Assembly (NCBI GenBank): GCA_016840085.1
Contig: JAEOTA010000085.1
Span: forward strand, 17,441 to 81,440
Length of the DNA: 64,000 bases
Direction: 5' to 3'
Source of the DNA: Promethearchaeota archaeon
GTDB lineage: Archaea; Asgardarchaeota; Lokiarchaeia; Sigyniarchaeales; SOKP01
Shown here one piece after another: positions 1 through 64,000 of this stretch. Positions within the stretch are counted from its first letter, which is position 1. Each line of letters begins with the position of its first letter. Both the position numbers and the translations under genes were made by a program. Below the pieces are notes generated by a model that made no database searches, was not told where the DNA came from, and saw only the letters and a program-made list of their open reading frames with translations.

Positions 1-546
1 CTGCTTTTATTCTGCTATCATATCCCTCTAAATAACCAGGATCGGTAATAAAATCTAATTTTTCGGGTAGCTTACGCTTTATGTGTTCATCTATAAGCCA
101 TATTAATCTTTTTGCCATACCTGCAATTTCGGTTGCTCCTCCACCTCCCGGTAAACGATAAATAGGTTTTTCATACGGGCCGACTACAGTTGTATTACAG
201 TTTCCATATTTATCAACCATGGAAGTACTTAATAATGCCACGGTTATTTCTCCTCTTTGGAGTATAGATAATGCATCGATAGAGTCCCCAACAAATAAAG
301 AATTTGGTACTAAAACAGGATCACTAATCGAGTAAGGCATTTTAATTGGTCTGGGAAGTTCGTCTTGAAATAATCCAACTTCTAGCACAAAGAAAAGATC
401 AGGACAATGGAGTAATTTTGCCATGTGGACCGCGAGAAAAGGCCAGTGAAAAGCATTAAATACAATATCATCATTTTTAATCTGTCTGCACGCCGACACT
501 AACATCATTTCAAAACCAGTATATTCTTTACAATACTCTCTCTCAT
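1..546 (-). CDS. Family I CoA-transferase subunit B (GctB/AtoA-like), C-terminus cut by window edge
   Basis: Not in the ORF track. Reverse translation from ATG at 546-544 gives MREYCKEYTGFEMMLVSACRQIKNDDIVFNAF...KPIYRLPGGGGATEIAGMAKRL..., open to position 1. The ATG overlaps the TAA of the upstream subunit A gene (TAATG). Confidence 0.7.
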
Positions 547-1481
547 TAGAACCCATAATCAACAGCTCCTTGTATTATACTTTTAGCTTTTAGAAATTTT
601 ATTTTATCCTCTCCTAAAACCTTCAAATATTCCTGTCGATCTTCGACTCCAGTTATCCATTTTTCAAGCCAATTTTCCCAATCTTCTATCGTTTTAGTTT
701 CTTTAGCGTAATTAAATCTATATTCTAAGTCTGTATAGTAAAAACCCTGCACATTGCTAGGATGAGCACCCCAGGGTTCATGTACGACAGCATCAACCTT
801 ATGGGCTCCAACTATTGTACGTTCGGGTGATTCCATAATGACTTTTTTATCCACAATCTCTTCTGCTGCAACAATAATTCTTTTGCACGCATTGATTCCA
901 TATTTAGTATCTCCTATTAATCCCCACAGTTGGGCATTTCCTTCATTATCTGACCGTTGAACCTGAATCACACCAACATCAGGATTTATTGCTGGAACAA
1001 CACATATCTCTTCCCCGGTAAAAGGGCATTTCACTCTTGCAACCTTTAATCCAACTTCTTTTGGATGATCAAAAATGCCTGTGCCAATAATTGAACGAAT
1101 TGGTACAAACGGGATGCCCATATAACCGGCAAAAAAGGACATATTTATCATAAATAGTGATTGTTCATTATATATTATTTTTTGAGGTATTCCTTTTTCC
1201 ATAGCTCTTTTGAGATTCCATGCCGGTTGTGGACCAGTACCATTCCAACAATGTGAAGTAACGATGTGATTAGTAACTCCCGCACCTATTAATTGATCGA
1301 AGAGGATTCCTCCACCACACTTACACACTTTAAGATTTCTTATATCTTGTCTAATAATTTCATGAGCAGCAGAAAAGGTCATGCCATTCCCAAATCCACC
1401 AAAGAAAACAAAATTATCATTATGAACAAACTTACTTATCGCTTCTTTCATGTTCATTAATTTATCGGAAATATTATTCAC
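546..1481 (-). CDS. Family I CoA-transferase subunit A (GctA/AtoD-like)
   Basis: 311 aa. N-terminus SKFVHNDNFVFFGGFGNGMTFSAAHEII is typical of glutaconate/3-oxoacid CoA-transferase alpha subunits. Coupled to the subunit B ORF downstream. Confidence 0.7.
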   Translation of the reverse strand: MNNISDKLMNMKEAISKFVHNDNFVFFGGFGNGMTFSAAHEIIRQDIRNLKVCKCGGGILFDQLIGAGVTNHIVTSHCWNGTGPQPAWNLKRAMEKGIPQKIIYNEQSLFMINMSFFAGYMGIPFVPIRSIIGTGIFDHPKEVGLKVARVKCPFTGEEICVVPAINPDVGVIQVQRSDNEGNAQLWGLIGDTKYGINACKRIIVAAEEIVDKKVIMESPERTIVGAHKVDAVVHEPWGAHPSNVQGFYYTDLEYRFNYAKETKTIEDWENWLEKWITGVEDRQEYLKVLGEDKIKFLKAKSIIQGAVDYGF

Positions 1482-1938
1482 CTTTACATAAATGTTTAGA
1501 CCATATCATAATTCGATAATATGTAATTTACTTTTAGACCATTTAAAAATTTATACATTTAGCTTAAATGGTCTTTAGGTGAACTAAATTAATAATGTAA
1601 TAATTAAAGCACACTTTTTTAGAGAATTAATTATTCTTCTCTTATTTGAGGTGAATTTATGAGTATGGAAAAATGATCAATTACACTTATGGAATATTTC
1701 ATTAGATAATGAACGAAATGAAAAGCAAATGTTTAATGAAAATATATACAAAAAATTAATGTGTAAATGAGATTAATCGAATTTGTTATTTTTTAATAAA
1801 GTTAAAGTTATAATTCGAATTGCTAGTAGAACTTTTTTTGTAATTCAATATTATCTATGAAAACTACCAATTAATTAAAATAAATTTAAATGAAAAAGTT
1901 AAAGTTAAAAAAAAACCATAATATAAATAGAAGAAACC

Positions 1939-2853
1939 ATGAATTATGTAGTTGGAAATTTGGAAGACCCCGTATTTAGACCTCCTTCTGAGTGGAATGC
2001 TTTATTGATTGCTGTAACCAATGGATGTACTCATAAATGCACATTCTGCTCTATGTATAGATCAAAAACATTCTCTATTCGTAAAGATATCGAAGAAATT
2101 AAAAAAGATATTAAAAGAGCGGGTGCTATTTATGGAAATCGAGTACATAAAATATTTTTCGAAGATGGAAATGCTTTTGTTGTTAAACCTGAGATTCTTA
2201 CTGAGTTAACCAAATATTGTTATAAAATTCATCCAAATCTCAAAAAAGTTAGTTCATATGCTCATGCCAAAGATATCATAAAAAAATCCGATGAGGATTT
2301 AAAAAGACTTGCAGAAAGCGGATTTACGATGGTTTACGTGGGCATTGAAAGTGGAGATGATGAGGTTCTAAAAGCTTGTAAAAAAGGAGCTACACAAGAT
2401 GAGTTTACTCTTGCGGCACAAAAATGCTATAAAGCAGGAATCTCTTGGTCGGGTATTTTTTTATTAGGACTCGCCGGAAATGATCCTGAAAAAAGCAGAA
2501 AACATGCAATTGAATCTGCTAAATTGATTAATAGAATGACTCCACCAACTCCGATTGATTGGTATATATCACCTTTAACATTAGGTATTACTCCCGGAAC
2601 TGAGTTGTGGACACAAAAATCAACAGGAGAATTCCAACCGTGTTCTAGTACTCAAATTTTAGAAGAATTATATACAATGATAGAATACACATCTGATGAT
2701 TTGCAGAAGTGTATATTTAACACAAACCACGCATCAAATTATTTAAGTTTGAAAGGAGAACTAGCGAGAGATAAGGAAAAATTTCTTAAAATTATAGAAA
2801 CAGGGATTAAAAACCCAAACATGCGTCGACCTGATTATCTTCGTAGCTTATAA
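1939..2853 (+). CDS. Radical SAM domain protein
   Basis: CxxxCxxC motif in VTNGCTHKCTFCSMY, followed by a TIM-barrel-like region (VYVGIESGDDEVL). Confidence 0.8.
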   Translation: MNYVVGNLEDPVFRPPSEWNALLIAVTNGCTHKCTFCSMYRSKTFSIRKDIEEIKKDIKRAGAIYGNRVHKIFFEDGNAFVVKPEILTELTKYCYKIHPNLKKVSSYAHAKDIIKKSDEDLKRLAESGFTMVYVGIESGDDEVLKACKKGATQDEFTLAAQKCYKAGISWSGIFLLGLAGNDPEKSRKHAIESAKLINRMTPPTPIDWYISPLTLGITPGTELWTQKSTGEFQPCSSTQILEELYTMIEYTSDDLQKCIFNTNHASNYLSLKGELARDKEKFLKIIETGIKNPNMRRPDYLRSL

Positions 2854-2909
2854 AAATTCATATTACTTATTCCTGAACCAGATATGGATTATTATTAATG
2901 AGGTAAATT

Positions 2910-3140
2910 ATGAACAATCCGAAATGTATAATGAAAGGTTGTAATAACAATAGCCGCCATAAAGATAAATTCCTTTGTCAAAAACATTGGAAAAATCTAA
3001 GGAGAACTTCATGTAAGCAGATAAAAAATGTTATTACTTTTTTGAATGAACTCGAACTTGAACCAAATTCTCAGAAAGGAATTTTAAGAGAGAATTTGAA
3101 AAGTGAATTAAATTCAGTTTTAAAGAGAAGAAGACGGTAA
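2910..3140 (+). CDS. Small basic Cys/His-rich protein (putative zinc finger)
   Basis: 76 aa. CIMKGC...FLCQKHW motif and a basic C-terminus (KRRRR). GAGGT Shine-Dalgarno-like motif about 7 nt upstream of the ATG. Confidence 0.45.
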   Translation: MNNPKCIMKGCNNNSRHKDKFLCQKHWKNLRRTSCKQIKNVITFLNELELEPNSQKGILRENLKSELNSVLKRRRR

Positions 3141-3364
3141 TTATTGAAGATTTAAAAATAAATTTTATAGGTTATAAAAAAAATCCTTAGAAGTGGGGAT
3201 ATACCATACTATTTGTTAAAAGAATATTCTGATGAAATAATAAAAAATAAAGAATTAATGATCGAGCAATAGCTAAAGCCTTGGTCCGACGCTCTGAACT
3301 ATTTTTCAAAAATTTAAAAAATAGAGAGGAATTAATAACAGTAATTTCAAAATTTTGTTAAAAT

Positions 3365-4387
3365 GTGATGTATATGACTGTAAATTTTTTAGATTTAATG
3401 CATATTGAGATTACGGTTCCTGATGCTGAAGAAGCTTATCGAATTCTTCATAATGTTTTTGGTGCGGAAAAAGTCCAAGAGGAATTCGCAGGTTTTTTGG
3501 ATGGAGAATATAATAAAGTGATTCATGTTGGTCTTGGTGATGTAGTGCTGCAATTTATCGAACCCCTAGCAGAAGGAAGCTCTTGGGACATCCAACTGAA
3601 AACTAAAGGTCCTGGAGTTCATAATTTGACTTTTGGTGTAGAAAGTGCTGAAGAAACAGCGAATAAATTGGAAAAATTAGGAGGTATTAAGCCTCTATTT
3701 ACATTTGATCTAGAATGGGATAAAATGATTCCTTCTCAATTCCTAAAACCTGGAGTTAAGAAAGTATTTATGATGGATTCCATGGAAAAAATTGGATTTC
3801 ACTTAGAGTTCGGTGATAATCCTGTGAAAGAGGACATTAATGTATTTCCTCAAACTAAATACGTTACTGGGCATGACGAATTAATTGGGAACGTTTCACC
3901 AATGTTACACATTGAACTAGTAACCCCTGATTTAGAGAAAACATATGAGTTCTTACATAAAGTTTTTGGTTCAGAAAAAGTGGAAATCGAGTTTGCAAAT
4001 TTTTTAGATACTCCATTTATGCGTATCATGCATGTGAATTTAAGTAATGTTGTATTGCAGTATTGTCAGCCTATGGTTAAAGTAAAAACAGAAATGGGAA
4101 GTTGGTATAACCTTTTAGAAAAAAACGGGGCATACGTACACAACATAACTTTTGTTGTAGATGATCTTGATGATATTGTAGAAAAATTCAAAAAAGAGGG
4201 AATAAATCCTCTTTTCACGTTTGATCTACAATGGGAAAAGTTAAATGAGAATATTAAATCTAAGACAAAACCAGTACATATGATGAATACTCTTGAAAAG
4301 TTGGGTTTTCATATGGAACTTGGTGAAATAACAACAGACGAAGAACTTGAGGCTTTTTCAGAATTATTATACATAGATTTAAAGTAA
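3365..4387 (+). CDS. Tandem-domain VOC (glyoxalase/dioxygenase/epimerase-like) superfamily protein
   Basis: Two internal repeats: MHIEITVPDAEEAYRILHNVFGAEKVQEEFAGFLD and LHIELVTPDLEKTYEFLHKVFGSEKVEIEFANFLD. Each is followed by HNLTF/HNITF and FHLEFG/FHMELG. Confidence 0.65.
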   Translation: MMYMTVNFLDLMHIEITVPDAEEAYRILHNVFGAEKVQEEFAGFLDGEYNKVIHVGLGDVVLQFIEPLAEGSSWDIQLKTKGPGVHNLTFGVESAEETANKLEKLGGIKPLFTFDLEWDKMIPSQFLKPGVKKVFMMDSMEKIGFHLEFGDNPVKEDINVFPQTKYVTGHDELIGNVSPMLHIELVTPDLEKTYEFLHKVFGSEKVEIEFANFLDTPFMRIMHVNLSNVVLQYCQPMVKVKTEMGSWYNLLEKNGAYVHNITFVVDDLDDIVEKFKKEGINPLFTFDLQWEKLNENIKSKTKPVHMMNTLEKLGFHMELGEITTDEELEAFSELLYIDLK

Positions 4388-4443
4388 AAATAGTATATAA
4401 TAGAGTAGAGCCGTAAACAAGGAGCTCTATTAAAATATAAAAA

Positions 4444-5616
4444 TTAATAACCAATTTTTTCTAACTTTCGAGCTGCTGCTTGAAGTGTTTCTTCTTTTTT
4501 ACAAAAACAAAATCTAGTTTGAAATTGCCCGTCTTGAGGATTTGCATAAAAAGAGGAGCCGGGTACAGTAACTATCCCAATATCTTTTACTAAATGAATA
4601 GCTAAATCCATAGATGTTTTAAGATCTTGTCTCTTCATGTATTCTTTACAATTTGTCATCATATAATATGCTCCCTTTGGTTTAATTGGTCTGAGATTTG
4701 TATTTTTCAAGGCATTAAAAAGAATATCTCTTGCCTTTTGATAGAAATCCTTTAATGATTGATAATATTCATCTTCTAAAGATAAAGCAAAAGCACCAGC
4801 TTCTTGAAGTGGAGCAGGTGCACCAACTGTCAAGAAATCGTGTACTTTTTTGATTTCATTTGTAATACGTTCACAAGCAATCGCCCATCCAACTCGCCAC
4901 CCCGTTAAGGAATAGGTTTTAGAGATTGAATTGATAGTTATTGAGTTATCTTGCATCCCAGATAAAGACGCAATTGAGATATGTTTCTTATTATCATATA
5001 ATATATGTTCATAAATTTCGTCTGTAATGGCGATTGCATTATAATCTAGACACAAATCTGCGATAAGTTTTAATTCTTCTTGATTATATACCTTACCAGT
5101 GGGATTATTTGGAGTATTTATAATTATTGCTTTTGTTTTTTTATTGAATAACATTTTTAAGCCTTCGGGTTCCAATGACCAACTGGGAGCTTGCAATTGA
5201 ATATAACGAGGTTTCGCGCCAGAAAGGAGACAATCTGGTCCATAATTTTCATAAAAAGGCTCGAAAATGATAATTTCATCTCCTGGATTTATAATTGCTT
5301 TCATAGCGGAAATCATCGCTTCTGTTGAACCACATGTTACAGTAATATTTTTATTAGGATCTACAAATTTAATTTTATTGTATTTTGAAATTTTATCTAC
5401 AATAGCCTTTCTTAATGATAAAGCCCCCCATGTAATTGAGTATTGGTTGATATCATCTTTAATTGCATTTATTGCCGCATTTTTTATTGATTCTGGTGCT
5501 GGAAAATCTGGAAATCCTTGTGCTAGATTAATACTTCTAGGGTGTTGATGTGCTATGCGTGTCATTTCACGTATAACTGATTCAGTAAAAGATTCTGTAA
5601 TTTTGGAAAGATCCAT
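4444..5616 (-). CDS. PLP-dependent aminotransferase, class I/II
   Basis: 390 aa. Lysine motif SISKTYSLTGWRVGW, NPTGKVY, C-terminal RFCFCK. Confidence 0.85.
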   Translation of the reverse strand: MDLSKITESFTESVIREMTRIAHQHPRSINLAQGFPDFPAPESIKNAAINAIKDDINQYSITWGALSLRKAIVDKISKYNKIKFVDPNKNITVTCGSTEAMISAMKAIINPGDEIIIFEPFYENYGPDCLLSGAKPRYIQLQAPSWSLEPEGLKMLFNKKTKAIIINTPNNPTGKVYNQEELKLIADLCLDYNAIAITDEIYEHILYDNKKHISIASLSGMQDNSITINSISKTYSLTGWRVGWAIACERITNEIKKVHDFLTVGAPAPLQEAGAFALSLEDEYYQSLKDFYQKARDILFNALKNTNLRPIKPKGAYYMMTNCKEYMKRQDLKTSMDLAIHLVKDIGIVTVPGSSFYANPQDGQFQTRFCFCKKEETLQAAARKLEKIGY

Positions 5617-5809
5617 AAATGATAAAAAATGAAAAAGTATAAGAATTTGATTAAAAGGATTTATCAGTAATAAGAAAAAAGAAAGTTAACTTATTCTTAT
5701 TAATTTAAATCTCTTAGTATAATTTAATACAATATATTAAATATCAAGTCAATTTTGTAATTTAGAATCAAAAATTATTCTAAAAACCATTTGAGTAAGC
5801 AAAAGTATT

Positions 5810-6262
5810 ATGCGAAGTGATTTAAAAAGAAAATTGGGAGGTATTTGCCTCATATGTGGGGGATTATTAATTATAATACCTCTAATAGTTATTATCAGCA
5901 ATATAATAGTAAATCCGACTATCCCTTGGGCAGATTTAGCAATTACTATCAATCTTTGGTTTATATTTTTTTGTGTCTTAATATTTATTCTTCCCGCAAT
6001 TTATTTAATATACACAAGTAGACCATCACCCACAGTAATATATAATGGGCCTGCTCTAGCTTGGTTCGTTACTATTATTATTTTGACATTAATTTGCATT
6101 GTAATTATTACCTTAGCAGGAGGAACAGTAGCTAGGTCTTCTCAGGGTATAGATTTTACAACTTTTTTCTATGGAAATTTTGGATACTGCCTTGGATTAG
6201 GATTTATCTTTTGTTTTTTAGTTATTTGTTTTGGCTTAATTACTGCTAAGTTAAACCATTAA
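5810..6262 (+). CDS. Hypothetical polytopic membrane protein
   Basis: 150 aa, about 4 hydrophobic helices. No family recognised. Confidence 0.5.
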   Translation: MRSDLKRKLGGICLICGGLLIIIPLIVIISNIIVNPTIPWADLAITINLWFIFFCVLIFILPAIYLIYTSRPSPTVIYNGPALAWFVTIIILTLICIVIITLAGGTVARSSQGIDFTTFFYGNFGYCLGLGFIFCFLVICFGLITAKLNH

Positions 6263-6283
6263 TTATAATTTTAGAGATTAAAC

Positions 6284-6700
6284 ATGATAGTATTAGCAAG
6301 AAATAAAGAAGAAGTAGGAATATCTGCTATCGATTTCTTTAGTTGTACTCATATAGTTCTTGGATACTTAATACTTTTGACTAATTATACTATTTTAAAT
6401 TTAAGTTTTGAAATTTCATTTGATTATTTTCTTTTATTGCTAAATATAATAGCATCATTAAGTTGGGAACTTTTAGAAAATTTTGTTCTTTACAAATTTA
6501 AAATAAAATATCGACATAGAAGGGACAGTAAAATAAATGTTTTTATGGATATGGTTTTTTTCTTTTTTGGGGGTTTGATTGGAATGTATATTATTCACCA
6601 AAATCTTACTTTCTTTATAATTTGCACATTTATAATTATTGGTGGTTTTCTTTTAATTACGGATATTTATGCCTTTGTATTATTAAAAACCAAAAAGTAA
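6284..6700 (+). CDS. Hypothetical membrane protein
   Basis: 138 aa, hydrophobic. Follows the previous membrane ORF after a 21-nt gap. Confidence 0.5.
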   Translation: MIVLARNKEEVGISAIDFFSCTHIVLGYLILLTNYTILNLSFEISFDYFLLLLNIIASLSWELLENFVLYKFKIKYRHRRDSKINVFMDMVFFFFGGLIGMYIIHQNLTFFIICTFIIIGGFLLITDIYAFVLLKTKK

Positions 6701-6759
6701 AAAAATCATTGGAAGAATAGAAATCTTTTTTATTTGATTTTTAATTCACGTTAGTTATA

Positions 6760-6900
6760 ATGATTGATTCTGAAATTAAACACTTGAAAAGAAGAAAAAT
6801 AAAAAGAATTTTATTATGGATTCTAGTCGGAGCAATCGTTGTAACATTTATAGTAGCAATAGTATTAACGATTTTGAGTTTTGAAGTAGATACCCAGTGA
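6760..6900 (+). CDS. Small single-pass membrane protein (46 aa), not in ORF track
   Basis: ATG 6760 to TGA 6898-6900: MIDSEIKHLKRRKIKRILLWILVGAIVVTFIVAIVLTILSFEVDTQ. A basic N-region followed by one TM helix is more protein-like than the antisense 6741..6983 ORF. Confidence 0.4.
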   Translation: MIDSEIKHLKRRKIKRILLWILVGAIVVTFIVAIVLTILSFEVDTQ

Positions 6901-7119
6901 CCTTCAGCATGTATGATAACTGGTTCTTTATTACAAAAAGAAATATGCCCGTTCGAGAATTTAAATTTTATAAAAAATATCATAAAAGGTACATAATTCG
7001 ATTATAACCGAATTGAATGACTTTTGCAAAGAAAAGATAGTTGTAAAAGGACTACCCCTGCAAGGGTTTCGGTTTTTTATTTTAATTTATTTCAAAGAAG
7101 GAAAGTAATAGTTTTATTA

Positions 7120-7584
7120 TTAGAATCCCCAAGAGATTTTTTGTATTGGATTCATTTGCATAATACGTCGTGTATTTGGATCTGTTGGGCTTAAATCTTC
7201 TTGTGCCCACGTTTTATATTGAGGATATTTTTCAATAAGTTGTTTCCACCCTTTCATGAATCGTACTGAATGATCTTGGTAATTCAAAATAGAAATTGTC
7301 ACATTGATAAGAATTCCTCGTAGCCTTAACCATTTTCCATTATTTTCAACATATTCATCAAATAACAATGAAACTCTACTTCCTTTATTAATATTTAGCA
7401 AGCGTTTGCTAGTGTTACGAAGTGTCGTAAAAAAAGTATTACCATCAAAACTATAGCAGATTGGTATTATATGTGGAAAGCTATTAGTAGGATCTAGTGT
7501 TCAAATCCGTGCTACACGGGATCTGTTTAAAAATTCATTCTCTGATTTAGAGAGTAAAAAATCATTTAACACTGAATTAATCAA
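7120..7584 (-). pseudogene. PPOX-class (F420/FMN-dependent, pyridoxamine 5'-phosphate oxidase-like) protein interrupted by an in-frame TGA at 7501-7503
   Basis: Reverse translation from TTG 7584 (or GTG 7572): ...ENEFLNRSRVARI*TLDPTNSFPHIIPICYSFDGNTFFTTLRNTSKRLLNINKGSRVSLLFDEY...LIEKYPQYKTW.... This matches the family pattern RVARLATVDxxGxPHvvPvCF...SLLvDhY...KYPQY. The stop sits at the usual Ala/Gly position. Confidence 0.7.
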
Positions 7585-7618
7585 CTCTTTATATGAAATT
7601 TTAAATTGTAAATAAAAA

Positions 7619-7876
7619 TTGATTAAAGAGTTATACTCTTTCTTTTTTATTATTTGCTATTTAGTTAATTATTTTCAAATTCTTATGAAAAATTTTAAAA
7701 AATCTGTAGACTTAGAGATAAATATGGTTAATGCTGACTTAATAGTTAATGAAAAAAAGATCCCTTTAAAAGACTTTATGCAGGAATTGCTTACAAATAT
7801 AATTCTAGGTTATGTAAATTCTACTAGAGGAGTACCTGAAAACATTGAAACTATAAATATCGAAATTACTCTATAA
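7619..7876 (+). CDS. Hypothetical small protein (likely starts at ATG 7685)
   Basis: ORF track entry begins at TTG. MKNFKKSVDLEINMVNADLIVNEKKIPLKDFMQELL... from ATG 7685 looks more plausible. No family recognised. Confidence 0.35.
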   Translation: MIKELYSFFFIICYLVNYFQILMKNFKKSVDLEINMVNADLIVNEKKIPLKDFMQELLTNIILGYVNSTRGVPENIETINIEITL

Positions 7877-7955
7877 ATTTCTTACTTTTTATTTTTATTT
7901 TATTTTAAAACATTAAAGTGAAAAAAAAGGAATATATTTAAAAATATTTATTTAA

Positions 7956-9281
7956 TTATCTGAGTTCTTGAATTGCTTTTTCTTTTGCTGTTCGCTCTTC
8001 TTCTGTTAGTTCTGCTTCTCCTTTTTTTACGAAAAACATGAATATCAAGGCAATAATGAAGAAAAATGAGCTTACTAAAAATAATGTATAATTACCGAGT
8101 AAATCTATTAATGAGCCCACCAAAAATGGTCCTAATATTGCTGCCATAAAACTAAAGAAATAATATACACCTGTATACGTTCCTATTTTTTTGCTTGTAG
8201 GAGCCATTTCCCATACTATTACTATTGAATTGATATTAATAAATCCCCATCCAACACCAGCGACAAATAAAATTATTGTAATCACAGTGACTGTTTGGAT
8301 TAAAAAACCAATAATTAGAGCACCAATAAAAAGGATTAATCCAATTTTTATTGTCAATCTTCTACCTATTTTTGAACCTAATATACCTGCTGGAACTGCT
8401 GATAGAAGAAAAGCAACTGCTACATACAATAACATAAAACCAGCATCCCCTCGTTCTAGACCTAAAACATCCATCCCATAAACTGTGTAAAGAGCTTCTA
8501 ATGCTTGATATCCTACGAACCATGCAAAAATTGCTAGTAAAATAAATAATGTAGACTTATCTTCTTCTGCCAGAATATCCTTAAAACTTTCTACTAAATT
8601 GGGTCTTTCTTTTTTATCTTTTATTTTAAGTCCTTCTTGTTCTTCCCTTTCTAAAATTAGTTTGTAACTATAAGAATCCTTCTCTCTTATTGTTAATAGT
8701 AAGATAATTAAAGACACAACCATAATTATCGCAACTGCTAAAAATGCTAAAAATAAACTAATTGGAACGAGAAATTTATTAAAAATATAAGCAATCAAGG
8801 CTCCAACTCCACCCATAAAGTTAATAGTTGCATTTCCTTTGCTTCTATTAACGGGTTCTACAAAATCTGGCATAAGAGCAACAGCTTGCGATCTATAAGA
8901 AGCCATGCTTACATTAAAGAAGAACATCCACAAAAGTAAAAGCCATAGAGGATCCTGGGATGAATTTATAGTTGAAATCATAACAAAAAATATCGCCGCA
9001 AGAGGTATCCCAATAATTAAATAGGGCATTCGCCGACCGAGCCTAGTTCGCGTATTATCTGAGACTGTACCCATAATGGGTTGGATACAAACTCCAATGA
9101 TATTATCCATTGCCATCCATGCTCCTACAAGAGCATAAGAGCCTAAATACTCAAATAGTGTAATATTAACTTGAGTATTGAACATTGACCAAGCTATACC
9201 AGTCGTAAAGAACGCTAACCCAATTAAAGTTGTTTGTGATAAATTAAATTTTTGTTTAGATTCTGACATAATTTTAACCAA
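7956..9281 (-). CDS. MFS transporter, glycoside-pentoside-hexuronide (GPH)/SLC45-like
   Basis: 441 aa, about 12 TM helices. Loop motif SDNTRTRLGRRMPYLIIG. Confidence 0.75.
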   Translation of the reverse strand: MVKIMSESKQKFNLSQTTLIGLAFFTTGIAWSMFNTQVNITLFEYLGSYALVGAWMAMDNIIGVCIQPIMGTVSDNTRTRLGRRMPYLIIGIPLAAIFFVMISTINSSQDPLWLLLLWMFFFNVSMASYRSQAVALMPDFVEPVNRSKGNATINFMGGVGALIAYIFNKFLVPISLFLAFLAVAIIMVVSLIILLLTIREKDSYSYKLILEREEQEGLKIKDKKERPNLVESFKDILAEEDKSTLFILLAIFAWFVGYQALEALYTVYGMDVLGLERGDAGFMLLYVAVAFLLSAVPAGILGSKIGRRLTIKIGLILFIGALIIGFLIQTVTVITIILFVAGVGWGFININSIVIVWEMAPTSKKIGTYTGVYYFFSFMAAILGPFLVGSLIDLLGNYTLFLVSSFFFIIALIFMFFVKKGEAELTEEERTAKEKAIQELR

Positions 9282-9467
9282 TTTTTTATAAATAATTGAT
9301 TATTTATTAAATCTTTAAATATTTAAAAGATCTTTCCAAAATAATTTTTATTTGCATCAAAAAAAGATTGAAACTAAGGAATGGTTAAAAATTTTTTTAC
9401 TTATATATTTGTAAGAAATTAATAGAATTCAATATTTACCTATCTAAAATTATGTTTTTTCAATATC

Positions 9468-10352
9468 ATGAAATTAGAACCTGAATGCATAGGATGTTTG
9501 TTTGATCAAATTTTAAATGCATTGAAATTACTTAAACCAGATATCTCTCGCGAAAACGTTATATTTGCCCAAAAAAAGTTCATAAATTCTTTAATGGATA
9601 TAGACATAGAAAATAAAGCTGCTCCAATTTTAGGAAAAGTTGTTTATTCTATAGTAGCAGATGTATTAGGGGAACAAGATCCATATCATTCTTTAAAACA
9701 AAAATACAATCGTCTTGCATTGCAATATTATGATGATGTCATGAAAATTATTGAGAGTTCAGAAGATCCATTGTTTGAAGCGATATTCGTGGCAGCTCTT
9801 GGAAATACTATTGATTTTGCTAGCCAACACGAAATAAATCTTATATCTGATATTAAAAACTTTAAAAAAGAAGATTTATTCATCAATGATTATACTAAAT
9901 TCAAGCAATCCCTTGATAAAACTAATCATCTTTTGATAATTGGAGATAATTCTGGAGAAATCGTATTTGATAAATTATTAATTACAACTATTAAGAAATT
10001 TTATCCAAAATTGCAAATAATATATTCAGTTAGAGGGGCACCAGTCGTAAATGATGCAACAATAGAAGATGCAAGATATATTGGTTTAACAGATTTAGTT
10101 CAAGTTGTAGAATCAGGTCCTATTCCGGGAGTAGATATAACAACATCTCCAAAAGAATTCAAAAAGCATTTTTATCAAAAAGGAGGTATTATTTTATCAA
10201 AAGGACAGGGAAATTTTGAATGTCTTTATGGAATGGAAATTCCAGATAAAGATTTATATTATTTATTAAAAGTAAAATGTAAATTAATGGAACGAATTTT
10301 TAATGCCAAGATTGGTGATTTAATTTTTAAAAAGAAAGTTAAGAATTTTTGA
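9468..10352 (+). CDS. DUF89/ARMT1-like damage-control phosphatase family protein
   Basis: N-terminal CIGCLFDQ, IGDNSGEIVFDKLL, SKGQGNFECL. Confidence 0.7.
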   Translation: MKLEPECIGCLFDQILNALKLLKPDISRENVIFAQKKFINSLMDIDIENKAAPILGKVVYSIVADVLGEQDPYHSLKQKYNRLALQYYDDVMKIIESSEDPLFEAIFVAALGNTIDFASQHEINLISDIKNFKKEDLFINDYTKFKQSLDKTNHLLIIGDNSGEIVFDKLLITTIKKFYPKLQIIYSVRGAPVVNDATIEDARYIGLTDLVQVVESGPIPGVDITTSPKEFKKHFYQKGGIILSKGQGNFECLYGMEIPDKDLYYLLKVKCKLMERIFNAKIGDLIFKKKVKNF

Positions 10353-11207
10353 TTATGATTTTTCTAATATTTCTCTTATTTTTTTAACTGTTTCTTTGAA
10401 TGCCTTAGCAGATTTACTTTCAGGGTACTTTAAAATAAAAGGTAAGCCTTGATCCCCTTGCTGACTCACTTCCGTTTCAAAGGGAATTTTGCCTAACAAT
10501 TGAACCTTGAAATCAGTTGCTGCTTTCTCTGCTCCACCAGGGGGATATAAATCGATATACTCTCCACAATGCGGACAATTAAAGCCTGACATATTTTCAA
10601 TTATACCAAGAACTTTCCTTTCCATTACCATTGCCATTTTTATTGTCTTTCGGGCATCCATTAAGGCTACTTCTTGTGGAGTAGTTATAACAACGACATT
10701 CTCATCAGGTATAAGTTGTAAAATATCTAAGGTCTCATCAGAAGTTCCTGGAGGTAAATCACATATCAAATAATCAAGTTCACCCCAAATTGCATCGCCA
10801 AGAAACTGTCTTACTGCACTCATCTTCATAGGTCCTCTCCAAATCACGGGATCATCTGAAGAAAGGGTTAAAAAAGCCATACTCATTACTTTTAGTCTCA
10901 AAGGACCATCAATAGGATAAAACCTTTTAGCTTCAGCATCAACTTTTGGTTTTAATTCAGGATCAACTCCTAGCATTTTAATAACATTGGGTCCGGTAAT
11001 ATCAACATCAAGAATTCCTACCCTTAGTCCTATACTTGCTAAACTCATAGCTAAGTTAACTGCTACAGTTGTTTTTCCAACTCCTCCTTTTCCTGAAATT
11101 ATTACTATTTTATGTTTTATCTGCTCCATATTTTTTTTTATGTTCTTTTCTCTCTCATCTACCATCATTTCTTTTAAGTTGATATCTGGTACGTTTTCTT
11201 CTGACAT
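10353..11207 (-). CDS. Mrp/NBP35/ApbC-type Fe-S cluster carrier ATPase
   Basis: Deviant Walker A ISGKGGVGKTTVAVNLA, CPHCGEYIDLY motif. Its stop abuts the stop of the convergent DUF89 gene. Confidence 0.9.
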   Translation of the reverse strand: MSEENVPDINLKEMMVDEREKNIKKNMEQIKHKIVIISGKGGVGKTTVAVNLAMSLASIGLRVGILDVDITGPNVIKMLGVDPELKPKVDAEAKRFYPIDGPLRLKVMSMAFLTLSSDDPVIWRGPMKMSAVRQFLGDAIWGELDYLICDLPPGTSDETLDILQLIPDENVVVITTPQEVALMDARKTIKMAMVMERKVLGIIENMSGFNCPHCGEYIDLYPPGGAEKAATDFKVQLLGKIPFETEVSQQGDQGLPFILKYPESKSAKAFKETVKKIREILEKS

Positions 11208-11466
11208 CTTTCTAACTCACATTTTTTGAATTTTATAGGTTTTTTCAATACTTCTTATTTAAGATATCATACTTATGATTTGTAATAATTCTTATGATAA
11301 TATTTTATGAAAATTTCCCTAATTTCAGTTATATTATAATTCTTATCATTAGAAATTTATTTTAAATAAACTAAAGAAATTAATAAATTCTATAATTATT
11401 ATTCAATACTGAAAAGAGAAGAAAAATTAATTTTCAAGGTGTAAGTGAATTCCCGTTAGTAACTTC

Positions 11467-11934
11467 ATGGAGCTTTACAAGTTTTTACCTAAAACAAATT
11501 GCAAGGAATGTGGAAAACCCACATGTATGGCATTTGCATTAGATTTACTACAAGGTAAAGTAAAGATTGATGATTGTCCTCCACTTTTAGAACCAAAATA
11601 TAAGAAATATTATGATACCTTAAAAGAAATGCTAGGTGCTGAGGAGGGTAAAGAAAAAGAATTAAGAATAGATGTAGATACTGATTTATGCGATGGATGC
11701 GGAATCTGTGTTACAGTTTGTCCTGTGAATGCAAGATATTGTCCTCCCACTCTAAGTGGAAAGGCACCAGATTATCCTCCTGAAAAACATCAATTATTTC
11801 AGATCAAAGAAGGTAAATGCGAATTATTAAGTATAGAACATTGTAGGAGAATAGAAGCAGAAGGAAGAGAAAGAGAGTGTCGTGTATGTGAAACGTATTG
11901 TCCTCGGGATGCTGTAAAAATTGATTATGTATAA
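11467..11934 (+). CDS. Fe-S electron-transfer protein: RnfB-type N-terminal 4-Cys domain plus 2x[4Fe-4S] ferredoxin (FwdG-like role)
   Basis: TNCKECGKPTCMAFA...DDCPP, then CDGCGICVTVCP and CRVCETYCP. First gene of the fwd cluster. Confidence 0.65.
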   Translation: MELYKFLPKTNCKECGKPTCMAFALDLLQGKVKIDDCPPLLEPKYKKYYDTLKEMLGAEEGKEKELRIDVDTDLCDGCGICVTVCPVNARYCPPTLSGKAPDYPPEKHQLFQIKEGKCELLSIEHCRRIEAEGRERECRVCETYCPRDAVKIDYV

Positions 11935-11976
11935 AAATAATTTAGAAATTTAATTTTTAAGTTAGAGGTAAAATTT

Positions 11977-13275
11977 ATGAAAAGAATACCTTGTTCAGGC
12001 TGCTCTTTATTATGCGACGATATAATTATTAAAAGCGATGGAATTTTTATTGATGAGGTTGTAGGGGCATGTTTAAAAGGGAAAGAAAGGTTTGACCAAG
12101 TCACCGCAAAAAATCGTATTTTATCGCCTATGATTCGTAAAAATGGGAAATTAGTAAAGAGTTCTTGGGATGATGCAATCAGTAAAACAGTTGAAATTAT
12201 TAGTCAGTCATCCAATCCTTTATTGTATGGTTTTTCAACAAGTAGTTGTGAGGCACAATTTAAAGGAATTAAGTTGGCAAAGCTAATAAATGGCTTTATA
12301 GATTCAAATTCTACTATATGTCAAGGAAAAGTATTAAATACTTCAAAACAAACAGGGATTACATTAACAACAATTACCGAAGTCATAAATAAAGCGGATT
12401 TATTAATATTATGGGGAGCAAATGCAGCAGCATCTATTCCTCGCTTATTAAATAAGGTTCTTTTTTCAAGGGGAAAATTTAGGATGACGGGGCGTGAAAT
12501 AAAAACGTTAATAGTATTGGATCCAATGAAAACGGCTTCTTTTGGAGTTATGGGTGTCAGGGATATTGCTTTAAATATCGAACCAGAAAAAGATATTGAA
12601 CTAATTCAGGCTTTAAAGGAAGAATGTTGCACTGAAAAAAGTATTCCTGAAAGTGGGATAGCAGGTATAGATGCTAATGATTTAAAAAGATTATTACTTC
12701 ATTTAACTGGAACTGAATATGGAGTTATTTTTATAGGGCAAGGTTTATTAAAACCTCAATCAGGTTCTAATGTTATACAGGAATTATTAGAACTGGTTCA
12801 AATGATAAATGAAAAACAACAAAAAGGTCGTATTTCAGTCATATTGGTTGGAGGGCACTATAATATGATAGGATTTGAACACGTTGCATTATCAAGTTAT
12901 GGGAAAAATAGTAGTTTGCAATTTGTTAATAATCAACTAGCAGAAACCACCGATACTATTGTATTAAAAGTTGATAATGAAGATTTTGACAGTTCTTTAA
13001 TTGTAGGAACTGATCCTATTTCACACTTGCCAATTCAATTAAGTAAAAAATTAGCCGCAAAACCTTTAATATTGATTGATAATAAAAAATCGGCTACTTC
13101 TCAAATAGCTGATGTAATATTACCTTCAGCAATTACGGGTATAGAATGTGCGGGATTAGCTTATAGATTAGATCATGTTCCAATTGAATTACAAAAAATA
13201 ATAAATCCACCAAGCAGTGTCAAGACTGACGAAGAGATATTGGACCTGCTATTAGAAAAACTAAAAAACTCATAA
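11977..13275 (+). CDS. fwdB: Formylmethanofuran dehydrogenase subunit B (molybdopterin oxidoreductase family)
   Basis: 432 aa. N-terminal IPCSGCSLLCDDI is typical of FwdB/FmdB. Cys (STSSCEAQ) rather than an in-frame TGA. Followed by fwdD and fwdA. Confidence 0.8.
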   Translation: MKRIPCSGCSLLCDDIIIKSDGIFIDEVVGACLKGKERFDQVTAKNRILSPMIRKNGKLVKSSWDDAISKTVEIISQSSNPLLYGFSTSSCEAQFKGIKLAKLINGFIDSNSTICQGKVLNTSKQTGITLTTITEVINKADLLILWGANAAASIPRLLNKVLFSRGKFRMTGREIKTLIVLDPMKTASFGVMGVRDIALNIEPEKDIELIQALKEECCTEKSIPESGIAGIDANDLKRLLLHLTGTEYGVIFIGQGLLKPQSGSNVIQELLELVQMINEKQQKGRISVILVGGHYNMIGFEHVALSSYGKNSSLQFVNNQLAETTDTIVLKVDNEDFDSSLIVGTDPISHLPIQLSKKLAAKPLILIDNKKSATSQIADVILPSAITGIECAGLAYRLDHVPIELQKIINPPSSVKTDEEILDLLLEKLKNS

Positions 13276-13296
13276 GAGGCGGATATTTAGAAGAAA

Positions 13297-13665
13297 ATGT
13301 TGGTAAACACAGTAAGAATGGTTGATTATGATCAATTAAAGGAATTTACGATAGGAGATAATAACTCACTTAAAGAAAATTTGGCAATAGGCTTCTTTAA
13401 TCCAGAAGATATGAAAAAACTAAAATTAACAGAGAAATCAAGAGCAAAATTGAGTAGCAAATTTGGTAATGTTATAGTAAATGTTAAACAAGAAAAAGAT
13501 GTCCCTAAAGGGTTAATTCTAATACCTGTATCAATTTGGGCTAATCAAATAACTGGTGTAGAAAATGAAGAACTAATTTATAAGAATATTGAAGTAAACG
13601 TGGTATCAACCCAAGAACCTGTATTAAGTTTTGAAGATATTATTATTTCAATTAAAGGAAATTAA
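13297..13665 (+). CDS. fwdD: Formylmethanofuran dehydrogenase subunit D (molybdopterin dinucleotide-binding beta-barrel)
   Basis: 122 aa, with the right size and position between fwdB and fwdA. LILIPVSIWANQITG region. Confidence 0.65.
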   Translation: MLVNTVRMVDYDQLKEFTIGDNNSLKENLAIGFFNPEDMKKLKLTEKSRAKLSSKFGNVIVNVKQEKDVPKGLILIPVSIWANQITGVENEELIYKNIEVNVVSTQEPVLSFEDIIISIKGN

Positions 13666-13682
13666 ATATACTAAGATTAGAA

Positions 13683-15353
13683 ATGGTTAAATTAATTATT
13701 AAGAATGGATTGATTTTTGATCCCCTCAATAATATTGAAGGTGAGAAGAAGGATATCTTAATTGAGGACGAATTTATTGTAGAAAAATTTTCTAAAGAAA
13801 GTGATATAAAGGAAATTGATGCTAAGGGAAAAACTGTTATTCCTGCTGCCTTGGATATTCATACTCATTTTGCATCTCAACAAGTAAATTGGGCACGATT
13901 ACTTGGTACAGAAAATTCAACTTTCAAAAAAATATGGCAAGGTTTAACACTTGAAAAAATAGCTCAAGATTATATTAATAATGGCTATACTTTCATTCTT
14001 GAAGCGAACGTCTTCCCATCCTTATCAAAACAAACAATATTTGATTTTAATCATTTACCGGTTCTTGATAAGGGAATGTTATTAAATGTCAGTAATTTAT
14101 GGGCTTTAGAGTTAGAGTTTCAGAGAAGTAAAATAGATAACTTAAGTGTATTTTTATCCGATTTATTGCAAAAAACCAAAGCTTTTGGCATTAAAGTCTA
14201 TAATCCTTTTGAAGCTGAAGAATGGAATTTTAAAGAGATAAGAGAAGATGTTAAAAAATTAGGAAGACTCTATAATTTCTCAGCTTTAGATGTTTATGAG
14301 AACTTAACAAAAGCTAATGAGCGGTTAGGATTACCGCATTCAGTTCATGCCCATATTGAAGGCTATGAGACTAAATATGCAAAAGATAATTATGCAATCA
14401 TATTAGAAAGGATAAATTCTTTAGATATAGTCCCTAAATTAAAAAATAACTCTCAAACTTCGAGATCCCAAATTTTTCATCTTGCTCACGCTTCTGCTTA
14501 TAATATCGATGGAGATAATACTAAATTAATTGATATTATCAATCAATCTAATAAAATAGACATTGATATTGGATTTCTTACATTTAACAAAATCAATCCA
14601 TTAATCACTTCTGATAGAAAGTTAATTGAAAATGAAATAAAAATTGAAAATCAAAATAATATATTAATTAGATCCGCTGTAGAATTTGAAGGAGATTTAT
14701 TTGTAAAATTTAGAAATTTTGATAAGAATAATAAAGATCATTGCATATTGTGGGCAAATGGAATCAACCTCGCTCTAAATATTAAAAATAAGTGGAAAAT
14801 TCAACTTTCTCTTAACTATCCAAATTATGGTAATATAAACGATCTTGCTGAAGTTGCTACATGGCTATTAAGTAATGATGCAAGAATTAAATTTATGGAG
14901 AATATGACAAAAAATTTTATACCAGATGAATTTTTAACAGAGCCAGATAACAATTTATCATTTTATGAGTATATTATTTTAAGTCGAGCAAGTCCAGCTA
15001 AATCTCTTGGATTGGGACAAATTAAAGGAAATTTGGGAATTGGTGCTGATGGAGACGTTAATATTTTAGATATTGATCTACATAACATCGATACAGTTAA
15101 AGATTATGATGTAATCAAGAAATCGTTAAGTAATATTGAATATGTTATAAAATCTGGTGAAATTATAAAATATGGGGATAATTTAGATTTGTCACATCAA
15201 GGTAAGATTTTTTGGACAAGGGGCACTATAGAAAAAGAGGATAGATCAATTATTTTGAAACAAAAAAAGGATTTTTATCAAAAATATTATTCAATTTTCT
15301 ATGATTCTCTAATAACTTCAATTAATAATAAATTTTTAAGGTTAGTTGATTAG
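13683..15353 (+). CDS. fwdA: Formylmethanofuran dehydrogenase subunit A (amidohydrolase fold)
   Basis: 556 aa. IIKNGLIFDPLNNIEGEKKDILIED, IPAALDIHTHF, LPHSVHAHIEG, and C-terminal FYQKYYSIFYDS resembling FwdA KQYYSVNF. Confidence 0.85.
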   Translation: MVKLIIKNGLIFDPLNNIEGEKKDILIEDEFIVEKFSKESDIKEIDAKGKTVIPAALDIHTHFASQQVNWARLLGTENSTFKKIWQGLTLEKIAQDYINNGYTFILEANVFPSLSKQTIFDFNHLPVLDKGMLLNVSNLWALELEFQRSKIDNLSVFLSDLLQKTKAFGIKVYNPFEAEEWNFKEIREDVKKLGRLYNFSALDVYENLTKANERLGLPHSVHAHIEGYETKYAKDNYAIILERINSLDIVPKLKNNSQTSRSQIFHLAHASAYNIDGDNTKLIDIINQSNKIDIDIGFLTFNKINPLITSDRKLIENEIKIENQNNILIRSAVEFEGDLFVKFRNFDKNNKDHCILWANGINLALNIKNKWKIQLSLNYPNYGNINDLAEVATWLLSNDARIKFMENMTKNFIPDEFLTEPDNNLSFYEYIILSRASPAKSLGLGQIKGNLGIGADGDVNILDIDLHNIDTVKDYDVIKKSLSNIEYVIKSGEIIKYGDNLDLSHQGKIFWTRGTIEKEDRSIILKQKKDFYQKYYSIFYDSLITSINNKFLRLVD

Positions 15354-15462
15354 AATATAAAATTTGAAGTTATTATTCAAACCAATGATTTTTAATAGCA
15401 TGAAATTAAAAAAATTCAATGAAAAAAAAATCTGTTAAGAGAATTTTTAATCTTTCTTATTT

Positions 15463-16974
15463 CTAACCTATAGCGTGGTAGTGAAGCATAGAATGATGAT
15501 AATACCTTGGTGCTATAATATACGCTAAAGGTCTTCTCCTTATGTAAGTTTCTAAATCTTGTTCGAAAAAAGAGTATATGCTAAGATGTATCAAAGGATT
15601 TATTAAATATTTCCATTTATCCAGTTGCTCTTGTGAGATATTATTTTCAATCAATAATACATTGGGATTTAAACACATTAGAATAGCATATTCCATTAAT
15701 TCTGGAATAAATTTTGCACTTTGGGCTTTTAATATGTTTGATTGTGCTCGCAATAATACTCTCCACGTCTCTTCAGGGTCCCATGGAAATAATGAGGAGA
15801 TTGCTGAAAAGAATTTCGTACCTTCAGGTATATCTTCAATAATTTCATAAAAATAATTATAAGAGTCTAATTTAGTGGAAAATGCTAAAATTAACAATAC
15901 GAATATCATTTCTTCATCAATATTTTGCTTTAAATGTTGATAAAGAATTGTCTTCTTTCCGATCATTGGTAAATCTCTTTGAAAGTCTATGAAAATTCTA
16001 AGATTTTCATAATATTGCATAATTATATTTCTATTTACCTCATTTTTTGAACCCCATATTGTAAAAAATTTACCCAATAACGAGATCGCTGTTCTGATTT
16101 TATGAGTTGATATATTAGCATTATTAAGGATTTCATGAAATATTCTTTTATATTCATTTTCGGGATATTTATATTTAAATTCATTCTCAGTAATCTTTGC
16201 TTCATGATTATTCTTTGGAATCATATTTTCTGGATGGTTCATGAGATAAAATGATAAATTCATCATTCTTTTTTGTGCGTTATTGTAATTACGTTCACGT
16301 AGCGTAATAATATTCATAATTTTAGATAGATTTAGCATATTTGTATTAAGAAAGTATAAAGCCCATACCGGTGAGAACTTATTTGTTCTCATAATATTTC
16401 CAATACTGTCGATAAGCATGGTGAATGTGTCATCTAAATTCTTTAACACAATAATTAGCTCTTTTAATTCTCGAGAATAGAATCTCCTCCGAGCTTTTAT
16501 TTCATCAATAATTGTTTCACCTATGGGGGTAAGAAAAACTCTAATACCATTAACCTTAACGGCTCTTTCATAAGATTCAATTTCTCTATTAAGTTTTAAC
16601 AAATCGTTCTTCAATATTTTCAGATTAATTTCGTTATTTTCAATGAATTGACATAAATCAGATATGTCCTTTTTTAATGTTGCACCTCTTCCAATTTTTA
16701 AATAAGCAAAAAAGCGGGATATCGTTGATACATGATTATAATCACCCTCTAATGATACTAAATTTTGATAAGCTTGTCTTATATCATTAGATAACTTCAC
16801 ATACTTTCTTTTTAGACTTGTTATGTCTTTTTCTCTTGACGTCTTGGGGATTTTAGATTTGAATTCTGAAATAAGATGATTTTCTTTTAATTCAGAGATC
16901 TCTTCATATGATGTCAATATATCTTTTTTATCTTTTATAGAACTTAATATCTCTAACGCTCTCTCACATCTCAA
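15463..16974 (-). CDS. Hypothetical 503-aa protein, mostly helical with a coiled-coil N-terminus
   Basis: TTG start overlaps the TGA of the upstream gene (TTGA). No motif recognised. Confidence 0.6.
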   Translation of the reverse strand: MRCERALEILSSIKDKKDILTSYEEISELKENHLISEFKSKIPKTSREKDITSLKRKYVKLSNDIRQAYQNLVSLEGDYNHVSTISRFFAYLKIGRGATLKKDISDLCQFIENNEINLKILKNDLLKLNREIESYERAVKVNGIRVFLTPIGETIIDEIKARRRFYSRELKELIIVLKNLDDTFTMLIDSIGNIMRTNKFSPVWALYFLNTNMLNLSKIMNIITLRERNYNNAQKRMMNLSFYLMNHPENMIPKNNHEAKITENEFKYKYPENEYKRIFHEILNNANISTHKIRTAISLLGKFFTIWGSKNEVNRNIIMQYYENLRIFIDFQRDLPMIGKKTILYQHLKQNIDEEMIFVLLILAFSTKLDSYNYFYEIIEDIPEGTKFFSAISSLFPWDPEETWRVLLRAQSNILKAQSAKFIPELMEYAILMCLNPNVLLIENNISQEQLDKWKYLINPLIHLSIYSFFEQDLETYIRRRPLAYIIAPRYYHHSMLHYHAIG

Positions 16975-17954
16975 ACTTGATTCACCTTTTCTAAAATTGG
17001 TATTTCAACCGAGGGTAAATCCTTACCCTCTACTATAATTGTTAAATTTTCATTTATATTTTCTACATAAGTAAAAAAATCTTTATTTAAAGCTTCATAA
17101 ATAAGTAATGCTAGTTCTTCTCTTTGTTTTTGCCAAGAAATTTGACGTTCTTCCAATAAATGGCGATAAGAGTCGAGTTGAACTAAAGCATAGAGAAACT
17201 CATACACTAATTTCTGCCACTCTTTTTTCTGAGTCTCTTTATATTCATCCATAGGCACTTTTTTCCAAATAAATCCTTCAATATCTGCAAAATGTATTGT
17301 TCCATTCGGTGCTACTACACAATCCTTATCTAACCATACATCTTGATAAAATATACCTTTAATTTCGTTTCCTTCAATTATTGCTGATCGTGTATAAAGA
17401 GTTAAAAGCGCTATTCCACTTTTAATAAAATTCAATTCAAAATTCTCTGCCCTTTCTATGTTATCAATCTCAAATAACTGGAAAACTGAACTTGGATTAG
17501 CAATGACATGAGATGATTCAAAATACAAACGTACATTTGAAGGGAGTAGGCGTAGAACTTGATAAAAATGATCTTTATATGTTCTAAACCAAAAGAATTT
17601 CTTGGCCACTTCTTCGATTTCTTTTGGTAACTTAATAACTGCTACTGAGGGGCATATGTAAGCTCCATTAATAGAATCCAATTTAGCGATTCTAGAAAAT
17701 TTCAGTTCATCAAATCCATTTATAAAACCTTGAGCGCCATATGGACTTTCACCCATCCAAGATTCCCCCATTATGAATCCTAAACCAGTGGATAATGTTT
17801 CAATTTTACTTAGATGTTTTATATCTCGACATGCGTTTTTTATTTTACTCGGGTTCAATTTTCCTCCAAAAAACATATCCTCATAAGCACCACACCCTTT
17901 TACTGATAAATATACAATTTTTCCTCCAATTTCAATAAAGTTTTCTGGAATCAT
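16971..17954 (-). CDS. Hypothetical protein with a weak protein-kinase-like/PI3-4-kinase-like signature. The frame stays open 72 codons upstream, to 18185.
   Basis: IVYLSVKGCGAYED and WLDKDCVVAPNGTIHFADIEGF resemble a lysine strand plus a catalytic-loop/DFG-like segment. The upstream extension ...LPEEWYSAYLGPATAEFHGLNHKSQPAVRDENRNA has no ATG/GTG/TTG. Confidence 0.55.
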   Translation of the reverse strand: MIPENFIEIGGKIVYLSVKGCGAYEDMFFGGKLNPSKIKNACRDIKHLSKIETLSTGLGFIMGESWMGESPYGAQGFINGFDELKFSRIAKLDSINGAYICPSVAVIKLPKEIEEVAKKFFWFRTYKDHFYQVLRLLPSNVRLYFESSHVIANPSSVFQLFEIDNIERAENFELNFIKSGIALLTLYTRSAIIEGNEIKGIFYQDVWLDKDCVVAPNGTIHFADIEGFIWKKVPMDEYKETQKKEWQKLVYEFLYALVQLDSYRHLLEERQISWQKQREELALLIYEALNKDFFTYVENINENLTIIVEGKDLPSVEIPILEKVNQV

Positions 17955-18169
17955 TGCGTTTCTATTTTCATCTCTAACCGCTGGCTGTGATTTATGATTT
18001 AACCCATGAAACTCAGCAGTGGCTGGCCCTAAATAGGCAGAATACCATTCTTCCGGTAATTTAAATTGCTTATTAATTTCAATAGCCTCAGGTTCAATCT
18101 TGAATAAATTAAAATTAACAGAATTTAGTAATTTTTGATGATAAAGTGTATTGTAAGTTAAATTTTCAT

Positions 18170-19813
18170 TCAGTAGCGTCTCACCTTAACTTTAGGCATC
18201 TTTTTACCTAAAAGGTATATTGTACCTACTATTTGAGCATTATAATCATCATATATGTTTTTAGCGGGACTATTCCATTCAGCAATTTCCGTAATTGCTC
18301 GTGTACATCCTATTTCCTTGAGCGCTGAAAGTCGAGCTAATACAAGCATTCTTCCGATTCCATGATTTCTAAAAGCAGGATGGACGTAAAGACCATATAA
18401 CCATCCAGTTTCTTCTCCGGGAGTAGCAAAACCTACACCTAATATTATTTCATTAGCTATAGATTCTGGTTTAGGATAATTACTTTGAAATAAATCTGAC
18501 ATTATTGATTGAATCCAAGTTTCTGTTCTTAATGCAGTAGCTCCAACCGCTATATCATCCTCATAAGATTTAGTAACCCATTTTGCATATTTCTTGCTTT
18601 TTTTACCCCTATCTTCATTTGCGATCATTTTCATGATAGCATCTAAATGTTTCTCCTCAACAGGTTTTATATGAGCAGTATCAAAACTTAAATCTCTTTG
18701 CTGGAGATTATTAATTTCAAAGATATTATATTTCTCAATTGTGCGAAAACCCTTTAATCCTCTTCCACTTTCAGTAAATGCATATTTAACTTTAGTATAA
18801 TTTACCATATCCCATATGTGATTACCATAAAAGGTACCAACTTTCCCTTTTTGTTCAATAAATCCTATTCCTTCTACTACTCCATTACTATGAGCGCTGA
18901 TGATTTTTTTTTCATGAGATCTCGCTCTAACTAAATAGGAGGGTATCATTTCTGAATAAGCAGATTGTATTTCAAATTTAACAAAGTTAGGTAGATTTCT
19001 TTCAACGATAATTTCTATATCTCCTTTCGGAATTATCCTTGATTTCCAACGGAGGTTTTCATATATTACATAAAATAGAATCATAAAAAATAATATAGGA
19101 CCCCAGTAAGCTAAAAAGTACATTCCAAAATTAAAAGGTCTTAGATAACTAGAAGATGTAATGAAGACATAGGAATTTATTCTAAATTTTGACCAATGCC
19201 CTGTTTCTCCATCATATCCATCATCTACTTCTGTATAAATCTCTCCAATCAAATAACCATCTTTCGTAAAGAAATTATCTACTTCATATTTAGCATCAAA
19301 TTCTCCATACACATCATCTCGAGAATAGTAGCCCTCACTATGAAGTTTTTTTCCACTAAAAGGCATTAGATTTCCAACCCAAATAAGGTGTTCTCCACTG
19401 ATTACATCATATGAAGTATCGAGAATATCATATTGAGACGCTTTAATCCCTCCAGGAATATGAAACCAAACATTCATATCAGTAGTATTAAGGACATCTT
19501 GGTCAGTGCCCCATACATAAGCTCCATTAACTAGTGAATATGAAAACTCATAATTATCTACGCTTTTTTGGGAAGAACCATAGTAGTTTTCAGAAAATCT
19601 CCATGAAATCCGAGCGGTCACATTTGCATAATTTCCATTAAAATCAACAAGATAATGCCCTTTTGCTCTAAAAGTTTCTGTATATCCATCATACCAACCT
19701 CCTGTTCCTACCAAATCCCAATTATAGACATATTCGAATTCTAGGTCATGAGATGTAAATTTAATACCTAAATATGGCATCCCGAATAATTGAACAATAA
19801 CAGAAGTTATCAC
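18170..19813 (-). CDS. Membrane protein with a Tyr/Gly/Asp-rich N-terminal extracytoplasmic domain and a C-terminal GNAT acetyltransferase domain
   Basis: TM segment MYFLAYWGPILFFMILFYVIY. GNAT motif A YVHPAFRNHGIGRMLVLARL. Probable signal anchor encoded upstream of the listed GTG start. Confidence 0.7.
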   Translation of the reverse strand: MITSVIVQLFGMPYLGIKFTSHDLEFEYVYNWDLVGTGGWYDGYTETFRAKGHYLVDFNGNYANVTARISWRFSENYYGSSQKSVDNYEFSYSLVNGAYVWGTDQDVLNTTDMNVWFHIPGGIKASQYDILDTSYDVISGEHLIWVGNLMPFSGKKLHSEGYYSRDDVYGEFDAKYEVDNFFTKDGYLIGEIYTEVDDGYDGETGHWSKFRINSYVFITSSSYLRPFNFGMYFLAYWGPILFFMILFYVIYENLRWKSRIIPKGDIEIIVERNLPNFVKFEIQSAYSEMIPSYLVRARSHEKKIISAHSNGVVEGIGFIEQKGKVGTFYGNHIWDMVNYTKVKYAFTESGRGLKGFRTIEKYNIFEINNLQQRDLSFDTAHIKPVEEKHLDAIMKMIANEDRGKKSKKYAKWVTKSYEDDIAVGATALRTETWIQSIMSDLFQSNYPKPESIANEIILGVGFATPGEETGWLYGLYVHPAFRNHGIGRMLVLARLSALKEIGCTRAITEIAEWNSPAKNIYDDYNAQIVGTIYLLGKKMPKVKVRRY

Positions 19814-20201
19814 AAATATTACAATTAAAATTGTTCTCTTTCTTATAATTTTAAAACAACTCCTAAGGATATTAGATTACTTTTTGTAATATATTTAATG
19901 CATATCTTAATTTAAAATATGTTAATATTGAATTTCTTTTGAATTTAAATATAAAAATAAGCCTTTAAATATTCATATTAGATCAGGGGATTTTTATACA
20001 TTTACTATATTTATTTGTAATATTTTTAAGTAAAAAATCCTCTAATTTATGAATATTTCATACTAAATAAAAGAAAACTAACTAAATGTTTATTTTGAAG
20101 TTATAAATAAAGTTGATTGATTAAAAATTAGTTTAGGTAAATATTTTTTATTTTATATGATAAAATTTAATCGATAAAAAAGGAATTAAATTAGAAAAGG
20201 A

Positions 20202-21752
20202 TTAAGAATTGAATATTTTACCAGTTTTAGCTTCTTCTTCTTCACGGAGTGGTTGTTTCATAATCTTACCTGTAGGAGTCTTAAGTAGATCATCTCTGAA
20301 TTCCACATATTTTGGAATTTTGAAATTAGCAAGATTCTTTTTGCAATGTTCAATTATTTCTTCGGCAGTTGTAGTTTTTCCTTCTTTCAATACTACAAAA
20401 GCTTTAGGAAGTTCTCCATAGATATTATCTCGCACTCCAATAACAGTTGCTAATGAAACATCAGGATGAGCATATAGCACCTCCTCTATTTCTCTAGGAT
20501 ATATATTTTCTCCACCTCGAATGATCATATCTTTTTTACGATCTGTAATATAGAAAAAGCCATCTTCATCCATATATCCAATATCACCTGTATATAACCA
20601 ACCCTCTTTGAGAGTTTCAGCATTTGCTTCCGGATTTTTAAAATATTCTTTCATAATATTATCCCCTATAATCACGATTTCTCCTTTAGTGTTAGGGGGA
20701 ACATCATTACCCTTATCATCTACAATTTTCATTTCATTCCCTGGTAGGGGTAGACCAATACTGCCTACTTTTCGCTTATCTTCAGTCTCAGACGGCATGG
20801 GATTAACTGAAGAAGCACAAGTACCCTCCGTAAGACCATAACCTTCTATAATTTTACATTTAAATGTTTTTTCAAATTCTCTAAATACTTCTACAGGTAA
20901 AGGAGCAGCTCCACAAATAATAAATTCTAATGAAGAAAGATCCAGATTTTCATGGGGCATTCTGAGCAAGACAGAAAGCACTGTTGGCACGGAACTAAAA
21001 GTAGATGCTTTATATTTTGCTACAGTTTCCCAATGTGTTTGAGCTGAGAATCCAGGAGTTAAAATACAACTAGCGCCAATAGTGAAAGGTGCCATGACAG
21101 TTACTATCTGAGCATTAACATGGAATAGTGGTAAAATTAACATGAATCGAAAATCTTCCCTAGCTTTTAAAAACTCTTGAATCATTTCTCCATTTCTCCT
21201 GATATTAAAATGGGTTTGTAAAACACCTTTTGGAAATCCTGTGGTTCCTGATGTATAGAGAATTGCCGCAGGATCCTCTTTTTCATCAATAGAAACTATA
21301 GGAGGAGCATCTGAAGATGTTTTGTCCATCAATTCCCAAAAATTTAAAGTACCTTCGACAGGTTCTCCAATTACTAGTATATGTTCCAAATTGGGGAGAT
21401 CGTCTTTGATTTCATTAACCAATTCCATAAATTTTGGGATCGTAACTATAGCTTTAGCTTCTGAATGCCCTACTACAAATTTAACTTCTCGAGTCTTAAA
21501 TAATGCATTTACTGGACCAGTAATCGCGCCGATTTTTGGAATACCTAAGTATACATATACATATTCAGGCATATTTGGAAGGTAAACACTTACTTTTTCT
21601 CCTTTTCTTATTCCTAAATTATATAATAAATTAGCCACTTTATTCGTAAGCTCATTCAATTGAGAATAAGAAACGGTAATATCCTCCCAATATAAAAAAA
21701 CCTTATCCTTATACTTTTCTGCCTGAGTTTCTACTAATTCTCTTAGATTCAT
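20202..21752 (-). CDS. AMP-dependent acyl-CoA synthetase/ligase
   Basis: ILYTSGTTGFPKGV, GYGLTE, GWLYTGDIGYMDEDGFFYITDRKKD, C-terminal PKTPTGKI. Confidence 0.85.
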   Translation of the reverse strand: MNLRELVETQAEKYKDKVFLYWEDITVSYSQLNELTNKVANLLYNLGIRKGEKVSVYLPNMPEYVYVYLGIPKIGAITGPVNALFKTREVKFVVGHSEAKAIVTIPKFMELVNEIKDDLPNLEHILVIGEPVEGTLNFWELMDKTSSDAPPIVSIDEKEDPAAILYTSGTTGFPKGVLQTHFNIRRNGEMIQEFLKAREDFRFMLILPLFHVNAQIVTVMAPFTIGASCILTPGFSAQTHWETVAKYKASTFSSVPTVLSVLLRMPHENLDLSSLEFIICGAAPLPVEVFREFEKTFKCKIIEGYGLTEGTCASSVNPMPSETEDKRKVGSIGLPLPGNEMKIVDDKGNDVPPNTKGEIVIIGDNIMKEYFKNPEANAETLKEGWLYTGDIGYMDEDGFFYITDRKKDMIIRGGENIYPREIEEVLYAHPDVSLATVIGVRDNIYGELPKAFVVLKEGKTTTAEEIIEHCKKNLANFKIPKYVEFRDDLLKTPTGKIMKQPLREEEEAKTGKIFNS

Positions 21753-21951
21753 ATAAATTTCCTCATATTTTTAAAATTATCAATTATGATTTTAAACAAG
21801 CAAAAATATGTTCTCTCTTATATAAAGTTTATAATCCTAATATTAAAGTTAATTTTATCCACCTTAATAGTAGAGAGATTTAAAAATAAAACTATTATAA
21901 TATTTACATAATTATTTTATATTTTGAATGATAAAAATAAATGATTAAGAT

Positions 21952-22203
21952 TTGATATTTATGGAATTTAAAGAATTTTTTAGCGATTTTGCGGTTTTCC
22001 TAAAGACAGGTCTTAAAAAATTAATACTTGTTAGTATCCTCGTTTTCTATTTTTCATTTTTGGGTTTTTATAATGCTTTTAGGATGAATTTAGATTATTC
22101 AGTAGAATTTAGTTGGATATATGGTATAATCTCTAGCCTAATATTCACTATAATTTTCGTTTTACTTGTAGAGATATTCCTCTTTTATCTCAAGAAACGA
22201 TAG
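21952..22203 (+). CDS. Small two-TM membrane protein (probable start ATG 21961), paralog of 29001..29258
   Basis: MEFKEFFSDF...ILVFYFSFLGFYNAFRMNLDYSVEFSW aligns along its whole length with the 29001 ORF. The first 18 nt from the ATG are identical. Confidence 0.55.
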   Translation: MIFMEFKEFFSDFAVFLKTGLKKLILVSILVFYFSFLGFYNAFRMNLDYSVEFSWIYGIISSLIFTIIFVLLVEIFLFYLKKR

Positions 22204-22271
22204 TAAATTTTTATTATCAGTAAACAAAAATGTATTATAATAATAAGTATCTTTATTAGAGGGTGGATTAA

Positions 22272-23495
22272 TTAAGGATTTGACAAATTTTTGAATAGAT
22301 CTAAATACTTTTCTACGTGAGTTATCAAAAGAAATTCATTTTTAACTTTCTCGCGGCCTTTTTCGCCCATTTTTTTAGCAATTTTTGGATTCTTTAAAAG
22401 ATAAATTACTTTTTCAGCAGTCTCATCAATTGTATCAACTAAAAAACCATTAATTCCATTTTCAATTTGTAATTTAATACCTCCAACATTTCCACCGATA
22501 ACGGGAGTTTTTTTCCATAGTGCTTCGGTGACAGTGAGACCAAAACCTTCTCTAATTGATTTTTGGAGAATAATTTCAGAAACTTGTTGGAACGCATTTA
22601 CTTCTAAATCTGCAACTCCATCTAAATTTGATAAGATATGAATGCTTGGATCATCTCCAGCATAATTTTTTACTTTTTCTAACCATTTAACACCTTCCGG
22701 ATCATCATGAGCAAGACTTCCTATTAAAACTAAACGGATAGGAATTTCTTCATTAACTTTTCTATAAACATCAATTACACCCAATGGATCCTTCCAGGGA
22801 TCAAATCGGGAAACTTGTGTAATAAGGGGTAAATCTAATGGAACAAATTTTTCGACAATCTCTTTGGCAATATTTTCATCTAGTTGTTTATTCTTCTCTG
22901 AAAATGGATCAATTGAAGGTGTTATTTGAAATATAGGTGTTGTAATATCTTCTTTGGCAAATTCTCTCTTAGTAAAAATGAGGGCATTATATAAAGGAAG
23001 ATATTCCGAAATCAAATCCCATGCGTGAGGATTTGGATTAGAAGTATCAATATGACACCGCCAAATCCATTTACCTTTCTTCTCTTCAGCAAATTTGATA
23101 ATAGGACATGGTTGAGGATCATGAATTATTATGAAATCACCATCAGGTCGAATTTGTTCATATGACGATTTTGCTTGCAAAATATATGAGGAAATTTCGT
23201 CATCAGAGAATTTGATATCCATATTCCCCTGTAATGCATTATGCATTTTCTTGGATATTTTAAAAAATTTTTCAGGAGCTGTAAAAACTTTCCAATCCAC
23301 GTTAATTTTTAATTCTTGCATTAACGGAATCATATTATGTAAGATTTCAGCAACCCCTCCACCAAATTTAGTAGCGTTTATATGTAAAATATTATAATTC
23401 TCAAACTCTTTTGCTTTTTTTTGGACTCTTTTTATTACTTTATTCCCTAATAATTTAGAATATTGTTTTAATAGATTATCAGATTCAGTATCCAT
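22272..23495 (-). CDS. treT: Trehalose glycosyltransferring synthase (GT4)
   Basis: HINATKFGGGVAEILH, WRCHIDTS, ITQVSRFDPWKD, AHDDPEG and REGFGLTVTEALWK closely follow the Thermococcales TreT sequence as I recall it. Adjacent to a sugar ABC transporter. Confidence 0.8.
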   Translation of the reverse strand: MDTESDNLLKQYSKLLGNKVIKRVQKKAKEFENYNILHINATKFGGGVAEILHNMIPLMQELKINVDWKVFTAPEKFFKISKKMHNALQGNMDIKFSDDEISSYILQAKSSYEQIRPDGDFIIIHDPQPCPIIKFAEEKKGKWIWRCHIDTSNPNPHAWDLISEYLPLYNALIFTKREFAKEDITTPIFQITPSIDPFSEKNKQLDENIAKEIVEKFVPLDLPLITQVSRFDPWKDPLGVIDVYRKVNEEIPIRLVLIGSLAHDDPEGVKWLEKVKNYAGDDPSIHILSNLDGVADLEVNAFQQVSEIILQKSIREGFGLTVTEALWKKTPVIGGNVGGIKLQIENGINGFLVDTIDETAEKVIYLLKNPKIAKKMGEKGREKVKNEFLLITHVEKYLDLFKNLSNP

Positions 23496-23662
23496 TTCTT
23501 TAATTCCACTATCTTTTTTTACAATTACTATAATTACTATAAATCTAGTTGGTTCGAATTCATAACTTATTATTTTTTATTCATTTTACGCATATAAAAT
23601 TGATTTGTTTATTTATCAAAACAGTAACATTTATAAACATTACTATCGTATTTTCTTTTTGA

Positions 23663-23699
23663 TTTTTTCCCTCTTCATTCTCATTAAAAAGGGAAAAAA
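23663..23699 (+). promoter_or_regulatory. 10-bp perfect inverted repeat (TTTTTTCCCT N17 AGGGAAAAAA) upstream of the binding-protein gene
   Basis: Lies 45 nt upstream of ATG 23744 and downstream of a TTTATAAA TATA-like box (about 23630). Confidence 0.3.
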
Positions 23700-23743
23700 T
23701 GAAAATTTAACAAAAATCAAAAAATTTGGGTCGAAATTAAAAA

Positions 23744-25198
23744 ATGAGAAAAAAAATTAATTATAAAGCATCAACCATTTTGATTAGTCTTTTATTGTTA
23801 ATTTCCGCTTCAGTAATTGTTATTCCCGTTAACGCCGGTCCAAAAATCTCACAAGTAACCTTAAATATTGTAGTTACTAGTGAACAAATAGAGTCAATCG
23901 AAGGTGTAATAGACGATTTTCTTGCCACAGATGAAGCAGAAGGAATAGATGATGTGAATGTTATTTCTTCAGGAGATACAGCTGATGATCAGCTAACATA
24001 TATACAAACGCGTATGGCAACAAAAGATACAACTTTGGACGTTGTAGGAATGGATGTTATTTGGACAGCTCTTTTTGCTGAGAATGGATGGATTATAAAT
24101 TTAGATACACATTTAGAAACCAAAGAAATGGATGATTATGTTGGTGGTATGGTCGATTCAGGTGAATATCAAGGTAGCCAGTGGGCATTTCCTTATTTCT
24201 TTAACTTAGGAGTTCTTTTCTATCGTAAAGATCTATTAACAAAATATGGATATAATGAAACAGATTTTGATACTTGGGCTGAATTAAATGCAACAACAAA
24301 TGATATTTTAGAAAAAGAAGATAATTCTAAACTAGTTGGATACGTAGCACAATTTGATAATTATGAAGGAGGAACAGTTAATTTTCAAGAATGGATAGGA
24401 AGTATGGGTGTTACAGCAATATTTGATGCAGAAGGTACTCCAGATGTTACTGATGTAAAAATTGTAGCCGCCTTGACATTTTTAAAAGGATTAATAGCTC
24501 CTGATGATGATACTGATTTAAGAGATACTGATTATATTATTCCCCGTGATGCATTGGAAATGAATGAAGGTACATCAGAGGCAAAATGGACAGTTGGGGA
24601 AGCAATATTCTGTCGACAATGGCCATACGTTTATGGTATAACTATATTAAATGATAAATTGAATGCTAGCACTGGTGGAGTATACACTCAATTTGGAGTA
24701 GCACCTATACCAACTTTTACTGGTGCAGCAGGTGAGAAATCTTCTTGTGTAGGTGGTGCAATTTTAGGAATTTCAGCATATAGTGAACACACAGATGAAG
24801 CTATTGCCCTTGCTAGATACTTATGTCAAAATCATTCCCAGTATTATGCGTTAGAGAAATATGGCCATTTTCCTGCATTGAAAGCAACATATACAAAACT
24901 ACCTCCAAAATATGAATATGTCGATGACTTTTATAAAGCAGCAGGTGTAACTCTAGCTAGACCAAAACATAAAGAATATCCAAAAATTAGTGATGCTATA
25001 TCAGATCGATTTACAGAAATAATTAGTTGTCAAAGTACTCCTACAGATGGAATGGATGATTTACAGAAAGATATTGAAGATATTATTACTCCAGCAGAAG
25101 AGATTATCCCAGGTTTTGAATTACCGATTGTGCTTTTAACCATAGCTTCAATGATGTCAATGATATTCATTTTAATAAGAAAAAAAATTCTTCATTAA
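23744..25198 (+). CDS. Sugar ABC transporter substrate-binding protein (family 1) with N-terminal signal and C-terminal membrane anchor
   Basis: N-terminal ILISLLLLISASVIVIPVNA, C-terminal LPIVLLTIASMMSMIFILIRKK. Followed by permease and ATPase genes. Confidence 0.8.
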   Translation: MRKKINYKASTILISLLLLISASVIVIPVNAGPKISQVTLNIVVTSEQIESIEGVIDDFLATDEAEGIDDVNVISSGDTADDQLTYIQTRMATKDTTLDVVGMDVIWTALFAENGWIINLDTHLETKEMDDYVGGMVDSGEYQGSQWAFPYFFNLGVLFYRKDLLTKYGYNETDFDTWAELNATTNDILEKEDNSKLVGYVAQFDNYEGGTVNFQEWIGSMGVTAIFDAEGTPDVTDVKIVAALTFLKGLIAPDDDTDLRDTDYIIPRDALEMNEGTSEAKWTVGEAIFCRQWPYVYGITILNDKLNASTGGVYTQFGVAPIPTFTGAAGEKSSCVGGAILGISAYSEHTDEAIALARYLCQNHSQYYALEKYGHFPALKATYTKLPPKYEYVDDFYKAAGVTLARPKHKEYPKISDAISDRFTEIISCQSTPTDGMDDLQKDIEDIITPAEEIIPGFELPIVLLTIASMMSMIFILIRKKILH

Positions 25199-25220
25199 AA
25201 TTCTAAAATTTAAAAATTAC

Positions 25221-25231
25221 TTTTTTTTTTT
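25221..25231 (+). terminator. Intra-operon oligo-T tract (T11) between the binding-protein and permease genes
   Basis: T11 lies 23 nt after the SBP stop and 39 nt before the permease start. Possible partial terminator. Confidence 0.35.
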
Positions 25232-25269
25232 ATTTATGTTGCAATAATATTTTTCAAAAGTGAATAAAA

Positions 25270-27303
25270 ATGATAAATAGTTTAACTCAAAAAGCTGAAG
25301 TTATCGAATTCCCTGATAAAAAATTTGATAAACCCCCTTCTGATACAAAATTTGTTATTTCACTACTAACTCCCGCAATAACCCTTTTTTTAATTGCTAT
25401 TTTTATTCCAATAGTAATTGGTATTTTTATTAGCTTTACTAATAGCAGTGCACAAACTGGCTATTTAGGGAATAGATTAGTTCTTACTAATTTTTTTGAT
25501 TTGTTATTCTATGGAAGAAGAAATTCTACTATCTTTTGGCAATATACATATCAGACGATTTTTTTTTCAGTTGTCGCCTTAATCCTCGAATTTGTATTAG
25601 GATTGGTTTTTGCCTTAATATTAAATAAAGAATTTAGAGGTCGTGGATTAGCGAGAGCAACATTACTTATTCCGTGGGCAATTCCAACAGTTGCCTCAGC
25701 AACTATATTTAGATATGAAATATTTTCACCTGCTAGCCAATTTGGACTTATAAATAGTTTATTTTCTCTTGTAAATTTTCAAACAATAAATTTTTATGGA
25801 GTAGATGCAGACACACTTTTTAATTTACCTGTTTTTGTTCCATATGATCCTTTTATAACCGAAATCCCAATAAAAATGACTATGGTAACTGTTATAATAA
25901 TTGATGTATGGAAAACAACACCTTTTATTACATTATTAATTTTAGCTGCTTTGCAAATTGTACCTGAAGATTTATATAAAGCAGGAGATATTGCTGGCGC
26001 AAATGGTTGGCAGAAATTTAGATATATTGCGTGGCCAATGATAAAACCTGGTGTTGGAGTTGCCTTGATATTTCGCATGATGCAAGCACTTAGAGTTTAT
26101 GACGCAGTTGTAGTTTTTAATGATAACAGTGTTAATTCTATGACCTCACAATCAGTAAGTTTATGGATTAGTGGAGACTTTGGTATCGCTTCAACTGTTG
26201 CATTCTTATTATTTGTGCTAATCATCATTTTTGCAATATTAATTTTATTTTTAACAAGGAGTAAAGAAACTGTTAAATTAGGAAAAGGTGAAGATGTTGA
26301 AATAGTCTATAAAGAGAAAGAAGAAAAATACGGTGTTGATCAGTTTCTTGCTGCTACGGGGGGTCAGTTTAAAAGTAGAGTTGAAAGCCCTTCTAAAAGA
26401 AGAATCAATTGGTATAAAAGGAAGCGGATTATCAAGAAAATTGTCTTTTATCTTATGGCTGTTTTTATGTGTCTTTTTTGCGCATTGCCTTTTATTTGGA
26501 TTGTTTTGAGGTCTTTTAGATATCCATATTTAGATGAGCAACAAACATATTTTGAAATAATACCTAGAGTTTTCTCCATTGAACCATATAAGATAATTTT
26601 TGAAAATTCGCGATTTACTGGGGTTTCGTTTGATAAAGCTCTTCTTAATAGTGTCATTCTTGCTGGTTTGACGGTTTTAGTTGTAATCATTTTAGGATCT
26701 TTCATTGCTTATGCCATAGCGAAATTTAAATTTCGAGGAAAACGGGTTTTAAATTCCTTCATTTTTTCTATGAATAGCTTACCACCATTAGTTATTATTA
26801 TTCCATTCTTCATTCAAATATCATTATTTATGGATTTACTCCCAATTTTACAATTAAAAGATAATATTTATACATTAATTTTACCATATGCTGCAGTTAA
26901 TTTACCGTTAGCTGTTTTTGTTTTAACAGCATTTTTTAATGAAATCCCTGAAGAACTATGGAGTGCAGCAAAAGTTGATGGCGCATCGAATTTTCAAATA
27001 TTTAGAAAAATAATCTTCCCTTTAACAATTCCAGGTGTTTTTACATGTGCTATTTTAGTATTTATTGCAGCCTGGAATGAATTACTGTTTGCTCAGATTT
27101 TTTTAACGTCTGATCGTAACCATACTGTTCCACGAGCGATATTGAGATTTGTATTTAATGAATTAAGTTTACAAGCTCCATGGGACACAGGTATCGCATT
27201 ATTGGCAGCAACATCATTAGCCACAGTTCCATTAGTTGTTGTTGTGTTAATTTTCCAGAAAAAAATTATAGGTGGTTTAACTAGAGGTGCTGTTAAAGGA
27301 TAA
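25270..27303 (+). CDS. Fused MalF-like/MalG-like ABC permease (both transmembrane domains in one 677-aa polypeptide)
   Basis: Two EAA-type loops: YKAGDIAGANGWQKFRYIAWPMIKPG and LWSAAKVDGASNFQIFRKIIFPLTIPG. They are separated by a charged linker (GKGEDVEIVYKEKEEKYG...). Confidence 0.85.
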   Translation: MINSLTQKAEVIEFPDKKFDKPPSDTKFVISLLTPAITLFLIAIFIPIVIGIFISFTNSSAQTGYLGNRLVLTNFFDLLFYGRRNSTIFWQYTYQTIFFSVVALILEFVLGLVFALILNKEFRGRGLARATLLIPWAIPTVASATIFRYEIFSPASQFGLINSLFSLVNFQTINFYGVDADTLFNLPVFVPYDPFITEIPIKMTMVTVIIIDVWKTTPFITLLILAALQIVPEDLYKAGDIAGANGWQKFRYIAWPMIKPGVGVALIFRMMQALRVYDAVVVFNDNSVNSMTSQSVSLWISGDFGIASTVAFLLFVLIIIFAILILFLTRSKETVKLGKGEDVEIVYKEKEEKYGVDQFLAATGGQFKSRVESPSKRRINWYKRKRIIKKIVFYLMAVFMCLFCALPFIWIVLRSFRYPYLDEQQTYFEIIPRVFSIEPYKIIFENSRFTGVSFDKALLNSVILAGLTVLVVIILGSFIAYAIAKFKFRGKRVLNSFIFSMNSLPPLVIIIPFFIQISLFMDLLPILQLKDNIYTLILPYAAVNLPLAVFVLTAFFNEIPEELWSAAKVDGASNFQIFRKIIFPLTIPGVFTCAILVFIAAWNELLFAQIFLTSDRNHTVPRAILRFVFNELSLQAPWDTGIALLAATSLATVPLVVVVLIFQKKIIGGLTRGAVKG

Positions 27304-27334
27304 TTTAAATTCAAGAAAAAGAAGGTAAAAAAAA

Positions 27335-28426
27335 ATGGTACATATAAAGTTAAAAAATGTTAACAAAATTTTTCAACCAGATGTACAAGTTTTAAATGAT
27401 ATTAATCTTGAAATTAAGGATAAGGAATTTATGGTTCTCGTAGGTCCTTCAGGATGTGGTAAATCCACTTGTTTAAACATCATCGCAGGTTTAGAATATG
27501 TTACAGATGGAAAAGTCTTTTTTGATGATGCAGATGTTACTTATCTTCCACCCAAAGAAAGAAAAGTAGCAATGGTATTTCAAAGTTATGCTTTATATCC
27601 TCACATGAATGTTAGAGAAAATATGGGATTTGCTTTAAAATTATCAAAAATAGATAAGAAGGAAATTAATAGAAGAGTTGAGGAGGCAGCAAAACTTTTG
27701 GGGATTTCAGAGTTATTAGATAGAAAACCCGGTGAATTAAGTGGGGGACAACGCCAAAGGGTAGCATTAGGAAGGTCAATTGTTAGAAATCCCACAGTAT
27801 TTCTTTTTGATGAACCATTAAGTAATTTAGATGCGAAATTACGTATTCAAATGCGAGGTGAAATTATTAAATTACAAAGAAAACTTCAAATTACTCAAGT
27901 TTATGTGACACATGATCAAGTGGAAGCAATGTCTATGGCAGATCGTATATCTATCTTATTTGAGGGTAAATTTCAACAAATTGGAACGCCTAGCGAAGTA
28001 TATAATAAACCAGCTAATAAATTTGTTGCGGGGTTTATTGGATCACCTTCTATGAATTTTTGGGATGCTAGTTTTAATGCAACCAAAATAATTTTTGGTG
28101 TACAAGAATATCAATTACCTTCAGAGCTCGCACAGAAACTTGATGATGAGAGAGTAGAAGAAATGATTTTAGGAATACGCCCAGAACATATTAAAATAAC
28201 TCCTACTGCTCATGACAATTCTTATGAAGTTGAACTAACAGTAGTGGAGTTCTTAGGAGCAGAAACAATTGTTACTTTTGAGTTTCCAGATGGTATTAGT
28301 GGCATGATATCTGCACCTGGTTTTTATGAATCAAAAATGGGGGATAAATCATATATTTCATTTCCTTCTGAAAAAATTCATATATTTAATAAGGAAACGG
28401 AAATAAATCTCATCCATAAATATTAA
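27335..28426 (+). CDS. Sugar ABC transporter ATPase (MalK/UgpC-like)
   Basis: Walker A GPSGCGKST, signature LSGGQRQRVALGR, Walker B FLFDEPLSNLD, plus a C-terminal regulatory domain. Confidence 0.9.
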   Translation: MVHIKLKNVNKIFQPDVQVLNDINLEIKDKEFMVLVGPSGCGKSTCLNIIAGLEYVTDGKVFFDDADVTYLPPKERKVAMVFQSYALYPHMNVRENMGFALKLSKIDKKEINRRVEEAAKLLGISELLDRKPGELSGGQRQRVALGRSIVRNPTVFLFDEPLSNLDAKLRIQMRGEIIKLQRKLQITQVYVTHDQVEAMSMADRISILFEGKFQQIGTPSEVYNKPANKFVAGFIGSPSMNFWDASFNATKIIFGVQEYQLPSELAQKLDDERVEEMILGIRPEHIKITPTAHDNSYEVELTVVEFLGAETIVTFEFPDGISGMISAPGFYESKMGDKSYISFPSEKIHIFNKETEINLIHKY

Positions 28427-28452
28427 CAACCACATAAATTCTATATTAAAAC

Positions 28453-28932
28453 TTGGTGAATTATATCCCTTTCATTGCTAATTTATATCAAAATGCTAAA
28501 GAAAAGAACATCCTTGCTGGAGTAGTTATTATCGACTTAATTTCCTTTATTTCATATATTATTTTTTCAGCAGGTTTTTTCTATTTAGGAGATCTCCAAA
28601 TGGTTATTGGATGTATTGTAGGAACTTATTTTTCTCTTAAAAACATTAAATCTAATCAATCTTTTATAAAACATGGTATAATGGTTAGCTTAGGTGGAAC
28701 TATTTTATCAGCAATTTCAATGAGTTTTTTTGACTGGATTATATTTTGGCAAATAACAGGATTTTCTCTATTTTCATTTCTAGTGATTTTTGGCCTATTT
28801 TCAATTGAAGCATTGATCATAGGATTAATCATTGGAGGGATTCTTGGAGGTTATTACCATCATACAAACAAGAAAGGAATTGAAACATCCCCTAAAGAAG
28901 ATGAATTTTATGAAAGTTTAATAGAAAAGTAA
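28453..28932 (+). CDS. Hypothetical membrane protein
   Basis: 159 aa, 4 hydrophobic segments. Last gene of the sugar cluster. Confidence 0.5.
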   Translation: MVNYIPFIANLYQNAKEKNILAGVVIIDLISFISYIIFSAGFFYLGDLQMVIGCIVGTYFSLKNIKSNQSFIKHGIMVSLGGTILSAISMSFFDWIIFWQITGFSLFSFLVIFGLFSIEALIIGLIIGGILGGYYHHTNKKGIETSPKEDEFYESLIEK

Positions 28933-29000
28933 ATTTTTAGAATATAAAATTTAGTTAAATATATGCCAATTCAAAAATTAAGTAAATAAGTATTGATAAA

Positions 29001-29258
29001 ATGGAATTTAAAGAATTTCTAACCAAATTTATTAGCTATAATAAAAGAATTATAAGAAAGTTAATAGTAATCACTTTTATTGTCTTTTATTTTGCTTTTT
29101 TAATTTTGTACAATCTTTTAAGAATAAATTTACAATATTCCATAGAATCAAGTTGGTCATTAGGATTAATTTATGCGCTAATATCCGCTCTTATTCTAGT
29201 CTTGATTGTAGATTTATTGCGTTTCATCTACATAATTAAATCGGGAAAAGAATTATAA
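29001..29258 (+). CDS. Small two-TM membrane protein, paralog of 21961..22203
   Basis: MEFKEFLTKF...FIVFYFAFLILYNLLRINLQYSIESSW. Same orientation as its paralog. Confidence 0.55.
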   Translation: MEFKEFLTKFISYNKRIIRKLIVITFIVFYFAFLILYNLLRINLQYSIESSWSLGLIYALISALILVLIVDLLRFIYIIKSGKEL

Positions 29259-29360
29259 GAGAACTCTTAGTTTTTTAAGATTTAAGAAAAATAATAATTA
29301 CTAGTTTTCAAAATGAGTATATAAAGCTATATTAGTTTCTTAAACCTACTCTGAAAAATT

Positions 29361-30530
29361 TTATAGTTTTAATGGATATTTACGATATTTCTCTATAGCT
29401 GCTCTGAATGCTAAAATGTTTTCCCATGGCACATTTAAGATATTATGACTTGGTCCTGCAAAATAACCTCCACCATAAGCAGCTGCCTTGATACATCTTT
29501 TTACTTCTTGCTCAACTTCTTTAGCAGTTGCAAAACTTAATATTCTAGTAGCATCCATTCCACCCATAAAACTCAATCGATCTCCTAAAGTTTCCTTTAA
29601 GTGTGCCAAATCAACACCCGCAGCAGGTTCCAGTGCTTGAATGCAATCTAATCCTGCATCAACCATGTCTGGGAGTAATTTATCAATATATCCACATGAA
29701 TGCTGAACAATAAATATTCCGTGTTTTTTGCATTCTTGATACATCTTCTTGTAGTAGGGTAGCATAAACTTACGAAAATTCTCAAGGGAAAACATCGAAC
29801 GCCCTTTATACCCTAGATCATCGTAATAAAATACAACATCTATTCCTGCTTCAGCATAACGTTTAATAAATTCTAAATTTGTTTTAGTATATTCCTCCAT
29901 AACTTCATGGATAAATTGTGGGTTTTTTCGCATATGATAAGTAACCCTACTTACGGTCATTCCTTCGAATAGAGCTTCATTCATGGCAATCATTAATCTA
30001 GCCATTGGATATAAGTATGGAGAGAGACTGTCTACAAACTCTTCCCAGATTTTGGGGGAATAATTAACCTCATCATTAATACATTCAGAAGGTTTTCCAT
30101 ATTCATCCCAATAAGAGTGTAAAATTTCAGGTGTTCTGAAATAGCCATCTAGATACCATGCATAAGTTAAGCCCGTCTTAATTTGTTCCACTCGCTTAAA
30201 TATTCTCCCAGCTGTTGGGACTATGTAACTTCCAGGATATTCAGGTGGACCTTCAGCAATAACTGTTTTCATTCTATGCCTCCATGGATCAATTACATGG
30301 CAATCAACATTCCAGAATCGCAGTTCTGTGATATCTCCCGCCCATCGATATTCTTCTTTTGAATAGTTATTTTTAATATAAGTGTGATTTTCTTTATATT
30401 CATCTGATTCCAGATATTGTTGATAAGCAGTACCAGTTCTTTCGAAACCGAGAGTATGGATAGGTACCATATCTGGCTCCTCATCACATTCTAAGGCTCG
30501 AATAACTCGTTCTCGTTTTGATAAAACCAT
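29361..30530 (-). CDS. Uroporphyrinogen decarboxylase (URO-D) family methyltransferase, MtaA/CmuA-like
   Basis: 389 aa. QHSCGYIDKLLPDMVDAGLDCIQALEP and GGYFAGPSHNI regions are typical of URO-D/MtaA-type enzymes. Divergent from a corrinoid protein gene. Confidence 0.7.
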   Translation of the reverse strand: MVLSKRERVIRALECDEEPDMVPIHTLGFERTGTAYQQYLESDEYKENHTYIKNNYSKEEYRWAGDITELRFWNVDCHVIDPWRHRMKTVIAEGPPEYPGSYIVPTAGRIFKRVEQIKTGLTYAWYLDGYFRTPEILHSYWDEYGKPSECINDEVNYSPKIWEEFVDSLSPYLYPMARLMIAMNEALFEGMTVSRVTYHMRKNPQFIHEVMEEYTKTNLEFIKRYAEAGIDVVFYYDDLGYKGRSMFSLENFRKFMLPYYKKMYQECKKHGIFIVQHSCGYIDKLLPDMVDAGLDCIQALEPAAGVDLAHLKETLGDRLSFMGGMDATRILSFATAKEVEQEVKRCIKAAAYGGGYFAGPSHNILNVPWENILAFRAAIEKYRKYPLKL

Positions 30531-30653
30531 AATAAGAAATTAATTTTGGTTATTTAAAAAAATTTTTAATACAAATATAGTTGTAATAATTATTATAAAC
30601 TAAAATGGAATTGGGGAATATTAAACTACTTATTCAAAAATTGGCCTTATATT

Positions 30654-31289
30654 ATGGATTTTGAAGAATTAACTGAACTTGTTGTTGAATTGGAATTAGA
30701 TGATATAGCTGACGCTGTAAAGATTGCACTAAAGGAAGATGGAAAAGATCCATTTGAAATTTTAACAGCTTTAACAAAAGGTATGGACGAAGTAAGTCGA
30801 CGTTATGAGGAATTTGAATATTTTTTAGGTGAATTAGTATTAGCAGGAGATACTATGAAAGCCGGTCTTGAGGTTTTAAAACCAGCTTTAGCAGTTTCAG
30901 ATGGTACTAAAGAAAAAACAAAAGTTATAATTGCAACTGTTAAAGGAGATCAACATGATCTTGGGAAAAACCTACTAGGAACATTACTGCTAAGTGCTAA
31001 TTTTGAAGTATACGATCTAGGCAGAAATGTGGATGCAGAAACAATAGTAGAAAAGGTTAAAGAAACTGGAGCATCAGTTGTAGCTTTAAGTTCTTTATTA
31101 TCTATGACGGTAGATCAAATTGGGGTTGTTCACAAAGCACTGGAAGAAGCAGGATTACGAGATAAAGTAAAATTGATCGTGGGAGGTGCCCCTTTAAATA
31201 TGGAGCTTGCAAAGCAATTTGGTGCCGATGATTATGCTGATGATGCTATATATGGGGTTGATCACATAAAGAAATTAGCTGAGAATTAA
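30654..31289 (+). CDS. Corrinoid (B12-binding) protein of a methyltransferase system
   Basis: DxHxxG motif in VKGDQHDLGKN, SSLLSMT and GGAPL motifs. N-terminal helical cap domain. Confidence 0.85.
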   Translation: MDFEELTELVVELELDDIADAVKIALKEDGKDPFEILTALTKGMDEVSRRYEEFEYFLGELVLAGDTMKAGLEVLKPALAVSDGTKEKTKVIIATVKGDQHDLGKNLLGTLLLSANFEVYDLGRNVDAETIVEKVKETGASVVALSSLLSMTVDQIGVVHKALEEAGLRDKVKLIVGGAPLNMELAKQFGADDYADDAIYGVDHIKKLAEN

Positions 31290-31313
31290 TGTAATATTAG
31301 TATTCTCATGATT

Positions 31314-31592
31314 TTATTGATAAATAATTGAAAAATAACATATATAATACCCAATCACACTAATAGTGTTAATCAAAATTATCCAATCTCTTTTATTTTT
31401 TCTATTATAATCTTTTCTAATTTGTTCTCTTTTTAATTCAGCTTCGAGGGCTTGTTGTTGGTAACTTTTTACAATGTCAGGATCAGTCAATACGTAATGA
31501 ATAGATGGATCATATTGAGCCCTACCGCTTCTGGCAGCATCTCCAACGTAAGTTAGTCTGCTTAAATTTTCTAATAAGGGGGAATCTTTAGT
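31314..31592 (-). CDS. Unannotated 92-codon open frame with a C-terminal TM helix, in frame with and directly after the TGA of 31593..31949
   Basis: TKDSPLLENLSRLTYVGDAARSGRAQYDPSIHYVLTDPDIVKSYQQQALEAELKREQIRKDYNRKNKRDWIILINTISVIGYYICYFSIIYQ*. Only one internal TTG, no ATG or GTG. Confidence 0.4.
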   Translation of the reverse strand, partial: TKDSPLLENLSRLTYVGDAARSGRAQYDPSIHYVLTDPDIVKSYQQQALEAELKREQIRKDYNRKNKRDWIILINTISVIGYYICYFSIIYQ

Positions 31593-31949
31593 TCAAATAA
31601 CTATGTAGAAAATTTCAGAAATAGAAATGCCAAATATAATATAATCCAAAAATCCATAACTGAAATTCATAAGTGGAATCATAAAAAGTCCAGGTATGGC
31701 GTAGAAAGAACCACAAATTAAAGCTCCGAACACGAAATATGAATTAAAAGGATTCTTTACTTTAAAAGTAAAAATAATTCCAATTGTTATTATTGCTATA
31801 AAAATAAAAGCAAGAATTACTAAGATTAAATTATTCGGAATTAACAAGATCATAAAGCTCATTATAAAACAATTGAACAAACCAAAAAAAATATCATAAT
31901 ATTGAATTGTCTCTCTCTTGTCTGAAGTGCTATTTATTTCTTTATCCAT
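31593..31949 (-). CDS. Hypothetical membrane protein
   Basis: 118 aa, 3-4 TM helices. Its TGA stop is in frame with the downstream open frame. Confidence 0.5.
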   Translation of the reverse strand: MDKEINSTSDKRETIQYYDIFFGLFNCFIMSFMILLIPNNLILVILAFIFIAIITIGIIFTFKVKNPFNSYFVFGALICGSFYAIPGLFMIPLMNFSYGFLDYIIFGISISEIFYIVI

Positions 31950-32187
31950 AAAATATCTTGATTCATTATTGTTTTGTATTCTAGGAAGTAATATTATAAA
32001 TTAAAGGATTTTAATTTGAATTGAAATGTTAACTAAATGATTCGTGTCCTCTTTAAACGCAATTAGCCTATAGTTAATTAGAAAGTAGCTTTAGATGGAA
32101 TTAAACAGATTATAAAACTGAAAATCAGAATATGCAATATTTCTAAAATACTAATAATTAAGTTATACCTTAATTGAACTCTAAGAT

Positions 32188-33693
32188 TTACTCGATTTCA
32201 GGGATTAAAAAAATGAACTTAGCACCTTTAGTGTAATCCCCTTTCACCCTATCTTCAACCCAAATTTTGCCACCATAACTTTCTAATATTTTCTTTACAA
32301 GTGTTAATCCAAATCCCATTCCTTTTGAACCTTTTTCTTTGATAAACCTTTCTTGGAAAATTACTTTTTTCTTTTCTTCAGAAATCCCAATGCCATTATC
32401 TATGAATTCAAATTTAATGAACCTAATATTTTTTTGTAATTCTTTAGAAACTCTTACGAGAATCTCCACTTTGGATTTATCATTATAATTTAAAGCATTA
32501 ATTAATAAATTTTCAAAAATATCGATTAAGAGATCATTAGCTTGGATGAAGATTTTATCTTGAAATGAATCTAATGAAATATCAATATCTCTTATTCTTT
32601 TGTTAGCCCTAATACAATTAATCGCGTCTTTTAATACTTTAATTGCATCAATAACTTTAATTGATTTTTCTGAAACATCTAAAGAAGATAATTTTTGGAC
32701 ATTTGCAACTAACTTTTTACCTCTGGCAAATTGTTTTTTAATTAAGTCATAAAGTTCTTCAATATCACTTTCTCTCTCTGGTTCATTTAGATATTTCTCA
32801 CTAAGTTCAATTGAAATACCAATATTAGTAAGTATGTTATTAATATCATGATAGAATAAATCTTTATAAAGTTCAGCTCGATTATATGCTTCTCGAAATT
32901 GCTTCTCTGATTGTTTTAATTTCTTTTCAGCTTCTTTTTTCTCAGTAATATCTCGAGTAAAACCATAAAAACCAACTTTTCTTCCACTAGAGTCGTATCT
33001 TAAATAAAAAGATCCTTCAAAAGTACGCTTTTCGCCATCACTTCTTATAACTTGACTTTCAAAAGTCCCTTTTGGAAGTTCATTCTTATATAAATTATTA
33101 AAGATATTAAATACTTCTTCTATTGTTTTTTTATCCACTTGAGTAGTGTAACTTTTTCCTAATAGTTTTTTTTTCGGAATCCCTACGTATCTACTAATAT
33201 AATCATTTACATAAGTATAATTTCCTCGTAGATCTACTTCAAAGTATCCATCCTCAATATTCTCGATTATTTCTCTATACTTTTTATCAGATTCCAATAA
33301 TTTTTGTTGAGTTTCTTTTATTTGTGTTATATTTCTTAACAATAACACGATTTTACCATGATTATTATCATCAACCAACTGGCCTTTTGCGGAAAATTGA
33401 ATATAATTTCCTTTTTTGTGCTGTACTTTTAGTTCAGCAGATATAGCGTCATTTGTTTTTATTGCGTTATTAAGTATCTCCTTTATTCTTAACCTATCAT
33501 CAGGATGTATAAGATGAATAAATCTTTGTCCTATAAATTCTTTAGATGAATAACCAAGTAGGCCATTAACTTGAGGATTAATATATGTAATAGCTAAATC
33601 TAAATTTATTTCAACTAGTATATCTAAAATGCTGTTTATAAGATTAAGATATCTCGTTTCAGATTCTTTTAATTCATTTTTAAACTTACTCAT
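32188..33693 (-). CDS. Cytoplasmic sensor histidine kinase with two PAS domains
   Basis: PAS-like repeats, H-box FYHDINNILTNI, G-box GMGFGLTLVKKILESYGGKIWVE. No response regulator nearby. Confidence 0.85.
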   Translation of the reverse strand: MSKFKNELKESETRYLNLINSILDILVEINLDLAITYINPQVNGLLGYSSKEFIGQRFIHLIHPDDRLRIKEILNNAIKTNDAISAELKVQHKKGNYIQFSAKGQLVDDNNHGKIVLLLRNITQIKETQQKLLESDKKYREIIENIEDGYFEVDLRGNYTYVNDYISRYVGIPKKKLLGKSYTTQVDKKTIEEVFNIFNNLYKNELPKGTFESQVIRSDGEKRTFEGSFYLRYDSSGRKVGFYGFTRDITEKKEAEKKLKQSEKQFREAYNRAELYKDLFYHDINNILTNIGISIELSEKYLNEPERESDIEELYDLIKKQFARGKKLVANVQKLSSLDVSEKSIKVIDAIKVLKDAINCIRANKRIRDIDISLDSFQDKIFIQANDLLIDIFENLLINALNYNDKSKVEILVRVSKELQKNIRFIKFEFIDNGIGISEEKKKVIFQERFIKEKGSKGMGFGLTLVKKILESYGGKIWVEDRVKGDYTKGAKFIFLIPEIE

Positions 33694-34019
33694 AACTTAA
33701 GCTCCTTTTTAAATACATTTTATCTAAAAACATTACAATTGGCAGGCTAGGTCTTTTCATAAAATTGGATTAAATCTATTATTATAAGTTTTTAAATTTG
33801 ATTAAAATTCAATAGATATTACTATGAAGATAAGTAAGAAATTTAATTTTTTCTTATAGATTTAATTTACGTTACAATAGTTAGAATAAAGAGGGAAAAA
33901 GAAAAAGAATTGAATTATTTAGGATAATTTATTTTGACTCCTCTTTTTAATAATCTCCCCAAAATAAAAAAATTTAAGTAAGGTTTATGAATTCAAGGAT
34001 TTGCACAATTTCTTGTATA

Positions 34020-35444
34020 CTAAAAGTTTAATCCCTTAAAGTAATTTACTGTTGTATAAATATCTTTACCACCTTTTCTAAGATAATCCATAGCTTCTTC
34101 GATACCTTCAATTGTTAAGTCAAACATAGGAATTATGCTAGAGATGATCTTTCTAGTCCATGGTGACCATTCAGGTCTTATAAGTTCAGGATTTAACCAT
34201 ACGATTCCATTTTTAAAATGATCCCCGAGCTCCTTGATATAATAGATTCCTGGTAATTCATTTCTATGATAATAATATATCGAACCATATTTTTCAGTTA
34301 ATTCCCAAGACGCCATTGCAGCGTCGCCCACTATGACAACTCTATATTTATTATCATATTTTCTTAGAAAATCGTTGAATTCAATAGCTTCATCAGGATT
34401 GCGTTTTGCATTGAAATAAATTGTTTCATAGATGCAATTATGGAAATAATAATGTTTAAAATCTTTCCAATGAGACATATTATTTGCTGCTGAGAAAAGT
34501 AAATTAACGAGATGGGCATAAGGAGTCATACTACCTCCAACGTCCATTAAAAGGAGGAGTTTTACATCATTTTTTCTACGTTTATCAAATACTATTTCAA
34601 TATCTCCACAGTTTTTAGCAGTTTTATCAATAGTTTCATCTAAATTTAACTCGTCTCTTTTTCCAATTTCTTCAAGCTTCTTGAGTTTTTTCAGAGCAAC
34701 TTTGATTTGTCGTGTATCTAAAACGATATCTTTGCGATAATCTTTAAAAATTCTTTTTTCTGCTATTTGAACTGCTGTCCGCATACCTGAAGAACCACCA
34801 ATTCTCATTCCCATAGGATTTTCTCCAGAATGCCCAAAAGGAGATGTGCCCTGCGTGCCAATCCAATGATCTCCAAAATTATGTTCTTCATCTTGTCTTT
34901 GCATTAAATCTTCGAATTGTTTTTGCATTTCTTCGAGATTAAAAAATTGGTTTAACATTTCTTGGGATATCCCATCAATTTCAGCAATACCAAGGTTTTT
35001 CTGCAACCATTTCAATATTTCCTCCTTAATATCCTCTGGTGCGTTTATTAAAAGCTTACCTTCAAGTTTATCTCTGTATTTCTCTAACAGTTCTTGAAGT
35101 AATTCTTGTATATCTACAACGTTGAGGTATTGTTGATATTCTCTTAATAATAATTGCAATCCTTCAATTAATTCTGGGAAAGTAATATCTTTCTCTAACC
35201 AATCCCAAATCTCGTGTTTAAGATCATCAGGGAATCTTATCATAGCATTTTTAAAGAAATTAGCAAAAGAAATGTCATAGATGTCAAAATGATGTTCATT
35301 TTTGCATAAAATAGATCTTGAAGTATAATAAAACTCGACCATGTTATGGATAAGCCCTTTATTTAACGCCTCTAATAGGGTAATATACTCTGTTATTGAT
35401 ACAGGAAGTCTTTCTTTAAGGTAATAAAAAAATTCGATAAACAT
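34020..35444 (-). CDS. vWA-domain protein (CoxE-like partner of a MoxR ATPase)
   Basis: 474 aa. MIDAS-like LLLLMDVGGSMTPY. A MoxR gene lies upstream on the same strand, separated by an insertion. Confidence 0.7.
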   Translation of the reverse strand: MFIEFFYYLKERLPVSITEYITLLEALNKGLIHNMVEFYYTSRSILCKNEHHFDIYDISFANFFKNAMIRFPDDLKHEIWDWLEKDITFPELIEGLQLLLREYQQYLNVVDIQELLQELLEKYRDKLEGKLLINAPEDIKEEILKWLQKNLGIAEIDGISQEMLNQFFNLEEMQKQFEDLMQRQDEEHNFGDHWIGTQGTSPFGHSGENPMGMRIGGSSGMRTAVQIAEKRIFKDYRKDIVLDTRQIKVALKKLKKLEEIGKRDELNLDETIDKTAKNCGDIEIVFDKRRKNDVKLLLLMDVGGSMTPYAHLVNLLFSAANNMSHWKDFKHYYFHNCIYETIYFNAKRNPDEAIEFNDFLRKYDNKYRVVIVGDAAMASWELTEKYGSIYYYHRNELPGIYYIKELGDHFKNGIVWLNPELIRPEWSPWTRKIISSIIPMFDLTIEGIEEAMDYLRKGGKDIYTTVNYFKGLNF

Positions 35445-35672
35445 TTAATTAAATCTTAATATCTTCAATGGTCGTTATTTAAATAGAGTTAACCATATAA
35501 TATTAGTTTTTGGTCAATATCAATACTTCTTTAATCTTCTTATAAAATAATTTGGTCTTATAGTAATAAACTAAGTATAAGAAAAAATTATTTATAAACT
35601 TGAAAACCCAAAAACTCATTGATATTATCTGGATATTTATTATTTTGAATTATTATTAATGGACGCATCGCT

Positions 35673-36770
35673 ATGAGAAAGATTTCATATCAAAATTGTA
35701 AAGAATTGGCAAAGCTAAGAGGGCTTGAATTAGTAATTTCTGAAAAAGAGTTTAATAAACTAATAAATAGAAAAAAATCAGCTCTAAGCAAAATTAAAAT
35801 TAAATGGAAATGTGACAAGGGACATCAATGGACTGCAACATATAACAATATAAAACAACATGAATCTGGTTGTCCTTATTGTTATGGTAATGTTGCAATA
35901 TCCTATCAGGTCTGTAAGGATTTAGGAAAACTAAAGGGATTTGAGTTAATAACCTCTGTAAATGAATTTAATATATTAATGAAAAATAGAACCAATGTTC
36001 CTAGTAAAGTTAAATTAAGATGGAGTTGTTTTTTAGGACATAAATGGAATGCAGCATATAACAATATAAAGCATACAGATACGGGATGTCCTTATTGTTA
36101 TGGTAATCTACCATTATCATATCAAAATTGCATAGAATTAGCAAAACTGAGAGGATTTGAAATATTAATATCTGAAAAGGAGTTTATAGGTTTAATGAAA
36201 CAGAGAACTACAGTTCCAAGTAAAGTAAAATTAAGATGGAAATGCGAAAAGTGTCATGAATGGTGTGCGATATATAATGATATACAACAAGGTAAGGGAT
36301 GCCCAGAATGTGCTGAAGGTAAATATGAGGAAAGCTGTCGTTGGTATTTTGAAAAAATTTTCAAAGAAAAATTTAATAAAATCAAACTATCCAAATTAAT
36401 ACCTTATTATAATGGTCAGATGCATTTAGATGGATTTGCTTTAGTAATGATTGCTGAAAATCAAATTAAGTTAGCTTTTGAATTTAATGGTATACAACAT
36501 GATGAATTCCCTAATTTCTTTCATAAAACATATCAAGACTTTTTAGAACAACAACGATATGATAATGAAAAGAAAGAATTATGTGAAAATAATGGAATAA
36601 TTCTTATTGTTTTTCCCCAGAAAATTGATTTAAAAATGAATCATCCTGAAATAATTCAAAAATTCATTATAGACGAATTAGAAAGAAAAACTGGTTTTAG
36701 ATTATCAAACATTCAACAATATAATCATCTGGTTGAATGGGCTAGTTGGAGAAGTTTAGATAATTTTTAG
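35673..36770 (+). CDS. Triple zinc-ribbon repeat protein with a C-terminal PD-(D/E)XK-like (Vsr/DUF559-like) nuclease domain
   Basis: Three ~72-aa repeats (...LAKLRGFEL...KLRWKCxxGHxWxAxYNNIKxxxxGCPYCYGN). C-terminus HLDGFALV...KLAFEFNGIQH...YDNEKKELCENNGIILIV. Confidence 0.6.
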   Translation: MRKISYQNCKELAKLRGLELVISEKEFNKLINRKKSALSKIKIKWKCDKGHQWTATYNNIKQHESGCPYCYGNVAISYQVCKDLGKLKGFELITSVNEFNILMKNRTNVPSKVKLRWSCFLGHKWNAAYNNIKHTDTGCPYCYGNLPLSYQNCIELAKLRGFEILISEKEFIGLMKQRTTVPSKVKLRWKCEKCHEWCAIYNDIQQGKGCPECAEGKYEESCRWYFEKIFKEKFNKIKLSKLIPYYNGQMHLDGFALVMIAENQIKLAFEFNGIQHDEFPNFFHKTYQDFLEQQRYDNEKKELCENNGIILIVFPQKIDLKMNHPEIIQKFIIDELERKTGFRLSNIQQYNHLVEWASWRSLDNF

Positions 36771-36781
36771 TAAATTTATTC

Positions 36782-36847
36782 TATCACATATTCTGTAATA
36801 CTAACCAGTAATCTTTCTTTTAAGTAATAATAAAATTCGATAAACAT
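36782..36847 (-). pseudogene. Remnant copy of the vWA gene 5' end, 15 nt downstream of the MoxR stop
   Basis: Reverse translation gives MFIEFYYYLKERLLVSITEYVIE*. The intact gene has MFIEFFYYLKERLPVSITEYITLL (35379..35444). Confidence 0.7.
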
Positions 36848-36862
36848 TCTTAAAAATCAAAA

Positions 36863-37714
36863 TTAGGTAGGGAATTTTATTTTATCAACAACTATTTCAA
36901 AATCTTTCTCTTTCTTTATCAAAACGCCAAGAAATGGAATTCCTTTCTTTAATTCATCTATTGTAATCCCGCTTTTTAGCAAAACTCCAATCCAATCAAG
37001 AAGTTCCGAAGTTGATGGCATTTTTCTTAATTTAGTAATCGCTCTTAAGGCATAAAAATGTTTTAAACATTGTTCTAATAAGTTCTGCTTTAGATTCGGA
37101 TAGTGTAATCTGCAAATTTCTGCCATGAAGCTTTTAGAGGGAAATTCAATCCAGTGGAATACACATCTTCTTAAAAATGCATCTGGGAGTTCTTTTTCAT
37201 TGTTAGATGTAATAATTACAATTGGTCTGTTTTTAGCTTTCACAAATTCTTTTGTTTCTTTTATATAAAATTCCATAACATCCAATTCCTGTAAAAGATC
37301 ATTAGGAAATTCAATATCAGCCTTATCAATTTCATCAATTAATAAAACTACCTGTTCATCAGAAACAAAAGATTCGCCTAATGGGCCCAGCATTATATAA
37401 TCGTGAATATTATCTACATCTCGATCATCACAGCCAAATCTACTATCATTTAATCTTTGAACTGTGTCATACATATAGCACCCATCAATACCCTCACTCG
37501 TGCTTTTAATATTCCAGATAATTAATTTTTTACCTAAACTTTCAGCTATTGCATGCGCGAGCATTGTTTTCCCTGTTCCTGGCTCTCCTTTAACTAATAA
37601 GGGTCTTGCTAATGCTATTGATACGTTAACTATGTTCCTTAGTTGAGGATCAGCAAGATATTTAACCCTATCAGTTTTTACGTCTCCTTGGAATTTATTA
37701 AATGTAGCATCCAT
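36863..37714 (-). CDS. MoxR/CoxD-like AAA+ ATPase (AAA_5)
   Basis: Walker A LVKGEPGTGKTMLAHAIA, Walker B VVLLIDEIDKAD. Confidence 0.85.
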   Translation of the reverse strand: MDATFNKFQGDVKTDRVKYLADPQLRNIVNVSIALARPLLVKGEPGTGKTMLAHAIAESLGKKLIIWNIKSTSEGIDGCYMYDTVQRLNDSRFGCDDRDVDNIHDYIMLGPLGESFVSDEQVVLLIDEIDKADIEFPNDLLQELDVMEFYIKETKEFVKAKNRPIVIITSNNEKELPDAFLRRCVFHWIEFPSKSFMAEICRLHYPNLKQNLLEQCLKHFYALRAITKLRKMPSTSELLDWIGVLLKSGITIDELKKGIPFLGVLIKKEKDFEIVVDKIKFPT

Positions 37715-37890
37715 AGTTACTCAAAATTAATGTAAAATTATATAATTTTTGAATATATTTCAATAGTTTTTTGTTTACAATTTATAAAAAATTCAAAAAA
37801 ATTTTAAATAGTTAAGAATAGTACAAGAAATTACTCAATTTTAATATAGAGAATAGTAAGAGTCAATTTAAAATAACAAAATGATTAATC

Positions 37891-38295
37891 ATGTCAAAAG
37901 AAGAAGAGGTTCTAGAAGAATTAAAAAAAATTCGTGAGTTGCTTTCTCCACCTCCGCCACCACCAAAACCTAAAAATTTATTTGAGGAATTCAAGCAATT
38001 TTTAGAGAAATATAAAGTTGTAGGGATTGCTGTTGCTTTTATTATGGCAATTTATCTTGGCGCATTAATTCAGTCTCTTGTCAACAATCTAGTAATGCCA
38101 ATAATAGAGCTTTTCTTACCTGGTGTTGATTGGGAGTCAGTAAAAGCAGGTCCTTTTAGAGTTGGAGCATTTATAGGAGATCTGATAACATTCGTTATTG
38201 TTGCTTTCGTAATTTTTATGTTAGTTAAACTAACTACTCAATTTGGAGAATACAGTAAAAAAATACAAGAAAAAGTAGGTCAAGTAATAGATTAA
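37891..38295 (+). CDS. mscL: Large-conductance mechanosensitive channel
   Basis: FKQFLEKYKVVGIAVAFIMAIYLGALIQSLVNNLVMPII plus a second TM helix. N-terminal extension with a PPPPPPKPK tract. Confidence 0.8.
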   Translation: MSKEEEVLEELKKIRELLSPPPPPPKPKNLFEEFKQFLEKYKVVGIAVAFIMAIYLGALIQSLVNNLVMPIIELFLPGVDWESVKAGPFRVGAFIGDLITFVIVAFVIFMLVKLTTQFGEYSKKIQEKVGQVID

Positions 38296-38296
38296 A

Positions 38297-38313
38297 TTTT
38301 TTTTTTATTTTTT
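38297..38313 (+). terminator. Oligo-T terminator (T10 A T6) after mscL
   Basis: Begins 2 nt after the mscL stop codon. Confidence 0.5.
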
Positions 38314-38341
38314 ATAAATTAGCTTAAAAAGTGATAATTTT

Positions 38342-39517
38342 TTAGTCTCTTTGACTTAACACTGTAACAGAACAAACACTAAACGCACCACCAAGATTGT
38401 GGGCTAATCCCGTTTTAGCGTCCGGAACTTGTCTTCCTTCTGCTCGTCCTTGAAGCTGTCTAGTAATCTCTTGGAGCATTCTACAACCAGTTGATCCTAT
38501 AGGATGTCCAAATGATTTTAAACCACCTGATGGATTTACTGCTGTTTCCCCATCCCAATTAAACGTACCATTCTTTAATTCTTCGGCAGCCATTCCACGA
38601 TCACAGAATTGTAAATCCTGACAATTTAATAATTCTGTAATGGTAAAACAATCATGAACCTCAGCAGCATCAATTTCTTTTCGTGGATCAGTTATATCTG
38701 CTTCTTTATACGCCATCTCAGCTGCTTTAACAGTGGCAGGGGCATGAGTAAAATCAAAATTAGGCCAATACCATGGAATGCTTGTATACACGGCAATTGA
38801 GTTTGCTTTTACAACTACATAATCGTCTGCATGAGCATAACTTTCTGCAAGTTCTGGGCTTGTTAAAATAAGTGCTGCTGCACCATCACTCATTGCACAA
38901 CAATCATAGCGACCAAGGGGATCTGCAATCATTGGAGCATTCAATGCTTGTTCAATTGAAATTTTCATTCTGAAATGAGCTTTTGGATGATAATATCCAT
39001 TATCATGATTCTTAACAGCAACTCGCGCTAAATCTTCTTTTGTCCATCCATATTCCTGAAAACTACGGGTAGCAAGTAAACAAAACATTGCAGGAGCTGA
39101 TGGGCGGGGATATACAGGATGACCAAAATATTTTGCGCTAGGAAGTCCTCTACCACCTTCATCCATTAGTTTTTCTACACCACAGGCCATAACAACATCA
39201 TACGCACCGGAAGCAACACCAAAACAAGCATTGCGGAAGGCATCCATACCTGAAGCACAATAATTCTCACATCTAGTAATTGGTTTTCCACCTAATCTTA
39301 ATGTATCTTCTAAAGTGGCGCCAGAAACACCTGTGAAGAAATAATAAACACCTAACCATGCTGCATCAATTTCATCTTTACTTACCCCTGCATCTTTGAA
39401 AGCACCATGGCATGCCTCACTTAAAAGGTCATACTGATTTTTATCCCAGAGTTCCCCATATTTCGTCGCGTCACATCCTATTATCGCAACCTGATCTTTT
39501 ATTCCATGTTTAACCAT
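38342..39517 (-). CDS. Archaeal-type acetyl-CoA acetyltransferase (thiolase), paralog 2
   Basis: YCASGMDAFRNA (active-site Cys), GHPIGSTGCRM, NLGGA. Start taken at ATG 39517 (the track starts at TTG 39526). About 80% aa identity to the neighbouring paralog. Confidence 0.85.
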   Translation of the reverse strand: MVKHGIKDQVAIIGCDATKYGELWDKNQYDLLSEACHGAFKDAGVSKDEIDAAWLGVYYFFTGVSGATLEDTLRLGGKPITRCENYCASGMDAFRNACFGVASGAYDVVMACGVEKLMDEGGRGLPSAKYFGHPVYPRPSAPAMFCLLATRSFQEYGWTKEDLARVAVKNHDNGYYHPKAHFRMKISIEQALNAPMIADPLGRYDCCAMSDGAAALILTSPELAESYAHADDYVVVKANSIAVYTSIPWYWPNFDFTHAPATVKAAEMAYKEADITDPRKEIDAAEVHDCFTITELLNCQDLQFCDRGMAAEELKNGTFNWDGETAVNPSGGLKSFGHPIGSTGCRMLQEITRQLQGRAEGRQVPDAKTGLAHNLGGAFSVCSVTVLSQRD

Positions 39518-39672
39518 AATACACAATCCAATAGTAATTTCTACTAAAATAATTAAGTTTTCTATTAAAAATTAATTGATTATATTAGTAAGAGTTTTTT
39601 AAATTTCCTAATATTTACACACAGTCTTAAAAAAAAGAAAAAGAAAAAAATAAGGATTTTTGTTATAAAATC

Positions 39673-40860
39673 TTAATCTCTTTGACCTAAAATAGTTACA
39701 GAGCACACACTATATGCTCCACCGAGATTGTGGCATAAACCTAATTTAGCGTCTGGAACTTGTCTTCCTTCTGCACGTCCTTGAAGTTGTTTAGTAATTT
39801 CTGTTAACATTCGACAACCTGTAGATCCTATTGGATGACCAAATGATTTCAGACCACCTGATGGATTTGTTGCTGTTTCACTATCCCAATTGAAGGTTCC
39901 ATTCTTTAATTCCTCGGCAGCCATTCCACGATCACAGAATTTCAAATCCTGACAATTAATTAATTCTGTAATTGTAAAACAGTCATGAATCTCAGCACAA
40001 TCAATTTCTTTTCGTGGATCAGTTATATCTGCTTCTTTATACGCCATCTCAGCTGCTTTAACAGTAGCAGGAAAGCTTGTAAAGTCAGCTCCAGGCCCAT
40101 TAGAAGGCACATACCATGGGGTATTAGTTCTGCATGAAAGAGCATTTGCTTTTACTAATATATAATCATCAGCATGAGCATAACTCTCTGCAAGTTCTGG
40201 TGTAGTCAATATTAGAGCTGCAGCGCCATCTGACATGGCACAGCAATCAAATCGTCCAAGAGGATCAGCAATCATAGGTGCATTCATTGCTTGTTCAATT
40301 GATATTTTTCTTCTAAAGTGAGCTTTTGGATGATAAGAACCGTTATCATGATTTTTCACTGCAACTCGAGCCAGATCTTCTTTTGTCCACCCAAATTCAT
40401 GAAAACTGCGGGTAGCAGCCATAGAGAACATTGCAGGAGCGGATGGGAGAGGTAATACAGGATGTCCGAAAATTTTGAATCCTGGAAGTCCACTTGACCC
40501 TTCATCCATTAGTTTTTCTACACCACAGGCCATAACAACATCATACACACCCGAAGCAATAGCAAAACAAGCATTTCGAAAGGCATCCATTCCTGAAGCA
40601 CAATAATTTTCTGTTCTCGTAATTGGTATTCCATCTAATCTTAACATATCCTCAATTGTAGCACCAGACATTCCTGTGAAATAATAATATATCCCCGCCC
40701 ATGCTGCTTCAATCTCATCTTTTTTAATGCCAGCATCTTTGTAAGCATCTCGAGCTGCTTCAAAAAGTAAATCATACTGACTTTTATCCCAGAGTTCTCC
40801 ATATTTTGTCATATCACAACCAATTATAGCAACTCTATCTCTTATCCCTTTAGTTACCAT
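39673..40860 (-). CDS. Archaeal-type acetyl-CoA acetyltransferase (thiolase), paralog 1
   Basis: Same motifs as paralog 2. GGAGGT Shine-Dalgarno 7-8 nt upstream. 16 nt downstream of the HMGCS-DUF35 gene. Confidence 0.85.
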   Translation of the reverse strand: MVTKGIRDRVAIIGCDMTKYGELWDKSQYDLLFEAARDAYKDAGIKKDEIEAAWAGIYYYFTGMSGATIEDMLRLDGIPITRTENYCASGMDAFRNACFAIASGVYDVVMACGVEKLMDEGSSGLPGFKIFGHPVLPLPSAPAMFSMAATRSFHEFGWTKEDLARVAVKNHDNGSYHPKAHFRRKISIEQAMNAPMIADPLGRFDCCAMSDGAAALILTTPELAESYAHADDYILVKANALSCRTNTPWYVPSNGPGADFTSFPATVKAAEMAYKEADITDPRKEIDCAEIHDCFTITELINCQDLKFCDRGMAAEELKNGTFNWDSETATNPSGGLKSFGHPIGSTGCRMLTEITKQLQGRAEGRQVPDAKLGLCHNLGGAYSVCSVTILGQRD

Positions 40861-40876
40861 TTTTTATCTACCTCCT

Positions 40877-42316
40877 TTACGGTCTCCCTCTTTCAGGGCG
40901 ACATTTCCAATAATAATTTAAAAATTCAGCTCCTTCATGTTCTTTTCTAAACGTCAATTCAACTCTCATACCTATATGAACTTTTTCCTCAGGTTTGTCT
41001 ATTTCTGTCATATTTAATAGAACTCTTCCACCACCATCTAAATCAATCACACATCGAGGTACAGGTGTGGCAAAATAATTACCACCCACGAGATGATCTA
41101 AGGTAAATGTAAAGATGGTTCCTTTTAACTCGAGTTTTACCGGTTCTAACTGATCATCTGCTCTACACACATAACAAGAACGTAAAAAGTCTGGATATTG
41201 AATTGTTCCGCAATTTTTACATTTAACTCCATACCACTTATATACTGATGCTGCATCACGCCATAGCGTTACAGCAGAGCTTTTTCTTTTATATCTATCT
41301 TTTTCAAGAACCTCCTTAAAATCAATAAATTTACTGTAATCTTTTAAGGTTGCCATAGATTTTTGATGTCCGACGACACCCATTCGAGTTTTTCCAAGAT
41401 CTCTTAGAGCATTTCTGTCTCGAACTTGCATTAAAATTGCGTCTGCTCCATCTCCAAATCCTGCCATAATTATCTTTGCATCAGGTTTAGGTCTTCTTAA
41501 AGCGGAAATTAAAAGTATAAATGGCATTGGAGTTCCTAAATCACCAACTTGAAAAAATACACTGTTTTGAGCAACCCCTTGTGAAAATTTCATCATCTTA
41601 GCTACTCTACCGTGCATTCTAGGATTATTATAATAATAAGCAGCAGCACCAATATCCTCAGGTTTTAAATTATTTCTTTTTAAAATTTCTGACATTGTTT
41701 TAGTTATATTCTCAAGATAAAACCTAGCATCCATCTTTGCTTCAAATGTCCTTATAAATTTATCTTTATCAGCTCTTTTCCATGGTCCAGTAACATTAGC
41801 AGCAACTGAATAATAATCATCAATTGATAAAGCTAGATTATCATCTTCTGATATAAGTAAAGCAGCTGCCCCATCAGCAAATCCATATTCCCACATCGTT
41901 GATGGTTCTGGCACACGTGTATCTGCAGCAATTACAAGAATGTTTCTAATATCTTTATTTGCTTTAATAGTATCAACAGCTCGAGCAACTGCACTTGTTC
42001 CTGCTTTCAAAGAATCTGTAAAATCAGCAGTAATTATATCCTCTCTCATATCTAATATAGTGGCGAGTAAGGATGCTGAATCCTTTTCTGTATAGACTTG
42101 AGTTGTTGATGCAAAATATAATCCATCAATTGTTTTTGGATCAATTCCCATTAGGCAATCTAAACCGGCTTCAACTGACATAGTAATACTATCTTCATCT
42201 GCCATCGCAACAGCTTTAGTACCAGGAACGACAGGGAAATCCCATGCTTTCCCGATTAACTCTCTTGGTAATAGATATTTTGGCAAATAAGCTCCATATG
42301 ATTTAATTCCAATCAA
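40877..42316 (-). CDS. HMG-CoA synthase fused to a C-terminal DUF35 (zinc ribbon plus OB fold) domain
   Basis: Start re-set to TTG 42316 (GGAG 10 nt upstream), giving (M)IGIKSYGAYLPKY, typical of HMGCS. The C-terminus has CKNCGTIQYP...CYVCRADD followed by an OB-like segment. Confidence 0.8.
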   Translation of the reverse strand: MIGIKSYGAYLPKYLLPRELIGKAWDFPVVPGTKAVAMADEDSITMSVEAGLDCLMGIDPKTIDGLYFASTTQVYTEKDSASLLATILDMREDIITADFTDSLKAGTSAVARAVDTIKANKDIRNILVIAADTRVPEPSTMWEYGFADGAAALLISEDDNLALSIDDYYSVAANVTGPWKRADKDKFIRTFEAKMDARFYLENITKTMSEILKRNNLKPEDIGAAAYYYNNPRMHGRVAKMMKFSQGVAQNSVFFQVGDLGTPMPFILLISALRRPKPDAKIIMAGFGDGADAILMQVRDRNALRDLGKTRMGVVGHQKSMATLKDYSKFIDFKEVLEKDRYKRKSSAVTLWRDAASVYKWYGVKCKNCGTIQYPDFLRSCYVCRADDQLEPVKLELKGTIFTFTLDHLVGGNYFATPVPRCVIDLDGGGRVLLNMTEIDKPEEKVHIGMRVELTFRKEHEGAEFLNYYWKCRPERGRP

Positions 42317-42479
42317 TTTTAATTTTCTCCTTTTTTTGATTTTAGTATTTTGTTTTAAATTTATTATATATATGAATTTGAATGTAATAAGATAAAAATA
42401 TTTCTGCAAATTAGAATGAAAAAGTAACACAAAAAAAATATTTTTTGCAGAGTTGTATCCTTTATTGCTTTTATTTTTT

Positions 42480-42501
42480 TAAGGATTTAATTTAATCCTT
42501 A
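42480..42501. promoter_or_regulatory. Inverted repeat TAAGGAT N8 ATCCTTA in the divergent HMGCS/lyase intergenic region
   Basis: 7-bp perfect arms. Position fits an operator or a leader hairpin. Confidence 0.25.
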
Positions 42502-42566
42502 CAAGTAAATACTTAAATCTATCAATTCTACGAATTTATAAGAGACTCCTTTATAATGGGAATAAT

Positions 42567-42653
42567 ATGGGAGGATATCTACGAAATCTTTTTCAAATCA
42601 TTATTCTTAATTCACCTATAATTAGAATTTATATAAACAGATGGTTTAAATGA
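42567..42653 (+). CDS. Candidate 28-codon upstream ORF overlapping the lyase start (ATGA)
   Basis: MGGYLRNLFQIIILNSPIIRIYINRWFK*. TGA 42651-42653 overlaps ATG 42650-42652. No Shine-Dalgarno seen, so this is speculative. Confidence 0.25.
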   Translation: MGGYLRNLFQIIILNSPIIRIYINRWFK

Positions 42654-44047
42654 ATGGACCCCCCGAACCTTTTAAAATTAAGATGATTGAACATGTTGGA
42701 ATGCCAGATCAAATAAGAAGAAGTGAAGCAATTAGAGAAGCTGGTTATAATACATTTCTATTAAGATCCGAGGATGTTTACATTGATCTCCTAACCGATT
42801 CTGGTACATCCGCCATGTCAGATTATCAATGGAGTGGTCTTCTTTTAGGTGATGAAGCCTATGCTGGAGCCCGAAATTTTTATAATCTCGAAAAAGCAAT
42901 ACAGGATGTACTTGGTTATAAATATATCGTTCCAACTCACCAGGGTCGTGGTGCTGAGCATCTTATGTATAGTTACCTCGTAAAATCAGGTCAGCTTGTT
43001 CCAAGAAATATGTATTTTACTACTTCAAAACTCCATGTTGAGCTTCCTGGTGGAAAAATGGTTGATGTCATCATTGATGAGGCACATGATCCAGAAAATT
43101 TACATCTATTTAAGGGTAATATAGATTTCAAAAAATTACAAGCATTTATTGATGAATATGGAGTAGAAAAAATCGCTTTTGTGAATGTTGAAATGGACGT
43201 GAATATGGCAGGAGGGCAACCTGTATCTATGCAAAATCTTCGTGATTTACGAGAATTTTGCAACGATTATAATTTGAAAATAATATATGATGCTACAAGA
43301 TCGAGTGAAAATGCATATTTTATTCGAGAACGTGAAAGAGGTTATGAAAATACACCAATTATAGATATTTTGAGAGAAATGATGAGTTATTCTGATGGAT
43401 GTATTTATAGTTCAAAAAAGGACTGTCTAGTAAATATTGGTGGTTTTCTTGCCACAAGTGATAAGGATATTTTTGAACATTGCCGTAATATGGTTGTTGT
43501 TTATGAGGGATTGCATACTTATGGAGGTATGGCGGGTCGAGATATGGAAGCTGTAGCAAGAGGATTAAAAGAAAGCACATCATATGAATATTTAAAGTAT
43601 AGGATAAATCAAGTTCGCTATCTGGGCGATTTATTGATGAAAGCAGGAGTTCCTATCGTAAAACCTACAGGTGGGCACGGTGTATTTATAAATGCATTAA
43701 AATTTTTACCCCATCTTGAAAGAAAACAATGGCCCGCCCAAACCCTTGCTGCAGCCATTTATGAAGACTCGGGCGTCAGAAGTATGGAACGAGGTGCAGT
43801 ATCAAAAGGACGAGATAAAGAAACAGGGGAAAACATCTTTCCAGCATTAGAGCTCGTGAGACTCACAATTCCTCGAAGAGTTTACACAAACACACATATG
43901 GAGTATACAGCGGAGTCAGTAATTCGCCTATATGAAAAGCGAGACTCTATCAGAGGTTTAAAGATGGTATATGAACCAGAATATCTCCGTTTTTTTCAAT
44001 CTCGTTTTGAAGTCCTAGAGTCATCAAAGTCATACTTAGAGACATAA
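42650..44047 (+). CDS. Beta-eliminating lyase family: tryptophanase / tyrosine phenol-lyase
   Basis: 465 aa. PLP-lysine motif YSSKKDCLVNIGGFL, DLLTDSGT, C-terminal LRFFQSRFE. The last ~12 residues (VLESSKSYLET) lie beyond the duplicated segment. Confidence 0.85.
   Translation: MNGPPEPFKIKMIEHVGMPDQIRRSEAIREAGYNTFLLRSEDVYIDLLTDSGTSAMSDYQWSGLLLGDEAYAGARNFYNLEKAIQDVLGYKYIVPTHQGRGAEHLMYSYLVKSGQLVPRNMYFTTSKLHVELPGGKMVDVIIDEAHDPENLHLFKGNIDFKKLQAFIDEYGVEKIAFVNVEMDVNMAGGQPVSMQNLRDLREFCNDYNLKIIYDATRSSENAYFIRERERGYENTPIIDILREMMSYSDGCIYSSKKDCLVNIGGFLATSDKDIFEHCRNMVVVYEGLHTYGGMAGRDMEAVARGLKESTSYEYLKYRINQVRYLGDLLMKAGVPIVKPTGGHGVFINALKFLPHLERKQWPAQTLAAAIYEDSGVRSMERGAVSKGRDKETGENIFPALELVRLTIPRRVYTNTHMEYTAESVIRLYEKRDSIRGLKMVYEPEYLRFFQSRFEVLESSKSYLET
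43845..44011 (+). repeat. Direct repeat copy 1 (3' end of lyase gene)
   Basis: 167 bp aligning without gaps to 45617..45783, by eye about 85% identity, offset 1772 bp. Confidence 0.85.
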
Positions 44048-44383
44048 CAATTGCGACTATCAAACACAAATTTAGTAATTTTCTATATTTTTTCATACAT
44101 TTACTCACTTTTGATTTCTTTAATTTTCGATTATTTTCAAAATGTTTATGATTAAAAAAAAAAAAATCACCTCTAATATTTAACATTTTTCTTAAGAGGG
44201 AAAATTAGATGCAGGAAATTAAGAAAATAAGCAAGAAAATGACTAAGATTTTATAATTTTAAGCTCTTTTAATTTATTGTTTATTGGAAATTTGTCGGGG
44301 TCCTGACTATTAATTTTCCGTGCAATTATCAGTGTAGTGAGAAGTCAAAAAGATACAGGGATATACAACGTGGCTTTGGAATT

Positions 44384-45289
44384 GTGTTAGAGGGTATTGG
44401 AGAGAGACATAGTAATTATAACCAAATCTTATATAATGAATTATATTATGGGGATGTGGGGATTTATTTAGATAATTCAAATTATAATACCATTAAATAT
44501 AATACTTTTTTTAAAAATCGAGTATTTATACAAGAAGAAAATAATTGTATAGGAAATATTATTGAAGACAATTATTACGTAAAAAGAGCTTATTTTAATT
44601 GGTCTATTATAATTATAGCAGTAATAGTCTTAATAATCATATCTGTGTGTATTTTTTTATATTATAAATTAAAGAAGAAGAAAGCCTCTATGAAATCAGA
44701 AACTGAAGATGAAATAGCGGAGTCAGTCACTATCCAAAGTGAAACATTGATTTCTGAAGAAGAGCAGACTCCAAAGATATTTCCACATGAAATTGAACAA
44801 AAAGAGTCTCAAACTTCTATGGTTGAATCCATCTCTGTTGAAGATGATGTACCACCCCTTATAGAGCAACTTCCTGAAATCAGTCCTGTAGATAAATTTA
44901 ACATTTTTTTAAGCTATTCTACTTTAGATTCGCAGTATTTCCAAATAGAAAAGATTGTGGAGCTTCTGGAGCAATATCCCGAAATTGGTAAGATATATTA
45001 TTGGGAAGCGGACAGTAAAGAAAATATCGTTGAATTTATGAATGAGACCTTAAAAAAAATTAATGTATTTATTCTCCTCTGCAGTGAGAATTCACTCAAA
45101 TCTAAAGCTGTGAATGACGAATGGCAAGCAGCGTTTCAGATGCGAAAAGAAGGATTATTAAAAATTATCCCTGTATATGAACAACAAGACCATATACCAA
45201 ATATCTTATGGCATTTACTTAATGTAAAGTATACCAAAGACGACTTTAAAGGCTTTCTTGAGAACTTGCATCGTGAAATTTTGAGATAA
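44384..45289 (+). CDS. Membrane-anchored TIR-domain protein with a short N-terminal beta-helix (PbH1-like) remnant
   Basis: N-terminus GIYLDNSNYNTIKYNTFFKN, TM helix WSIIIIAVIVLIIISVCIFLYY, acidic linker. TIR: FNIFLSYSTLDS...VFILLCSENSLKSKAVNDEWQAAF...IIPVY, with the conserved Glu. Confidence 0.7.
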   Translation: MLEGIGERHSNYNQILYNELYYGDVGIYLDNSNYNTIKYNTFFKNRVFIQEENNCIGNIIEDNYYVKRAYFNWSIIIIAVIVLIIISVCIFLYYKLKKKKASMKSETEDEIAESVTIQSETLISEEEQTPKIFPHEIEQKESQTSMVESISVEDDVPPLIEQLPEISPVDKFNIFLSYSTLDSQYFQIEKIVELLEQYPEIGKIYYWEADSKENIVEFMNETLKKINVFILLCSENSLKSKAVNDEWQAAFQMRKEGLLKIIPVYEQQDHIPNILWHLLNVKYTKDDFKGFLENLHREILR

Positions 45290-45330
45290 TAGAGAGAAAT
45301 ATAAATAACAGATTCAACATACTCTTTCTA

Positions 45331-45340
45331 TTTTTTTTTT
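45331..45340 (+). terminator. Oligo-T tract (T10) downstream of the TIR gene
   Basis: T10 lies 42 nt after the TIR stop. Archaeal RNA polymerase terminates at oligo-T. Confidence 0.4.
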
Positions 45341-45471
45341 AAATATGTACCTATTACTTTAGAGTAATAGAAAGAGCAGTAGTGAGAGCGAAGACAAATA
45401 GACGAAAATGTGTCTTACCTTATGATATTTGAAATATATGAAAAAAAGAAAATAAAGACATAAGAATAATT

Positions 45472-45792
45472 ATGGGAGTAATTGATAATTATCTTAAATC
45501 AAAAGAAAAGAAGAAATACTATTGCTTAAGCTGTTTCCTGTATACCAAGAAAAGATATGTTCTCCATGTTCTTGAAGATGAGACAGGAAAGGTATATAAA
45601 TGTCCAAATTGTCCACCATTAGAGCTCGTTAGACTCACAATTCCTCGAAGGGTCTATACTAACACACATTTGGAATATACGGCGGAATCAGTGATTCGCC
45701 TATATGAAAAACGGGACACTATTAGAGGGTTAAAAATGGTATATGAGCCCCAATATCTACGGTTTTTTCAGGCGCGATTTGAAAAATTATAA
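45472..45792 (+). CDS. Chimeric ORF: novel zinc-ribbon N-terminus fused in frame to the duplicated lyase C-terminus
   Basis: MGVIDNYLKSKEKKKYYCLSCFLYTKKRYVLHVLEDETGKVYKCPNCPP plus LELVRLTIPRRVYTNTHLEYTAESVIRLYEKRDTIRGLKMVYEPQYLRFFQARFEKL*. Confidence 0.5.
   Translation: MGVIDNYLKSKEKKKYYCLSCFLYTKKRYVLHVLEDETGKVYKCPNCPPLELVRLTIPRRVYTNTHLEYTAESVIRLYEKRDTIRGLKMVYEPQYLRFFQARFEKL
45617..45783 (+). repeat. Direct repeat copy 2 (lyase 3' end)
   Basis: See copy 1. It ends in FQARFEKL*, which resembles a canonical lyase C-terminus. Confidence 0.85.
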
Positions 45793-45961
45793 AAAAGATA
45801 ATTTTTAGAATAAATATCAGCCAAAAATAAAAAAGTTAGGGAAAGAGAATGGATGTTCCTGTTTTTTTCTTAGCAATCCATTGCCGCATTTCCTCATAAC
45901 ATTCCACGCAGTACTATGCGCCATCGCGTAGGTTGTACGTCATGTCTTGGTCTGATCTTGC

Positions 45962-46663
45962 TTATTCTCTAACCTTTTCTATGGATAAAATAACTCTTTT
46001 TAATTCCCAATTAGGATCTCTCTTACCAGGAAATTCCAAAATCTCCTTACATTGTAAACCCAAATTTTCTAAAAGTCCATTCCATTCTTGTACTGTTAAA
46101 ACTTTTGAACTTTTTTCACCTTTATATTTCCTTCTGATTATTTTTTGAAAAATAAATCCGATAATTTTTCCTATTTTTGTGCGCCATTTATCTGGGGCAC
46201 ATATATCTGCTATTACTAATCTTCCATTATTTTTTATGACTCTTTTAAACTCATTTAATGCTTTTTCAACCTTCATATGACGGATAGCAAAAGAGCTTAT
46301 TATCAAATCAAATGAACTATCACTAAAAGGAATATTTTCTCCATTTCCCTTTTCTGTAATAATAAAGTTTTCAAAACCTTGCTCTTTTATATTTTTTTTA
46401 GCAATCGCAATCATTTCATCCACGGGTTCAAGAGCAATTATCTTAAAGTTATTAGATATCTTTTTTGCAAGAGCTAAAGAAGTGAGTCCTGTTCCTGCTC
46501 CTACATCTAATATTCTAATATCGGGTTTTAATTCACATAATTTTATAAAAGATTTCATAAAATCTTCATAATTAATACCTGATCTCTCAAACATCCTTAA
46601 CTTATCATCCTCATAAGAAAGAGCCCATTTTTTATATTGTTCTTCAATTTTTTTTTCTTTCAT
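45962..46663 (-). CDS. Class I SAM-dependent methyltransferase
   Basis: Motif I ILDVGAGTGLTSLAL and post-I/II regions (FDLIISSFAIRHM, NGRLVIAD). Confidence 0.8.
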   Translation of the reverse strand: MKEKKIEEQYKKWALSYEDDKLRMFERSGINYEDFMKSFIKLCELKPDIRILDVGAGTGLTSLALAKKISNNFKIIALEPVDEMIAIAKKNIKEQGFENFIITEKGNGENIPFSDSSFDLIISSFAIRHMKVEKALNEFKRVIKNNGRLVIADICAPDKWRTKIGKIIGFIFQKIIRRKYKGEKSSKVLTVQEWNGLLENLGLQCKEILEFPGKRDPNWELKRVILSIEKVRE

Positions 46664-46673
46664 TTTTTCATCT

Positions 46674-46889
46674 CTAATTTGGTTTTTCTACAATGAAATG
46701 TCCAAGCGCGTTTTTATACTTATAATTTAATTTAACAAAACCTGATTTTCTCAACAGATTTATACATTTTTTCTTAGATAAAAATTTCCATGATAAGAGA
46801 GGGCATGGAATAATCGTTCCAACAGTTCGCAATGGTTCTATTGATAGAAATTTACCTCTTGGACGAAGCACTCTAAAAACTTCTGACAA
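46674..46889 (-). pseudogene. C-terminal remnant of a second SAM methyltransferase (no SAM-binding N-terminus)
   Basis: SEVFRVLRPRGKFLSIEP is the typical Methyltransf_11 post-motif. An in-frame stop lies 2 codons upstream of the TTG. Confidence 0.5.
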
Positions 46890-47019
46890 GTATTTTTATA
46901 CCTCCTAACTTTAAGAAAAATAAAATAATTAGTATTCCCAAAATAACATCTATACTAATAATAAGATGAAAGTATCCAAATCCATAATATCCATAAAATG
47001 GTTTTTCTGATTTATTCAT
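46873..47019 (-). CDS. Small hydrophobic protein (48 aa), not in ORF track
   Basis: MNKSEKPFYGYYGFGYFHLIISIDVILGILIILFFLKLGGIKILVRSF*. GAGGT lies 2 nt upstream of the ATG. Immediately downstream of PadR. Confidence 0.35.
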   Translation of the reverse strand: MNKSEKPFYGYYGFGYFHLIISIDVILGILIILFFLKLGGIKILVRSF

Positions 47020-47030
47020 AACCTCATGCC

Positions 47031-47594
47031 TTATAAAAAATCTTCAATGACTTTTCGATTTTCCACTTCTTCCTTAAGCTCTTGAAGCCATTTCAATTCT
47101 GCTTCCCAATGAGCATAGTGATGTTTAATAATATAAATTGCAAAAAAGGGGATTTTTCTCTTTAATGTATCTATAAGACCTTTATGTTCCTTATTTTTTT
47201 TTTGAATATACTGAATTCGTTTATCAATGGCTTCAATAATTTCACTCTTAGATAAAATGGGCATGAATAATAACCCTACATCAAGAGGATATCGTATTGG
47301 CTGGATTTCGAAAAAATTTTTTCGAATCATTACAATTAATTCTGTTTTTCCCTTCTCTGTTATATGATATAATGTTCTTTCTGGACGTTCACTATCTTTT
47401 TCCTTTCTACTACTTAATAAACCTTCTTTTTCCATTTTTTCTAAATTGTAGTAGAGAGATCCATAAGAGATTTCCGTAAATTCGCCAATAGCCCATTGAT
47501 TTATCACTTTTTTAATCTCATATCCATGAATGGGTTTAGGAAATTCAAATAAAATCCCTAATAAAATCAATTTTGTAAGATTTTGAATTGCCAT
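47031..47594 (-). CDS. PadR-family transcriptional regulator
   Basis: Winged helix PIHGYEIKKVI...SYGSLYYNLEKMEKEGLL plus a C-terminal helical domain. Confidence 0.85.
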   Translation of the reverse strand: MAIQNLTKLILLGILFEFPKPIHGYEIKKVINQWAIGEFTEISYGSLYYNLEKMEKEGLLSSRKEKDSERPERTLYHITEKGKTELIVMIRKNFFEIQPIRYPLDVGLLFMPILSKSEIIEAIDKRIQYIQKKNKEHKGLIDTLKRKIPFFAIYIIKHHYAHWEAELKWLQELKEEVENRKVIEDFL

Positions 47595-47607
47595 TATTTT
47601 ATTTTAG

Positions 47608-47621
47608 ATAGAATATTCTAT
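47608..47621. promoter_or_regulatory. Perfect 14-bp palindrome ATAGAATATTCTAT, candidate PadR operator
   Basis: Lies 14 nt upstream of the PadR start codon. Confidence 0.35.
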
Positions 47622-47795
47622 ATAGACTATATCTTTTATTTAATTTAAAAATTTCTTTAAATTGCTTTTGACCTTTTAATAGAGTTAAATATGAATTCCT
47701 CTAAAGAGTTGCAAGATTTGAACCGTTACCATTATGAATTAAAAAAAGTGGATTTCGATCTTACTTTTCATACAGGATTATTAAATGATTAAAAG

Positions 47796-48272
47796 TTAAA
47801 ACCTTTTTTCAAGCACGATAATGATTGGTTGAAATCCTGCTTTAGCAAAAACATCAAGTAATTTTTTATCTGTTTTATACGCAAGATTTATTCGAAGGGA
47901 GTCGCACCCCCATGACTCTAAAATTTGAGTAGCTTTATCCGCTAAGAGTTTTCCCACACCCTTACCAATAAATTCTTTTTTAGTGGCCCAATTATCAAGA
48001 TATCCGATATATCGCCCAAGAGTATTCTTCACAGCTTCAATCATTCCCATACTTACCACTTGACCGGTAGATTTTAATTCTGCGATTAAGGTTATTCTTT
48101 TTAAATTGGGTTTAAATTGCCGAAGCCCACTAGACTCTCTCCATTGTTTTTCATCAAAACCAATATCAAATAATTCATTAAGTTCTTTTAAAATTGCTAA
48201 AGTCGCCTGATAATCTGAAGTACGATAATTTCTAATTACAATATCTTCTTGTTTAATTTCTTCCTCTAACAT
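47796..48272 (-). CDS. GNAT-family N-acetyltransferase
   Basis: Motif A KKEFIGKGVGKLLADKATQILESWG. Confidence 0.8.
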   Translation of the reverse strand: MLEEEIKQEDIVIRNYRTSDYQATLAILKELNELFDIGFDEKQWRESSGLRQFKPNLKRITLIAELKSTGQVVSMGMIEAVKNTLGRYIGYLDNWATKKEFIGKGVGKLLADKATQILESWGCDSLRINLAYKTDKKLLDVFAKAGFQPIIIVLEKRF

Positions 48273-48285
48273 TTTTATACAACAA

Positions 48286-49344
48286 TTAACTTGTAATTTT
48301 TTTTATTAATTTTAAATCAATTCTTTGTGTAAGAATTTTTTCTCTATCTCCCCCATCATCTAATTGACGAATAGAGAATAAATATTCGTCAATATGAGGA
48401 ACAATTGGGGAGATAAATAAAAGTTCCTCGTGGGGAAACCATATATCAACTTGTTGGGTCATTACTTCTTTCTCAAAAAATTCTTTAACATGAGTAATTG
48501 TAATAGAGATATTGTTCAATTCCTCATCTGTATTATTTTGGACAGTTATTTCTATTTCTTGACTATTTTCAATAAAATAAATATTGTTAATTGATAGTGG
48601 AGTCGTGGTAGAAAGATCTACAGCAACCTGTTGTTTAGGATCAAATAAATCTACATTATAAAAAGTATTTTCCCCTTTAAGACTACTTAGAGGAGAAAAC
48701 TCAAATCCTCTTATAGAGAAATAAGAAATAGCTTTTTGTGCTTTAAGAGAAGGAGCGTCTGATTTTTTTTCTATAACTTTTGAGAAATAATCTTTAATAG
48801 TATTATCAATTAATTCTCTCAAAAATAATTTTATTTTATTTCCTTCAGATATTAACTCTTGTATTTTAGGTGTTTTAATAACATTTTCAGATGCAATTTC
48901 ACTTACAATAACTTCAGATAATTGATCTTCAAATTTAGCTCGTATATTATTAGTTAGAATACGTATCAAATCATCCCCAAAAATATCTATCTCAATAGGT
49001 AAAGATACTATAAGTACTATAGTTTCAGGAGTTTCTTCTTTAAGTCCTGCTCTCCTCTTTTTCCTTTCTGATTTTGCTAAGAATTTTTTACCAAAAAAGG
49101 TGTAACCCTTATATTCTAAATCAATATGGTCTAAATCATCAGTTTCTAAAAACCACACAGGATGATAATGGATCGGACGCATATATTTTTTATTACTTCT
49201 GAGTCTATCATCAGGATACATTAACAGTGGAATTTGCCCCTTTTTTTCATCAAAATACAACACATATACAACGCATAAATCTTCATTAGGGTTTTTTTCC
49301 ACTGATGCGTTGTTAAATACGTCTGCCACTTGAAACCATTCCAA
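48286..49344 (-). CDS. Hypothetical protein, possible N-terminal longin/uDENN-like module and C-terminal beta-rich domain
   Basis: CVVYVLYFDEKKGQIPLLMYPDD, IDLEYKGYTFFGKKF and ETIVLIVSLPIEIDIFGDDLIRILTNNI resemble the FLCN/SMCR8/DENN longin pattern. Weak, judged by eye. Confidence 0.5.
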   Translation of the reverse strand: MEWFQVADVFNNASVEKNPNEDLCVVYVLYFDEKKGQIPLLMYPDDRLRSNKKYMRPIHYHPVWFLETDDLDHIDLEYKGYTFFGKKFLAKSERKKRRAGLKEETPETIVLIVSLPIEIDIFGDDLIRILTNNIRAKFEDQLSEVIVSEIASENVIKTPKIQELISEGNKIKLFLRELIDNTIKDYFSKVIEKKSDAPSLKAQKAISYFSIRGFEFSPLSSLKGENTFYNVDLFDPKQQVAVDLSTTTPLSINNIYFIENSQEIEITVQNNTDEELNNISITITHVKEFFEKEVMTQQVDIWFPHEELLFISPIVPHIDEYLFSIRQLDDGGDREKILTQRIDLKLIKKITS

Positions 49345-49449
49345 GAAGTAATTTTAAAAATACAAATGATTCTTTTTTCAAAAGAATTAAATAATCCTTA
49401 TTCTAAAAATTTAACTATAAAAAAATTAAAATAAATAGTAAAATTCTGT

Positions 49450-50547
49450 TTGTTGATGTGTAAAATGGAAATTACAGATATTAAAACATATTTATTATCG
49501 CTCGATTTTAAATTTCGCATTGGAGCAATGCCTCCCTTAGAAGCTACAGGGTTATATATTAATATCAAAACTGATGAAAATATAGAAGGATGGGGCCTTT
49601 CACACTGGAATTTAAGCAATAAGGCACAAAAAGTATTTATTGATGAGGTGTTTAGGCGGTTATTAGTAAAAAAAGATCCATTTATGGTTGAAGAAATTTA
49701 TCATACTCTCTATCATTCATCAAATCGAATAATGTTTGGGATACCGCAAGCTACGTCTGCTGTATTGGTAGCATGTTGGGATATTATTGGAAAAGCTTGT
49801 AATCAACCTATCTATAAATTACTTGGAGGAATGAAAAAGAAAATAAGAGTGTACGCATCTATGCCAAGAGGATACAAACCCAAAGCTGCGGTTGGTGCTG
49901 TACAATCTGCTATAGATCTTGGAGGATATAAAGGTGTTAAGCTAAGAATTGGAGGGCGGGGTGGGAAACCAGAAGCTATTATAAGAGAAGTAAGAGATGT
50001 ATTTCCAGATTTAAATATTATGGTTGATGCAAATTCTACATATGAATCTGTCAATGAAGCTCTAAAGATAGCTAAGTTTTGTGCAAAACATGAACTCACT
50101 TGGCTTGAAGAACCTATGCCTTCTGATAACCTAAATGGTTTAGCTAAATTAAAAACTCTTTCTCCAATTGAAATTGCTGGTGGTGAAAACGATATGGGAA
50201 TATTTAGATTCGAGGATATTCTTAGTAAAGAATGCTACGACATAATACAACCAGATGTGAATAGGAGTGGTGGATTTTTACAATTAAAAAAGATTGATGC
50301 TATGGCAGAAGTTAAAGGAGTAAAATGCATACCCCATGTTTTTGGCTTAGGACATCAAGTTGCTGCAAATATGCATTTTGTGATGTCTACTAGATGTGAT
50401 TGGCTAGAATTTCCTTTTTGGCCGGAACAATATCAAATTTTAGAAGAACCTATTAAAATTGAAAAGGGTTTTGTGAAGGCAATAGATAAACCTGGTTTAG
50501 GAGTAGAAATTAATAAAGAAATGTTTGAAGAACACATAGTAAAATAA
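49450..50547 (+). CDS. Enolase-superfamily enzyme (mandelate racemase/muconate lactonizing/acid-sugar dehydratase-like)
   Basis: Metal ligands in MVDANSTY, WLEEP and IAGGEN. Likely start at ATG 49465. Confidence 0.85.
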   Translation: MLMCKMEITDIKTYLLSLDFKFRIGAMPPLEATGLYINIKTDENIEGWGLSHWNLSNKAQKVFIDEVFRRLLVKKDPFMVEEIYHTLYHSSNRIMFGIPQATSAVLVACWDIIGKACNQPIYKLLGGMKKKIRVYASMPRGYKPKAAVGAVQSAIDLGGYKGVKLRIGGRGGKPEAIIREVRDVFPDLNIMVDANSTYESVNEALKIAKFCAKHELTWLEEPMPSDNLNGLAKLKTLSPIEIAGGENDMGIFRFEDILSKECYDIIQPDVNRSGGFLQLKKIDAMAEVKGVKCIPHVFGLGHQVAANMHFVMSTRCDWLEFPFWPEQYQILEEPIKIEKGFVKAIDKPGLGVEINKEMFEEHIVK

Positions 50548-50551
50548 AAGA

Positions 50552-51916
50552 CTATTCTTTCCTATCTAATTCTTCTCTTCTTTTTAATAACAAATTTCTA
50601 CATTGTGCAGATTCTTTTGAATAATAGAAATAAGGTAATAACCAAAAGAAACCTCCAAATAAGTAAATGATCAGCACTAAAGAAATAGCAAAGGGCAATA
50701 AAGATATATTTTTTTCTATCAAAAAAGACAATAATAAATTACCAAAAATCCCTCCAATATTTACCATTAAACCATTCATAGCATTAGCAGTACTTCTTGC
50801 CTCAGGTGGGCATACATCAGCGTATATCGCGAATTGGTTACCCATTGGGAATGCAGCAAAAAAGAATCCTAGATACCCCAACATTAAGAAAAAAATCCAA
50901 GAAAAGATCACTTCCAAGAGAGTTGCAGCAAAAAAAGGAATTAAATAGAATGCTATCAACAATAAGACTCCAATAATTAGACCTAAAAATGAGATAATTA
51001 CTCGTCCATTTATTTTTTCTTTATGTACATAAGAATCTCCTAATTTTCCCCCTATAATTGATCCTAAAAGTGCACCACTACCTGATAGGATATAAAGAGT
51101 GGTAGCAATTAATTCGGCATCAGTTCCGTTAATTTTTGAACTTAAATAAAAAATAGCCCAGATTGCAAGTGTAGCATTAGCTATACCCGCAAAAAGTACT
51201 GAAATTAAAATACCTAATACTGATTTTGTCTTAAATAATTGTTTAAGGTTATTAAAAGTTAATTTATAATTATAATTGATTTCTCCTTTAAAATTCTCGA
51301 ATTCTGGCTCAGTTCGACCTATTTCCGGTTCTATGCCAATATATATATATGATAATAAGGCTAAAAATCCTAAAACAAATCCTAAACCATAAGAATATCT
51401 CCATCCTGATGGTCCTGCGTAATTTCCCAAAATACCTCCAAATATAATTCCCATTCCAGATCCTAATATCATACCAAACTGCATTCCACCAAATCTTTTA
51501 CCTCTTTCTTTTGGGGGGTAAAAATCTCCTATCATTGCAAATCCAAGTGGCATAAATGCTCCTATACCAATTGCACTCATAGCGATAAAGAGTAAATAAT
51601 AGGAGAAGTTTAAGGATAATGAGGCTAATCCAAATGAAATAATCCAAACAAGATTAATATATGCAAATACTTTTTTTCTCGAAAATTTTTCAGCTATTTT
51701 ATCACCATAATATCCAAAAATTAATATGCTAAAAATTCCAATAACTAAATAAATTGCTGTTAATACTCCAATTCCGAATTTTGTGGTGTTAGGAAGATTT
51801 AGTAGTAAATTATCTATATTTACAGGTAAAATTCCAGTACAAAAATATATCATAAAATAAAGAAGAAATAAGGAAAAGTATGTTTTTTTTCTTTTTATTT
51901 GGTATATTTCATCCAT
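50552..51916 (-). CDS. MFS transporter
   Basis: 454 aa, about 12 TM helices. GDKIAEKFSRKK loop between TM2 and TM3. Confidence 0.8.
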   Translation of the reverse strand: MDEIYQIKRKKTYFSLFLLYFMIYFCTGILPVNIDNLLLNLPNTTKFGIGVLTAIYLVIGIFSILIFGYYGDKIAEKFSRKKVFAYINLVWIISFGLASLSLNFSYYLLFIAMSAIGIGAFMPLGFAMIGDFYPPKERGKRFGGMQFGMILGSGMGIIFGGILGNYAGPSGWRYSYGLGFVLGFLALLSYIYIGIEPEIGRTEPEFENFKGEINYNYKLTFNNLKQLFKTKSVLGILISVLFAGIANATLAIWAIFYLSSKINGTDAELIATTLYILSGSGALLGSIIGGKLGDSYVHKEKINGRVIISFLGLIIGVLLLIAFYLIPFFAATLLEVIFSWIFFLMLGYLGFFFAAFPMGNQFAIYADVCPPEARSTANAMNGLMVNIGGIFGNLLLSFLIEKNISLLPFAISLVLIIYLFGGFFWLLPYFYYSKESAQCRNLLLKRREELDRKE

Positions 51917-52066
51917 TTTTTGAGTCAGTCTTTTCTACTTATTTTAAGTGATTTGGTTAGGATCTTTCGAATAATATTATTTGAATTTCATTTTATTTAT
52001 AATAATGTTTATTTTCATTACAAAAAGATGAGTCTAATATTAGAAAAAGAACGAAATTGATATTTA

Positions 52067-52501
52067 TTATAAGTCTATTTTTGTGAACTTTCCTATATCT
52101 TTATTAAGTGTTTTCAAAATTTTCTCTTCTAATTCTTCTGGTATATTTCTGAATGAAAAGTTTTCTAATTCTGGTAAAAGATTTTGAATCGTTAACCTAG
52201 TAATATGATCTAAATGATCACATAAGGCAAATAATTGAAAATGAATTGAATTTTCTACTAATACAGCACCTCTGCTTACAGTGAAATAGTTTACTTGCTG
52301 TTGAAACGTATTTTTCTTGATATTATTCCAAAGATCACGAAATCCTAGTAAATAATGAGTATCTTTAGCAGTACTTCTCTTTTCATTTTGTAGACATAAT
52401 TCCCAAGCAGAATCTTGGGTCCCTATGCAGATTGTATAAACAACACTTTTTTTTTTTAGTTTGGTTTCCTCTGATTTTCTAAATGTTAATCTTTGGAACA
52501 T
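52067..52501 (-). CDS. Hypothetical protein
   Basis: 144 aa, no motif recognised. Last gene of the ADH/sulfatase/HD operon. Confidence 0.45.
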   Translation of the reverse strand: MFQRLTFRKSEETKLKKKSVVYTICIGTQDSAWELCLQNEKRSTAKDTHYLLGFRDLWNNIKKNTFQQQVNYFTVSRGAVLVENSIHFQLFALCDHLDHITRLTIQNLLPELENFSFRNIPEELEEKILKTLNKDIGKFTKIDL

Positions 52502-52611
52502 TCTTCGTAAGATGGCACCAGCAGAGTCATCTATAATGTCGTGTTGAGAAGATGTAAAGCCAGTAATTAATATTTTAACTTTTTTTTATTTTTGATAAGG
52601 GATAATATTTT

Positions 52612-53892
52612 TTAATTAAAAATTGAATCGAAATCTAAGTATAGATTGAATTCCTTCTTATTAATGTCAAAATCCTGAAAAGAATTTTTTATTATATAAT
52701 TTATAGAATTATAGTTTAATTCTTTTTTAAATTTTCTATCCCACTTCCACCAATTTGGTAAACCTATGAAATTTACATTCCATAAAGATTCTTTATCTTT
52801 AATAGATCTTTTAGCTATTTCTTTTGAAAGCAAAATCCAGAATATTATAAGGTTATTTGAGATTTTCTCATCTTCCCTCATAGGTCCTCTATAAAATTTA
52901 CCTAATGCTAACAACATTAAGATACCCAAACCATACTTTATTTGAATTTTCCACGTATTCATTAAATAATTGTTCTTTAAAACATTCCAATCTAAATCCT
53001 CTGTCATTCCCTCTATTGGCTCATGTGTACTTTCTATTATTTTTTCGATGAAAAAATCCTTAGTTAAATAAAGTTGGGTGTCAATGAATTGAAAAATCCT
53101 AAGAGCCCCTGCGATTCTCCATTCTATCCATTCGTGGGAATATTCTATTGCTTTTTTTAAAATCAAATTCTTATCTGGCCAAAAACCTAAAAGTGACTTT
53201 AGTTTATAATTAACCTCATCATAAAATTTTAAATAGTGATCATAAATTACAGCATAGGAATAACCTAAAATATCAATATATGTAAAAATCTCTAACAAGT
53301 CTATGAAAATATTACGAGATTTCTCATTAGAAAGTAATTTGAAAAATTCGTTATCATTTATTAAAGAATATATTCCATAAAAAGTAGATTCACCTGTGTA
53401 AATAGTAGCAAAAAGTAAATGGTATTGAATAATTTTACTTATAAGGAGTTTATCTAAATCTGAAATATCATAAGGTGCAAGTAATTCTCTATCATTAATT
53501 AATAAATAACTTTGATAAGGATGATTTTCCTTATCATAAAACCTTCCGATGTCATGATACATTAAGATAAGAGGTAAAATCAATTCATTTTCTATAGCTT
53601 GATCATTTACTTTTTTACTAATAGTCTGTAGAGAACTCATTGATAATGTATTATGAACAAATTTATTATTCTTTAGAAGAAAATAAATTTTAAATGATCT
53701 AAATATATGCCTTAAAGTCCTTAAAAACTCAAATTTATCCTCATGCCATCCTTCTTCAAAAATTTCGTGCAAGTTGGGGAAAAGTAACAGAAGTTCATGA
53801 TAATACCTGCTATTGGTTATTTCATTTGAATTATCAATCCATTCAAGATCAATTGTAGAAATAAGATTTTCAAGACATTCAGTTATTTTCAT
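52612..53892 (-). CDS. HD-domain (metal-dependent phosphohydrolase-like) protein
   Basis: LILMYHDIGRFYD HD signature. Its start overlaps the sulfatase 3' end by 14 nt. Confidence 0.6.
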   Translation of the reverse strand: MKITECLENLISTIDLEWIDNSNEITNSRYYHELLLLFPNLHEIFEEGWHEDKFEFLRTLRHIFRSFKIYFLLKNNKFVHNTLSMSSLQTISKKVNDQAIENELILPLILMYHDIGRFYDKENHPYQSYLLINDRELLAPYDISDLDKLLISKIIQYHLLFATIYTGESTFYGIYSLINDNEFFKLLSNEKSRNIFIDLLEIFTYIDILGYSYAVIYDHYLKFYDEVNYKLKSLLGFWPDKNLILKKAIEYSHEWIEWRIAGALRIFQFIDTQLYLTKDFFIEKIIESTHEPIEGMTEDLDWNVLKNNYLMNTWKIQIKYGLGILMLLALGKFYRGPMREDEKISNNLIIFWILLSKEIAKRSIKDKESLWNVNFIGLPNWWKWDRKFKKELNYNSINYIIKNSFQDFDINKKEFNLYLDFDSIFN

Positions 53893-55189
53893 TTTTTTTA
53901 TACCTTACTCCATTTTGAGGTTCAATTGTGCCTTTTAAAAGGGGATCATTAGTTTTCAACATCCAATTAAGTAATTTTTGCCTTAATTCCAGTACAATCT
54001 TTTGATAATTTGAGTTATTAACTAAGTTTTCTTGTTCGTTTGGATCATTTTCAAGATCATAGAGTTCTTCTTCACTTCTTGGCTTTTTGATCTTATCTAT
54101 TAAAAATTTTCCTGAAAGCCCTCTTTGAATATCAAGCGGCATTTGATATAACGTATCTGAACTTGTAAAATTTCTAATGTACTTATATTTTTCAGTTCTT
54201 ATACTTCGCATTGGGTCATAAATTTCATGAAAAGTTTTTTCTGTATAAATTTCTTTTCTGAAATTTCCAAATTTATTTTCTAGTACTGGTAAAAAAGAAA
54301 TCCCCTCAATATTTCTCGGTTTTTTAGCTCCAACAAGATCCAATAATGTTGGTAAGAGATCAATATTACTTATCATATAATCAATTGATTTTCCCCCACT
54401 AACAAAATCTAACTCTGGACAATTCATAATGAGAGCAATTTTAATTCCTGGATCATATAATGTGCATTTAGCTTTTGGAAATGGGCTCCCATGATCGGTC
54501 GTATATATAAATAAAGTATTTTTTCGCAACCCTACTTTTTGTAAGCAATTAATTATAGTCCCAATTGCTAAATCAACATTATTGATAACTCCATAAAAAA
54601 GTCCAATATCTTCTCTCACCATTTCATCGTCAGGTAAAAATTGCGGAACACTAACAAATTTTGGATCAACAGGATCACTCCATATGACAAATGGACGGTG
54701 ATTTTCAATTGTCCCTATATTTACAAAAAAAGGGTTATCTTCATTTTCTCGTTCTTCGAAGAATTTAAGATATTCATCTTCCATTCTTTTGGTAGAATAC
54801 TTATAATCCTTAACTCTTTTACTAACATAATCATACCCCAATGTTGAAGCATCTTTACTCTCATGTTGTAATCCAAGAAGATACGTATTATAACCATTTT
54901 CTCGTAAATACATTGGCAATGTTTTATTGTTTTCAGGTAAAGTCCATCCGAGATTGACAAGTCCCATTAAACCATTTTGATGGGGATATAAGGATGTCAT
55001 TAAGCTTCCTCTGCTTGGACTACATTGAGGAGCAGTACAAAAATAATTTGTAAACCGTACTCCATTTTCAGCAAGTCTGTCTATATTGGGAGTATAAAGT
55101 GATTTTGTGGTCTGAGGAGTCTCATAACATCCTAAAAATTGGCCTTGATCATGTGTTATGAATAAAATTATGTTTGGTTTTTCTTTCAA
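53879..55189 (-). CDS. Cys-type sulfatase (arylsulfatase family), no signal peptide
   Basis: PNIILFITHDQG and the formylglycine motif CTAPQCSPSRGSLMTS. Confidence 0.85.
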   Translation of the reverse strand: MKEKPNIILFITHDQGQFLGCYETPQTTKSLYTPNIDRLAENGVRFTNYFCTAPQCSPSRGSLMTSLYPHQNGLMGLVNLGWTLPENNKTLPMYLRENGYNTYLLGLQHESKDASTLGYDYVSKRVKDYKYSTKRMEDEYLKFFEERENEDNPFFVNIGTIENHRPFVIWSDPVDPKFVSVPQFLPDDEMVREDIGLFYGVINNVDLAIGTIINCLQKVGLRKNTLFIYTTDHGSPFPKAKCTLYDPGIKIALIMNCPELDFVSGGKSIDYMISNIDLLPTLLDLVGAKKPRNIEGISFLPVLENKFGNFRKEIYTEKTFHEIYDPMRSIRTEKYKYIRNFTSSDTLYQMPLDIQRGLSGKFLIDKIKKPRSEEELYDLENDPNEQENLVNNSNYQKIVLELRQKLLNWMLKTNDPLLKGTIEPQNGVRYKKNENN

Positions 55190-55223
55190 GATATTTCAAA
55201 TAATAAAAAATTGTTTAAAAATT

Positions 55224-56201
55224 CTATTTTAATTCAATCAGAATCTTGATAAAATCTCTTTCACCAGGCTTTAAAAATGATTCAAAAGTTTCTTGAACAT
55301 CCTTTAAAGGTATAACTTTGGAGATAAATTTTGCTGCATCAATTTTGTTTTGACCAAATAGTTCAATTGTAGAAAGGATGTCATTACGATCATGTCCTAG
55401 GCACCCTTTTAAGCAAATTTCTTTATTAATGATTTGAAATGTAGGAATAGACATACCTTTTTGAATTCCTTCCAATAATAATGTTCCACCTCTTTGAATT
55501 AAATCAATTGCCATCCTTAAAGTGTCTTCACTTCCTACACAATCAAAAACAATAGAAGGTTGCCCATGTGTCTTTACAAATTTCTTTATTTTAGCTTTAC
55601 TTGGGGGAAAAGCATCAATCGCACCAAATTCCTTTGCTTTTTTCCTTAAAAATTCATGAGGTTCTATCACAATTACATATTCAGGACTTTTTTCACTTAA
55701 CAAAGTGACTAGAAAAGCTAATCCAATATTTCCTCCTCCAATGACCATGATCCTCTGGTTATTTTCTATCTTTGACATTCTTATAGCTCTTATTATATTA
55801 GCAAATGATTCAATCATAACAGCTTCTTTTATAGAAATCGATTTGGGGGGATAAAATATATTACTCCTTCGCACTTTCACATACTCTGCAAATCCACCAT
55901 TTTCAAATATTCCTAATCCTTTTAATTCTCCCATAACATATTGCGAAACATTCATAGCAATTACTTTATCACCAACATTAACATCTTTAATATTCTCACC
56001 TATTTCTACTATCTCTCCAGAAATCTCATGCCCCATTACTAAGGGAACTTGATACATCTTATATTTAAAATTGGTAACATCGCTTCCACATATTCCACAG
56101 AAATGTACTCTAACCAGAACATCGTCCGGACCAGGAACTGGTTTAGGATAATCTTCCTTATACACTATTTTTTGAATATCTTCAAAAACCGCTGCTTTCA
56201 C
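55224..56201 (-). CDS. Zinc-dependent medium-chain alcohol/polyol dehydrogenase
   Basis: CGICGSD, GHEISGEIVEIG, Rossmann VIGGGNIGL. Confidence 0.85.
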   Translation of the reverse strand: MKAAVFEDIQKIVYKEDYPKPVPGPDDVLVRVHFCGICGSDVTNFKYKMYQVPLVMGHEISGEIVEIGENIKDVNVGDKVIAMNVSQYVMGELKGLGIFENGGFAEYVKVRRSNIFYPPKSISIKEAVMIESFANIIRAIRMSKIENNQRIMVIGGGNIGLAFLVTLLSEKSPEYVIVIEPHEFLRKKAKEFGAIDAFPPSKAKIKKFVKTHGQPSIVFDCVGSEDTLRMAIDLIQRGGTLLLEGIQKGMSIPTFQIINKEICLKGCLGHDRNDILSTIELFGQNKIDAAKFISKVIPLKDVQETFESFLKPGERDFIKILIELK

Positions 56202-56351
56202 AATATTTTGAACTTTTAAATTTGATTTCTATTAAACCAAAAAAATCAATTAATAATTTCTCATAAAAATATATAATACTTATTTTATAGTGATTTATAT
56301 AAAATTAGATTTATGATGAATATTAGAAAAAGAAAATTTATTTAGAGCATT

Positions 56352-56594
56352 ATGAAGCCTCCTATATATTGCATATGTGATGAAAAATTAAAAGATATGA
56401 ATGACGGTGGTTTGATAGATTTTAAGAAACGGCTTTCTGATATTGAATGGGAAAAACATATGGAAAAAATTAAAGGTGTTGGACATCCTCCATATGCGGA
56501 ATGGTTCTGTAAAAAACATTATGATAAAGCAAGTGAATTAAAACACTTACCTATTGACAAAGCTTTAAAAATTTTAATGTCTGAAGGAACTTAA
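56352..56594 (+). CDS. Small Cys/His-containing hypothetical protein
   Basis: 80 aa. YCIC...WFCKKHY motif similar to the 2910..3140 ORF. The last 7 codons lie inside the mvhD-remnant repeat. Confidence 0.4.
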   Translation: MKPPIYCICDEKLKDMNDGGLIDFKKRLSDIEWEKHMEKIKGVGHPPYAEWFCKKHYDKASELKHLPIDKALKILMSEGT

Positions 56595-56669
56595 TTCTTT
56601 AATTTGGTTAGTAAACTCTGTAATTATCTCAGCAAATCTCTTCCCTTCAGATCCGCTAATTCATTCTAA
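56574..56669 (-). pseudogene. Remnant copy of the mvhD 3' end with an in-frame TGA
   Basis: Reverse translation gives [30 protein letters not shown]. Intact mvhD has [31 protein letters not shown]. 95-bp direct repeat with 57588..57682, offset 1013 bp. Confidence 0.75.
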
Positions 56670-56730
56670 TTATATTTACTTAATTAATATAAATTTAGTA
56701 ATATCCAGTATCTCCATCACTATTATAATT

Positions 56731-57256
56731 TTAAATCCTTAGCTTTTTCCAATAAAATGGTATAGTACTTTTTTTCCATCCATAAACCCATCTCAATCAT
56801 TTTATCAAGTAATTCATGGAATTCTTTATAATTTTTCAAGATTCTTTTTTCAAGAGCTTCTAAGAGAATTTCAGTGCTCCATTTCGTATTGATACTTTTT
56901 GATTCAGCAATTAACCTGGCTCTCTTATCGTTTACAAGTAATAAGTCAGCATTTAGCTCTAAACATAGAGCTATGGCATATGCCTCTCCGCGCCCTAATT
57001 ATTTTGTAAGATTTAAAGCAATTTCATGAGATTTATCTGATTCCGGGTCTTTAACGATAAGCCATCCTTCTTCTTTAGCATTTAATTCATATTTTATATC
57101 TTGTGGGATTTCCTCATCTAGTTTAGAAAATGGATGTATTAATTCTTCCCAAACAGCATTATGAATGAATACTGTCGAATATAATTCTTTTAATAGAAAT
57201 AATTTCTCAATTTTAGCAAAAAATATTAAAGGAGAGGTATCAGAAATAACTATCAT
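56731..57256 (-). pseudogene. DUF3368-type PIN-domain toxin interrupted by an in-frame TAA (56999-57001)
   Basis: MIVISDTSPLIFFAKIEKLFLLKELY...HEIALNLTK*LGRGEAYAIALCLELNADLLLVNDKRARLIAESKSINTKWSTEILLEA..., all in one frame. Confidence 0.7.
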
Positions 57257-57267
57257 ATAAATCAGTT

Positions 57268-57504
57268 TTATATATGAACAGGTATTCTGGCTTTTGTACG
57301 AATCAATTCTAACTCTCGATATGAAATTCGTGCTATTTCAGAAGCTTTACCAAATGATATATCTCCTCGCATATATAATTCTAAAGCATCTTGAATAGCC
57401 TCTGGAAGTGATCTTATATATTCCCAATCTATAGGTTTAATTAAATCCTTTTGATTGAACCAATATTGACTTAAATCACTGTTCTGTACCATATTATATC
57501 TCAT
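57268..57504 (-). CDS. UPF0175-family antitoxin
   Basis: ALELYMRGDISFGKASEIARISYRELELIRTKARIP. Sits 11 nt upstream of the PIN gene. Confidence 0.7.
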   Translation of the reverse strand: MRYNMVQNSDLSQYWFNQKDLIKPIDWEYIRSLPEAIQDALELYMRGDISFGKASEIARISYRELELIRTKARIPVHI

Positions 57505-57562
57505 TGATTCTTATTCAATAATTTAAAGGAAATATTCATATAAAATTTTATTGGCTTAAATA

Positions 57563-58033
57563 TTAACTGTTATCTTCTATACTCTTATAATGTCTGAAGG
57601 GACCTAATTCTTTAATTTGGTTAGTAAATTCTGTGATTACTTCAGCAAATCTCTTTCCTTCAGATGCACTGACCCATTCTAAACGCACCCTTTTTGGATC
57701 TACTCCTAATTGTTTAATCAGAATATTATGTAATCTCTCGAATCGTTCCTGTGTATATTCATTTCCAGTAATATAATGACAATCTCCAATATGACATCCA
57801 CTTACTAGAACTCCATCAGCGCCATTTTTTAAAGCTTTTAGGACAAATGATGGATCTACTCTTCCAGAGCACATTACCCTAATGATTCGAATATTCGGAG
57901 GGTATTGAAACCGTGAGACTCCTGCTAAATCTGCTCCTGCATAACTGCACCAGTTACAACAAAAAACTAAAATATGAGGTTCGAATTCTTCTTTTTTTAC
58001 TTTTTTTCTTGATCGTGACATTTTCTTATTCAC
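57563..58033 (-). CDS. mvhD: Methyl-viologen-reducing hydrogenase delta subunit
   Basis: [37 protein letters not shown]. Overlaps the hdrA stop by 8 nt. Confidence 0.85.
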
Positions 58034-61000
58034 CTTTAGAATTAATAGTTGCTTTTTCTAATAAATAGGAATCTATCATTGTATTGATCTGGTCAAAATC
58101 ATAATGTTTTACTATTATTGCACCTACAGGGCAAGTTGCAGCACAAGTTCCACAACCTTTGCACACAGCTGCATTTATATTTGATTTCTTCACTATGATG
58201 CTTAGATCTTCAAATTCTTTAGTTATTTCCGTAAGCTGTATTGCTTTATAAGGACAAACCTCCTCACATTTACCACATCCTATACATTTTTCTTCTAAAA
58301 CCTCAGCTACCAATCCAGATGTGGTAATTTTATCAGCACTTAAAAATCTACTTGCTCTGCCCGCTGCACCGTTAGCTTGTGAAATTGAATCTTGAATATT
58401 TTTCGGCCACTGAGCACAACCACATAAGAAAATCCCATCTGTAGCAAAATCTAAGGGTCTTAATTTAACATGAGCTTCTAAGAAGAAACCGTTTTTATCC
58501 AATGGAACTTTCAGCATCATTGCTAATTCTTTAAGATTGTCAGCTGGAATCATGGGTGTTGAAAGTATTACCAAATCTGTTTCAAATTCAATATTATCTT
58601 TCAAATTAGTATCAAATACTTTTATTTCAAACTTTTCTGAGCTTCTTTTTTTCTTTTTTACTACTGGCAGATTATCTAGGTCATATCTTAGAAAAATTGC
58701 ATCTTGTCTACGTTCACGATAAAATTCCTCAAAATATTTCTTAGCCATTTGCAAATCCCTATAAATCACAACTATTTCTAACTCAGGCTTCTTTTCTTTT
58801 AAGATTCTAATGTTTTTAATTGAATTCGCGCAACATATATTAGAACAGTAAGTAATTCCTTCGTTTTGTCTAGCATTTACGCATAAAATCATTGTTATTC
58901 GATTTATATTTTCTAACCATGATTTATCCTTGCTTTTTAATTTCTGTTCTAACTCCAATTGGGTTATTACATTATTATTTTTATCGTTATAGCCAAAAAG
59001 ACCATTAGGTTTATACTCTTGACCACCAGTAGCAACTATGATAGTTCCAATTTTTAACTCATGGATTTCGTTATTTGAATCATTTAATATCACGTCATAA
59101 TTTCCAACATACCCTTTAATACTCTTAATTTCAGCATTAAAGAAGGTTTGGATGTTATTGTTTTTTTCTATCTTTTCTTTTGTTTCATTTAATAAATCTA
59201 ACGCATTTTTATGAACTGGATACAATACATTTAAAAATCTTAGGTTTCCCCCTAATTCACTTTCTTTTTCAACAATAATAGTTTTAAATCCTTGATTAGC
59301 AGTATTTAATGCAGCAGTCATTCCCGAAATACCTCCACCAATAATTAATGCTGTGTGTGTAATATCTATTTTATCTTCCTTTTGTGGTTTTAATAATCTT
59401 GATTTAGCAACATGCATTCGAATTAAATCCATGGCTTTTTCTGTAGCTGCTTCTTTTTCTTTCATATGAACCCATGAACATTGATCTCGAATATTTACAA
59501 GTTCAAAGAGATATTTGTTTAAACCCGCTTCCTGACATGTTTCTTGAAATAAGGATTCATGGGTTCTAGGAGTACAAGACGCAACAATAAACCTATTTAA
59601 ATCATATTCATCAATTAATTCTTTAATCCTTATTTGGGAATCAGGTGAACAAGAGTATAGATTATCTTCACACAACACTACATTTGGGAGGGTTTTTACG
59701 TATTCTACAACTTTAGGGACATCTACATAATTTCCTATATTAATTCCACAATGACAAACCATTACACCTATTCTTGGTTCATCTGTAATTTTAACCTCTT
59801 TTTCTGGTATATCAAATATTTTCTCTTGTATTTTTGTGAATTTAACAGCATTTAGTAACTCGGCAATTTGCGCAGCCACCCCGCTGGCATCTGCAACTGT
59901 CTCAGGGATGTCCATTGGGCCTTGGCAGAATCCACATAAGTAAATTCCTTCTCTTGTTGACTTTAATTTATTAAAATATGATTTTTCTTGGAAGAAATTG
60001 TATTTATCCAATTCAATACCTAACACTTCTCCTAACTCATTAACTCCTTTTGACGGAACTAGAGGTGAAGCTAAAACTACTAAATTTGCACGGAAATCCT
60101 TAAATTCACCTGTCTTTAAATCTTCATAATGTATGAGTAAATCATTTGTTGCAGGATTTTCTTCGATGGTACTGATCTTAGATTGGAAATATTGTACTCC
60201 ATATTCTTCTTGTGCTCTTTGTGTGAATTCGTAAAAATTTTTACCATATGCGCGAATATCATGTCGAAATATATAACATTTAGAATTTTCAGAATGCTCT
60301 TGAGTAATAATTGCTTGTTTTGCAGTGTATGTGCAACAAACACTAGAACAATAAGGTACATTTTCATGAAGATCTCTAGAACCCGCACATTGAACGAAAG
60401 CGATTACCTCAGGTTCTTCTTCATCGCTTAACCGCATAACATGCCCGCTAAATGGTCCAGATGCGCATAATATTCTTTCATATTCAAGAGCACTTACTAC
60501 ATTTTCGTATCGATAACCCCATCTTGAAGATAATTTTTCAGCAGGCATCTGAAAACCTGTAGCAACTACCACAGCTCCAACTTTAATCTCAAATTCTTGT
60601 GACTTCTGCTCAAAATCTATTGCATCAGCAGAGCAAGCTTTTTTACATACTTGACATACGCCCTTCGTTAAATATAAACACATTTCTGGATCAATTAAAT
60701 AAATAGGGGGTACTGCTTGAGGAAAAGGAATATATATGGATTTTCTTGTACCAATATTCATTTCAAAAGGATTTGGAGCCATTATTTTTGGGCACTTGTT
60801 TGAACATTCTCCACATCCCTTACACTTTGTTTCATCAACATATCGAGGTTTCTTTAGAATTTTGGCAGTAAAATTACCAGGTTCTCCATCAATTTTAAGA
60901 ACTTCATGATATGTCATTAATTCAATATTAGGATTACGAAAGACTTCAACCATTTTAGGGGCGAGGATGCATAATGAACAATCTAATGTTGGAAAAGTTT

Positions 61001-61136
61001 TATCCAATTGAGCCATTCTTCCCCCAATTGAAGGTGACTTTTCTACTAAATAAACTTTAAATCCTAATTCCGTTAGATCAAGTGAAATTTGAATTCCAGC
61101 TATACCTCCTCCAATTACTAAAACTGAACCTTCCAT
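58026..61136 (-). CDS. hdrA: Tandem-fused heterodisulfide reductase subunit A (two HdrA-like modules, 1036 aa)
   Basis: Module 1: [37 protein letters not shown], inserted ferredoxin. Module 2: [64 protein letters not shown]. Confidence 0.85.
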
Positions 61137-62434
61137 TATTTTACCTCCTCCACTTTTTCACTTGATTCCACAATATTAATCAAATCCACTAAAAATTCAG
61201 AAAAATCTACTATTTCAATTGAAGAGATATCTTCATAATCTTCTTGTAAACATGATAAGTGCATTTTACACTTTGGACATGAGGTCACCATTATTTCTCC
61301 AGCTTCTTTTGCTTCCAATAGTTTCTTGTAGCGTAACGCTTTTGAGCGATCATTACAATTCATCCAAGAACTCACACCACAGCATAAAGAATCTGTTTTA
61401 TTATGTACCATTTCTTTAAATTCATAACCCAATTCTTTTAAATAAGAGAAAATTTCACGTACATTTTCTATAATATCACTTTCTTTTGGTAAAAATCTGC
61501 TTAGACGACAAGGATCATGATAAGTGAATTGAATAGATTCCTTTTTATCACTTGGATTTTTAAATTCTATCTTATTTGCTTTCCAATTTTCGTAAATATA
61601 TTCTATTAAATGTTTAACTTCAAATTTTTTGTTAAAATCTTCAAATAGCTTTTGATACTCCACTTTAAATGTTCGATAGCATTCAGCACATGCAGTTATT
61701 ATCGTTGAAATCCCTGCTTTTTCAAACTTATCCAAATTCTTTTTTGCTAAATTGATGAAAGCATTAAGCTTCCCTTGACCCCAATAGAGATCATGACCAC
61801 AGCAAATTTCGTCTTTAAGGACTACAATTGGTTCTTTTTCTATCTGGCAAATGATTTTTAAGGTGCTTTCTGCTATCGAATCTGAATTTTTAAATTCAAA
61901 ATTAAAAAAGGGTAAACATCCAACATAATACATAATAGTTCCGTGTTCTGAAATCTTACATCCTTTGGGTACCCAATCAAGAGATCTATTTGGCTCTATA
62001 TCGGATTCACTCATTATTTCTGAAACTATAGTATATATACCTTTATGAGCAACATATTCATCCGGATTTTGATTATAAGATGTCCGCATTTTATATTTTG
62101 CCATTCTTACAATATCTGCGAAATTTATTCCCTCAGGACAATTTTGAAGACAGGTATTACAAGTTAAACAATCCCATAAAACACCACTCTTGATTATTTT
62201 GTCTTCAAAACCTTCTAATATCATTTGAATAATTCTACTAGGTTCAAAAGTTTGAACCTTACTGAGTTGACATACCCCACTACAGCGAACACATTGATAA
62301 CATCGATATAATAATTTTCTTATATCTGGTTCATAAATTTTTTCAAGATAAGAATTAATATCATCGCTGAGTTCTTCTGAATCATCCGCTTTTTTAGTCT
62401 CAGTAATAATCTTCACTTTTTTTTGGTAATTCAA
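61136..62434 (-). CDS. Fused HdrC-like (2x[4Fe-4S]) / HdrB-like (two CCG domains) protein
   Basis: CYQCVRCSGVCQLS, CLTCNTCLQNCP, then EICCGHDLYWG and SLCCGVSSWMNC. The stop overlaps the hdrA start by 1 nt. Confidence 0.8.
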   Translation of the reverse strand: MNYQKKVKIITETKKADDSEELSDDINSYLEKIYEPDIRKLLYRCYQCVRCSGVCQLSKVQTFEPSRIIQMILEGFEDKIIKSGVLWDCLTCNTCLQNCPEGINFADIVRMAKYKMRTSYNQNPDEYVAHKGIYTIVSEIMSESDIEPNRSLDWVPKGCKISEHGTIMYYVGCLPFFNFEFKNSDSIAESTLKIICQIEKEPIVVLKDEICCGHDLYWGQGKLNAFINLAKKNLDKFEKAGISTIITACAECYRTFKVEYQKLFEDFNKKFEVKHLIEYIYENWKANKIEFKNPSDKKESIQFTYHDPCRLSRFLPKESDIIENVREIFSYLKELGYEFKEMVHNKTDSLCCGVSSWMNCNDRSKALRYKKLLEAKEAGEIMVTSCPKCKMHLSCLQEDYEDISSIEIVDFSEFLVDLINIVESSEKVEEVK

Positions 62435-62567
62435 ATTTTAATAATTTGAACCAATGATGATAAGAAAAAAAAAGGAAATAATTTATTTTTTCTGATTAGA
62501 TTTCATAACTCTATTATCAAATGAGAAAATATAGATATGATAAAGTTATATTCTATTAAGTTTCAGG

Positions 62568-64000
62568 TTACATTGCTAATGTCCTAATCATAGCATTGAT
62601 TTGTTCAAAATCGTAATGTTTAATAGAAATTGCCCCAACTGGACAATTCACTGCACAAGTTCCACATCCTTTGCATAAACCTGAATTTACAGAAATTTTT
62701 TTTATTGGTAGACTTACCTCTTCAAATTCTTTTAGGACGTTTGTAATTTCTATTGCGTTATAGGAACATGCTTCCTCGCATGTTCCACATCCGATACACA
62801 CATCTGGATCTACTTCCGCTATTAATCCAGATGTAGTAATTTCCTCTGCGATTAAAAACCTACATGCTCTTCCTGCTGCACCATTTGCTTGTGATATTGA
62901 ACCTTGTATATTTTTTGGCCAATGAGCACATCCACACAAGAAGATACCATCAGTAGCAAAATCTAATGGTCTTAATTTAACGTGAGCCTCGAGAAAAAAA
63001 CCATTTTTGTCTAGAGGAACCTTGAGCATCTTTGCTAGCTCATCTGAATTGTCAGCTGGAATCATAGGTGTCGATAATACTATTAAATCTGTTTCAAATT
63101 TGATATTATCTTGTAGATTGGTATCAAAAACTTTAATTTCGAACTTACTTGTTCCACTATTGCTCTCTTTAATTGTAGGGGGAGCATCTAAATCATACCT
63201 CAAAAAAATAGCATCTTTTCTTCGTTCACGATAATAACTTTCGAATTCTTTCTTTGCCATCTGAAGATCTCTATAGAGAACTATTAATTTGAGGTCGTGC
63301 TTTAATTCTTTTAGGATGTTAATATTCTTTATAGCACTTTCACAACATATATTTGAACAATATGTTATCCCTTTCTTTTGTCTAGCGTTCACACATAATA
63401 GGGTAGTAATATGATTAAGTTTATCTAACCATGATTTATCTTCATCCTTTAATTTCTGTTCTAGTTGTAATTGTGTAATTACGTTGTGGTTCGTATATCT
63501 ATATTCAAAAAATTCATTAGGTTTTAATTCTTGTCCTCCAGTGGCAACAATAATAGTACCAATTTTTAACTCATGAATCTTATTATCTGAATCAATAAGT
63601 GAAACATTATAATTACCAAGATATCCATTAATATCGTTTAAATTAGAGTTTAAAAAGAGTTGAATGTTCTTATTTTGTTCAACCTTTACTCTGGTTTCGT
63701 TTAATAAGACTGAAGCATCCTCTTGAGTAGGATATAGCATATTTAAGAATCTTAAATTTCCACCTAAATATTTCTCTTTTTCTATAAGATAAACAATAAA
63801 TCCTTGATTAGCGATATTTAATGCAGCAGTCATTCCGGATATTCCTCCACCAATCACCAATGCAGTTTGAGTAATTTTTAATTTCTTTTCTTCTTGTGAT
63901 TTTAATAATCTAGATTTAGCAACTCCCATTCTTATTAAATCAATTGCTTTTTCCGTAGCTAGCTCCTTTTCTTTCATATGTACCCATGAACATTGATCAC
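62568..64000 (-). CDS. hdrA: Second HdrA-like gene, N-terminal part outside the window
   Basis: The frame is open to the window edge (...[24 protein letters not shown]...). About 75% aa identity to module 2 of the 1036-aa HdrA. Confidence 0.85.
   Translation of the reverse strand, partial: DQCSWVHMKEKELATEKAIDLIRMGVAKSRLLKSQEEKKLKITQTALVIGGGISGMTAALNIANQGFIVYLIEKEKYLGGNLRFLNMLYPTQEDASVLLNETRVKVEQNKNIQLFLNSNLNDINGYLGNYNVSLIDSDNKIHELKIGTIIVATGGQELKPNEFFEYRYTNHNVITQLQLEQKLKDEDKSWLDKLNHITTLLCVNARQKKGITYCSNICCESAIKNINILKELKHDLKLIVLYRDLQMAKKEFESYYRERRKDAIFLRYDLDAPPTIKESNSGTSKFEIKVFDTNLQDNIKFETDLIVLSTPMIPADNSDELAKMLKVPLDKNGFFLEAHVKLRPLDFATDGIFLCGCAHWPKNIQGSISQANGAAGRACRFLIAEEITTSGLIAEVDPDVCIGCGTCEEACSYNAIEITNVLKEFEEVSLPIKKISVNSGLCKGCGTCAVNCPVGAISIKHYDFEQINAMIRTLAM

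Follow-up and report, generated by a model that had tools for sequence, protein, structure and literature searches.

The window (the whole 64-kb stretch of DNA that was analysed) contains the 3' end of a tyrosine phenol-lyase (TPL) gene twice, and on balance we read the locus as a recombination scar of the C-terminal displacement type, left at a variable hotspot by homology-anchored illegitimate recombination. A repeat search returned a gap-free direct repeat of 172 nt (43840-44011 and 45612-45783) with 84.9% identity and an offset of 1772 nt. It was the single repeat family spanning both lyase ends, and self-BLAST of the window recovered it with an E-value of 1e-49. Both copies correspond to codons 397/398-454 of the TPL gene. 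The features of the locus are collected in Table 1.

Table 1. Features of the lyase locus, with positions in the window.
Feature	Position	Strand	Basis or remark
TPL gene, 465 aa, intact	42650..44047	+	Pfam PF01212 (Beta_elim_lyase) 2.6e-73; aligned to solved TPLs
Copy 1 of the 172-nt repeat, in-gene	43840..44011	+	Lyase codons 397/398-454; repeat search and alignment
J1 (44011/44012) and read-through tail VLESSKSYLET plus stop	44012..44047	+	Homology to copy 2 and orthologues ends at 44011
AT-rich spacer, ~24% GC	44048..44272	.	A13 at 44154-44166; TATA-like TTTATAAT at 44250
5'-truncated beta-helix-TM-TIR gene, 301 aa, GTG start	44384..45289	+	Pfam TIR_2 2.8e-14, NosD 1.6e-5
Promoter-like block (T10, then TTTAAATA)	45300..45365	+	86-87% identity to a stretch of L086
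Zinc-ribbon (ZnR) gene, first 47 codons	45472..45611	+	Full-length Lokiarchaeial gene 75-89 aa; truncated by J2 (45611/45612)
Copy 2	45612..45792	+	172-nt repeat plus KL-stop; displaced lyase 3' end, fused in frame to ZnR fragment
Pseudogene remnant, in-frame TAG	45836..45958	-	C-terminus of convergent 128-aa zinc-finger gene 3' of the L003 lyase
Class I SAM methyltransferase gene	45962..46663	-	Abuts remnant; later replacement of lyase-GNAT variable region

The Pfam match to the lyase covers profile positions 1-287 of 288. Residues 1-455 align to the solved 456-aa TPLs, such as those of Erwinia herbicola (1c7g) and Citrobacter freundii (2ez1/1tpl), with roughly 60% identity and no difference in length as far as residue 456. 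Scores of 620 bits against TPL 1c7g and 454 bits against tryptophanase 1ax4 place the lyase nearer to the TPLs. Its SSKKD motif (SSKKDCLVNIGG) aligns with the SGKKD motif of 1c7g (SGKKDCLVNIGG), and the KKD presumably holds the PLP lysine. Unlike the solved TPLs, the lyase has V at residue 455 instead of K or D; positions 455-456 read VL rather than K[LI], followed by a 9-residue extension. The canonical C-terminus, RFFxARF[DE]xx near residue 456, is not found in the gene, which ends FEVLESSKSYLET (465 aa). Approximately 120 Asgard TPL orthologues were listed, mostly of 456-462 aa, with one of 447 aa and one of 486 aa that has an N-terminal extension; they cover 98-99% of the lyase query (95% for the 447-aa one). 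These end in RFFQARFE[KQ]x(0-6), and all C-termini inspected fit FE[KQEH]x(0-6). Natural Asgard tails thus vary by 0-6 residues, and VLESSKSYLET is the tail of none of those listed. J1 falls within coding sequence, two codons ahead of the canonical stop. The alignments indicate that the lyase deviates in its tail only, with its TPL family membership not in doubt. Copy 2 ends in FQARFEKL and a stop at 45792, the canonical family end. An earlier note on this DNA had described two gap-free lyase ends at this spacing, with the upstream one running into a non-homologous tail and the downstream one carrying the canonical C-terminus; the repeat search and the orthologue alignment bear this out.

The interior of the insert (~1.6 kb) holds the elements that the same note had placed there, namely the A13 tract, a TM-TIR ORF, an oligo-T tract (T10 at 45331-45340, 3' of the TIR ORF) and the start of a zinc-ribbon ORF. 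Its proposal of a discrete inserted 'TIR cassette' did not survive: the TIR gene is 5'-truncated, the ZnR gene is 3'-truncated at codon 47, mobility genes, tRNAs and terminal inverted repeats are all absent, and the copies are diverged alleles (see below). The open frame of the TIR ORF reaches upstream only to 44273, where a stop at 44270-44272 closes it. Two leftover beta-helix turns (aa 4-66) are followed by a TM segment (~aa 73-94) and the TIR domain (aa 172-301), which scores 54.1 bits against TIR_2 (PF13676; cut-off 28). The ORF matches residues 155-407 of a 407-aa relative (P0124). Members of this beta-helix-TM-TIR family have 398-477 aa, so that approximately 150 N-terminal residues are missing; some 65 aa of beta-helix are left of a family ectodomain of about 200 aa, with no signal and no N-terminal beta-helix. 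The TIR ORF is a beheaded fragment of a receptor-like family, whose full-length members show the ectodomain-TM-TIR layout of Toll-like receptors. The closest TIR relative has 40-50% identity over the aligned length. No match to the AT-rich spacer was found in the fetched loci or the phage collection.

An AF2 model of the TIR domain reached pLDDT > 90 over aa 170-301, and Foldseek matched it to the TIR domains of MyD88, TLR2, SPARTA and AbTir with a probability of 1.00 and TM-scores of ~0.65-0.73 (target-normalised). The TIR_2 score lies above the cut-off and the predicted fold is that of a TIR domain, as present in the bacterial ThsB, AbTir and SPARTA and the animal TLR/MyD88 proteins. A Glu-Trp pair (E246 and W247) is invariant among 44 TIR family members, its Glu being a putative counterpart of the catalytic Glu of NADase-type TIR domains such as AbTir/SARM1. 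Unlike TIR immune proteins, the ORF lacks most of its ectodomain and is not accompanied by a ThsA, Ago or NLR partner, and an NADase or signalling function is only putative. The PADLOC match to ThsB was weak (9.5e-5, 20 bits). A Thoeris system (ThsA and ThsB) was rejected, as the neighbours are the lyase, the ZnR fragment, the methyltransferase and a PadR gene, with no ThsA.

A Pfam scan of ~55 window ORFs across the 64 kb detected no domain of the Phage_integrase, resolvase or transposase kind, and searches for tRNAs, Rfam families and phage or viral matches returned none. Terminal inverted repeats are absent; the sole inverted pair near the insert ends is a low-complexity A-run/T-run (I9). 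We rejected an IS element or transposon with target-site duplication, considering that there is neither transposase nor terminal inverted repeat and that the copies, in place of a short identical duplication, span 172 nt and have diverged by 15%. Target-derived direct repeats (172 nt, 85%) do border the insert, as attL and attR would. The locus could be the remnant of a site-specific integrative element with an attP-like lyase 3' end, whose integrase or a Campbell-type integration left the copies as attL and attR before deletion removed most of the element together with its integrase. We consider this unlikely, even though imperfect direct repeats of the target 3' end around the insert and a gene reconstituted with a slightly different tail fit such an origin. 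The longest run identical between the copies, 20 nt (43859-43878), could be the core site, the TIR truncation near 44270 fits an internal deletion, and a second scar of like layout lies at the mvhD gene. Conversely, neither the insert nor the whole 64 kb holds an integrase or mobility gene, phage or viral matches are absent, and the right end is a housekeeping-type small gene cut mid-codon-string instead of an element terminus. A circular form would place att in the chimeric ZnR-lyase ORF, which needs two prior illegitimate joins. The locus shares with attL/attR elements the imperfect repeats of the target 3' end and an altered gene end with the native end displaced, and differs from them in having no integrase or excisionase, no recognisable terminus, truncated genes and a length of only 1.6 kb.

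Copies 1 and 2 are separated by 21 synonymous and 5 non-synonymous differences (dS 0.90, dN 0.039, dN/dS 0.044). Simulation gave P < 5e-5 for neutral decay as their source. Because the differences are almost wholly synonymous, the copies are two diverged functional lyase alleles from different lineages and not a duplication decaying in situ. The event therefore brought DNA from another lineage and was not a simple insertion with target duplication. A more elaborate version, in which an in-situ insertion with a 172-nt target duplication (by a staggered break or template switch) had one copy later overwritten by a relative's allele, is quite improbable. Its repeat geometry is that of a target-site duplication, the 3' third of the lyase demonstrably undergoes allelic replacement, and mismatches are spread unevenly, with 2 in the first 39 nt of the repeat and 24 in the other 133 nt. 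The low-mismatch start, however, is only marginally non-random (estimated P ~0.05) and lies in the most conserved peptide, ELVRLTIPRR. Mismatches also come within 6 nt of J1 and 4 nt of J2, which speaks against a duplication that began identical and was converted later: the conversion tract would have to stop within copy 1, short of J1, with no homologous stretch left for a crossover. Two independent events would be required as well.

Comparison with a ~95% identical relative, L003, placed the copies in their context. Homology to L003 extends over 45619-45959 and continues from copy 2 past the stop into the remnant of the neighbouring gene, so copy 2 stands in the ancestral context, with the pseudogene remnant marking the old downstream flank. 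This agrees with the earlier suggestion that the ancestral 3' end had been displaced. The remnant has 89% nucleotide identity to L003, with 8 synonymous and 4 non-synonymous codon differences, the stop included. Upstream, the window is 92-98% identical to L003 across most of 39800-43400, with 85% in the HMGCS-lyase intergenic gap (42400-42599). Identity falls from ~95% to ~80% at ~43400-43500 and stays low to the end of the lyase, which indicates that the lyase gene itself is a recombinant mosaic. This breakpoint may or may not belong to the same event as J2. The two copies are 79% and 77% identical to L003, while both outer flanks are 89-96% identical. As neither copy is L003-like though the flanks are, either copy could be the resident one.

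Downstream of the methyltransferase gene, a GNAT gene is found at 47796-48272. Lyase and GNAT are convergent in L009 with a gap of 18 nt, and the gap is filled with different genes in L006, L017, L007, L001, L003, L013 and the window. The interval between the two genes is a variable-region hotspot. A synteny check in relatives, which the earlier note had suggested, found no TIR gene at the lyase-end junction in those compared and no second partial lyase copy at other loci among ~17 Asgard lyase loci. Other lineages have a different TIR gene inside the lyase/GNAT gap, and ~3.5 kb downstream of the lyase one lineage has an ORF for which a PycTM match is recorded.

At the right end of the insert, an ORF with a CxxC...CxxC pattern begins at 45472. 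Its N-terminus is 69-80% identical (BLASTP) or 63-85% identical (A1 alignment) to four zinc-ribbon proteins (P0175-P0178), and the closest ZnR gene is ~80% identical. Six of the seven ZnR DNA alignments end exactly at 45611, with microhomology of 1 nt at most at J2. No TIR gene was found beside the ZnR gene at the 7 zinc-ribbon loci examined. In L086, several small ORFs precede the zinc-ribbon gene, and the counterpart of the promoter-like block lies immediately before the first of them, ~3 kb from the zinc-ribbon gene. The ZnR fragment and the lyase 3' end together form a 106-aa chimeric ORF (45472-45792), whose in-frame fusion probably arose by chance; one in three such joins is expected to be in frame. 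That this ORF is instead a functional new gene under selection, following an old in-situ duplication, is very doubtful. Selection would explain the low dN/dS; the ORF is open, it keeps the ZnR start, a TATA-like box and 22 nt of upstream sequence that is conserved, and no more than 1-2 residues depart from the consensus in the 57 codons of copy 2. Yet no such chimera was among the matches from a 5.8-billion-protein database, all 4 being canonical ZnR proteins of 75-89 aa, and the ORF has no record as a called gene. The ZnR part lacks the conserved C-terminal helix, the lyase part amounts to 59 residues of a 456-aa fold, and M415L alters a residue conserved across all orthologues seen. No second partial copy occurs at the other Asgard lyase loci, which likewise counts against a functional gene.

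J1 and J2 were both recovered at 100% identity in Logan contigs assembled independently from runs SRR14699983 and SRR14699982, so the structure did not arise in the assembly of the MAG contig. An erroneous merger of two co-occurring strains is barely credible: the source is a metagenome-assembled contig and the Logan contigs break at 45489-45513 with an overlap of just 25 nt, but both junctions lie well within these contigs (L090 and L091, spanning 43382/43875-45513, and L092, spanning 45489-47996), and copies 85% identical with shared runs of at most 20 nt offer no repeat for a false join.

C-terminal displacement through homology-facilitated illegitimate recombination (HFIR) is supported by the absent mobility machinery, the fragmentary cargo (both recognisable genes, TIR and ZnR, are fragments), the hotspot, the ancestral position of copy 2, the allelic copies, the mosaic lyase, the verified junctions and the precedent of T6SS and Rhs loci. 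In the ancestral state, TPL and GNAT would have been convergent neighbours whose gap was later filled with unrelated genes in each Lokiarchaeial lineage. Non-mobile chromosomal DNA from a related archaeon may then have been inserted at the far 3' end of the lyase, bringing a xenologous lyase 3' end, the AT-rich spacer, the 3' two-thirds of the TIR gene, the promoter block and 47 ZnR codons. The most likely first step would be a homologous crossover within the lyase, serving as the anchor, and the second an illegitimate join at J2, 172 nt upstream of the end of the imported lyase homology; the two steps would together constitute HFIR. Copy 1 would be the imported end, completing the enzyme with a slightly altered tail, and copy 2 the resident end, moved 1772 nt downstream. 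We infer the order of events, the identity of the imported copy and the HFIR route. The lyase presumably stays functional, and the TIR fragment and chimeric ORF are probably by-products without established function. Recombination between the copies could excise the insert and restore the canonical gene. In bacteria, 3-10 nt of microhomology is usual at HFIR joints, and the 1 nt at most at J2 counts against this route. No donor locus was found, which also counts against displacement, as does the position of J1 inside the coding sequence, and we know of no demonstration of HFIR in Asgard archaea. Ordinary homologous recombination may also have brought in the whole structure already formed.

For the effector-immunity loci of Rhs, CDI and T6SS systems, HFIR has been invoked to explain C-terminal displacement and the orphan 3' fragments (Kirchberger et al. 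2017, PMC5361080, citing Jackson 2009, de Vries & Wackernagel 2002 and Prudhomme 2002). As in the T6SS/Rhs cases, the incoming DNA would have been anchored by a copy of the conserved 3' part of the lyase, the lyase's own end was moved downstream as an orphan that keeps a conserved coding piece, no integrase is involved and the flanking gene is mosaic. Unlike those cases, a metabolic enzyme of an Asgard archaeon takes the place of a polymorphic toxin as the target, an accidental 11-codon tail stands where a functional module would form the new tip, and the cargo consists of truncated gene fragments from one displacement, with no array.

Two further insertions of this layout are found in the same 64 kb. 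A 98-nt duplicate of the mvhD 3' end (87% identity) flanks a small two-ORF module, and a 37-nt duplicate of the first 12 codons of a VWA gene (92% identity) flanks a zinc-finger gene. It is a tentative and improbable idea that this Lokiarchaeon gains accessory genes repeatedly, and independently of integrases, through insertions that displace a gene end and keep a copy of it; in a weaker variant, the ZnR-lyase chimera may be an expressed new gene. If one mechanism were behind all three insertions, it would be a distinctive trait of Asgard genome dynamics, with the repair of long staggered breaks or template switching with DNA of related lineages as candidates.

The case is ordinary in kind and represents no new kind of system; its value is as an example and not as a discovery. 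For annotation it advises caution, as the 'TM-TIR' gene is a beheaded fragment and the 106-aa zinc-ribbon ORF a chimera. Recombination between species-level lineages is documented in the lyase, with a 5' part 92-98% and a 3' part ~80% identical to the relative. The locus thus represents an assembly-verified frozen intermediate of gene flow, in which accessory DNA was gained beside an Asgard core gene, the core enzyme was kept and the old lyase end was left behind as a datable marker.

The best protein matches of every tested gene came from Asgard MAGs (Promethearchaeota / Lokiarchaeia), and the window is chromosomal DNA. Its beta-eliminating lyase ORF is an orthologue of tyrosine phenol-lyase (TPL). 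Against the 456-aa TPL 1c7g, it scored 620 bits over residues 1-455, compared to 454 bits against tryptophanase, and its SSKKD motif aligned with the matching SGKKD motif of the solved TPL. The 3' end of this gene is present twice. A repeat search found a 172-nt ungapped direct repeat (84.9% identical, offset 1772 nt), which self-BLAST also recovered (E = 1e-49); both agree with the earlier note, which had described two gap-free copies at this offset. Copy 1 lies within the gene, in a version ending FEVLESSKSYLET, and copy 2 is displaced downstream (see table). Among the other loci examined, none carried a second partial lyase copy, and the apparent double lyase matches in bacterial loci were full-length TPL/tryptophanase paralogues.

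Features of the window and of the lyase-downstream gap in related loci
Feature	Position	Strand	Details
Beta-eliminating lyase ORF	42650-44047	+	465 aa; PF01212, 2.6e-73
Copy 1	43840-44011	+	lyase codons 397/398-454; ORF then reads VLESSKSYLET, stop
AT-rich segment	44012-44272		includes A13 tract
TIR ORF	44384-45289	+	GTG start, 301 aa; Pfam TIR_2 54 bits (cut-off 28)
Promoter-like block	45300-45365	+	T10 then TTTAAATA
Chimeric zinc-ribbon-lyase ORF	45472-45792	+	106 aa; J2 joint happens to be in frame
Copy 2	45612-45783	+	then KL, stop
Pseudogene remnant	45836-45958	-	encodes ...DQDMTYNLRDGA, stop, YCVECYEEMRQWIAKKKTGTSILFP, stop; C-terminus of L003's convergent 128-aa zinc-finger gene
VWA_CoxE gene	34020-35444	-	first 12 codons (35409-35445) duplicated at 36812-36848
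mvhD/FlpD gene	57563-58033	-	PF02662, 3.8e-58
Tandem thiolases	38342-39526 / 39673-40860		80% nt identity, paralogue pair
HdrA-like oxidoreductase segments	58075-59486 / 62587-63998		74%, paralogue pair
Membrane-protein ORFs (83-85 aa)	21952-22203 / 29001-29258		67%, paralogue pair
Gap content, L001	lyase-GNAT		PEMT, two small ORFs
Gap content, L003	lyase downstream		128-aa zinc-finger gene, 263-aa ORF, TBP, PycTM match
Gap content, L013	lyase downstream		TM protein, different TIR protein, methyltransferase
Gap content, window	lyase-GNAT		scar, 128-aa-gene remnant, methyltransferase, PadR

Each of the 120 best homologues of the lyase was an Asgard TPL. Almost all were 456-462 aa long, with a query coverage of 98-99%; the exceptions were one protein of 447 aa (95% coverage) and one of 486 aa with an N-terminal extension. 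The 30-odd C-termini that we read end in ...YLRFFQ[AS]RFE[KQEH] followed by 1-6 variable residues, and none of these orthologues natively ends in the window's tail VLESSKSYLET. Therefore, the FQARFEKL end of the downstream copy is the canonical family C-terminus, as the earlier note had proposed. The locus L003, from a ~95%-identical relative, aligns to window positions 45619-45959, that is, to copy 2, through its stop codon and 170 nt beyond. Together with the orthologue C-termini, this homology bears out the proposal that the ancestral lyase 3' end was displaced, and copy 2 is in the ancestral position. Since natural tails differ by as many as 6 residues and the KKD motif is preserved, the enzyme has most likely kept its activity.

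Downstream of copy 2 lies a pseudogene remnant with 89% nucleotide identity to the intact L003 gene. It has one in-frame stop (TAG) and differs from the L003 gene at eight synonymous and four non-synonymous codons. The remnant is cut off where the methyltransferase gene at 45962-46663 ends, so a second rearrangement directly adjoins the scar, the joint where the insert displaced the lyase 3' end.

A codon-by-codon comparison of the two copies found 20 synonymous and 5 non-synonymous differences in the 57 shared codons (Nei-Gojobori dS 0.90, dN 0.039, dN/dS 0.044), and among 20,000 simulations of neutral change, not one stayed free of stops with so few amino-acid changes. Mismatches between the copies extend from 4 nt off the right junction of the insert (J2, 45611/45612) to 6 nt off the left one (J1, 44011/44012). 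The low dN/dS, the simulations and the mismatches near both junctions therefore show that the copies are alleles rather than a decaying duplication, and that nearly all divergence accumulated in working lyase ends. Copy 2 deviates from the orthologue consensus at a single conserved residue (M415L). Most simply, the copies would have diverged in two different lineages and been brought together recently; a recent event fits the TIR and zinc-ribbon fragments, which are still open, and the barely decayed neighbouring remnant. Nucleotide identity did not link either copy to the resident lineage, as the two resemble each other more (84.9%) than any sampled sequence (L001 at 82.6% for copy 1; L007 at 80.2% and L003 at 79.1% for copy 2).

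The DNA between the junctions had been described in the earlier note as a TIR cassette, inserted as a discrete unit. This description does not hold: the TIR gene is beheaded, the zinc-ribbon gene is cut by J2, there is no mobility gene, and the "cassette" is a patch with truncated gene fragments. The TIR domain itself is genuine. Its AF2 model has pLDDT > 90 over aa 170-301, and Foldseek matched it with probability 1.00 to the TIR domains of MyD88, TLR2, SPARTA and AbTir, whereas a PDB sequence search with the domain gave no significant match. Residues E246 and W247 do not vary among 44 relatives. Full-length members of the family (P0122, P0124, P0164, P0169) are Lokiarchaeial, receptor-like proteins of 398-477 aa, in which a right-handed beta-helix (NosD/Beta_helix) at the N-terminus is followed by a TM helix and a TIR domain. 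In alignment with the 407-aa P0124, the window ORF covers residues 155-407; it keeps only two beta-helix turns (NosD match aa 4-66) and has no signal sequence, and its frame is shut upstream by a stop at 44270-44272. A TM-anchored TIR protein might still be made from the GTG start, 134 nt upstream of which is a TATA-like box. None of the known TIR systems has its partner gene beside the fragment, and the PADLOC match to ThsB was weak (9.5e-5). In Lokiarchaeia, this TIR family is fused to varied N-terminal modules, including beta-helix plus TM helix, leucine-rich repeats, Band7, PCI and a resolvase domain (matches P0153, P0171, P0172 and the four full-length members). The leucine-rich-repeat-TIR fusion has a layout like that of Toll-like receptors; a full-text literature search found no paper on Lokiarchaeota TIR / leucine-rich-repeat proteins.

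The zinc-ribbon ORF that had been noted to start between the copies is present, but it is the truncated front of a conserved gene: the first 47 codons of a small Lokiarchaeial protein whose relatives (P0175-P0178; 75-89 aa, 69-80% identical by BLASTP) end in ...CPNCKHM-x-I-x-W...LEKMGI. Six of seven DNA alignments to zinc-ribbon loci stop exactly at 45611 and lyase homology begins at 45612/45613, with microhomology of no more than 1 nt, which marks J2 as an illegitimate joint. The resulting chimeric ORF has no gene call on record, and none of the four proteins returned from a 5.8-billion-protein database was a homologue of the chimera. A first metagenome scan with the zinc-ribbon alignment was dominated by false pattern matches. 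In a search for the source locus, none of seven zinc-ribbon loci had a TIR neighbour.

Segment 45300-45611 appears to come from an ordinary chromosomal zinc-ribbon locus, because its promoter-like block matches L086 upstream of the zinc-ribbon region there (4896-4961; 63-66 nt, 86-87% identical, oligo-T then TTTAAATATGTAC.TATTACTTTAG). On L086, a distant Lokiarchaeial contig, several small ORFs precede the zinc-ribbon gene; the block directly precedes the first of them, ~3 kb from that gene, and may be a conserved promoter or leader. Further left, the A13 tract was confirmed within the AT-rich segment. A BLAST search of 44012-46700 against 90+ fetched loci, along the lines suggested in the earlier note, recovered TIR-domain and zinc-ribbon homology and one 63-nt promoter-like block, but no other copies of the insert; 44012-44383 had no matches.

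We conclude that a genuine recombination event left this scar. Its kind, 3'-end displacement, is known, and the host and gene are new to it; for Rhs, CDI and T6SS effector loci, this has been described as "C-terminal displacement" (PMC5361080). Because the insert's lyase segment abuts its own homologous target position, the geometry needs a homology-guided step. Homology-facilitated illegitimate recombination is the reading with the fewest assumptions, and we consider it probable, if far from certain. DNA from a related archaeon would have entered by homologous recombination within the lyase, and an illegitimate join at codon 397/398 would have attached its other end to the resident gene. On the donor DNA, the 3' part of the lyase would already have been followed by the odd tail, the beheaded TIR gene and the zinc-ribbon gene. 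Codons 398-454 would now be present twice because the donor's lyase homology reached codon 454. The whole structure may also have been imported ready-made by ordinary homologous recombination.

Integrase-mediated or Campbell-type integration of an element that has since decayed is unlikely, given the truncation of the zinc-ribbon gene and the lack of a mobility gene. No integrase or transposase Pfam domain was found in the ~55 window ORFs scanned, and no tRNA, Rfam family or terminal inverted repeat in the insert or the rest of the 64 kb. The TIR and zinc-ribbon proteins had no relatives on viral contigs, nor did the insert interior match phage records. With all of these searches empty, we rejected a mobile element. 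Slightly less likely still is a target duplication later overwritten by a relative's allele, against which speak the mismatches reaching both junctions. We give very little credence to a selected chimeric gene, and least of all to misassembly, as Logan contigs L090, L091 and L092 cover J1 and J2 at 100% identity. The Logan contigs from the left (SRR14699982, SRR14699983) both end at 45513 and the right contig ends at 45489, in an A/G-rich stretch of the zinc-ribbon fragment; this break could reflect low complexity, a second zinc-ribbon copy or a population structural variant.

Two further insertions in the window are flanked by diverged duplicates of a gene end; the one at mvhD is laid out like the lyase scar. 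The last 98 nt of mvhD (57585-57682) recur 1013 nt downstream at 56572-56669 (86.7% identical; six synonymous and six non-synonymous differences), where the displaced copy ends ...ELSSFRH at a TGG-to-TGA stop. Between these copies are a 78-aa ORF, weakly UPF0175-like, and a frameshifted ORF (56723-57256) without a Pfam match, so that a PIN toxin had no Pfam support. The MvhD representatives compared for the canonical C-terminus were at most 70% identical, with variable tails. In the VWA_CoxE repeat (37 nt, 92% identical), the duplicate copy directly follows the stop of an AAA ATPase gene (36863-37714, minus strand), and the two copies flank a 1.4-kb insert with a DUF4379 treble-clef zinc-finger repeat gene (35673-36770, plus strand). 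The arrangement suggests that a MoxR-like AAA/VWA gene pair was interrupted by an insertion. A crude survey counted three short high-identity direct repeats in the 64 kb; the figures for comparison were one in other Asgard loci (231 kb) and ~7 in bacterial loci (615 kb), too few for a claim of enrichment.

Comparison of related loci shows that the locus of the lyase and its downstream neighbour, a GNAT gene, is a recombination hotspot, with a gap whose gene content changes from lineage to lineage. In L009 the two genes are convergent with an 18-nt gap. The order GNAT, 352-aa ORF, MR_MLE is shared by L006, L007, L009 and L017, and L001 keeps the GNAT gene and the 352-aa ORF. Immune-type genes occur downstream of the lyase in other lineages too, and this gap may be a small defence-gene hotspot. 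The TIR protein in the L013 gap (7178-8065, plus strand; 295 aa, TIR_2 2.6e-13) differs from that of the window and is followed by the methyltransferase. In L003, the recorded PycTM match is to a 49-aa ORF (14854-15003) near the contig end; a 236-aa ORF of L003 was not supported as a Pycsar cyclase.

The lyase gene itself is a mosaic. Identity to L003 is 92-98% over most of the stretch from the thiolase through HMG-CoA synthase to the 5' part of the lyase. Within the lyase, identity is 94-98% over 42650-43010, ~90% up to ~43490 and 72-84% beyond, the last segment being as distant as lineages that are ~78% identical throughout. The right flank (GNAT, 352-aa ORF, MFS) resembles L001 and had no match in the 15 kb fetched of L003. 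If the two lyase copies recombined with each other, the insert would be lost, leaving a canonical hybrid lyase.

What the first reader, a model, noticed from the sequence alone, without database searches (positions are those of the whole stretch)
44384..45289. Membrane-anchored TIR protein with a truncated beta-helix ectodomain
The architecture read from the ORF is about 70 aa of PbH1/NosD-like beta-helix repeats (GIYLDNSNYNTIKYNTFFKN), one TM helix, an acidic Ser/Glu-rich linker, and a TIR domain that keeps the catalytic-type Glu (SKAVNDEWQAAF). The frame is open for 37 more codons upstream (to 44273). It continues the repeat pattern (RGFGIVLEG) but has no canonical start, so the ectodomain looks truncated. 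TIR domains with this Glu are NAD-cleaving effectors in many bacterial and archaeal defence systems. A single-gene TM-TIR with an extracellular sensor-like stub is unusual.
Basis: partly seen in the sequence, partly recalled or inferred. Interest (0 to 1): 0.65.

Follow-up and report, generated by a model that had tools for sequence, protein, structure and literature searches.

The report
Truncated archaeal membrane TIR receptor gene
This is a real gene for a membrane-anchored TIR-domain protein in a Lokiarchaeia-type (Asgard) archaeon, but this copy has lost its signal peptide and about nine-tenths of its outer domain and sits in a recombination scar; its intact relatives form a large family of receptor-like TIR proteins that I could not find described.

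Summary
ORF 44384-45289 (+, GTG start, 301 aa) encodes about three beta-helix rungs, one TM helix, a disordered acidic linker and a C-terminal TIR domain. Pfam TIR_2 scores 53.7 bits, the AlphaFold model has pLDDT 93, and Foldseek's best matches are solved TIR domains. The Glu of SKAVNDEW (E246) is invariant in the family and aligns with the Glu of the xDEL/KKEI helix motif of Cat1, AtTIR and 9m0n.

The gene is a 5'-truncated copy, not a stand-alone oddity. Promethearchaeota MAGs carry several paralogs each of a family built as signal peptide, 500-1900 aa ectodomain, TM, linker, TIR. The ectodomains hold beta-helix, periplasmic-binding-protein, SBP_bac_5 or WD40 domains. The window copy keeps only the membrane-proximal 73 aa, and homology stops about 15 nt upstream of the GTG.

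It lies between a beta-eliminating lyase gene and a displaced 172-nt copy of that gene's 3' end (85% identity, dN/dS 0.05), inside a 3.7-kb segment missing from eight related loci.

Most likely this is a recombination remnant of a receptor-type TIR gene whose TIR module is still intact. NAD-cleaving activity is inferred, not shown.

The parts
42650..44047 (+). Complete beta-eliminating lyase gene (tryptophanase / tyrosine phenol-lyase family), 465 aa. Conserved upstream flank of the variable segment. Its last ~9 residues (ESSKSYLET) extend past the usual family C-terminus.
   Evidence: Pfam Beta_elim_lyase 2.6e-73. 80 related loci at 68-88% aa identity, most matching residues 1-454/456 only.
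43840..44011 (+). Direct repeat copy 1 (3' end of the intact lyase gene).
   Evidence: the repeat finder D1: 172 nt, 85% identity to 45612-45783. Alignment.
44048..44368 (.). Spacer between the lyase stop and the truncation breakpoint. T-rich, with five stops in the TIR frame. Contains a 34-codon signal-peptide-like ORF (44051-44155) and an antisense 78-aa ORF (43950-44186), both without support.
   Evidence: Similarity of the 34-aa peptide to family signal peptides is not above shuffles. No blastn match in any fetched locus.
44369..44383 (+). Last bases of beta-helix homology upstream of the GTG (RGFGI). The 5' breakpoint of the truncated gene lies immediately upstream.
   Evidence: tblastn of full-length homologs starts at 44369-44375 and finds nothing further upstream in any frame. 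Alignment A3.
44384..44602 (+). Residues 1-73: stub of about three parallel beta-helix rungs, homologous to the membrane-proximal end of the family ectodomain.
   Evidence: NosD 26 bits. TIGR03804 25 bits. blastp to L050 residues 542-652, L026 724-848, L025 930-1038 and others. AF2 beta strands 5-66, pLDDT 83-98.
44603..44665 (+). Residues 74-94: single transmembrane helix (SIIIIAVIVLIIISVCIFLYY), followed by KLKKKK on the predicted cytoplasmic side.
   Evidence: Hydropathy 3.48 over residues 74-92. AF2 helix 73-114. All homologs have K/R clusters after the TM helix.
44666..44893 (+). Residues 95-170: acidic Ser/Glu-rich linker, predicted disordered.
   Evidence: AF2 pLDDT below 50 for residues 112-167. 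Only P0004 has a similar linker.
44894..45289 (+). Residues 171-301 plus stop: TIR domain. Catalytic-type Glu E246 is codon 45119-45121, followed by invariant Trp247.
   Evidence: TIR_2 53.7 bits. AF2 pLDDT 93.1, pTM 0.88. Foldseek matches to MyD88, TRR-2, AbTir, TLR2 and SPARTA TIRs at E 7e-6 to 1e-4. Glu alignment to Cat1, AtTIR and 9m0n. Top leave-one-out HMM score, 232.5 bits.
45472..45792 (+). 106-aa ORF: a CxxC...CxxC N-terminal piece fused to the displaced last 57 codons of a lyase gene, ending in the usual family C-terminus ARFEKL*.
   Evidence: NCBIfam tyrosine phenol-lyase / tryptophanase C-terminal matches over residues 46-105.
45612..45783 (+). Direct repeat copy 2 (displaced lyase 3' end).
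   Evidence: 21 synonymous against 6 non-synonymous differences; dS 0.90, dN/dS 0.053.
45962..47594 (-). Rest of the variable segment: class I SAM methyltransferase (45962-46663), small ORFs, and a PadR regulator (47031-47594). Absent from relatives with the empty site.
   Evidence: Pfam. No matches in the empty-site loci. Methyltransferases also follow the TIR genes in L088 and L126; their homology to this one was not shown (no tblastn match).
47796..48272 (-). GNAT acetyltransferase, the conserved downstream flank. In eight related loci it lies no more than 25 nt after the lyase gene.
   Evidence: Pfam Acetyltransf_1. Synteny in L064, L065, L068, L091, L108, L118, L129, L136.

Best explanation
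The ORF is a 5'-truncated copy of a gene from a family expanded in Lokiarchaeia-type Asgard archaea (Promethearchaeota).

Intact family members are type I membrane proteins with this order of parts:
- an N-terminal signal peptide;
- a 500-1900 aa extracellular region, made of parallel beta-helix alone or of a periplasmic-binding-protein, SBP_bac_5 or WD40 module on top of a membrane-proximal beta-helix;
- one TM helix;
- a variable cytoplasmic linker;
- a highly conserved C-terminal TIR domain carrying the catalytic-type Glu.

Inferred mechanism for the family: a ligand or surface contact at the ectodomain drives clustering, the cytoplasmic TIR domains self-associate, and they cleave NAD+. The result is either a nucleotide signal or NAD+ depletion.

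The window copy keeps the last ~73 aa of the beta-helix, the TM helix, the linker and an undecayed TIR. It has lost the signal peptide and roughly 90% of the ectodomain.

It arrived or was cut during recombination at the 3' end of the neighbouring lyase gene. A foreign lyase 3' end plus downstream DNA was joined in, and the resident 3' end was left behind as a remnant.

I consider it most likely a recent gene remnant with no sensor. If it is translated from the GTG, it would insert N-out/C-in as a ligand-independent membrane-tethered TIR.

Shown: the architecture, the fold, Glu conservation, the truncation, the family, and the recombination scar. Inferred: NADase activity, topology, activation by clustering, and non-functionality of this copy.
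For: Architecture and fold:
- Domain matches, TM helix and whole-ORF model.
- TIR fold.

Glu:
- E246 and W247 are invariant.
- In the profile alignments E246 aligns with the Glu in Cat1 'SDWCWDEL', AtTIR 'SSWCLDEL' and 9m0n 'SEWVKKEI'.

Family:
- 36 word-index hits, all named Promethearchaeota or Lokiarchaeota.
- 58 genomic loci with several paralogs per MAG.
- 23 of the 48 ORFs not cut by a contig end have an N-terminal signal or anchor, an ectodomain, a TM helix and a TIR, at 512-2206 aa.
- 186 clusters (50% identity) match at E<=1e-30, almost all with the TIR at the C-terminus.

Truncation:
- The stub aligns only to the membrane-proximal beta-helix of the relatives.
- Nothing lies upstream in any frame.
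- The 40 nt upstream of the GTG are coding-like rather than AT-rich, unlike most other gene starts in the window.

Intact TIR: highest leave-one-out HMM score of the set.

Recombination scar:
- 172-nt repeat with dN/dS 0.053 and dS 0.90.
- Eight empty-site relatives.
- The same pattern (lyase, insert, displaced lyase 3' end) occurs in L063 and L074.
- Other TIR genes sit directly after the lyase in L088 and L126.
Against: - The ORF is uninterrupted for 301 codons in ~30% GC DNA, where stop codons arise easily. A usable GTG lies 15 nt from the breakpoint. So it may still be expressed and under selection.
- Other short copies exist that may be functional: P0011/L142 has a 27-aa stub plus TM plus TIR, and L021 is a 321-aa TM-TIR with an ATG start.
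- The age of the truncation is unknown, because the nearest homolog is only ~70% identical even in the TIR.
- The Trp four residues before the Glu in Cat1, AtTIR and 9m0n is Ala or Ser here, so catalysis is not assured.
- The leave-one-out score is biased, because the homolog set was collected with this sequence as query.
- No partner or effector gene is present in the window.
- No expression data are available.
Confidence: 0.7

Rival explanations
1. Functional minimal TM-TIR effector. The 301-aa protein is a deliberate short form, a membrane-tethered TIR NADase acting alone or with paralogous full-length receptors in anti-virus defence. It would be comparable to the bacterial 1TM-TIR component of Rst_2TM_1TM_TIR or to a ThsB-like sensor.
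For: - The ORF and TIR are intact and the Glu is invariant.
- Short TM-TIR ORFs recur in the family: P0011/L142 and L021.
- The lyase-GNAT interval is a variable islet. In L063 it carries an SMC_N/AAA_23 ATPase cluster that looks defence-like, and in L088 and L126 it carries other TIR genes.
- Weak PADLOC ThsB1 match, 9.5e-5.
- Leao et al. list Rst_2TM_1TM_TIR among systems enriched in Asgard archaea (PMC11291487).
Against: - There is no signal peptide, no ATG, and no AT-rich promoter-like sequence directly upstream.
- Homology to the longer beta-helix runs through and beyond the start codon, which is what a cut gene looks like.
- There is no 2TM partner or ThsA-like gene nearby.
- P0004, the only relative sharing the stub and the acidic linker, is cut by its contig end, so it cannot show a conserved short form.
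Confidence: 0.25
2. Non-enzymatic TIR. The family's TIR domain works as an assembly or adaptor module, like TLR/MyD88 TIRs in the classical view, recruiting other TIR proteins rather than cleaving NAD+.
For: - Foldseek's best E-values are to MyD88, Hydra TRR-2 and TLR2 TIR domains.
- Soluble LRR-PCI-TIR and other cytoplasmic TIR paralogs with the same TIR module exist and could be adaptors.
- The Trp at position -4 in three aligned TIRs is missing.
Against: - The Glu is invariant across the family. Scaffold-only TIRs need not keep it.
- AbTir and SPARTA TIR NADases match with similar or better TM-scores, 0.71-0.78.
- A SLOG-containing neighbour in 11 loci suggests a nucleotide signal.
Confidence: 0.15
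3. Not immunity. The family are environmental or nutrient receptors (solute-binding ectodomains) that use TIR chemistry for ordinary signal transduction, and the window copy is a dead member of that signalling family.
For: - Ectodomains include Peripla_BP_6/ANF_receptor and SBP_bac_5 modules typical of solute sensing.
- The window neighbourhood is metabolic: thiolases, an HMG-CoA-synthase-like gene, the lyase, an MFS transporter.
- The recurrent neighbour carries a RelA_SpoT alarmone-synthetase-like domain.
Against: - There are many paralogs per genome, tandem arrays, frequent fragments and rapidly varying ectodomains on a constant TIR. This pattern is more typical of conflict systems.
- Known prokaryotic TIR proteins are overwhelmingly defence-related (general knowledge; PMC11350192 abstract).
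Confidence: 0.25
4. Artefact: a chance ORF or a chimeric assembly joining unrelated fragments.
For: - Both Logan unitigs stop at window position 45513, and one starts inside the repeat. This suggests strain heterogeneity around the locus.
Against: - Two independent assemblies reproduce 43382-45513 at 100% identity, spanning the lyase 3' end, the spacer and the entire TIR ORF.
- The domain matches are strong.
Confidence: 0.03

Closest known systems
Toll-like receptors (animal type I ectodomain-TM-TIR receptors)
   Same: Intact family members share the topology: signal peptide, large repeat-rich extracellular domain, single TM helix, cytoplasmic TIR. The TIR model matches TLR2, TLR10, Hydra TRR-2 and MyD88 TIR structures.
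   Different: - The ectodomain is parallel beta-helix, PBP, SBP or WD40 rather than LRR. LRR occurs only in soluble paralogs.
- The TIR sits at the extreme C-terminus after a long linker.
- No homology outside the TIR was found.
- The window copy lacks the signal peptide and the sensor.
- Common descent was not tested.
Thoeris ThsB (bacterial TIR sensor that makes cADPR-type signals for ThsA)
   Same: It is a TIR domain with a conserved Glu. There are weak matches to ThsB models: PF08937 at 20.3 bits and PADLOC ThsB1 at 9.5e-5. In 11 of 58 family loci a SLOG-domain protein is adjacent, and SLOG is the signal-binding domain of ThsA.
   Different: - The scores are below the Pfam cut-off of 21.2.
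- There is no ThsA (SIR2-SLOG or TM-Macro) in the window or the loci.
- The SLOG neighbour carries RelA_SpoT and TPR domains instead.
- ThsB proteins are soluble; this family is membrane-bound with big ectodomains.
Rst_2TM_1TM_TIR (two-gene bacterial defence system with a 1TM-TIR protein)
   Same: Both have a single TM helix plus a TIR in one polypeptide. The system is reported as enriched in Asgard genomes (PMC11291487).
   Different: - There is no 2TM partner gene next to the window ORF.
- No PADLOC model other than ThsB1 and CARF_2M matched.
- The window protein derives from a long-ectodomain receptor.
Solved prokaryotic TIR proteins closest by sequence profile: TIR-TPR protein 9m0n and CRISPR-associated Cat1 (9mud)
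   Same: These are the best profile matches, at 5.9e-6 and 8.9e-4. The region from beta-C to beta-D, including the Glu, aligns.
   Different: - Both are soluble proteins with other partner domains (TPR; CARF).
- Both have Trp at position -4 relative to the Glu, where this family has Ala or Ser and instead has an invariant Trp at +1.
NosD-like / PbH1 parallel beta-helix surface proteins
   Same: The stub and the family's membrane-proximal stalk match NosD, Beta_helix and TIGR03804 repeats.
   Different: - Only about three rungs remain in the window copy.
- Nothing links it to copper or N2O-reductase maturation. The TIGR04247 match is 24 bits against a cut-off of 300.

Membership tests
TIR domain superfamily (Pfam TIR_2, PF13676) | Profile match above the curated gathering score | tested here: met
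   53.7 bits against a cut-off of 28, E 3.7e-14.
TIR domain superfamily (Pfam TIR_2, PF13676) | Flavodoxin-like TIR fold (five-stranded parallel sheet with surrounding helices) matching solved TIR structures | tested here: met
   AF2 pLDDT 93.1. 52 PDB chains at E<=0.001; the 50 best listed are all TIR domains, with TM-scores up to 0.78.
NAD+-cleaving (enzymatic) TIR domains | Conserved catalytic Glu at the start of the helix after strand beta-C | tested here: met
   E246 is invariant. It aligns with the Glu of Cat1, AtTIR and 9m0n. The role of this position is described in PMC7075850.
NAD+-cleaving (enzymatic) TIR domains | Aromatic Trp four residues before the Glu (WxxxE), as in Cat1, AtTIR and 9m0n | tested here: not met
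   The family has S-K-A/S-V-x-D-E-W: Ala or Ser at position -4 and an invariant Trp at +1. Whether this feature is obligatory for activity rests on my own knowledge and is uncertain.
NAD+-cleaving (enzymatic) TIR domains | Measured Glu-dependent NAD+ consumption | not testable with these tools
   Requires biochemistry.
Thoeris (ThsA + ThsB) | ThsB-type TIR model match | tested here: inconclusive
   PF08937 at 20.3 bits against a cut-off of 21.2. PADLOC ThsB1 at 9.5e-5.
Thoeris (ThsA + ThsB) | Adjacent ThsA effector gene (SIR2-SLOG or TM-Macro) | tested here: not met
   The neighbours are the lyase, a methyltransferase, PadR, GNAT and thiolases. There is no homolog of the SLOG neighbour in the window.
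Rst_2TM_1TM_TIR | 1TM-TIR protein encoded next to a 2TM protein | tested here: not met
   The 1TM + TIR architecture is present, but no 2TM gene is adjacent. No PADLOC hit to such a model.
Toll-like receptors | LRR ectodomain, type I topology, cytoplasmic TIR | tested here: not met
   The ectodomain is beta-helix, not LRR, and the window copy has no signal peptide. The type I topology with a TIR is met only by full-length relatives.
Promethearchaeota receptor-like TIR family (defined here) | C-terminal TIR module with the FxSYST...CSxxSxxSxxVxxEWQ signature, at least 50% identical to other members | tested here: met
   53-71% identity to 29 members. Leave-one-out score 232.5 bits.
Promethearchaeota receptor-like TIR family (defined here) | Membrane-proximal beta-helix directly before a single TM helix followed by a K/R cluster | tested here: met
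Promethearchaeota receptor-like TIR family (defined here) | N-terminal signal peptide and an ectodomain of more than 250 aa | tested here: not met
   The ORF starts 73 aa before the TM helix. Upstream there is no start codon and no homology.

The most novel reading that the evidence does not exclude
Lokiarchaeia-type Asgard archaea possess a bona fide transmembrane receptor system with Toll-like-receptor topology and Thoeris-like chemistry. In this reading:
- variable extracellular sensors (beta-helix, PBP, SBP, WD40) control a cytoplasmic catalytic TIR;
- the TIR's NAD-derived product is read by SLOG-domain proteins such as the recurrent RelA_SpoT-TPR-SLOG neighbour;
- 5'-truncated TM-TIR copies like the one in this window are expressed and act as ligand-independent or dominant modulators of the full-length paralogs.
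Probability: 0.15. Interest if true: 0.85.

Novelty: new variant of a known kind. Interest (0 to 1): 0.58.

Why it matters
TIR domains connect bacterial anti-phage defence, plant immunity and animal Toll-like signalling. How the receptor format (extracellular sensor, TM helix, cytoplasmic TIR) arose is an open question.

The window ORF is only a broken copy. It does, however, point to a sizeable family in the archaeal lineage closest to eukaryotes that already has this receptor format:
- 186 clusters (50% identity) match at E<=1e-30, with several paralogs per genome.
- The TIR module is very conserved and keeps the Glu.
- The ectodomains are swappable.
- A nucleotide-sensor (SLOG) neighbour recurs in 11 of 58 loci.

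I found no description of this family in the searchable literature. If the family's TIR domains are active, they offer a direct test of whether outside-in TIR signalling exists in archaea.

The locus also documents a recurrent way of gaining DNA in these genomes: recombination anchored in a conserved gene's 3' end, which leaves a displaced copy of that end behind.

Tried and rejected
- Single-sequence phmmer of the TIR region against PDB gave only chance hits. A family profile was needed.
The Glu correspondence therefore rests on Cat1, AtTIR and 9m0n only.
- I searched for frameshifted beta-helix remnants upstream of 44369 by tblastn with seven longer homologs and found none.
- The signal-peptide-like 34-codon ORF at 44051-44155, in the same frame, was tested against the N-termini of 23 full-length members. 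Its score was not above shuffled controls (66% of shuffles scored as high). I rejected it as evidence of an internal deletion.
- P0004 looked like a conserved short form, with 43% identity over the whole length. Its gene starts at base 3 of a 1188-nt contig, so it is cut and uninformative.
- The sigma-70 promoter and terminator scan was at background level and is not applicable to archaea.
- There are no tRNA genes and no Rfam hits in the window, so there is no tRNA-type integration site.
- blastn of the spacers 44048-44370 and 45290-45611 against all 140 fetched loci found no source sequence.
- Homologs of the RelA_SpoT-TPR-SLOG, 526-aa coiled-coil and other recurrent neighbours were sought in the window and none was found.
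- A paper search for PDB codes 9M0N/9UMD returned nothing relevant.
- Inverted repeats flanking the ORF are A/T tracts only, so there is no sign of a transposon.
Full report
**1. The observation**

The ORF exists as described: 44384-45289 on the + strand, 301 aa, GTG start. The frame is open back to 44273 but holds no ATG, GTG or TTG before 44384.

Domain matches:
- Pfam TIR_2: E 3.7e-14, 53.7 bits against a cut-off of 28.
- Pfam NosD: 26.0 bits against a cut-off of 23.6.
- Pfam Beta_helix: just below its threshold.
- NCBIfam parallel-beta-helix repeat model: passes its cut-off.

A single very hydrophobic segment (residues 74-92) is followed by YYKLKKKK.

The AlphaFold model of the whole ORF, built on an alignment of 17 family members, shows four regions:
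- beta strands over residues 5-66 with high confidence;
- one long helix at 73-114;
- a disordered stretch at 112-167;
- a confident TIR fold at 172-300.

Two independent Logan assemblies reproduce window 43382-45513 at 100% identity, so the gene and its junction with the upstream lyase gene are not assembly artefacts.

**2. The TIR domain and its Glu**

The TIR domain alone, modelled with 30 homologs, gives pLDDT 93.1 and pTM 0.88. Foldseek against the PDB returns 52 chains at E<=0.001, and the 50 best listed are all TIR domains. They include MyD88, Hydra TRR-2, AbTir, TLR2, SPARTA TIR-APAZ, SARM1, Cat1 and plant TIRs, with TM-scores of 0.54-0.78.

A single-sequence search of PDB sequences found nothing meaningful. 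The family profile did:
- the TIR-TPR protein 9m0n, E 5.9e-6;
- the CRISPR-associated TIR Cat1, E 8.9e-4;
- Arabidopsis AtTIR, E 0.087.

In all three alignments the family's D-E-W Glu lies opposite the Glu of SEWVKKEI, SDWCWDEL or SSWCLDEL. [quoted passage not shown] In the window protein it is E246 (codon 45119-45121), and it is invariant in every family alignment I made.

One difference needs stating. The Trp four residues before the Glu in those three proteins is Ala or Ser in this family, which instead has an invariant Trp directly after the Glu. Catalysis remains an inference.

**3. What the gene is a piece of**

The word-index search returned 36 relatives. Every one that carries a name is from Promethearchaeota or Lokiarchaeota MAGs.

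The TIR module is 53-71% identical across them, while the N-terminal parts differ completely.

A scan of one genome per species found 58 loci. All are in Asgard MAGs, mostly Promethearchaeota, with four to six loci in several single MAGs.

Reconstructing the ORFs gave the following. Ten of the 58 are cut by contig ends. The other 48 divide as follows:
- 23 have an N-terminal K/R-rich hydrophobic signal or anchor, an ectodomain, one TM helix and a C-terminal TIR (512-2206 aa).
- 5 have a TM helix and a TIR with no detected signal peptide.
- 7 have an N-terminal multi-TM (three or four helices) block.
- 5 have no TM helix (four LRR-type paralogs and L047).
- 8 are short ORFs of under 350 aa; six (L003, L016, L018, L036, L058, L060) look like fragments.

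Pfam on ten full-length members shows these ectodomains:
- pure beta-helix (L004, L034);
- Peripla_BP_6/ANF_receptor plus beta-helix (L013, L026);
- SBP_bac_5 (L022);
- WD40 propeller plus beta-helix (L048).

In the exhaustive representative library the profile finds 186 clusters at E<=1e-30, almost all with the TIR at the very C-terminus, in proteins up to 2857 aa.

Paralogs often lie in tandem, for example three in L012.

**4. The window copy is cut at its 5' end**

The 73-aa stub plus TM helix aligns to the segment just before the TM helix of more than 25 members. Examples are L050 residues 542-652 of 880, L026 724-848 of 1144, and L025 930-1038 of 1269.

In the multiple alignment the stub corresponds to the last three rungs of the beta-helix. 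tblastn with longer homologs starts matching at 44369-44375, upstream of the GTG. Nothing further upstream matches in any frame.

The copy therefore lacks the signal peptide and roughly 90% of an ectodomain of the size seen in its nearest relatives.

The 40 nt before the GTG are comparatively G+C-rich and look like coding sequence. Most other gene starts in the window are preceded by A/T-rich sequence.

A signal-peptide-like 34-codon ORF lies 4 nt after the lyase stop, in the same frame but separated by five stops. It is no more similar to family signal peptides than shuffled versions are, so I do not count it.

The TIR part shows no decay. It has the top leave-one-out HMM score of the set, with the caveat that the set was collected using this sequence as query.

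Another copy with an even shorter stub (27 aa) plus TM helix plus TIR exists as a free-standing ORF (P0011, L142). P0004 looked like a conserved short form but is simply cut by its contig end.

**5. The locus**

The gene lies between a complete beta-eliminating lyase gene (tryptophanase / tyrosine phenol-lyase family, 42650-44047) and a 172-nt direct repeat of that gene's 3' end. The repeat copies are 43840-44011 and 45612-45783, at 85% identity. The second copy is embedded in a 106-aa ORF.

The two copies differ by 21 synonymous and 6 non-synonymous changes (dS 0.90, dN/dS 0.053). They therefore diverged as parts of functional genes in different lineages, not by decay in place.

Eighty related metagenomic loci show the conserved order HMG-CoA-synthase-like (-), lyase (+), GNAT (-), 352-aa gene (-). 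In eight of them the GNAT gene follows the lyase within 25 nt.

The window has 3.7 kb extra at this point:
- the TIR remnant;
- the displaced lyase end;
- a methyltransferase;
- small ORFs;
- a PadR regulator.

Other relatives also vary here:
- L063 has a 5.1-kb insert with an SMC_N/AAA_23 ATPase and unknown genes, flanked by a ~475-nt lyase repeat at ~92% identity.
- L074 has a 1.15-kb insert followed by a 17-aa lyase remnant.
- L079 carries an unannotated 396-aa ORF and a 254-aa multi-pass membrane ORF.
- L088 and L126 carry other TIR genes directly after the lyase, each followed by a methyltransferase.

The simplest reading is repeated acquisition of DNA from related archaea. One crossover falls in the conserved lyase gene and an illegitimate join falls inside the recipient's lyase 3' end, which survives as the remnant. 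This is my inference.

The rest of the neighbourhood is housekeeping. None of the family's recurrent neighbours is present in the window.

**6. Mechanism**

*Shown:* the architecture, the fold, the conserved Glu, membership in a receptor-like family, the truncation, and the recombination scar.

*Inferred for the family:*
- The K/R cluster after the TM helix and the N-terminal signal peptides place the ectodomain outside and the TIR inside.
- By analogy with known TIR enzymes, which act on self-association, ligand-driven clustering would switch on NAD+ cleavage.
- A possible reader of a nucleotide product is the ~856-aa RelA_SpoT + TPR + SLOG protein (LSDAT_prok 24.0 bits against a cut-off of 25.4). 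It lies next to family TIR genes of differing architecture in 11 of 58 loci from 10 MAGs. I could not separate functional linkage from conserved synteny.

*Inferred for the window copy:*
- Without a signal peptide and sensor it is most likely a recent remnant.
- If translated from the GTG, it would be an N-out/C-in membrane-tethered TIR without ligand control.
- The uninterrupted 301-codon frame in ~30% GC DNA keeps the functional-short-form rival alive. I give that rival 0.25.

**7. Comparison with known systems and novelty**

The protein is a TIR-superfamily member, and those tests are met. It does not qualify for the following:
- **Thoeris:** there is no ThsA, and the ThsB models score below cut-off.
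- **Rst_2TM_1TM_TIR:** there is no 2TM partner.
- **Toll-like receptors:** there is no LRR ectodomain and no homology outside the TIR.

It works most like a TLR in topology and most like bacterial and plant TIR enzymes in its conserved Glu.

Searches of the held literature found no description of receptor-type TIR proteins in Asgard archaea. Leao et al. only list Rst_2TM_1TM_TIR among systems enriched in Asgard genomes. Absence from this library does not prove the family is unpublished.

I rate the window ORF itself as ordinary: a broken paralog. The family it reveals is a new variant of a known kind.

- Interest: 0.58.
- Most novel reading not excluded: an archaeal outside-in TIR receptor pathway feeding SLOG-domain effectors, with truncated copies as modulators. 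Probability about 0.15; interest if true 0.85.

Noticed in passing
window 43840-44011 and 45612-45783; L063 4433-4909 and 10057-10539; L074 2530-2589: The 3' end of the beta-eliminating lyase gene is a recurrent insertion point. Three independent loci show the order intact lyase, inserted DNA, displaced lyase 3' end. The remnants are 172, ~475 and ~60 nt long and differ from the intact copy mostly at synonymous sites. Eight relatives have the empty site.
   Followed up: partly
L028 7011-9602; also L012, L019, L020, L023, L024, L031, L036, L040, L055, L058: An ~856-aa protein with RelA_SpoT (43.5 bits), TPR repeats and a SLOG domain (LSDAT_prok, 24 bits, just under its cut-off) lies next to family TIR genes of different architectures in 11 of 58 loci from 10 MAGs. 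It is a candidate reader or effector for a TIR-made nucleotide, or the pairing may be conserved synteny only. One TIR paralog (P0035) is itself fused to LSDAT_prok.
   Followed up: partly
L063 5036-9921: The 5.1-kb insert at the same lyase site carries a 616-aa SMC_N/AAA_23 ATPase plus four ORFs without Pfam matches (272, 235, 184 and 261 aa). This is a possible defence-type cassette.
   Followed up: partly
L088 6036-6923; L126 1696-1947: Other TIR genes sit directly downstream of the lyase gene in related metagenomic contigs, each followed by a methyltransferase on the opposite strand. One is a 295-aa soluble TIR protein (38% identical TIR, motif KKEW). The other is an 83-aa C-terminal TIR fragment.
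   Followed up: partly
window 45472-45792: A 106-aa ORF fuses a CxxC...CxxC zinc-ribbon-like N-terminus to the displaced lyase C-terminus. It has an ATG and an A/T-rich upstream region. Whether it is expressed is unknown.
   Followed up: partly
window 44051-44155: A 34-codon signal-peptide-like ORF lies in the same frame as the TIR ORF, 4 nt after the lyase stop, separated from it by five stops. Its similarity to family signal peptides is not above shuffled controls. It is probably just T-rich terminator DNA.
   Followed up: yes
window 45513: Both Logan unitigs from two sequencing runs end exactly at this position, and one begins inside repeat copy 1. This hints at strain variants around the insert.
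   Followed up: no
L012 (three TIR genes), L015, L034, L038, L044, L051; L036 (with a fragment): Receptor-type TIR paralogs often lie in tandem arrays. Neighbouring giant surface proteins with a C-terminal TM anchor but no TIR also occur (for example L023 72-6119, 2015 aa, highly repetitive).
   Followed up: no
L041 6945-8396 (also L042, L046, L049): Soluble paralogs combine LRR repeats, a PCI-like winged-helix segment and the same TIR module. These are cytoplasmic LRR-TIR proteins in Asgard archaea. A similar winged-helix segment sits in the linker of several membrane members (P0009, P0010, P0017).
   Followed up: no
P0037-P0040 (representative library): Some family members carry two to four tandem copies of the TIR module in one protein.
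   Followed up: no
window 40877-42430 (-) and 38342-40860 (-): A 517-aa HMG-CoA-synthase-like protein fused to a ChsH2-type OB-fold domain lies next to two thiolase paralogs. This looks like an archaeal mevalonate-pathway module and is conserved in synteny with the lyase.
   Followed up: no

Follow-up and report, generated by a model that had tools for sequence, protein, structure and literature searches.

The window analysed here is a stretch of 64,000 nt from a Promethearchaeota archaeon (assembly GCA_016840085.1, contig JAEOTA010000085.1, positions 17,441-81,440 of the forward strand; GTDB lineage Archaea; Asgardarchaeota; Lokiarchaeia; Sigyniarchaeales; SOKP01), and all coordinates given are window positions. 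It contains a gene cluster with the order hdrA-like, CCG-domain, hdrA and mvhD, of which mvhD is the terminal gene, and beyond this lies a small toxin-antitoxin (TA) insert (Table 1), the neighbours of which are mvhD itself, a small ORF of 80 codons, an ADH gene and a sulfatase gene. At least 8 congeneric species have orthologues of the 80-codon ORF, with 52-81% identity, and Pfam and NCBIfam profile searches with it gave no match. All of the genomes compared below are metagenome-assembled.

Table 1. Features at the 3' end of mvhD, in window coordinates.
Feature	Position	Strand	Remarks
mvhD	57563..58033	-	156 aa; Pfam FlpD 3.8e-58
Proximal target copy, functional mvhD 3' end	57585..57682	-	sequence alignment
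Inserted fragment, 915 bp	56670..57584	-	missing at the empty site in five congeneric species
A-T-rich upstream region, ~47-60 nt, presumed promoter	57505..57564	-	conserved across independent cassette copies
Antitoxin gene, UPF0175-like, intact	57268..57504	-	78 aa
PIN/DUF3368 toxin gene, now a pseudogene	56726..57256	-	one in-frame TAA
Distal target copy, decaying mvhD end	56572..56669	-	sequence alignment
Cys-rich 80-codon ORF, function unknown	56352..56594	+	convergent with mvhD, conserved

The preliminary description had reported that the end of mvhD is present twice, and this was borne out: a 98-nt segment, comprising the last 31 mvhD codons and the stop codon, occurs in a proximal and a distal copy lying 1013 bp apart from start to start, which are 87% identical (13 of the 98 positions differ), and local alignment of one flank against the other scored 65.5 compared to 14 or less with shuffled flanks. 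The TGG to TGA change, which had been taken to mark the distal copy as decayed, was located at 56661-56663, and at 7-8 of the 13 differing positions the distal copy carries a derived base that changes the residue in the mvhD frame. The SSFRH end of this copy, which had been read as aberrant, is instead the ancestral one, as all relatives stop immediately after the codon matching it and the distal copy retains this stop position (TAA, 56574-56576, minus strand). It is the proximal copy that has been altered: the last codon of mvhD in the relatives corresponds to 57590-57592, TAT has replaced the stop at its ancestral position (57587-57589), and the functional mvhD has gained 8 codons from the junction and the insert (57563-57589, YKSIEDNS and stop).

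To the left of TTAGAATGG, alignment with the relatives continues from the proximal copy only, and to the right of CATTA only the distal copy aligns with them, running into the antisense of the 80-codon ORF; the last 7 codons of this plus-strand ORF, as had also been stated, and in addition its stop codon fall within the distal copy. The differences between the two copies are unevenly spread, with 10 in the first 54 nt, a 24-nt identical stretch and 3 in the last 44 nt, which could be the product of a crossover. A third copy of the segment, 86% identical, forms the 3' end of a paralogous mvhD situated 8.5 kb upstream, outside the window.

The interior of the insert holds a UPF0175-like gene and a PIN/DUF3368 gene and no others, both on the minus strand like mvhD, in agreement with the preliminary description; the antitoxin gene precedes the toxin gene in the same orientation with an 11-nt gap between them, and this pairing is conserved in more than 30 loci. 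Matches of the window proteins to Pfam were below the cut-offs, both for the antitoxin (UPF0175, E 7e-5, 22.9 bits, cut-off 27.9) and for the toxin (PIN, 22.2 bits, cut-off 23.6; DUF3368, 18.4 bits, cut-off 27.3). All six intact toxin homologues matched DUF3368 (best E 6e-7) and 4 of the 6 matched PIN, and PADLOC PDC-S70 was matched at 3.6e-33, so that the cargo is predicted to be a VapBC-like type II toxin-antitoxin pair of the UPF0175 / PIN-DUF3368 type. Searches of NCBIfam, Rfam and the sequences of solved structures were uninformative on the TA proteins and the region; PPR matches among the solved-structure sequences were limited to the helical C-terminal part and are probably compositional. 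Of the 151 genomes of the order, 16 have antitoxin homologues of 56-82% identity adjoining PIN genes, and the search for the same pair elsewhere in the source genome, which had been recommended, found the antitoxin only once. As the homologues begin at the MVQ codon (57492), the real antitoxin product is probably of 74 aa.

The toxin gene is present as had been described, but an in-frame TAA (56996-56998) after codon 85 of its otherwise open frame of 176 codons had been missed. The residue found there in intact homologues is E, N, Q, H or D, and, as judged from its reading frame, the gene is already an inactivated pseudogene. Antitoxin dN/dS was 0.21 against the nearest homologue, and that of the toxin was 0.17 before the stop and 0.10 after it, the low value downstream of the stop suggesting that the loss of the toxin was recent. 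The cassette family as a whole has a patchy, mobile distribution and frequently decays, with the toxin decaying first. Homology to the other cassettes begins at 57551-57564, upstream of the antitoxin gene, and the A-T-rich region there is presumed to be the cassette's own promoter. Retrotransposition of a TA mRNA was considered and judged unlikely, because the conserved cassette includes ~50 nt of this A-T-rich sequence.

Comparison of synteny downstream of mvhD, proposed earlier as a check, revealed an empty site in five congeneric species (G024, G002, G003, G005 and G004), which lack the TA genes and have the 98-nt segment just once. In these species hdrA is followed by mvhD, which overlaps and converges on the 80-codon ORF, and then by the ADH gene, and the matches to the two flanks of the insert overlap there on one target stretch, by ~85-100 nt in each species. 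The pattern that had been named as contrary evidence, two mvhD ends without TA genes, was sought in the relatives and none was found. The empty sites therefore show a lineage-specific insertion with a target duplication of 93-98 bp: a TA cassette was inserted at the 3' end of mvhD, and the gene end was preserved through the duplication. The earlier proposal of a cassette at the mvhD end with the end regenerated thus holds for the insertion and for the keeping of the end, but the original stop was lost and 8 codons were added. Similarly, the module had been placed inside the terminal gene of the operon; it does lie at the mvhD 3' end, but after the last gene of the hdr/mvh cluster, and the operon is not split. 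The duplication protects the ends of two overlapping convergent genes and not that of mvhD alone.

No recombinase or transposase gene was present in the insert or its neighbours (~5 kb), no inverted repeats were seen at the insert ends, and the locus had no tRNA and no convincing RNA-family matches. The insert ends showed no visible microhomology to the bases immediately preceding the target, either at the mvhD site or in a further insertion, on contig L077 (see below), although this is weak evidence. Homology between independent cassettes is limited to 56729-57551/64, the insert being unique over its other 20-33 nt and 59 nt, and the cassette has neither fixed termini nor a mobility gene. Circular permutation of the cassette was also considered, as the non-coding totals of two events are alike (133 and 136 nt), but was discarded as their unique end pieces are dissimilar.

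Two further insertions of the same TA family, with duplications of ~75 nt and 48 nt, were found to have empty sites in relatives. The former is present in two independent MAGs (G131 and G062), where the cassette is flanked by ~75 nt of the 3' end of a flavoprotein gene, and its empty site is seen in G122 (92-93% identity). The functional, gene-attached copy of G131 is as similar to G122 (76/83, 92%) as the whole gene is (93%) and hence looks native. An objection that the decayed copy of G131 has diverged too far for a duplicate made in place was dropped, because divergence between G131 and G122 at four-fold sites is 25%, which makes a decay of 18-20% plausible. The latter insertion, on the metagenome contig L077, has perfect 48-nt repeats (48/48) around a TA insert of 1106 bp, with the empty site in G090. 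A fourth event, involving a different VapBC pair (MazE/AbrB and PIN), lies in the source genome itself (C6:10269-11433), where the pair is flanked by ~110 nt of the end of an acetyl-CoA-synthetase-like gene, and G024, G002 and G013 have the empty site.

Across the four events the repeats are thus of 48, ~75, 98 and ~110 nt, the target sequences are unrelated and the inserts are all of ~0.9-1.1 kb; in the TA family as a whole, significant flanking direct repeats were found at 5 of 19 loci. One boundary of the duplication lies within ~10 nt of a stop codon in three of the four events, a closer fit than selection by itself would obviously demand, and perhaps a sign of a further mechanism.

The best overall explanation, and in our judgement a highly probable one, is that a fragment of ~915 bp was inserted at the overlap of mvhD and the small ORF and that the target was duplicated. 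The fragment would be a self-contained type II TA operon, consisting of its own upstream region, the antitoxin and the toxin, which may have come in as a chance fragment of foreign DNA that host repair or replication then joined to the chromosome. In the likeliest version of this, staggered breaks ~50-110 nt apart would be filled in and ligated to the fragment, the basis for this model being the lack of fixed ends at the junctions and of visible microhomology between insert and target. The 93-98 bp of duplicated target take in the final 31 codons of mvhD with its stop, leaving each flanking gene with a complete end. Thereafter the mvhD-joined copy would have stayed under selection and the distal copy would have been constrained only over the 23 nt which encode the end of the small ORF, the remainder decaying. 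Retention of the cassette was probably due to an active toxin-antitoxin pair being hard to lose, until one nonsense mutation knocked out the toxin, so that the module would now be decaying.

More tentatively, and with considerable doubt, the events might reflect an unusually active, recombinase-independent insertion of any small foreign DNA in Lokiarchaeial genomes, with target duplications of 50-350 bp, serving as a main route of gene gain for them. Around 40 small cargos in the source genome are bracketed by direct repeats compared to 4 inverted pairs (for repeats of 40-400 nt at 0.3-6 kb spacing, counted in the source assembly only, there were 51 direct and 4 inverted), and the cargos so gained would include TA pairs, enzymes, regulators and Ras-like GTPases. 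A GTPase cargo at locus C89 has many paralogues, and its right flank is found elsewhere in relatives.

An origin of the second mvhD end by import from a donor, either through Campbell-type integration of a circularised fragment or through homology-facilitated illegitimate recombination, seems improbable to us. It would involve a relative in which the TA genes directly follow the mvhD stop, from which the mvhD end together with the TA genes recombined into the present genome and displaced the original end, making one of the two copies foreign. Such an import would account for the repeat boundary being at the stop codon in three events and for the synonymous-site differences between the two copies, and it fits their uneven spread, but no locus of the TA family had mvhD within 1.5-3 kb, whether in the order (151 genomes), among 18 public-collection loci or among 8 close metagenome relatives, and a separate pre-existing donor arrangement would be required for each of the four target genes. 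The distal copy also shares more with the proximal copy (87%) than with the sampled orthologues, none of which exceeds 83%. At the mvhD site taken alone, 98 nt are too short to resolve the origin of the gene-attached copy; the native-like gene-attached copy of G131 and the identical copies of L077 both speak against import. Integrative elements of archaea and bacteria typically target the 3' ends of genes, leaving direct att repeats of tens of bases (discussed in PMC2853133), and TA modules are common on them, which would speak for such an origin of the mvhD insert. That it is the remnant of a larger plasmid or provirus, integrated by a recombinase at an att site in the mvhD 3' end and then reduced by internal deletions, is nevertheless very unlikely, as no integrase, whole or fragmentary, was noticed in the insert or its surroundings of ~5 kb, no tRNA is present, the cassette ends have no common conserved sequence, and the four events differ in target sequence and in repeat length around inserts of just ~0.9-1.1 kb.

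Direct repeats permit precise excision, which would restore a single-copy site, and the empty sites could on this account be deletions of an insertion ancestral to the genus. This is hardly credible given that many independent precise losses would be required, that the cassette was found at the mvhD site in none of 40 relatives by DNA search and in no other of the 151 genomes of the order by antitoxin search, and that the TA family sits at other sites in other congeneric species. A chimeric join during assembly might also create a second mvhD end, and the 89 contigs of the source MAG, its estimated contamination of 7.6% and the paralogous mvhD with its similar end 8.5 kb away would all favour this; we consider it extremely improbable, since with 13 of 98 positions different the copies are not expected to collapse or mis-join in the way of identical repeats, the distal copy is the end neither of the paralogue nor of the proximal copy and runs seamlessly into the orthologous small ORF, and the G131 architecture recurs in an independent MAG.

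How addiction modules that lack mobility genes enter chromosomes is poorly understood, insertion with a long and variable target duplication being the one route described, and the insertion of a TA cassette with duplication of its target, as favoured here, provides clean insert and empty-site examples for the Asgard archaea, with three independent events in one family and a fourth in another. As the toxin is of the RNase-type PIN class, the cargo nuclease is probably not itself the DNA cutter, and repair or replication by the host is the pathway to which this points. The mvhD site also shows how a compact genome tolerates insertion into overlapping gene ends, the duplication saving both genes at the cost of small side effects, here a tail of 8 residues on one subunit encoded by an hdr/mvh-type redox gene cluster. 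Should the tentative reading of a generally active pathway be true, this Lokiarchaeial lineage would be the best available system in which to study the mechanism of insertion with long target duplication.

Among known systems, att-site integrative elements differ in possessing a recombinase, and the four TA events duplicate unrelated targets with no common att core. DDE insertion sequences and casposons resemble the TA insert in that a direct target duplication flanks the element, but they have defined termini and a transposase or casposase, and the insert has neither. Casposon target duplications are of 14-15 bp. Those of transposons are short and fixed, being less than 10 bp as a rule and 19-26 bp for IS1630 (PMC2853133), whereas those of the TA events are of 48-110 nt, vary between events and are accompanied by no terminal inverted repeats. 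The mobile endonuclease ORFs of fungal mitochondria, which bring a substitute gene end, are likewise selfish cassettes at a gene end with a displaced and decaying second copy of that end; the TA insert differs in having no homing-type DNA endonuclease, the gene-attached copy is native-like in G131, the best-resolved TA event, and the identical repeats of L077 indicate duplication in place. In its cargo, the insert resembles the VapBC-like UPF0175/PIN-DUF3368 modules (PADLOC candidate defence system PDC-S70), with small co-oriented genes, antitoxin first, 11 nt apart, and differs in that the window toxin is broken by a nonsense codon and the window proteins match Pfam below its curated cut-offs.

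The closest likeness is to insertion with long target duplication, described for bacterial restriction-modification complexes (Nobusato et al. 2000, Gene 259:99; Furuta, Abe and Kobayashi 2010, PMC2853133; review PMC3874152), which was first noticed in Helicobacter in 2000 and the mechanism of which has been unexplained since. Furuta et al. (PMC2853133) looked for an empty site with two-sided similarity, direct repeats of more than 30 bp on one target copy, no integrase, transposase or tRNA target, an insert of less than 20 kb and a restriction-modification cargo, and no archaeal case survived their screen. The mvhD insert agrees with these in its empty site, its repeats and its freedom from mobile-element features, and departs from them in its cargo, so that this type of insertion, previously known from bacterial restriction-modification, would now extend to archaea. 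In both cases a small addiction-type unit without a mobility gene lies between direct repeats, tens to hundreds of bp long, which align to a single-copy target at the empty site, the repeat length varies from event to event, and the repeats often span a stop codon, so that the target gene survives. The cargo here is instead a type II TA pair with an RNase-type PIN and not a DNA-cutting restriction-modification system, the hosts are Asgard archaea, the same cassette family inserts repeatedly, and the insertion hit two convergent genes where they overlap.

The mvhD gene is the final gene of its cluster, preceded upstream by a 1036-aa HdrA-like gene, a CCG-domain gene and another HdrA-like gene, and the preliminary description held that its end is present twice around a toxin-antitoxin (TA) pair. 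This was borne out: the two copies, proximal (attached to mvhD) and distal (on the far side of a 915-bp insert), form the sole long direct repeat reported, with a flank-versus-flank local alignment score of 65.5 compared to 14 or less for shuffled flanks. Translated in the mvhD frame, the distal copy reads as an mvhD-end-like peptide of 30 letters and, as had been described, the end of a small convergent Cys-rich ORF falls inside it. The region has no tRNA and gave no convincing Rfam match (window C82:17441-81440 of a source assembly of 4.68 Mb in 89 contigs).

The small ORF carries the motifs CxC ... CxxH and has orthologues in at least 8 same-genus species, where it usually overlaps the mvhD 3' end, and it had no family match in Pfam or NCBIfam. 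Second and third paralogous hdr/mvh-type clusters lie in tandem upstream, beyond the window. They hold an HdrA of 1026 aa and a split HdrA, a CCG-domain gene, FrhB-like genes and an mvhD of 143 aa; this mvhD ends KELGPLRPI*, and its end shares 86% identity with the duplicated segment.

Features of the mvhD locus and of compared loci (bare coordinates, window positions; G, genomes, with G000 the source; C, contigs of G000; L, excised loci or contigs)
Feature	Coordinates	Strand	Remarks
mvhD	57563-58033	-	156 aa; Pfam FlpD, E 3.8e-58
Antitoxin gene	57268-57504	-	78 aa; weak UPF0175 match, 22.9 bits against a cut-off of 27.9
Toxin gene	56726-57256	-	11 nt downstream of antitoxin gene; weak PIN and DUF3368 matches when read through
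Small ORF	56352-56594	+	80 aa
Direct repeat (distal, proximal)	56572-56669, 57585-57682		98 nt, 87% identical, spacing 1013; repeat search and alignment
Paralogous hdr/mvh-type clusters	C82:79000-91000 (L004 1-12000)		
Cluster between small ORF and mvhD, G015	L020 2494-9850		
Cluster between small ORF and mvhD, G011	L021 2402-6888		
Cluster between small ORF and mvhD, G017	L022 2226-6505		
TA relic, G021	L023 4980-5330		
TA, G129	L035 1504-2276		
L077 haplotype locus	L077 673-1058		compared with L064/L040 and G059
MazE/AbrB-type TA event	C6:10269-11433 (L159 1470-2634)		
Ras-family GTPase gene	C89:34874-35395 (L161 1575-2096)		173 aa; Pfam Ras 2.3e-37
Repeat-bracketed example	C19:230188-231439		
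Repeat-bracketed example	C5:18391-19495		
Repeat-bracketed example	C5:63623-64505		
Repeat-bracketed example	C68:7990-9897		
Repeat-bracketed example	C69:69034-70109		
Repeat-bracketed example	C83:80826-82890		
Repeat-bracketed example	C83:197572-198664		
Repeat-bracketed example	C89:34769-35486		

Forty relatives were searched with the DNA of 56200-58100, and in five of them (G005, G003, G002, G024 and G004) the matches on the small-ORF side and the mvhD side overlapped on one stretch of ~85-100 nt; the gene order there, by tblastn, was hdrA, mvhD, small ORF (convergent) and ADH, with a single target copy and the TA absent. In a multiple alignment, relatives aligned upstream of TTAGAATGG with the proximal copy only, and downstream of CATTA with the distal copy only, continuing along the small ORF's antisense strand. 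Because of this junction alignment the window is read as a 915-bp insertion with a 93-98 bp target duplication (the final 2-5 nt of the repeat possibly matching by chance), and the empty sites support the earlier proposal that a TA was inserted at the mvhD 3' end with the gene end kept.

In all relatives mvhD stops directly after the codon equivalent to the window's His, and therefore the distal copy (CAT TAA), whose end had been taken as the altered one, retains the ancestral stop. It is the proximal copy that is changed, with CAT TAT reading into eight extra codons, YKSIEDNS, from the insert; the stop was lost either at the junction itself or via a later A-to-T change. The copies differ at 13 positions. 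This lost stop is one of them and is derived in the proximal copy, while 7-8 are derived in the distal copy and change the mvhD-frame residue (the TGG to TGA change already described is among these); the remainder are ambiguous synonymous sites. In three other same-genus genomes, without duplication, a 4.3-7.4 kb cluster separates the small ORF from mvhD (by eye, ThiF/MoeB-, TusA- and ThiS/MoaD-like genes, cysteine synthase, serine acetyltransferase and a substrate-binding-protein-like gene), showing that the mvhD downstream junction is variable within the genus; either gain or ancestral state is possible for this cluster.

The gene pair of the insert is as described, but the toxin gene is broken by an in-frame TAA after codon 85. 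With this and the altered stop copy corrected, the original observation is confirmed and its interpretation supported. The antitoxin is single-copy in the source genome; of 151 genomes from the order, 16 have homologues, every one adjoined by a PIN gene or PIN relic. Intact toxin homologues are of 177-180 aa, have E, N, Q, H or D at the position of the TAA, and match DUF3368 (6/6), PIN (4/6) and the PADLOC candidate defence family PDC-S70 (3.6e-33). Against the nearest homologue (80% DNA identity), dN/dS was 0.21 for the antitoxin, whereas the toxin gave 0.17 ahead of its stop and 0.10 after it; the low value past the stop points to purifying selection there for nearly all of the toxin's history, and hence to a recent knock-out. 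Decay is also seen in other family copies, with a toxin stop in G062 (L033, at TK*ST) and truncations in G021, G112 and G126; the toxins of G062 and of G112 and G126 (L041, L046), where the antitoxin frame is open each time, were inactivated independently. In G021 and G129, two same-genus species, the TA family occupies a different site, with a succinate-dehydrogenase-like flavoprotein gene on one side and a 2-oxoacid:ferredoxin oxidoreductase beta gene on the other, where no flanking repeat was detected; the TA is nearly intact in G129 and a relic in G021 (antitoxin stop, toxin cut after 34 codons).

DNA homology among independent cassettes was confined to 56729-57551/57564, comprising ~50 nt of A-T-rich upstream sequence and both genes, with nothing past the toxin stop. 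What the insert has outside this span (20-33 nt and 59 nt) is without match in the other cassettes; other TA inserts have unique end pieces too. The insert ends carry no inverted repeats, and neither the insert nor its vicinity contains a recombinase. The inserted unit acts like any stretch of DNA that by chance includes a complete TA operon.

When left and right flanks were aligned at 19 loci of the TA family, five gave significant direct repeats (window, 98 nt; G131, 65-75 nt; the metagenome contig L077, 48 nt, perfect; L078, 81 nt; L068, 144 nt), and two besides the window, G131 and L077, were verified with empty sites. In G131 and G062, two MAGs 98% identical at the TA locus, the TA lies between two copies, one decayed and one functional, of a flavoprotein gene's terminal ~22 codons with the stop, IRRPW* being readable in both, and G122 (92-93% identical) has a single copy and no TA. 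G131 differs from G122 at 25% of four-fold sites, so the 18-20% divergence of its decayed copy fits decay in place; its functional copy matches G122 at 76/83 positions, as close as the whole gene. In L077 a 1106-bp TA insert lies in an intergenic region with identical repeats either side, and the repeated block is found once in G090. At least four haplotypes exist at this locus among relatives, differing in the presence of the TA, of an extra 0.9 kb after it and of a small ORF (by eye an antitoxin-like ribbon-helix-helix protein, without Pfam match), which suggests repeated insertions at one hotspot.

Self-comparison of the source genome (pairs 40-400 nt long, with 78% identity or more and a spacing of 0.3-6 kb) gave 51 direct against 4 inverted pairs, in this one genome without control genomes. 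Eleven direct pairs lie within single ORFs; most others bracket 0.5-3 kb of cargo, one copy often being at a gene 3' end. The small cargos, bracketed by ~40 pairs, include, mostly by eye, more PIN TA pairs, winged-helix regulators, enzymes, an ABC transporter and Ras-like GTPases. On contig C6 an acetyl-CoA-synthetase-like gene has a MazE/AbrB-type antitoxin and PIN toxin at its 3' end, and the target duplication of ~110 nt again ends at the stop codon; empty sites were found in G024, G002 and G013 (flank matches overlapping by 112, 105 and 79 nt respectively). Direct repeats of 48 nt and 90% identity enclose the GTPase gene on C89, and its upstream neighbour carries one of them at the 3' end; no empty site was resolvable in relatives, there being many paralogues.

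The simplest reading, which fits all four events (mvhD, G131/G062, L077 and C6), is that foreign DNA was inserted and a long target duplication arose in place, since this needs no pre-existing donor arrangement and accounts for the identical repeats of the youngest case and for the native-like functional copies. It does not explain why, in three events out of the four, the outer duplication boundary and the stop are within ~10 nt of each other. Recombinational import, the donor already having the TA behind mvhD, would explain a boundary at the stop codon and the clustering of copy differences, but no such donor was found among the loci examined, the distal copy is nearer to the proximal copy than to any orthologue, and the identical repeats of L077 and native-like functional copy of G131 speak against a foreign copy. 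That no integrase is present, that the targets are unrelated and that all the inserts are tiny contradicts a decayed integrative element, and an ancestral TA at mvhD is unparsimonious in calling for repeated precise loss. Misassembly is unlikely, as the repeats differ at 13 positions and the pattern recurs in independent MAGs.

For duplication in place, staggered breaks may have been filled in and then ligated to the fragment; since no microhomology between insert end and target is visible at the mvhD or L077 junction, we lean toward this over template switching, on the strength of few junctions. An active TA pair would plausibly be retained through its addictive nature, and the later toxin nonsense mutation is how decay usually begins. 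That surviving duplications span the stop codon is attributed to selection, in keeping with the remark of Furuta et al. on restriction-modification systems; at mvhD the convergent genes overlap, so that a duplication could not be shorter than 23 nt.

The mvhD locus alone is of moderate interest; the genome-wide pattern, resting on an uncontrolled count and four verified cases, may deserve more. Among the titles listed in full-text literature on 'long target duplication', where absence is not proof of absence, none concerned TA cassettes or archaea, and the one TA review there cites no more than the 2000 paper of Nobusato et al. Furuta et al. 2010 (PMC2853133) defined their class by an empty site, repeats of >30 bp and no other mobile element, and reported repeats of 46-423 bp, often spanning start or stop codons, in several bacterial phyla, with no archaeal system surviving their screen. 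The mvhD locus has every architectural feature of this class. It belongs to a kind of insertion event that is known but has been little studied, differing in that its cargo is a TA pair and its host an Asgard archaeon.
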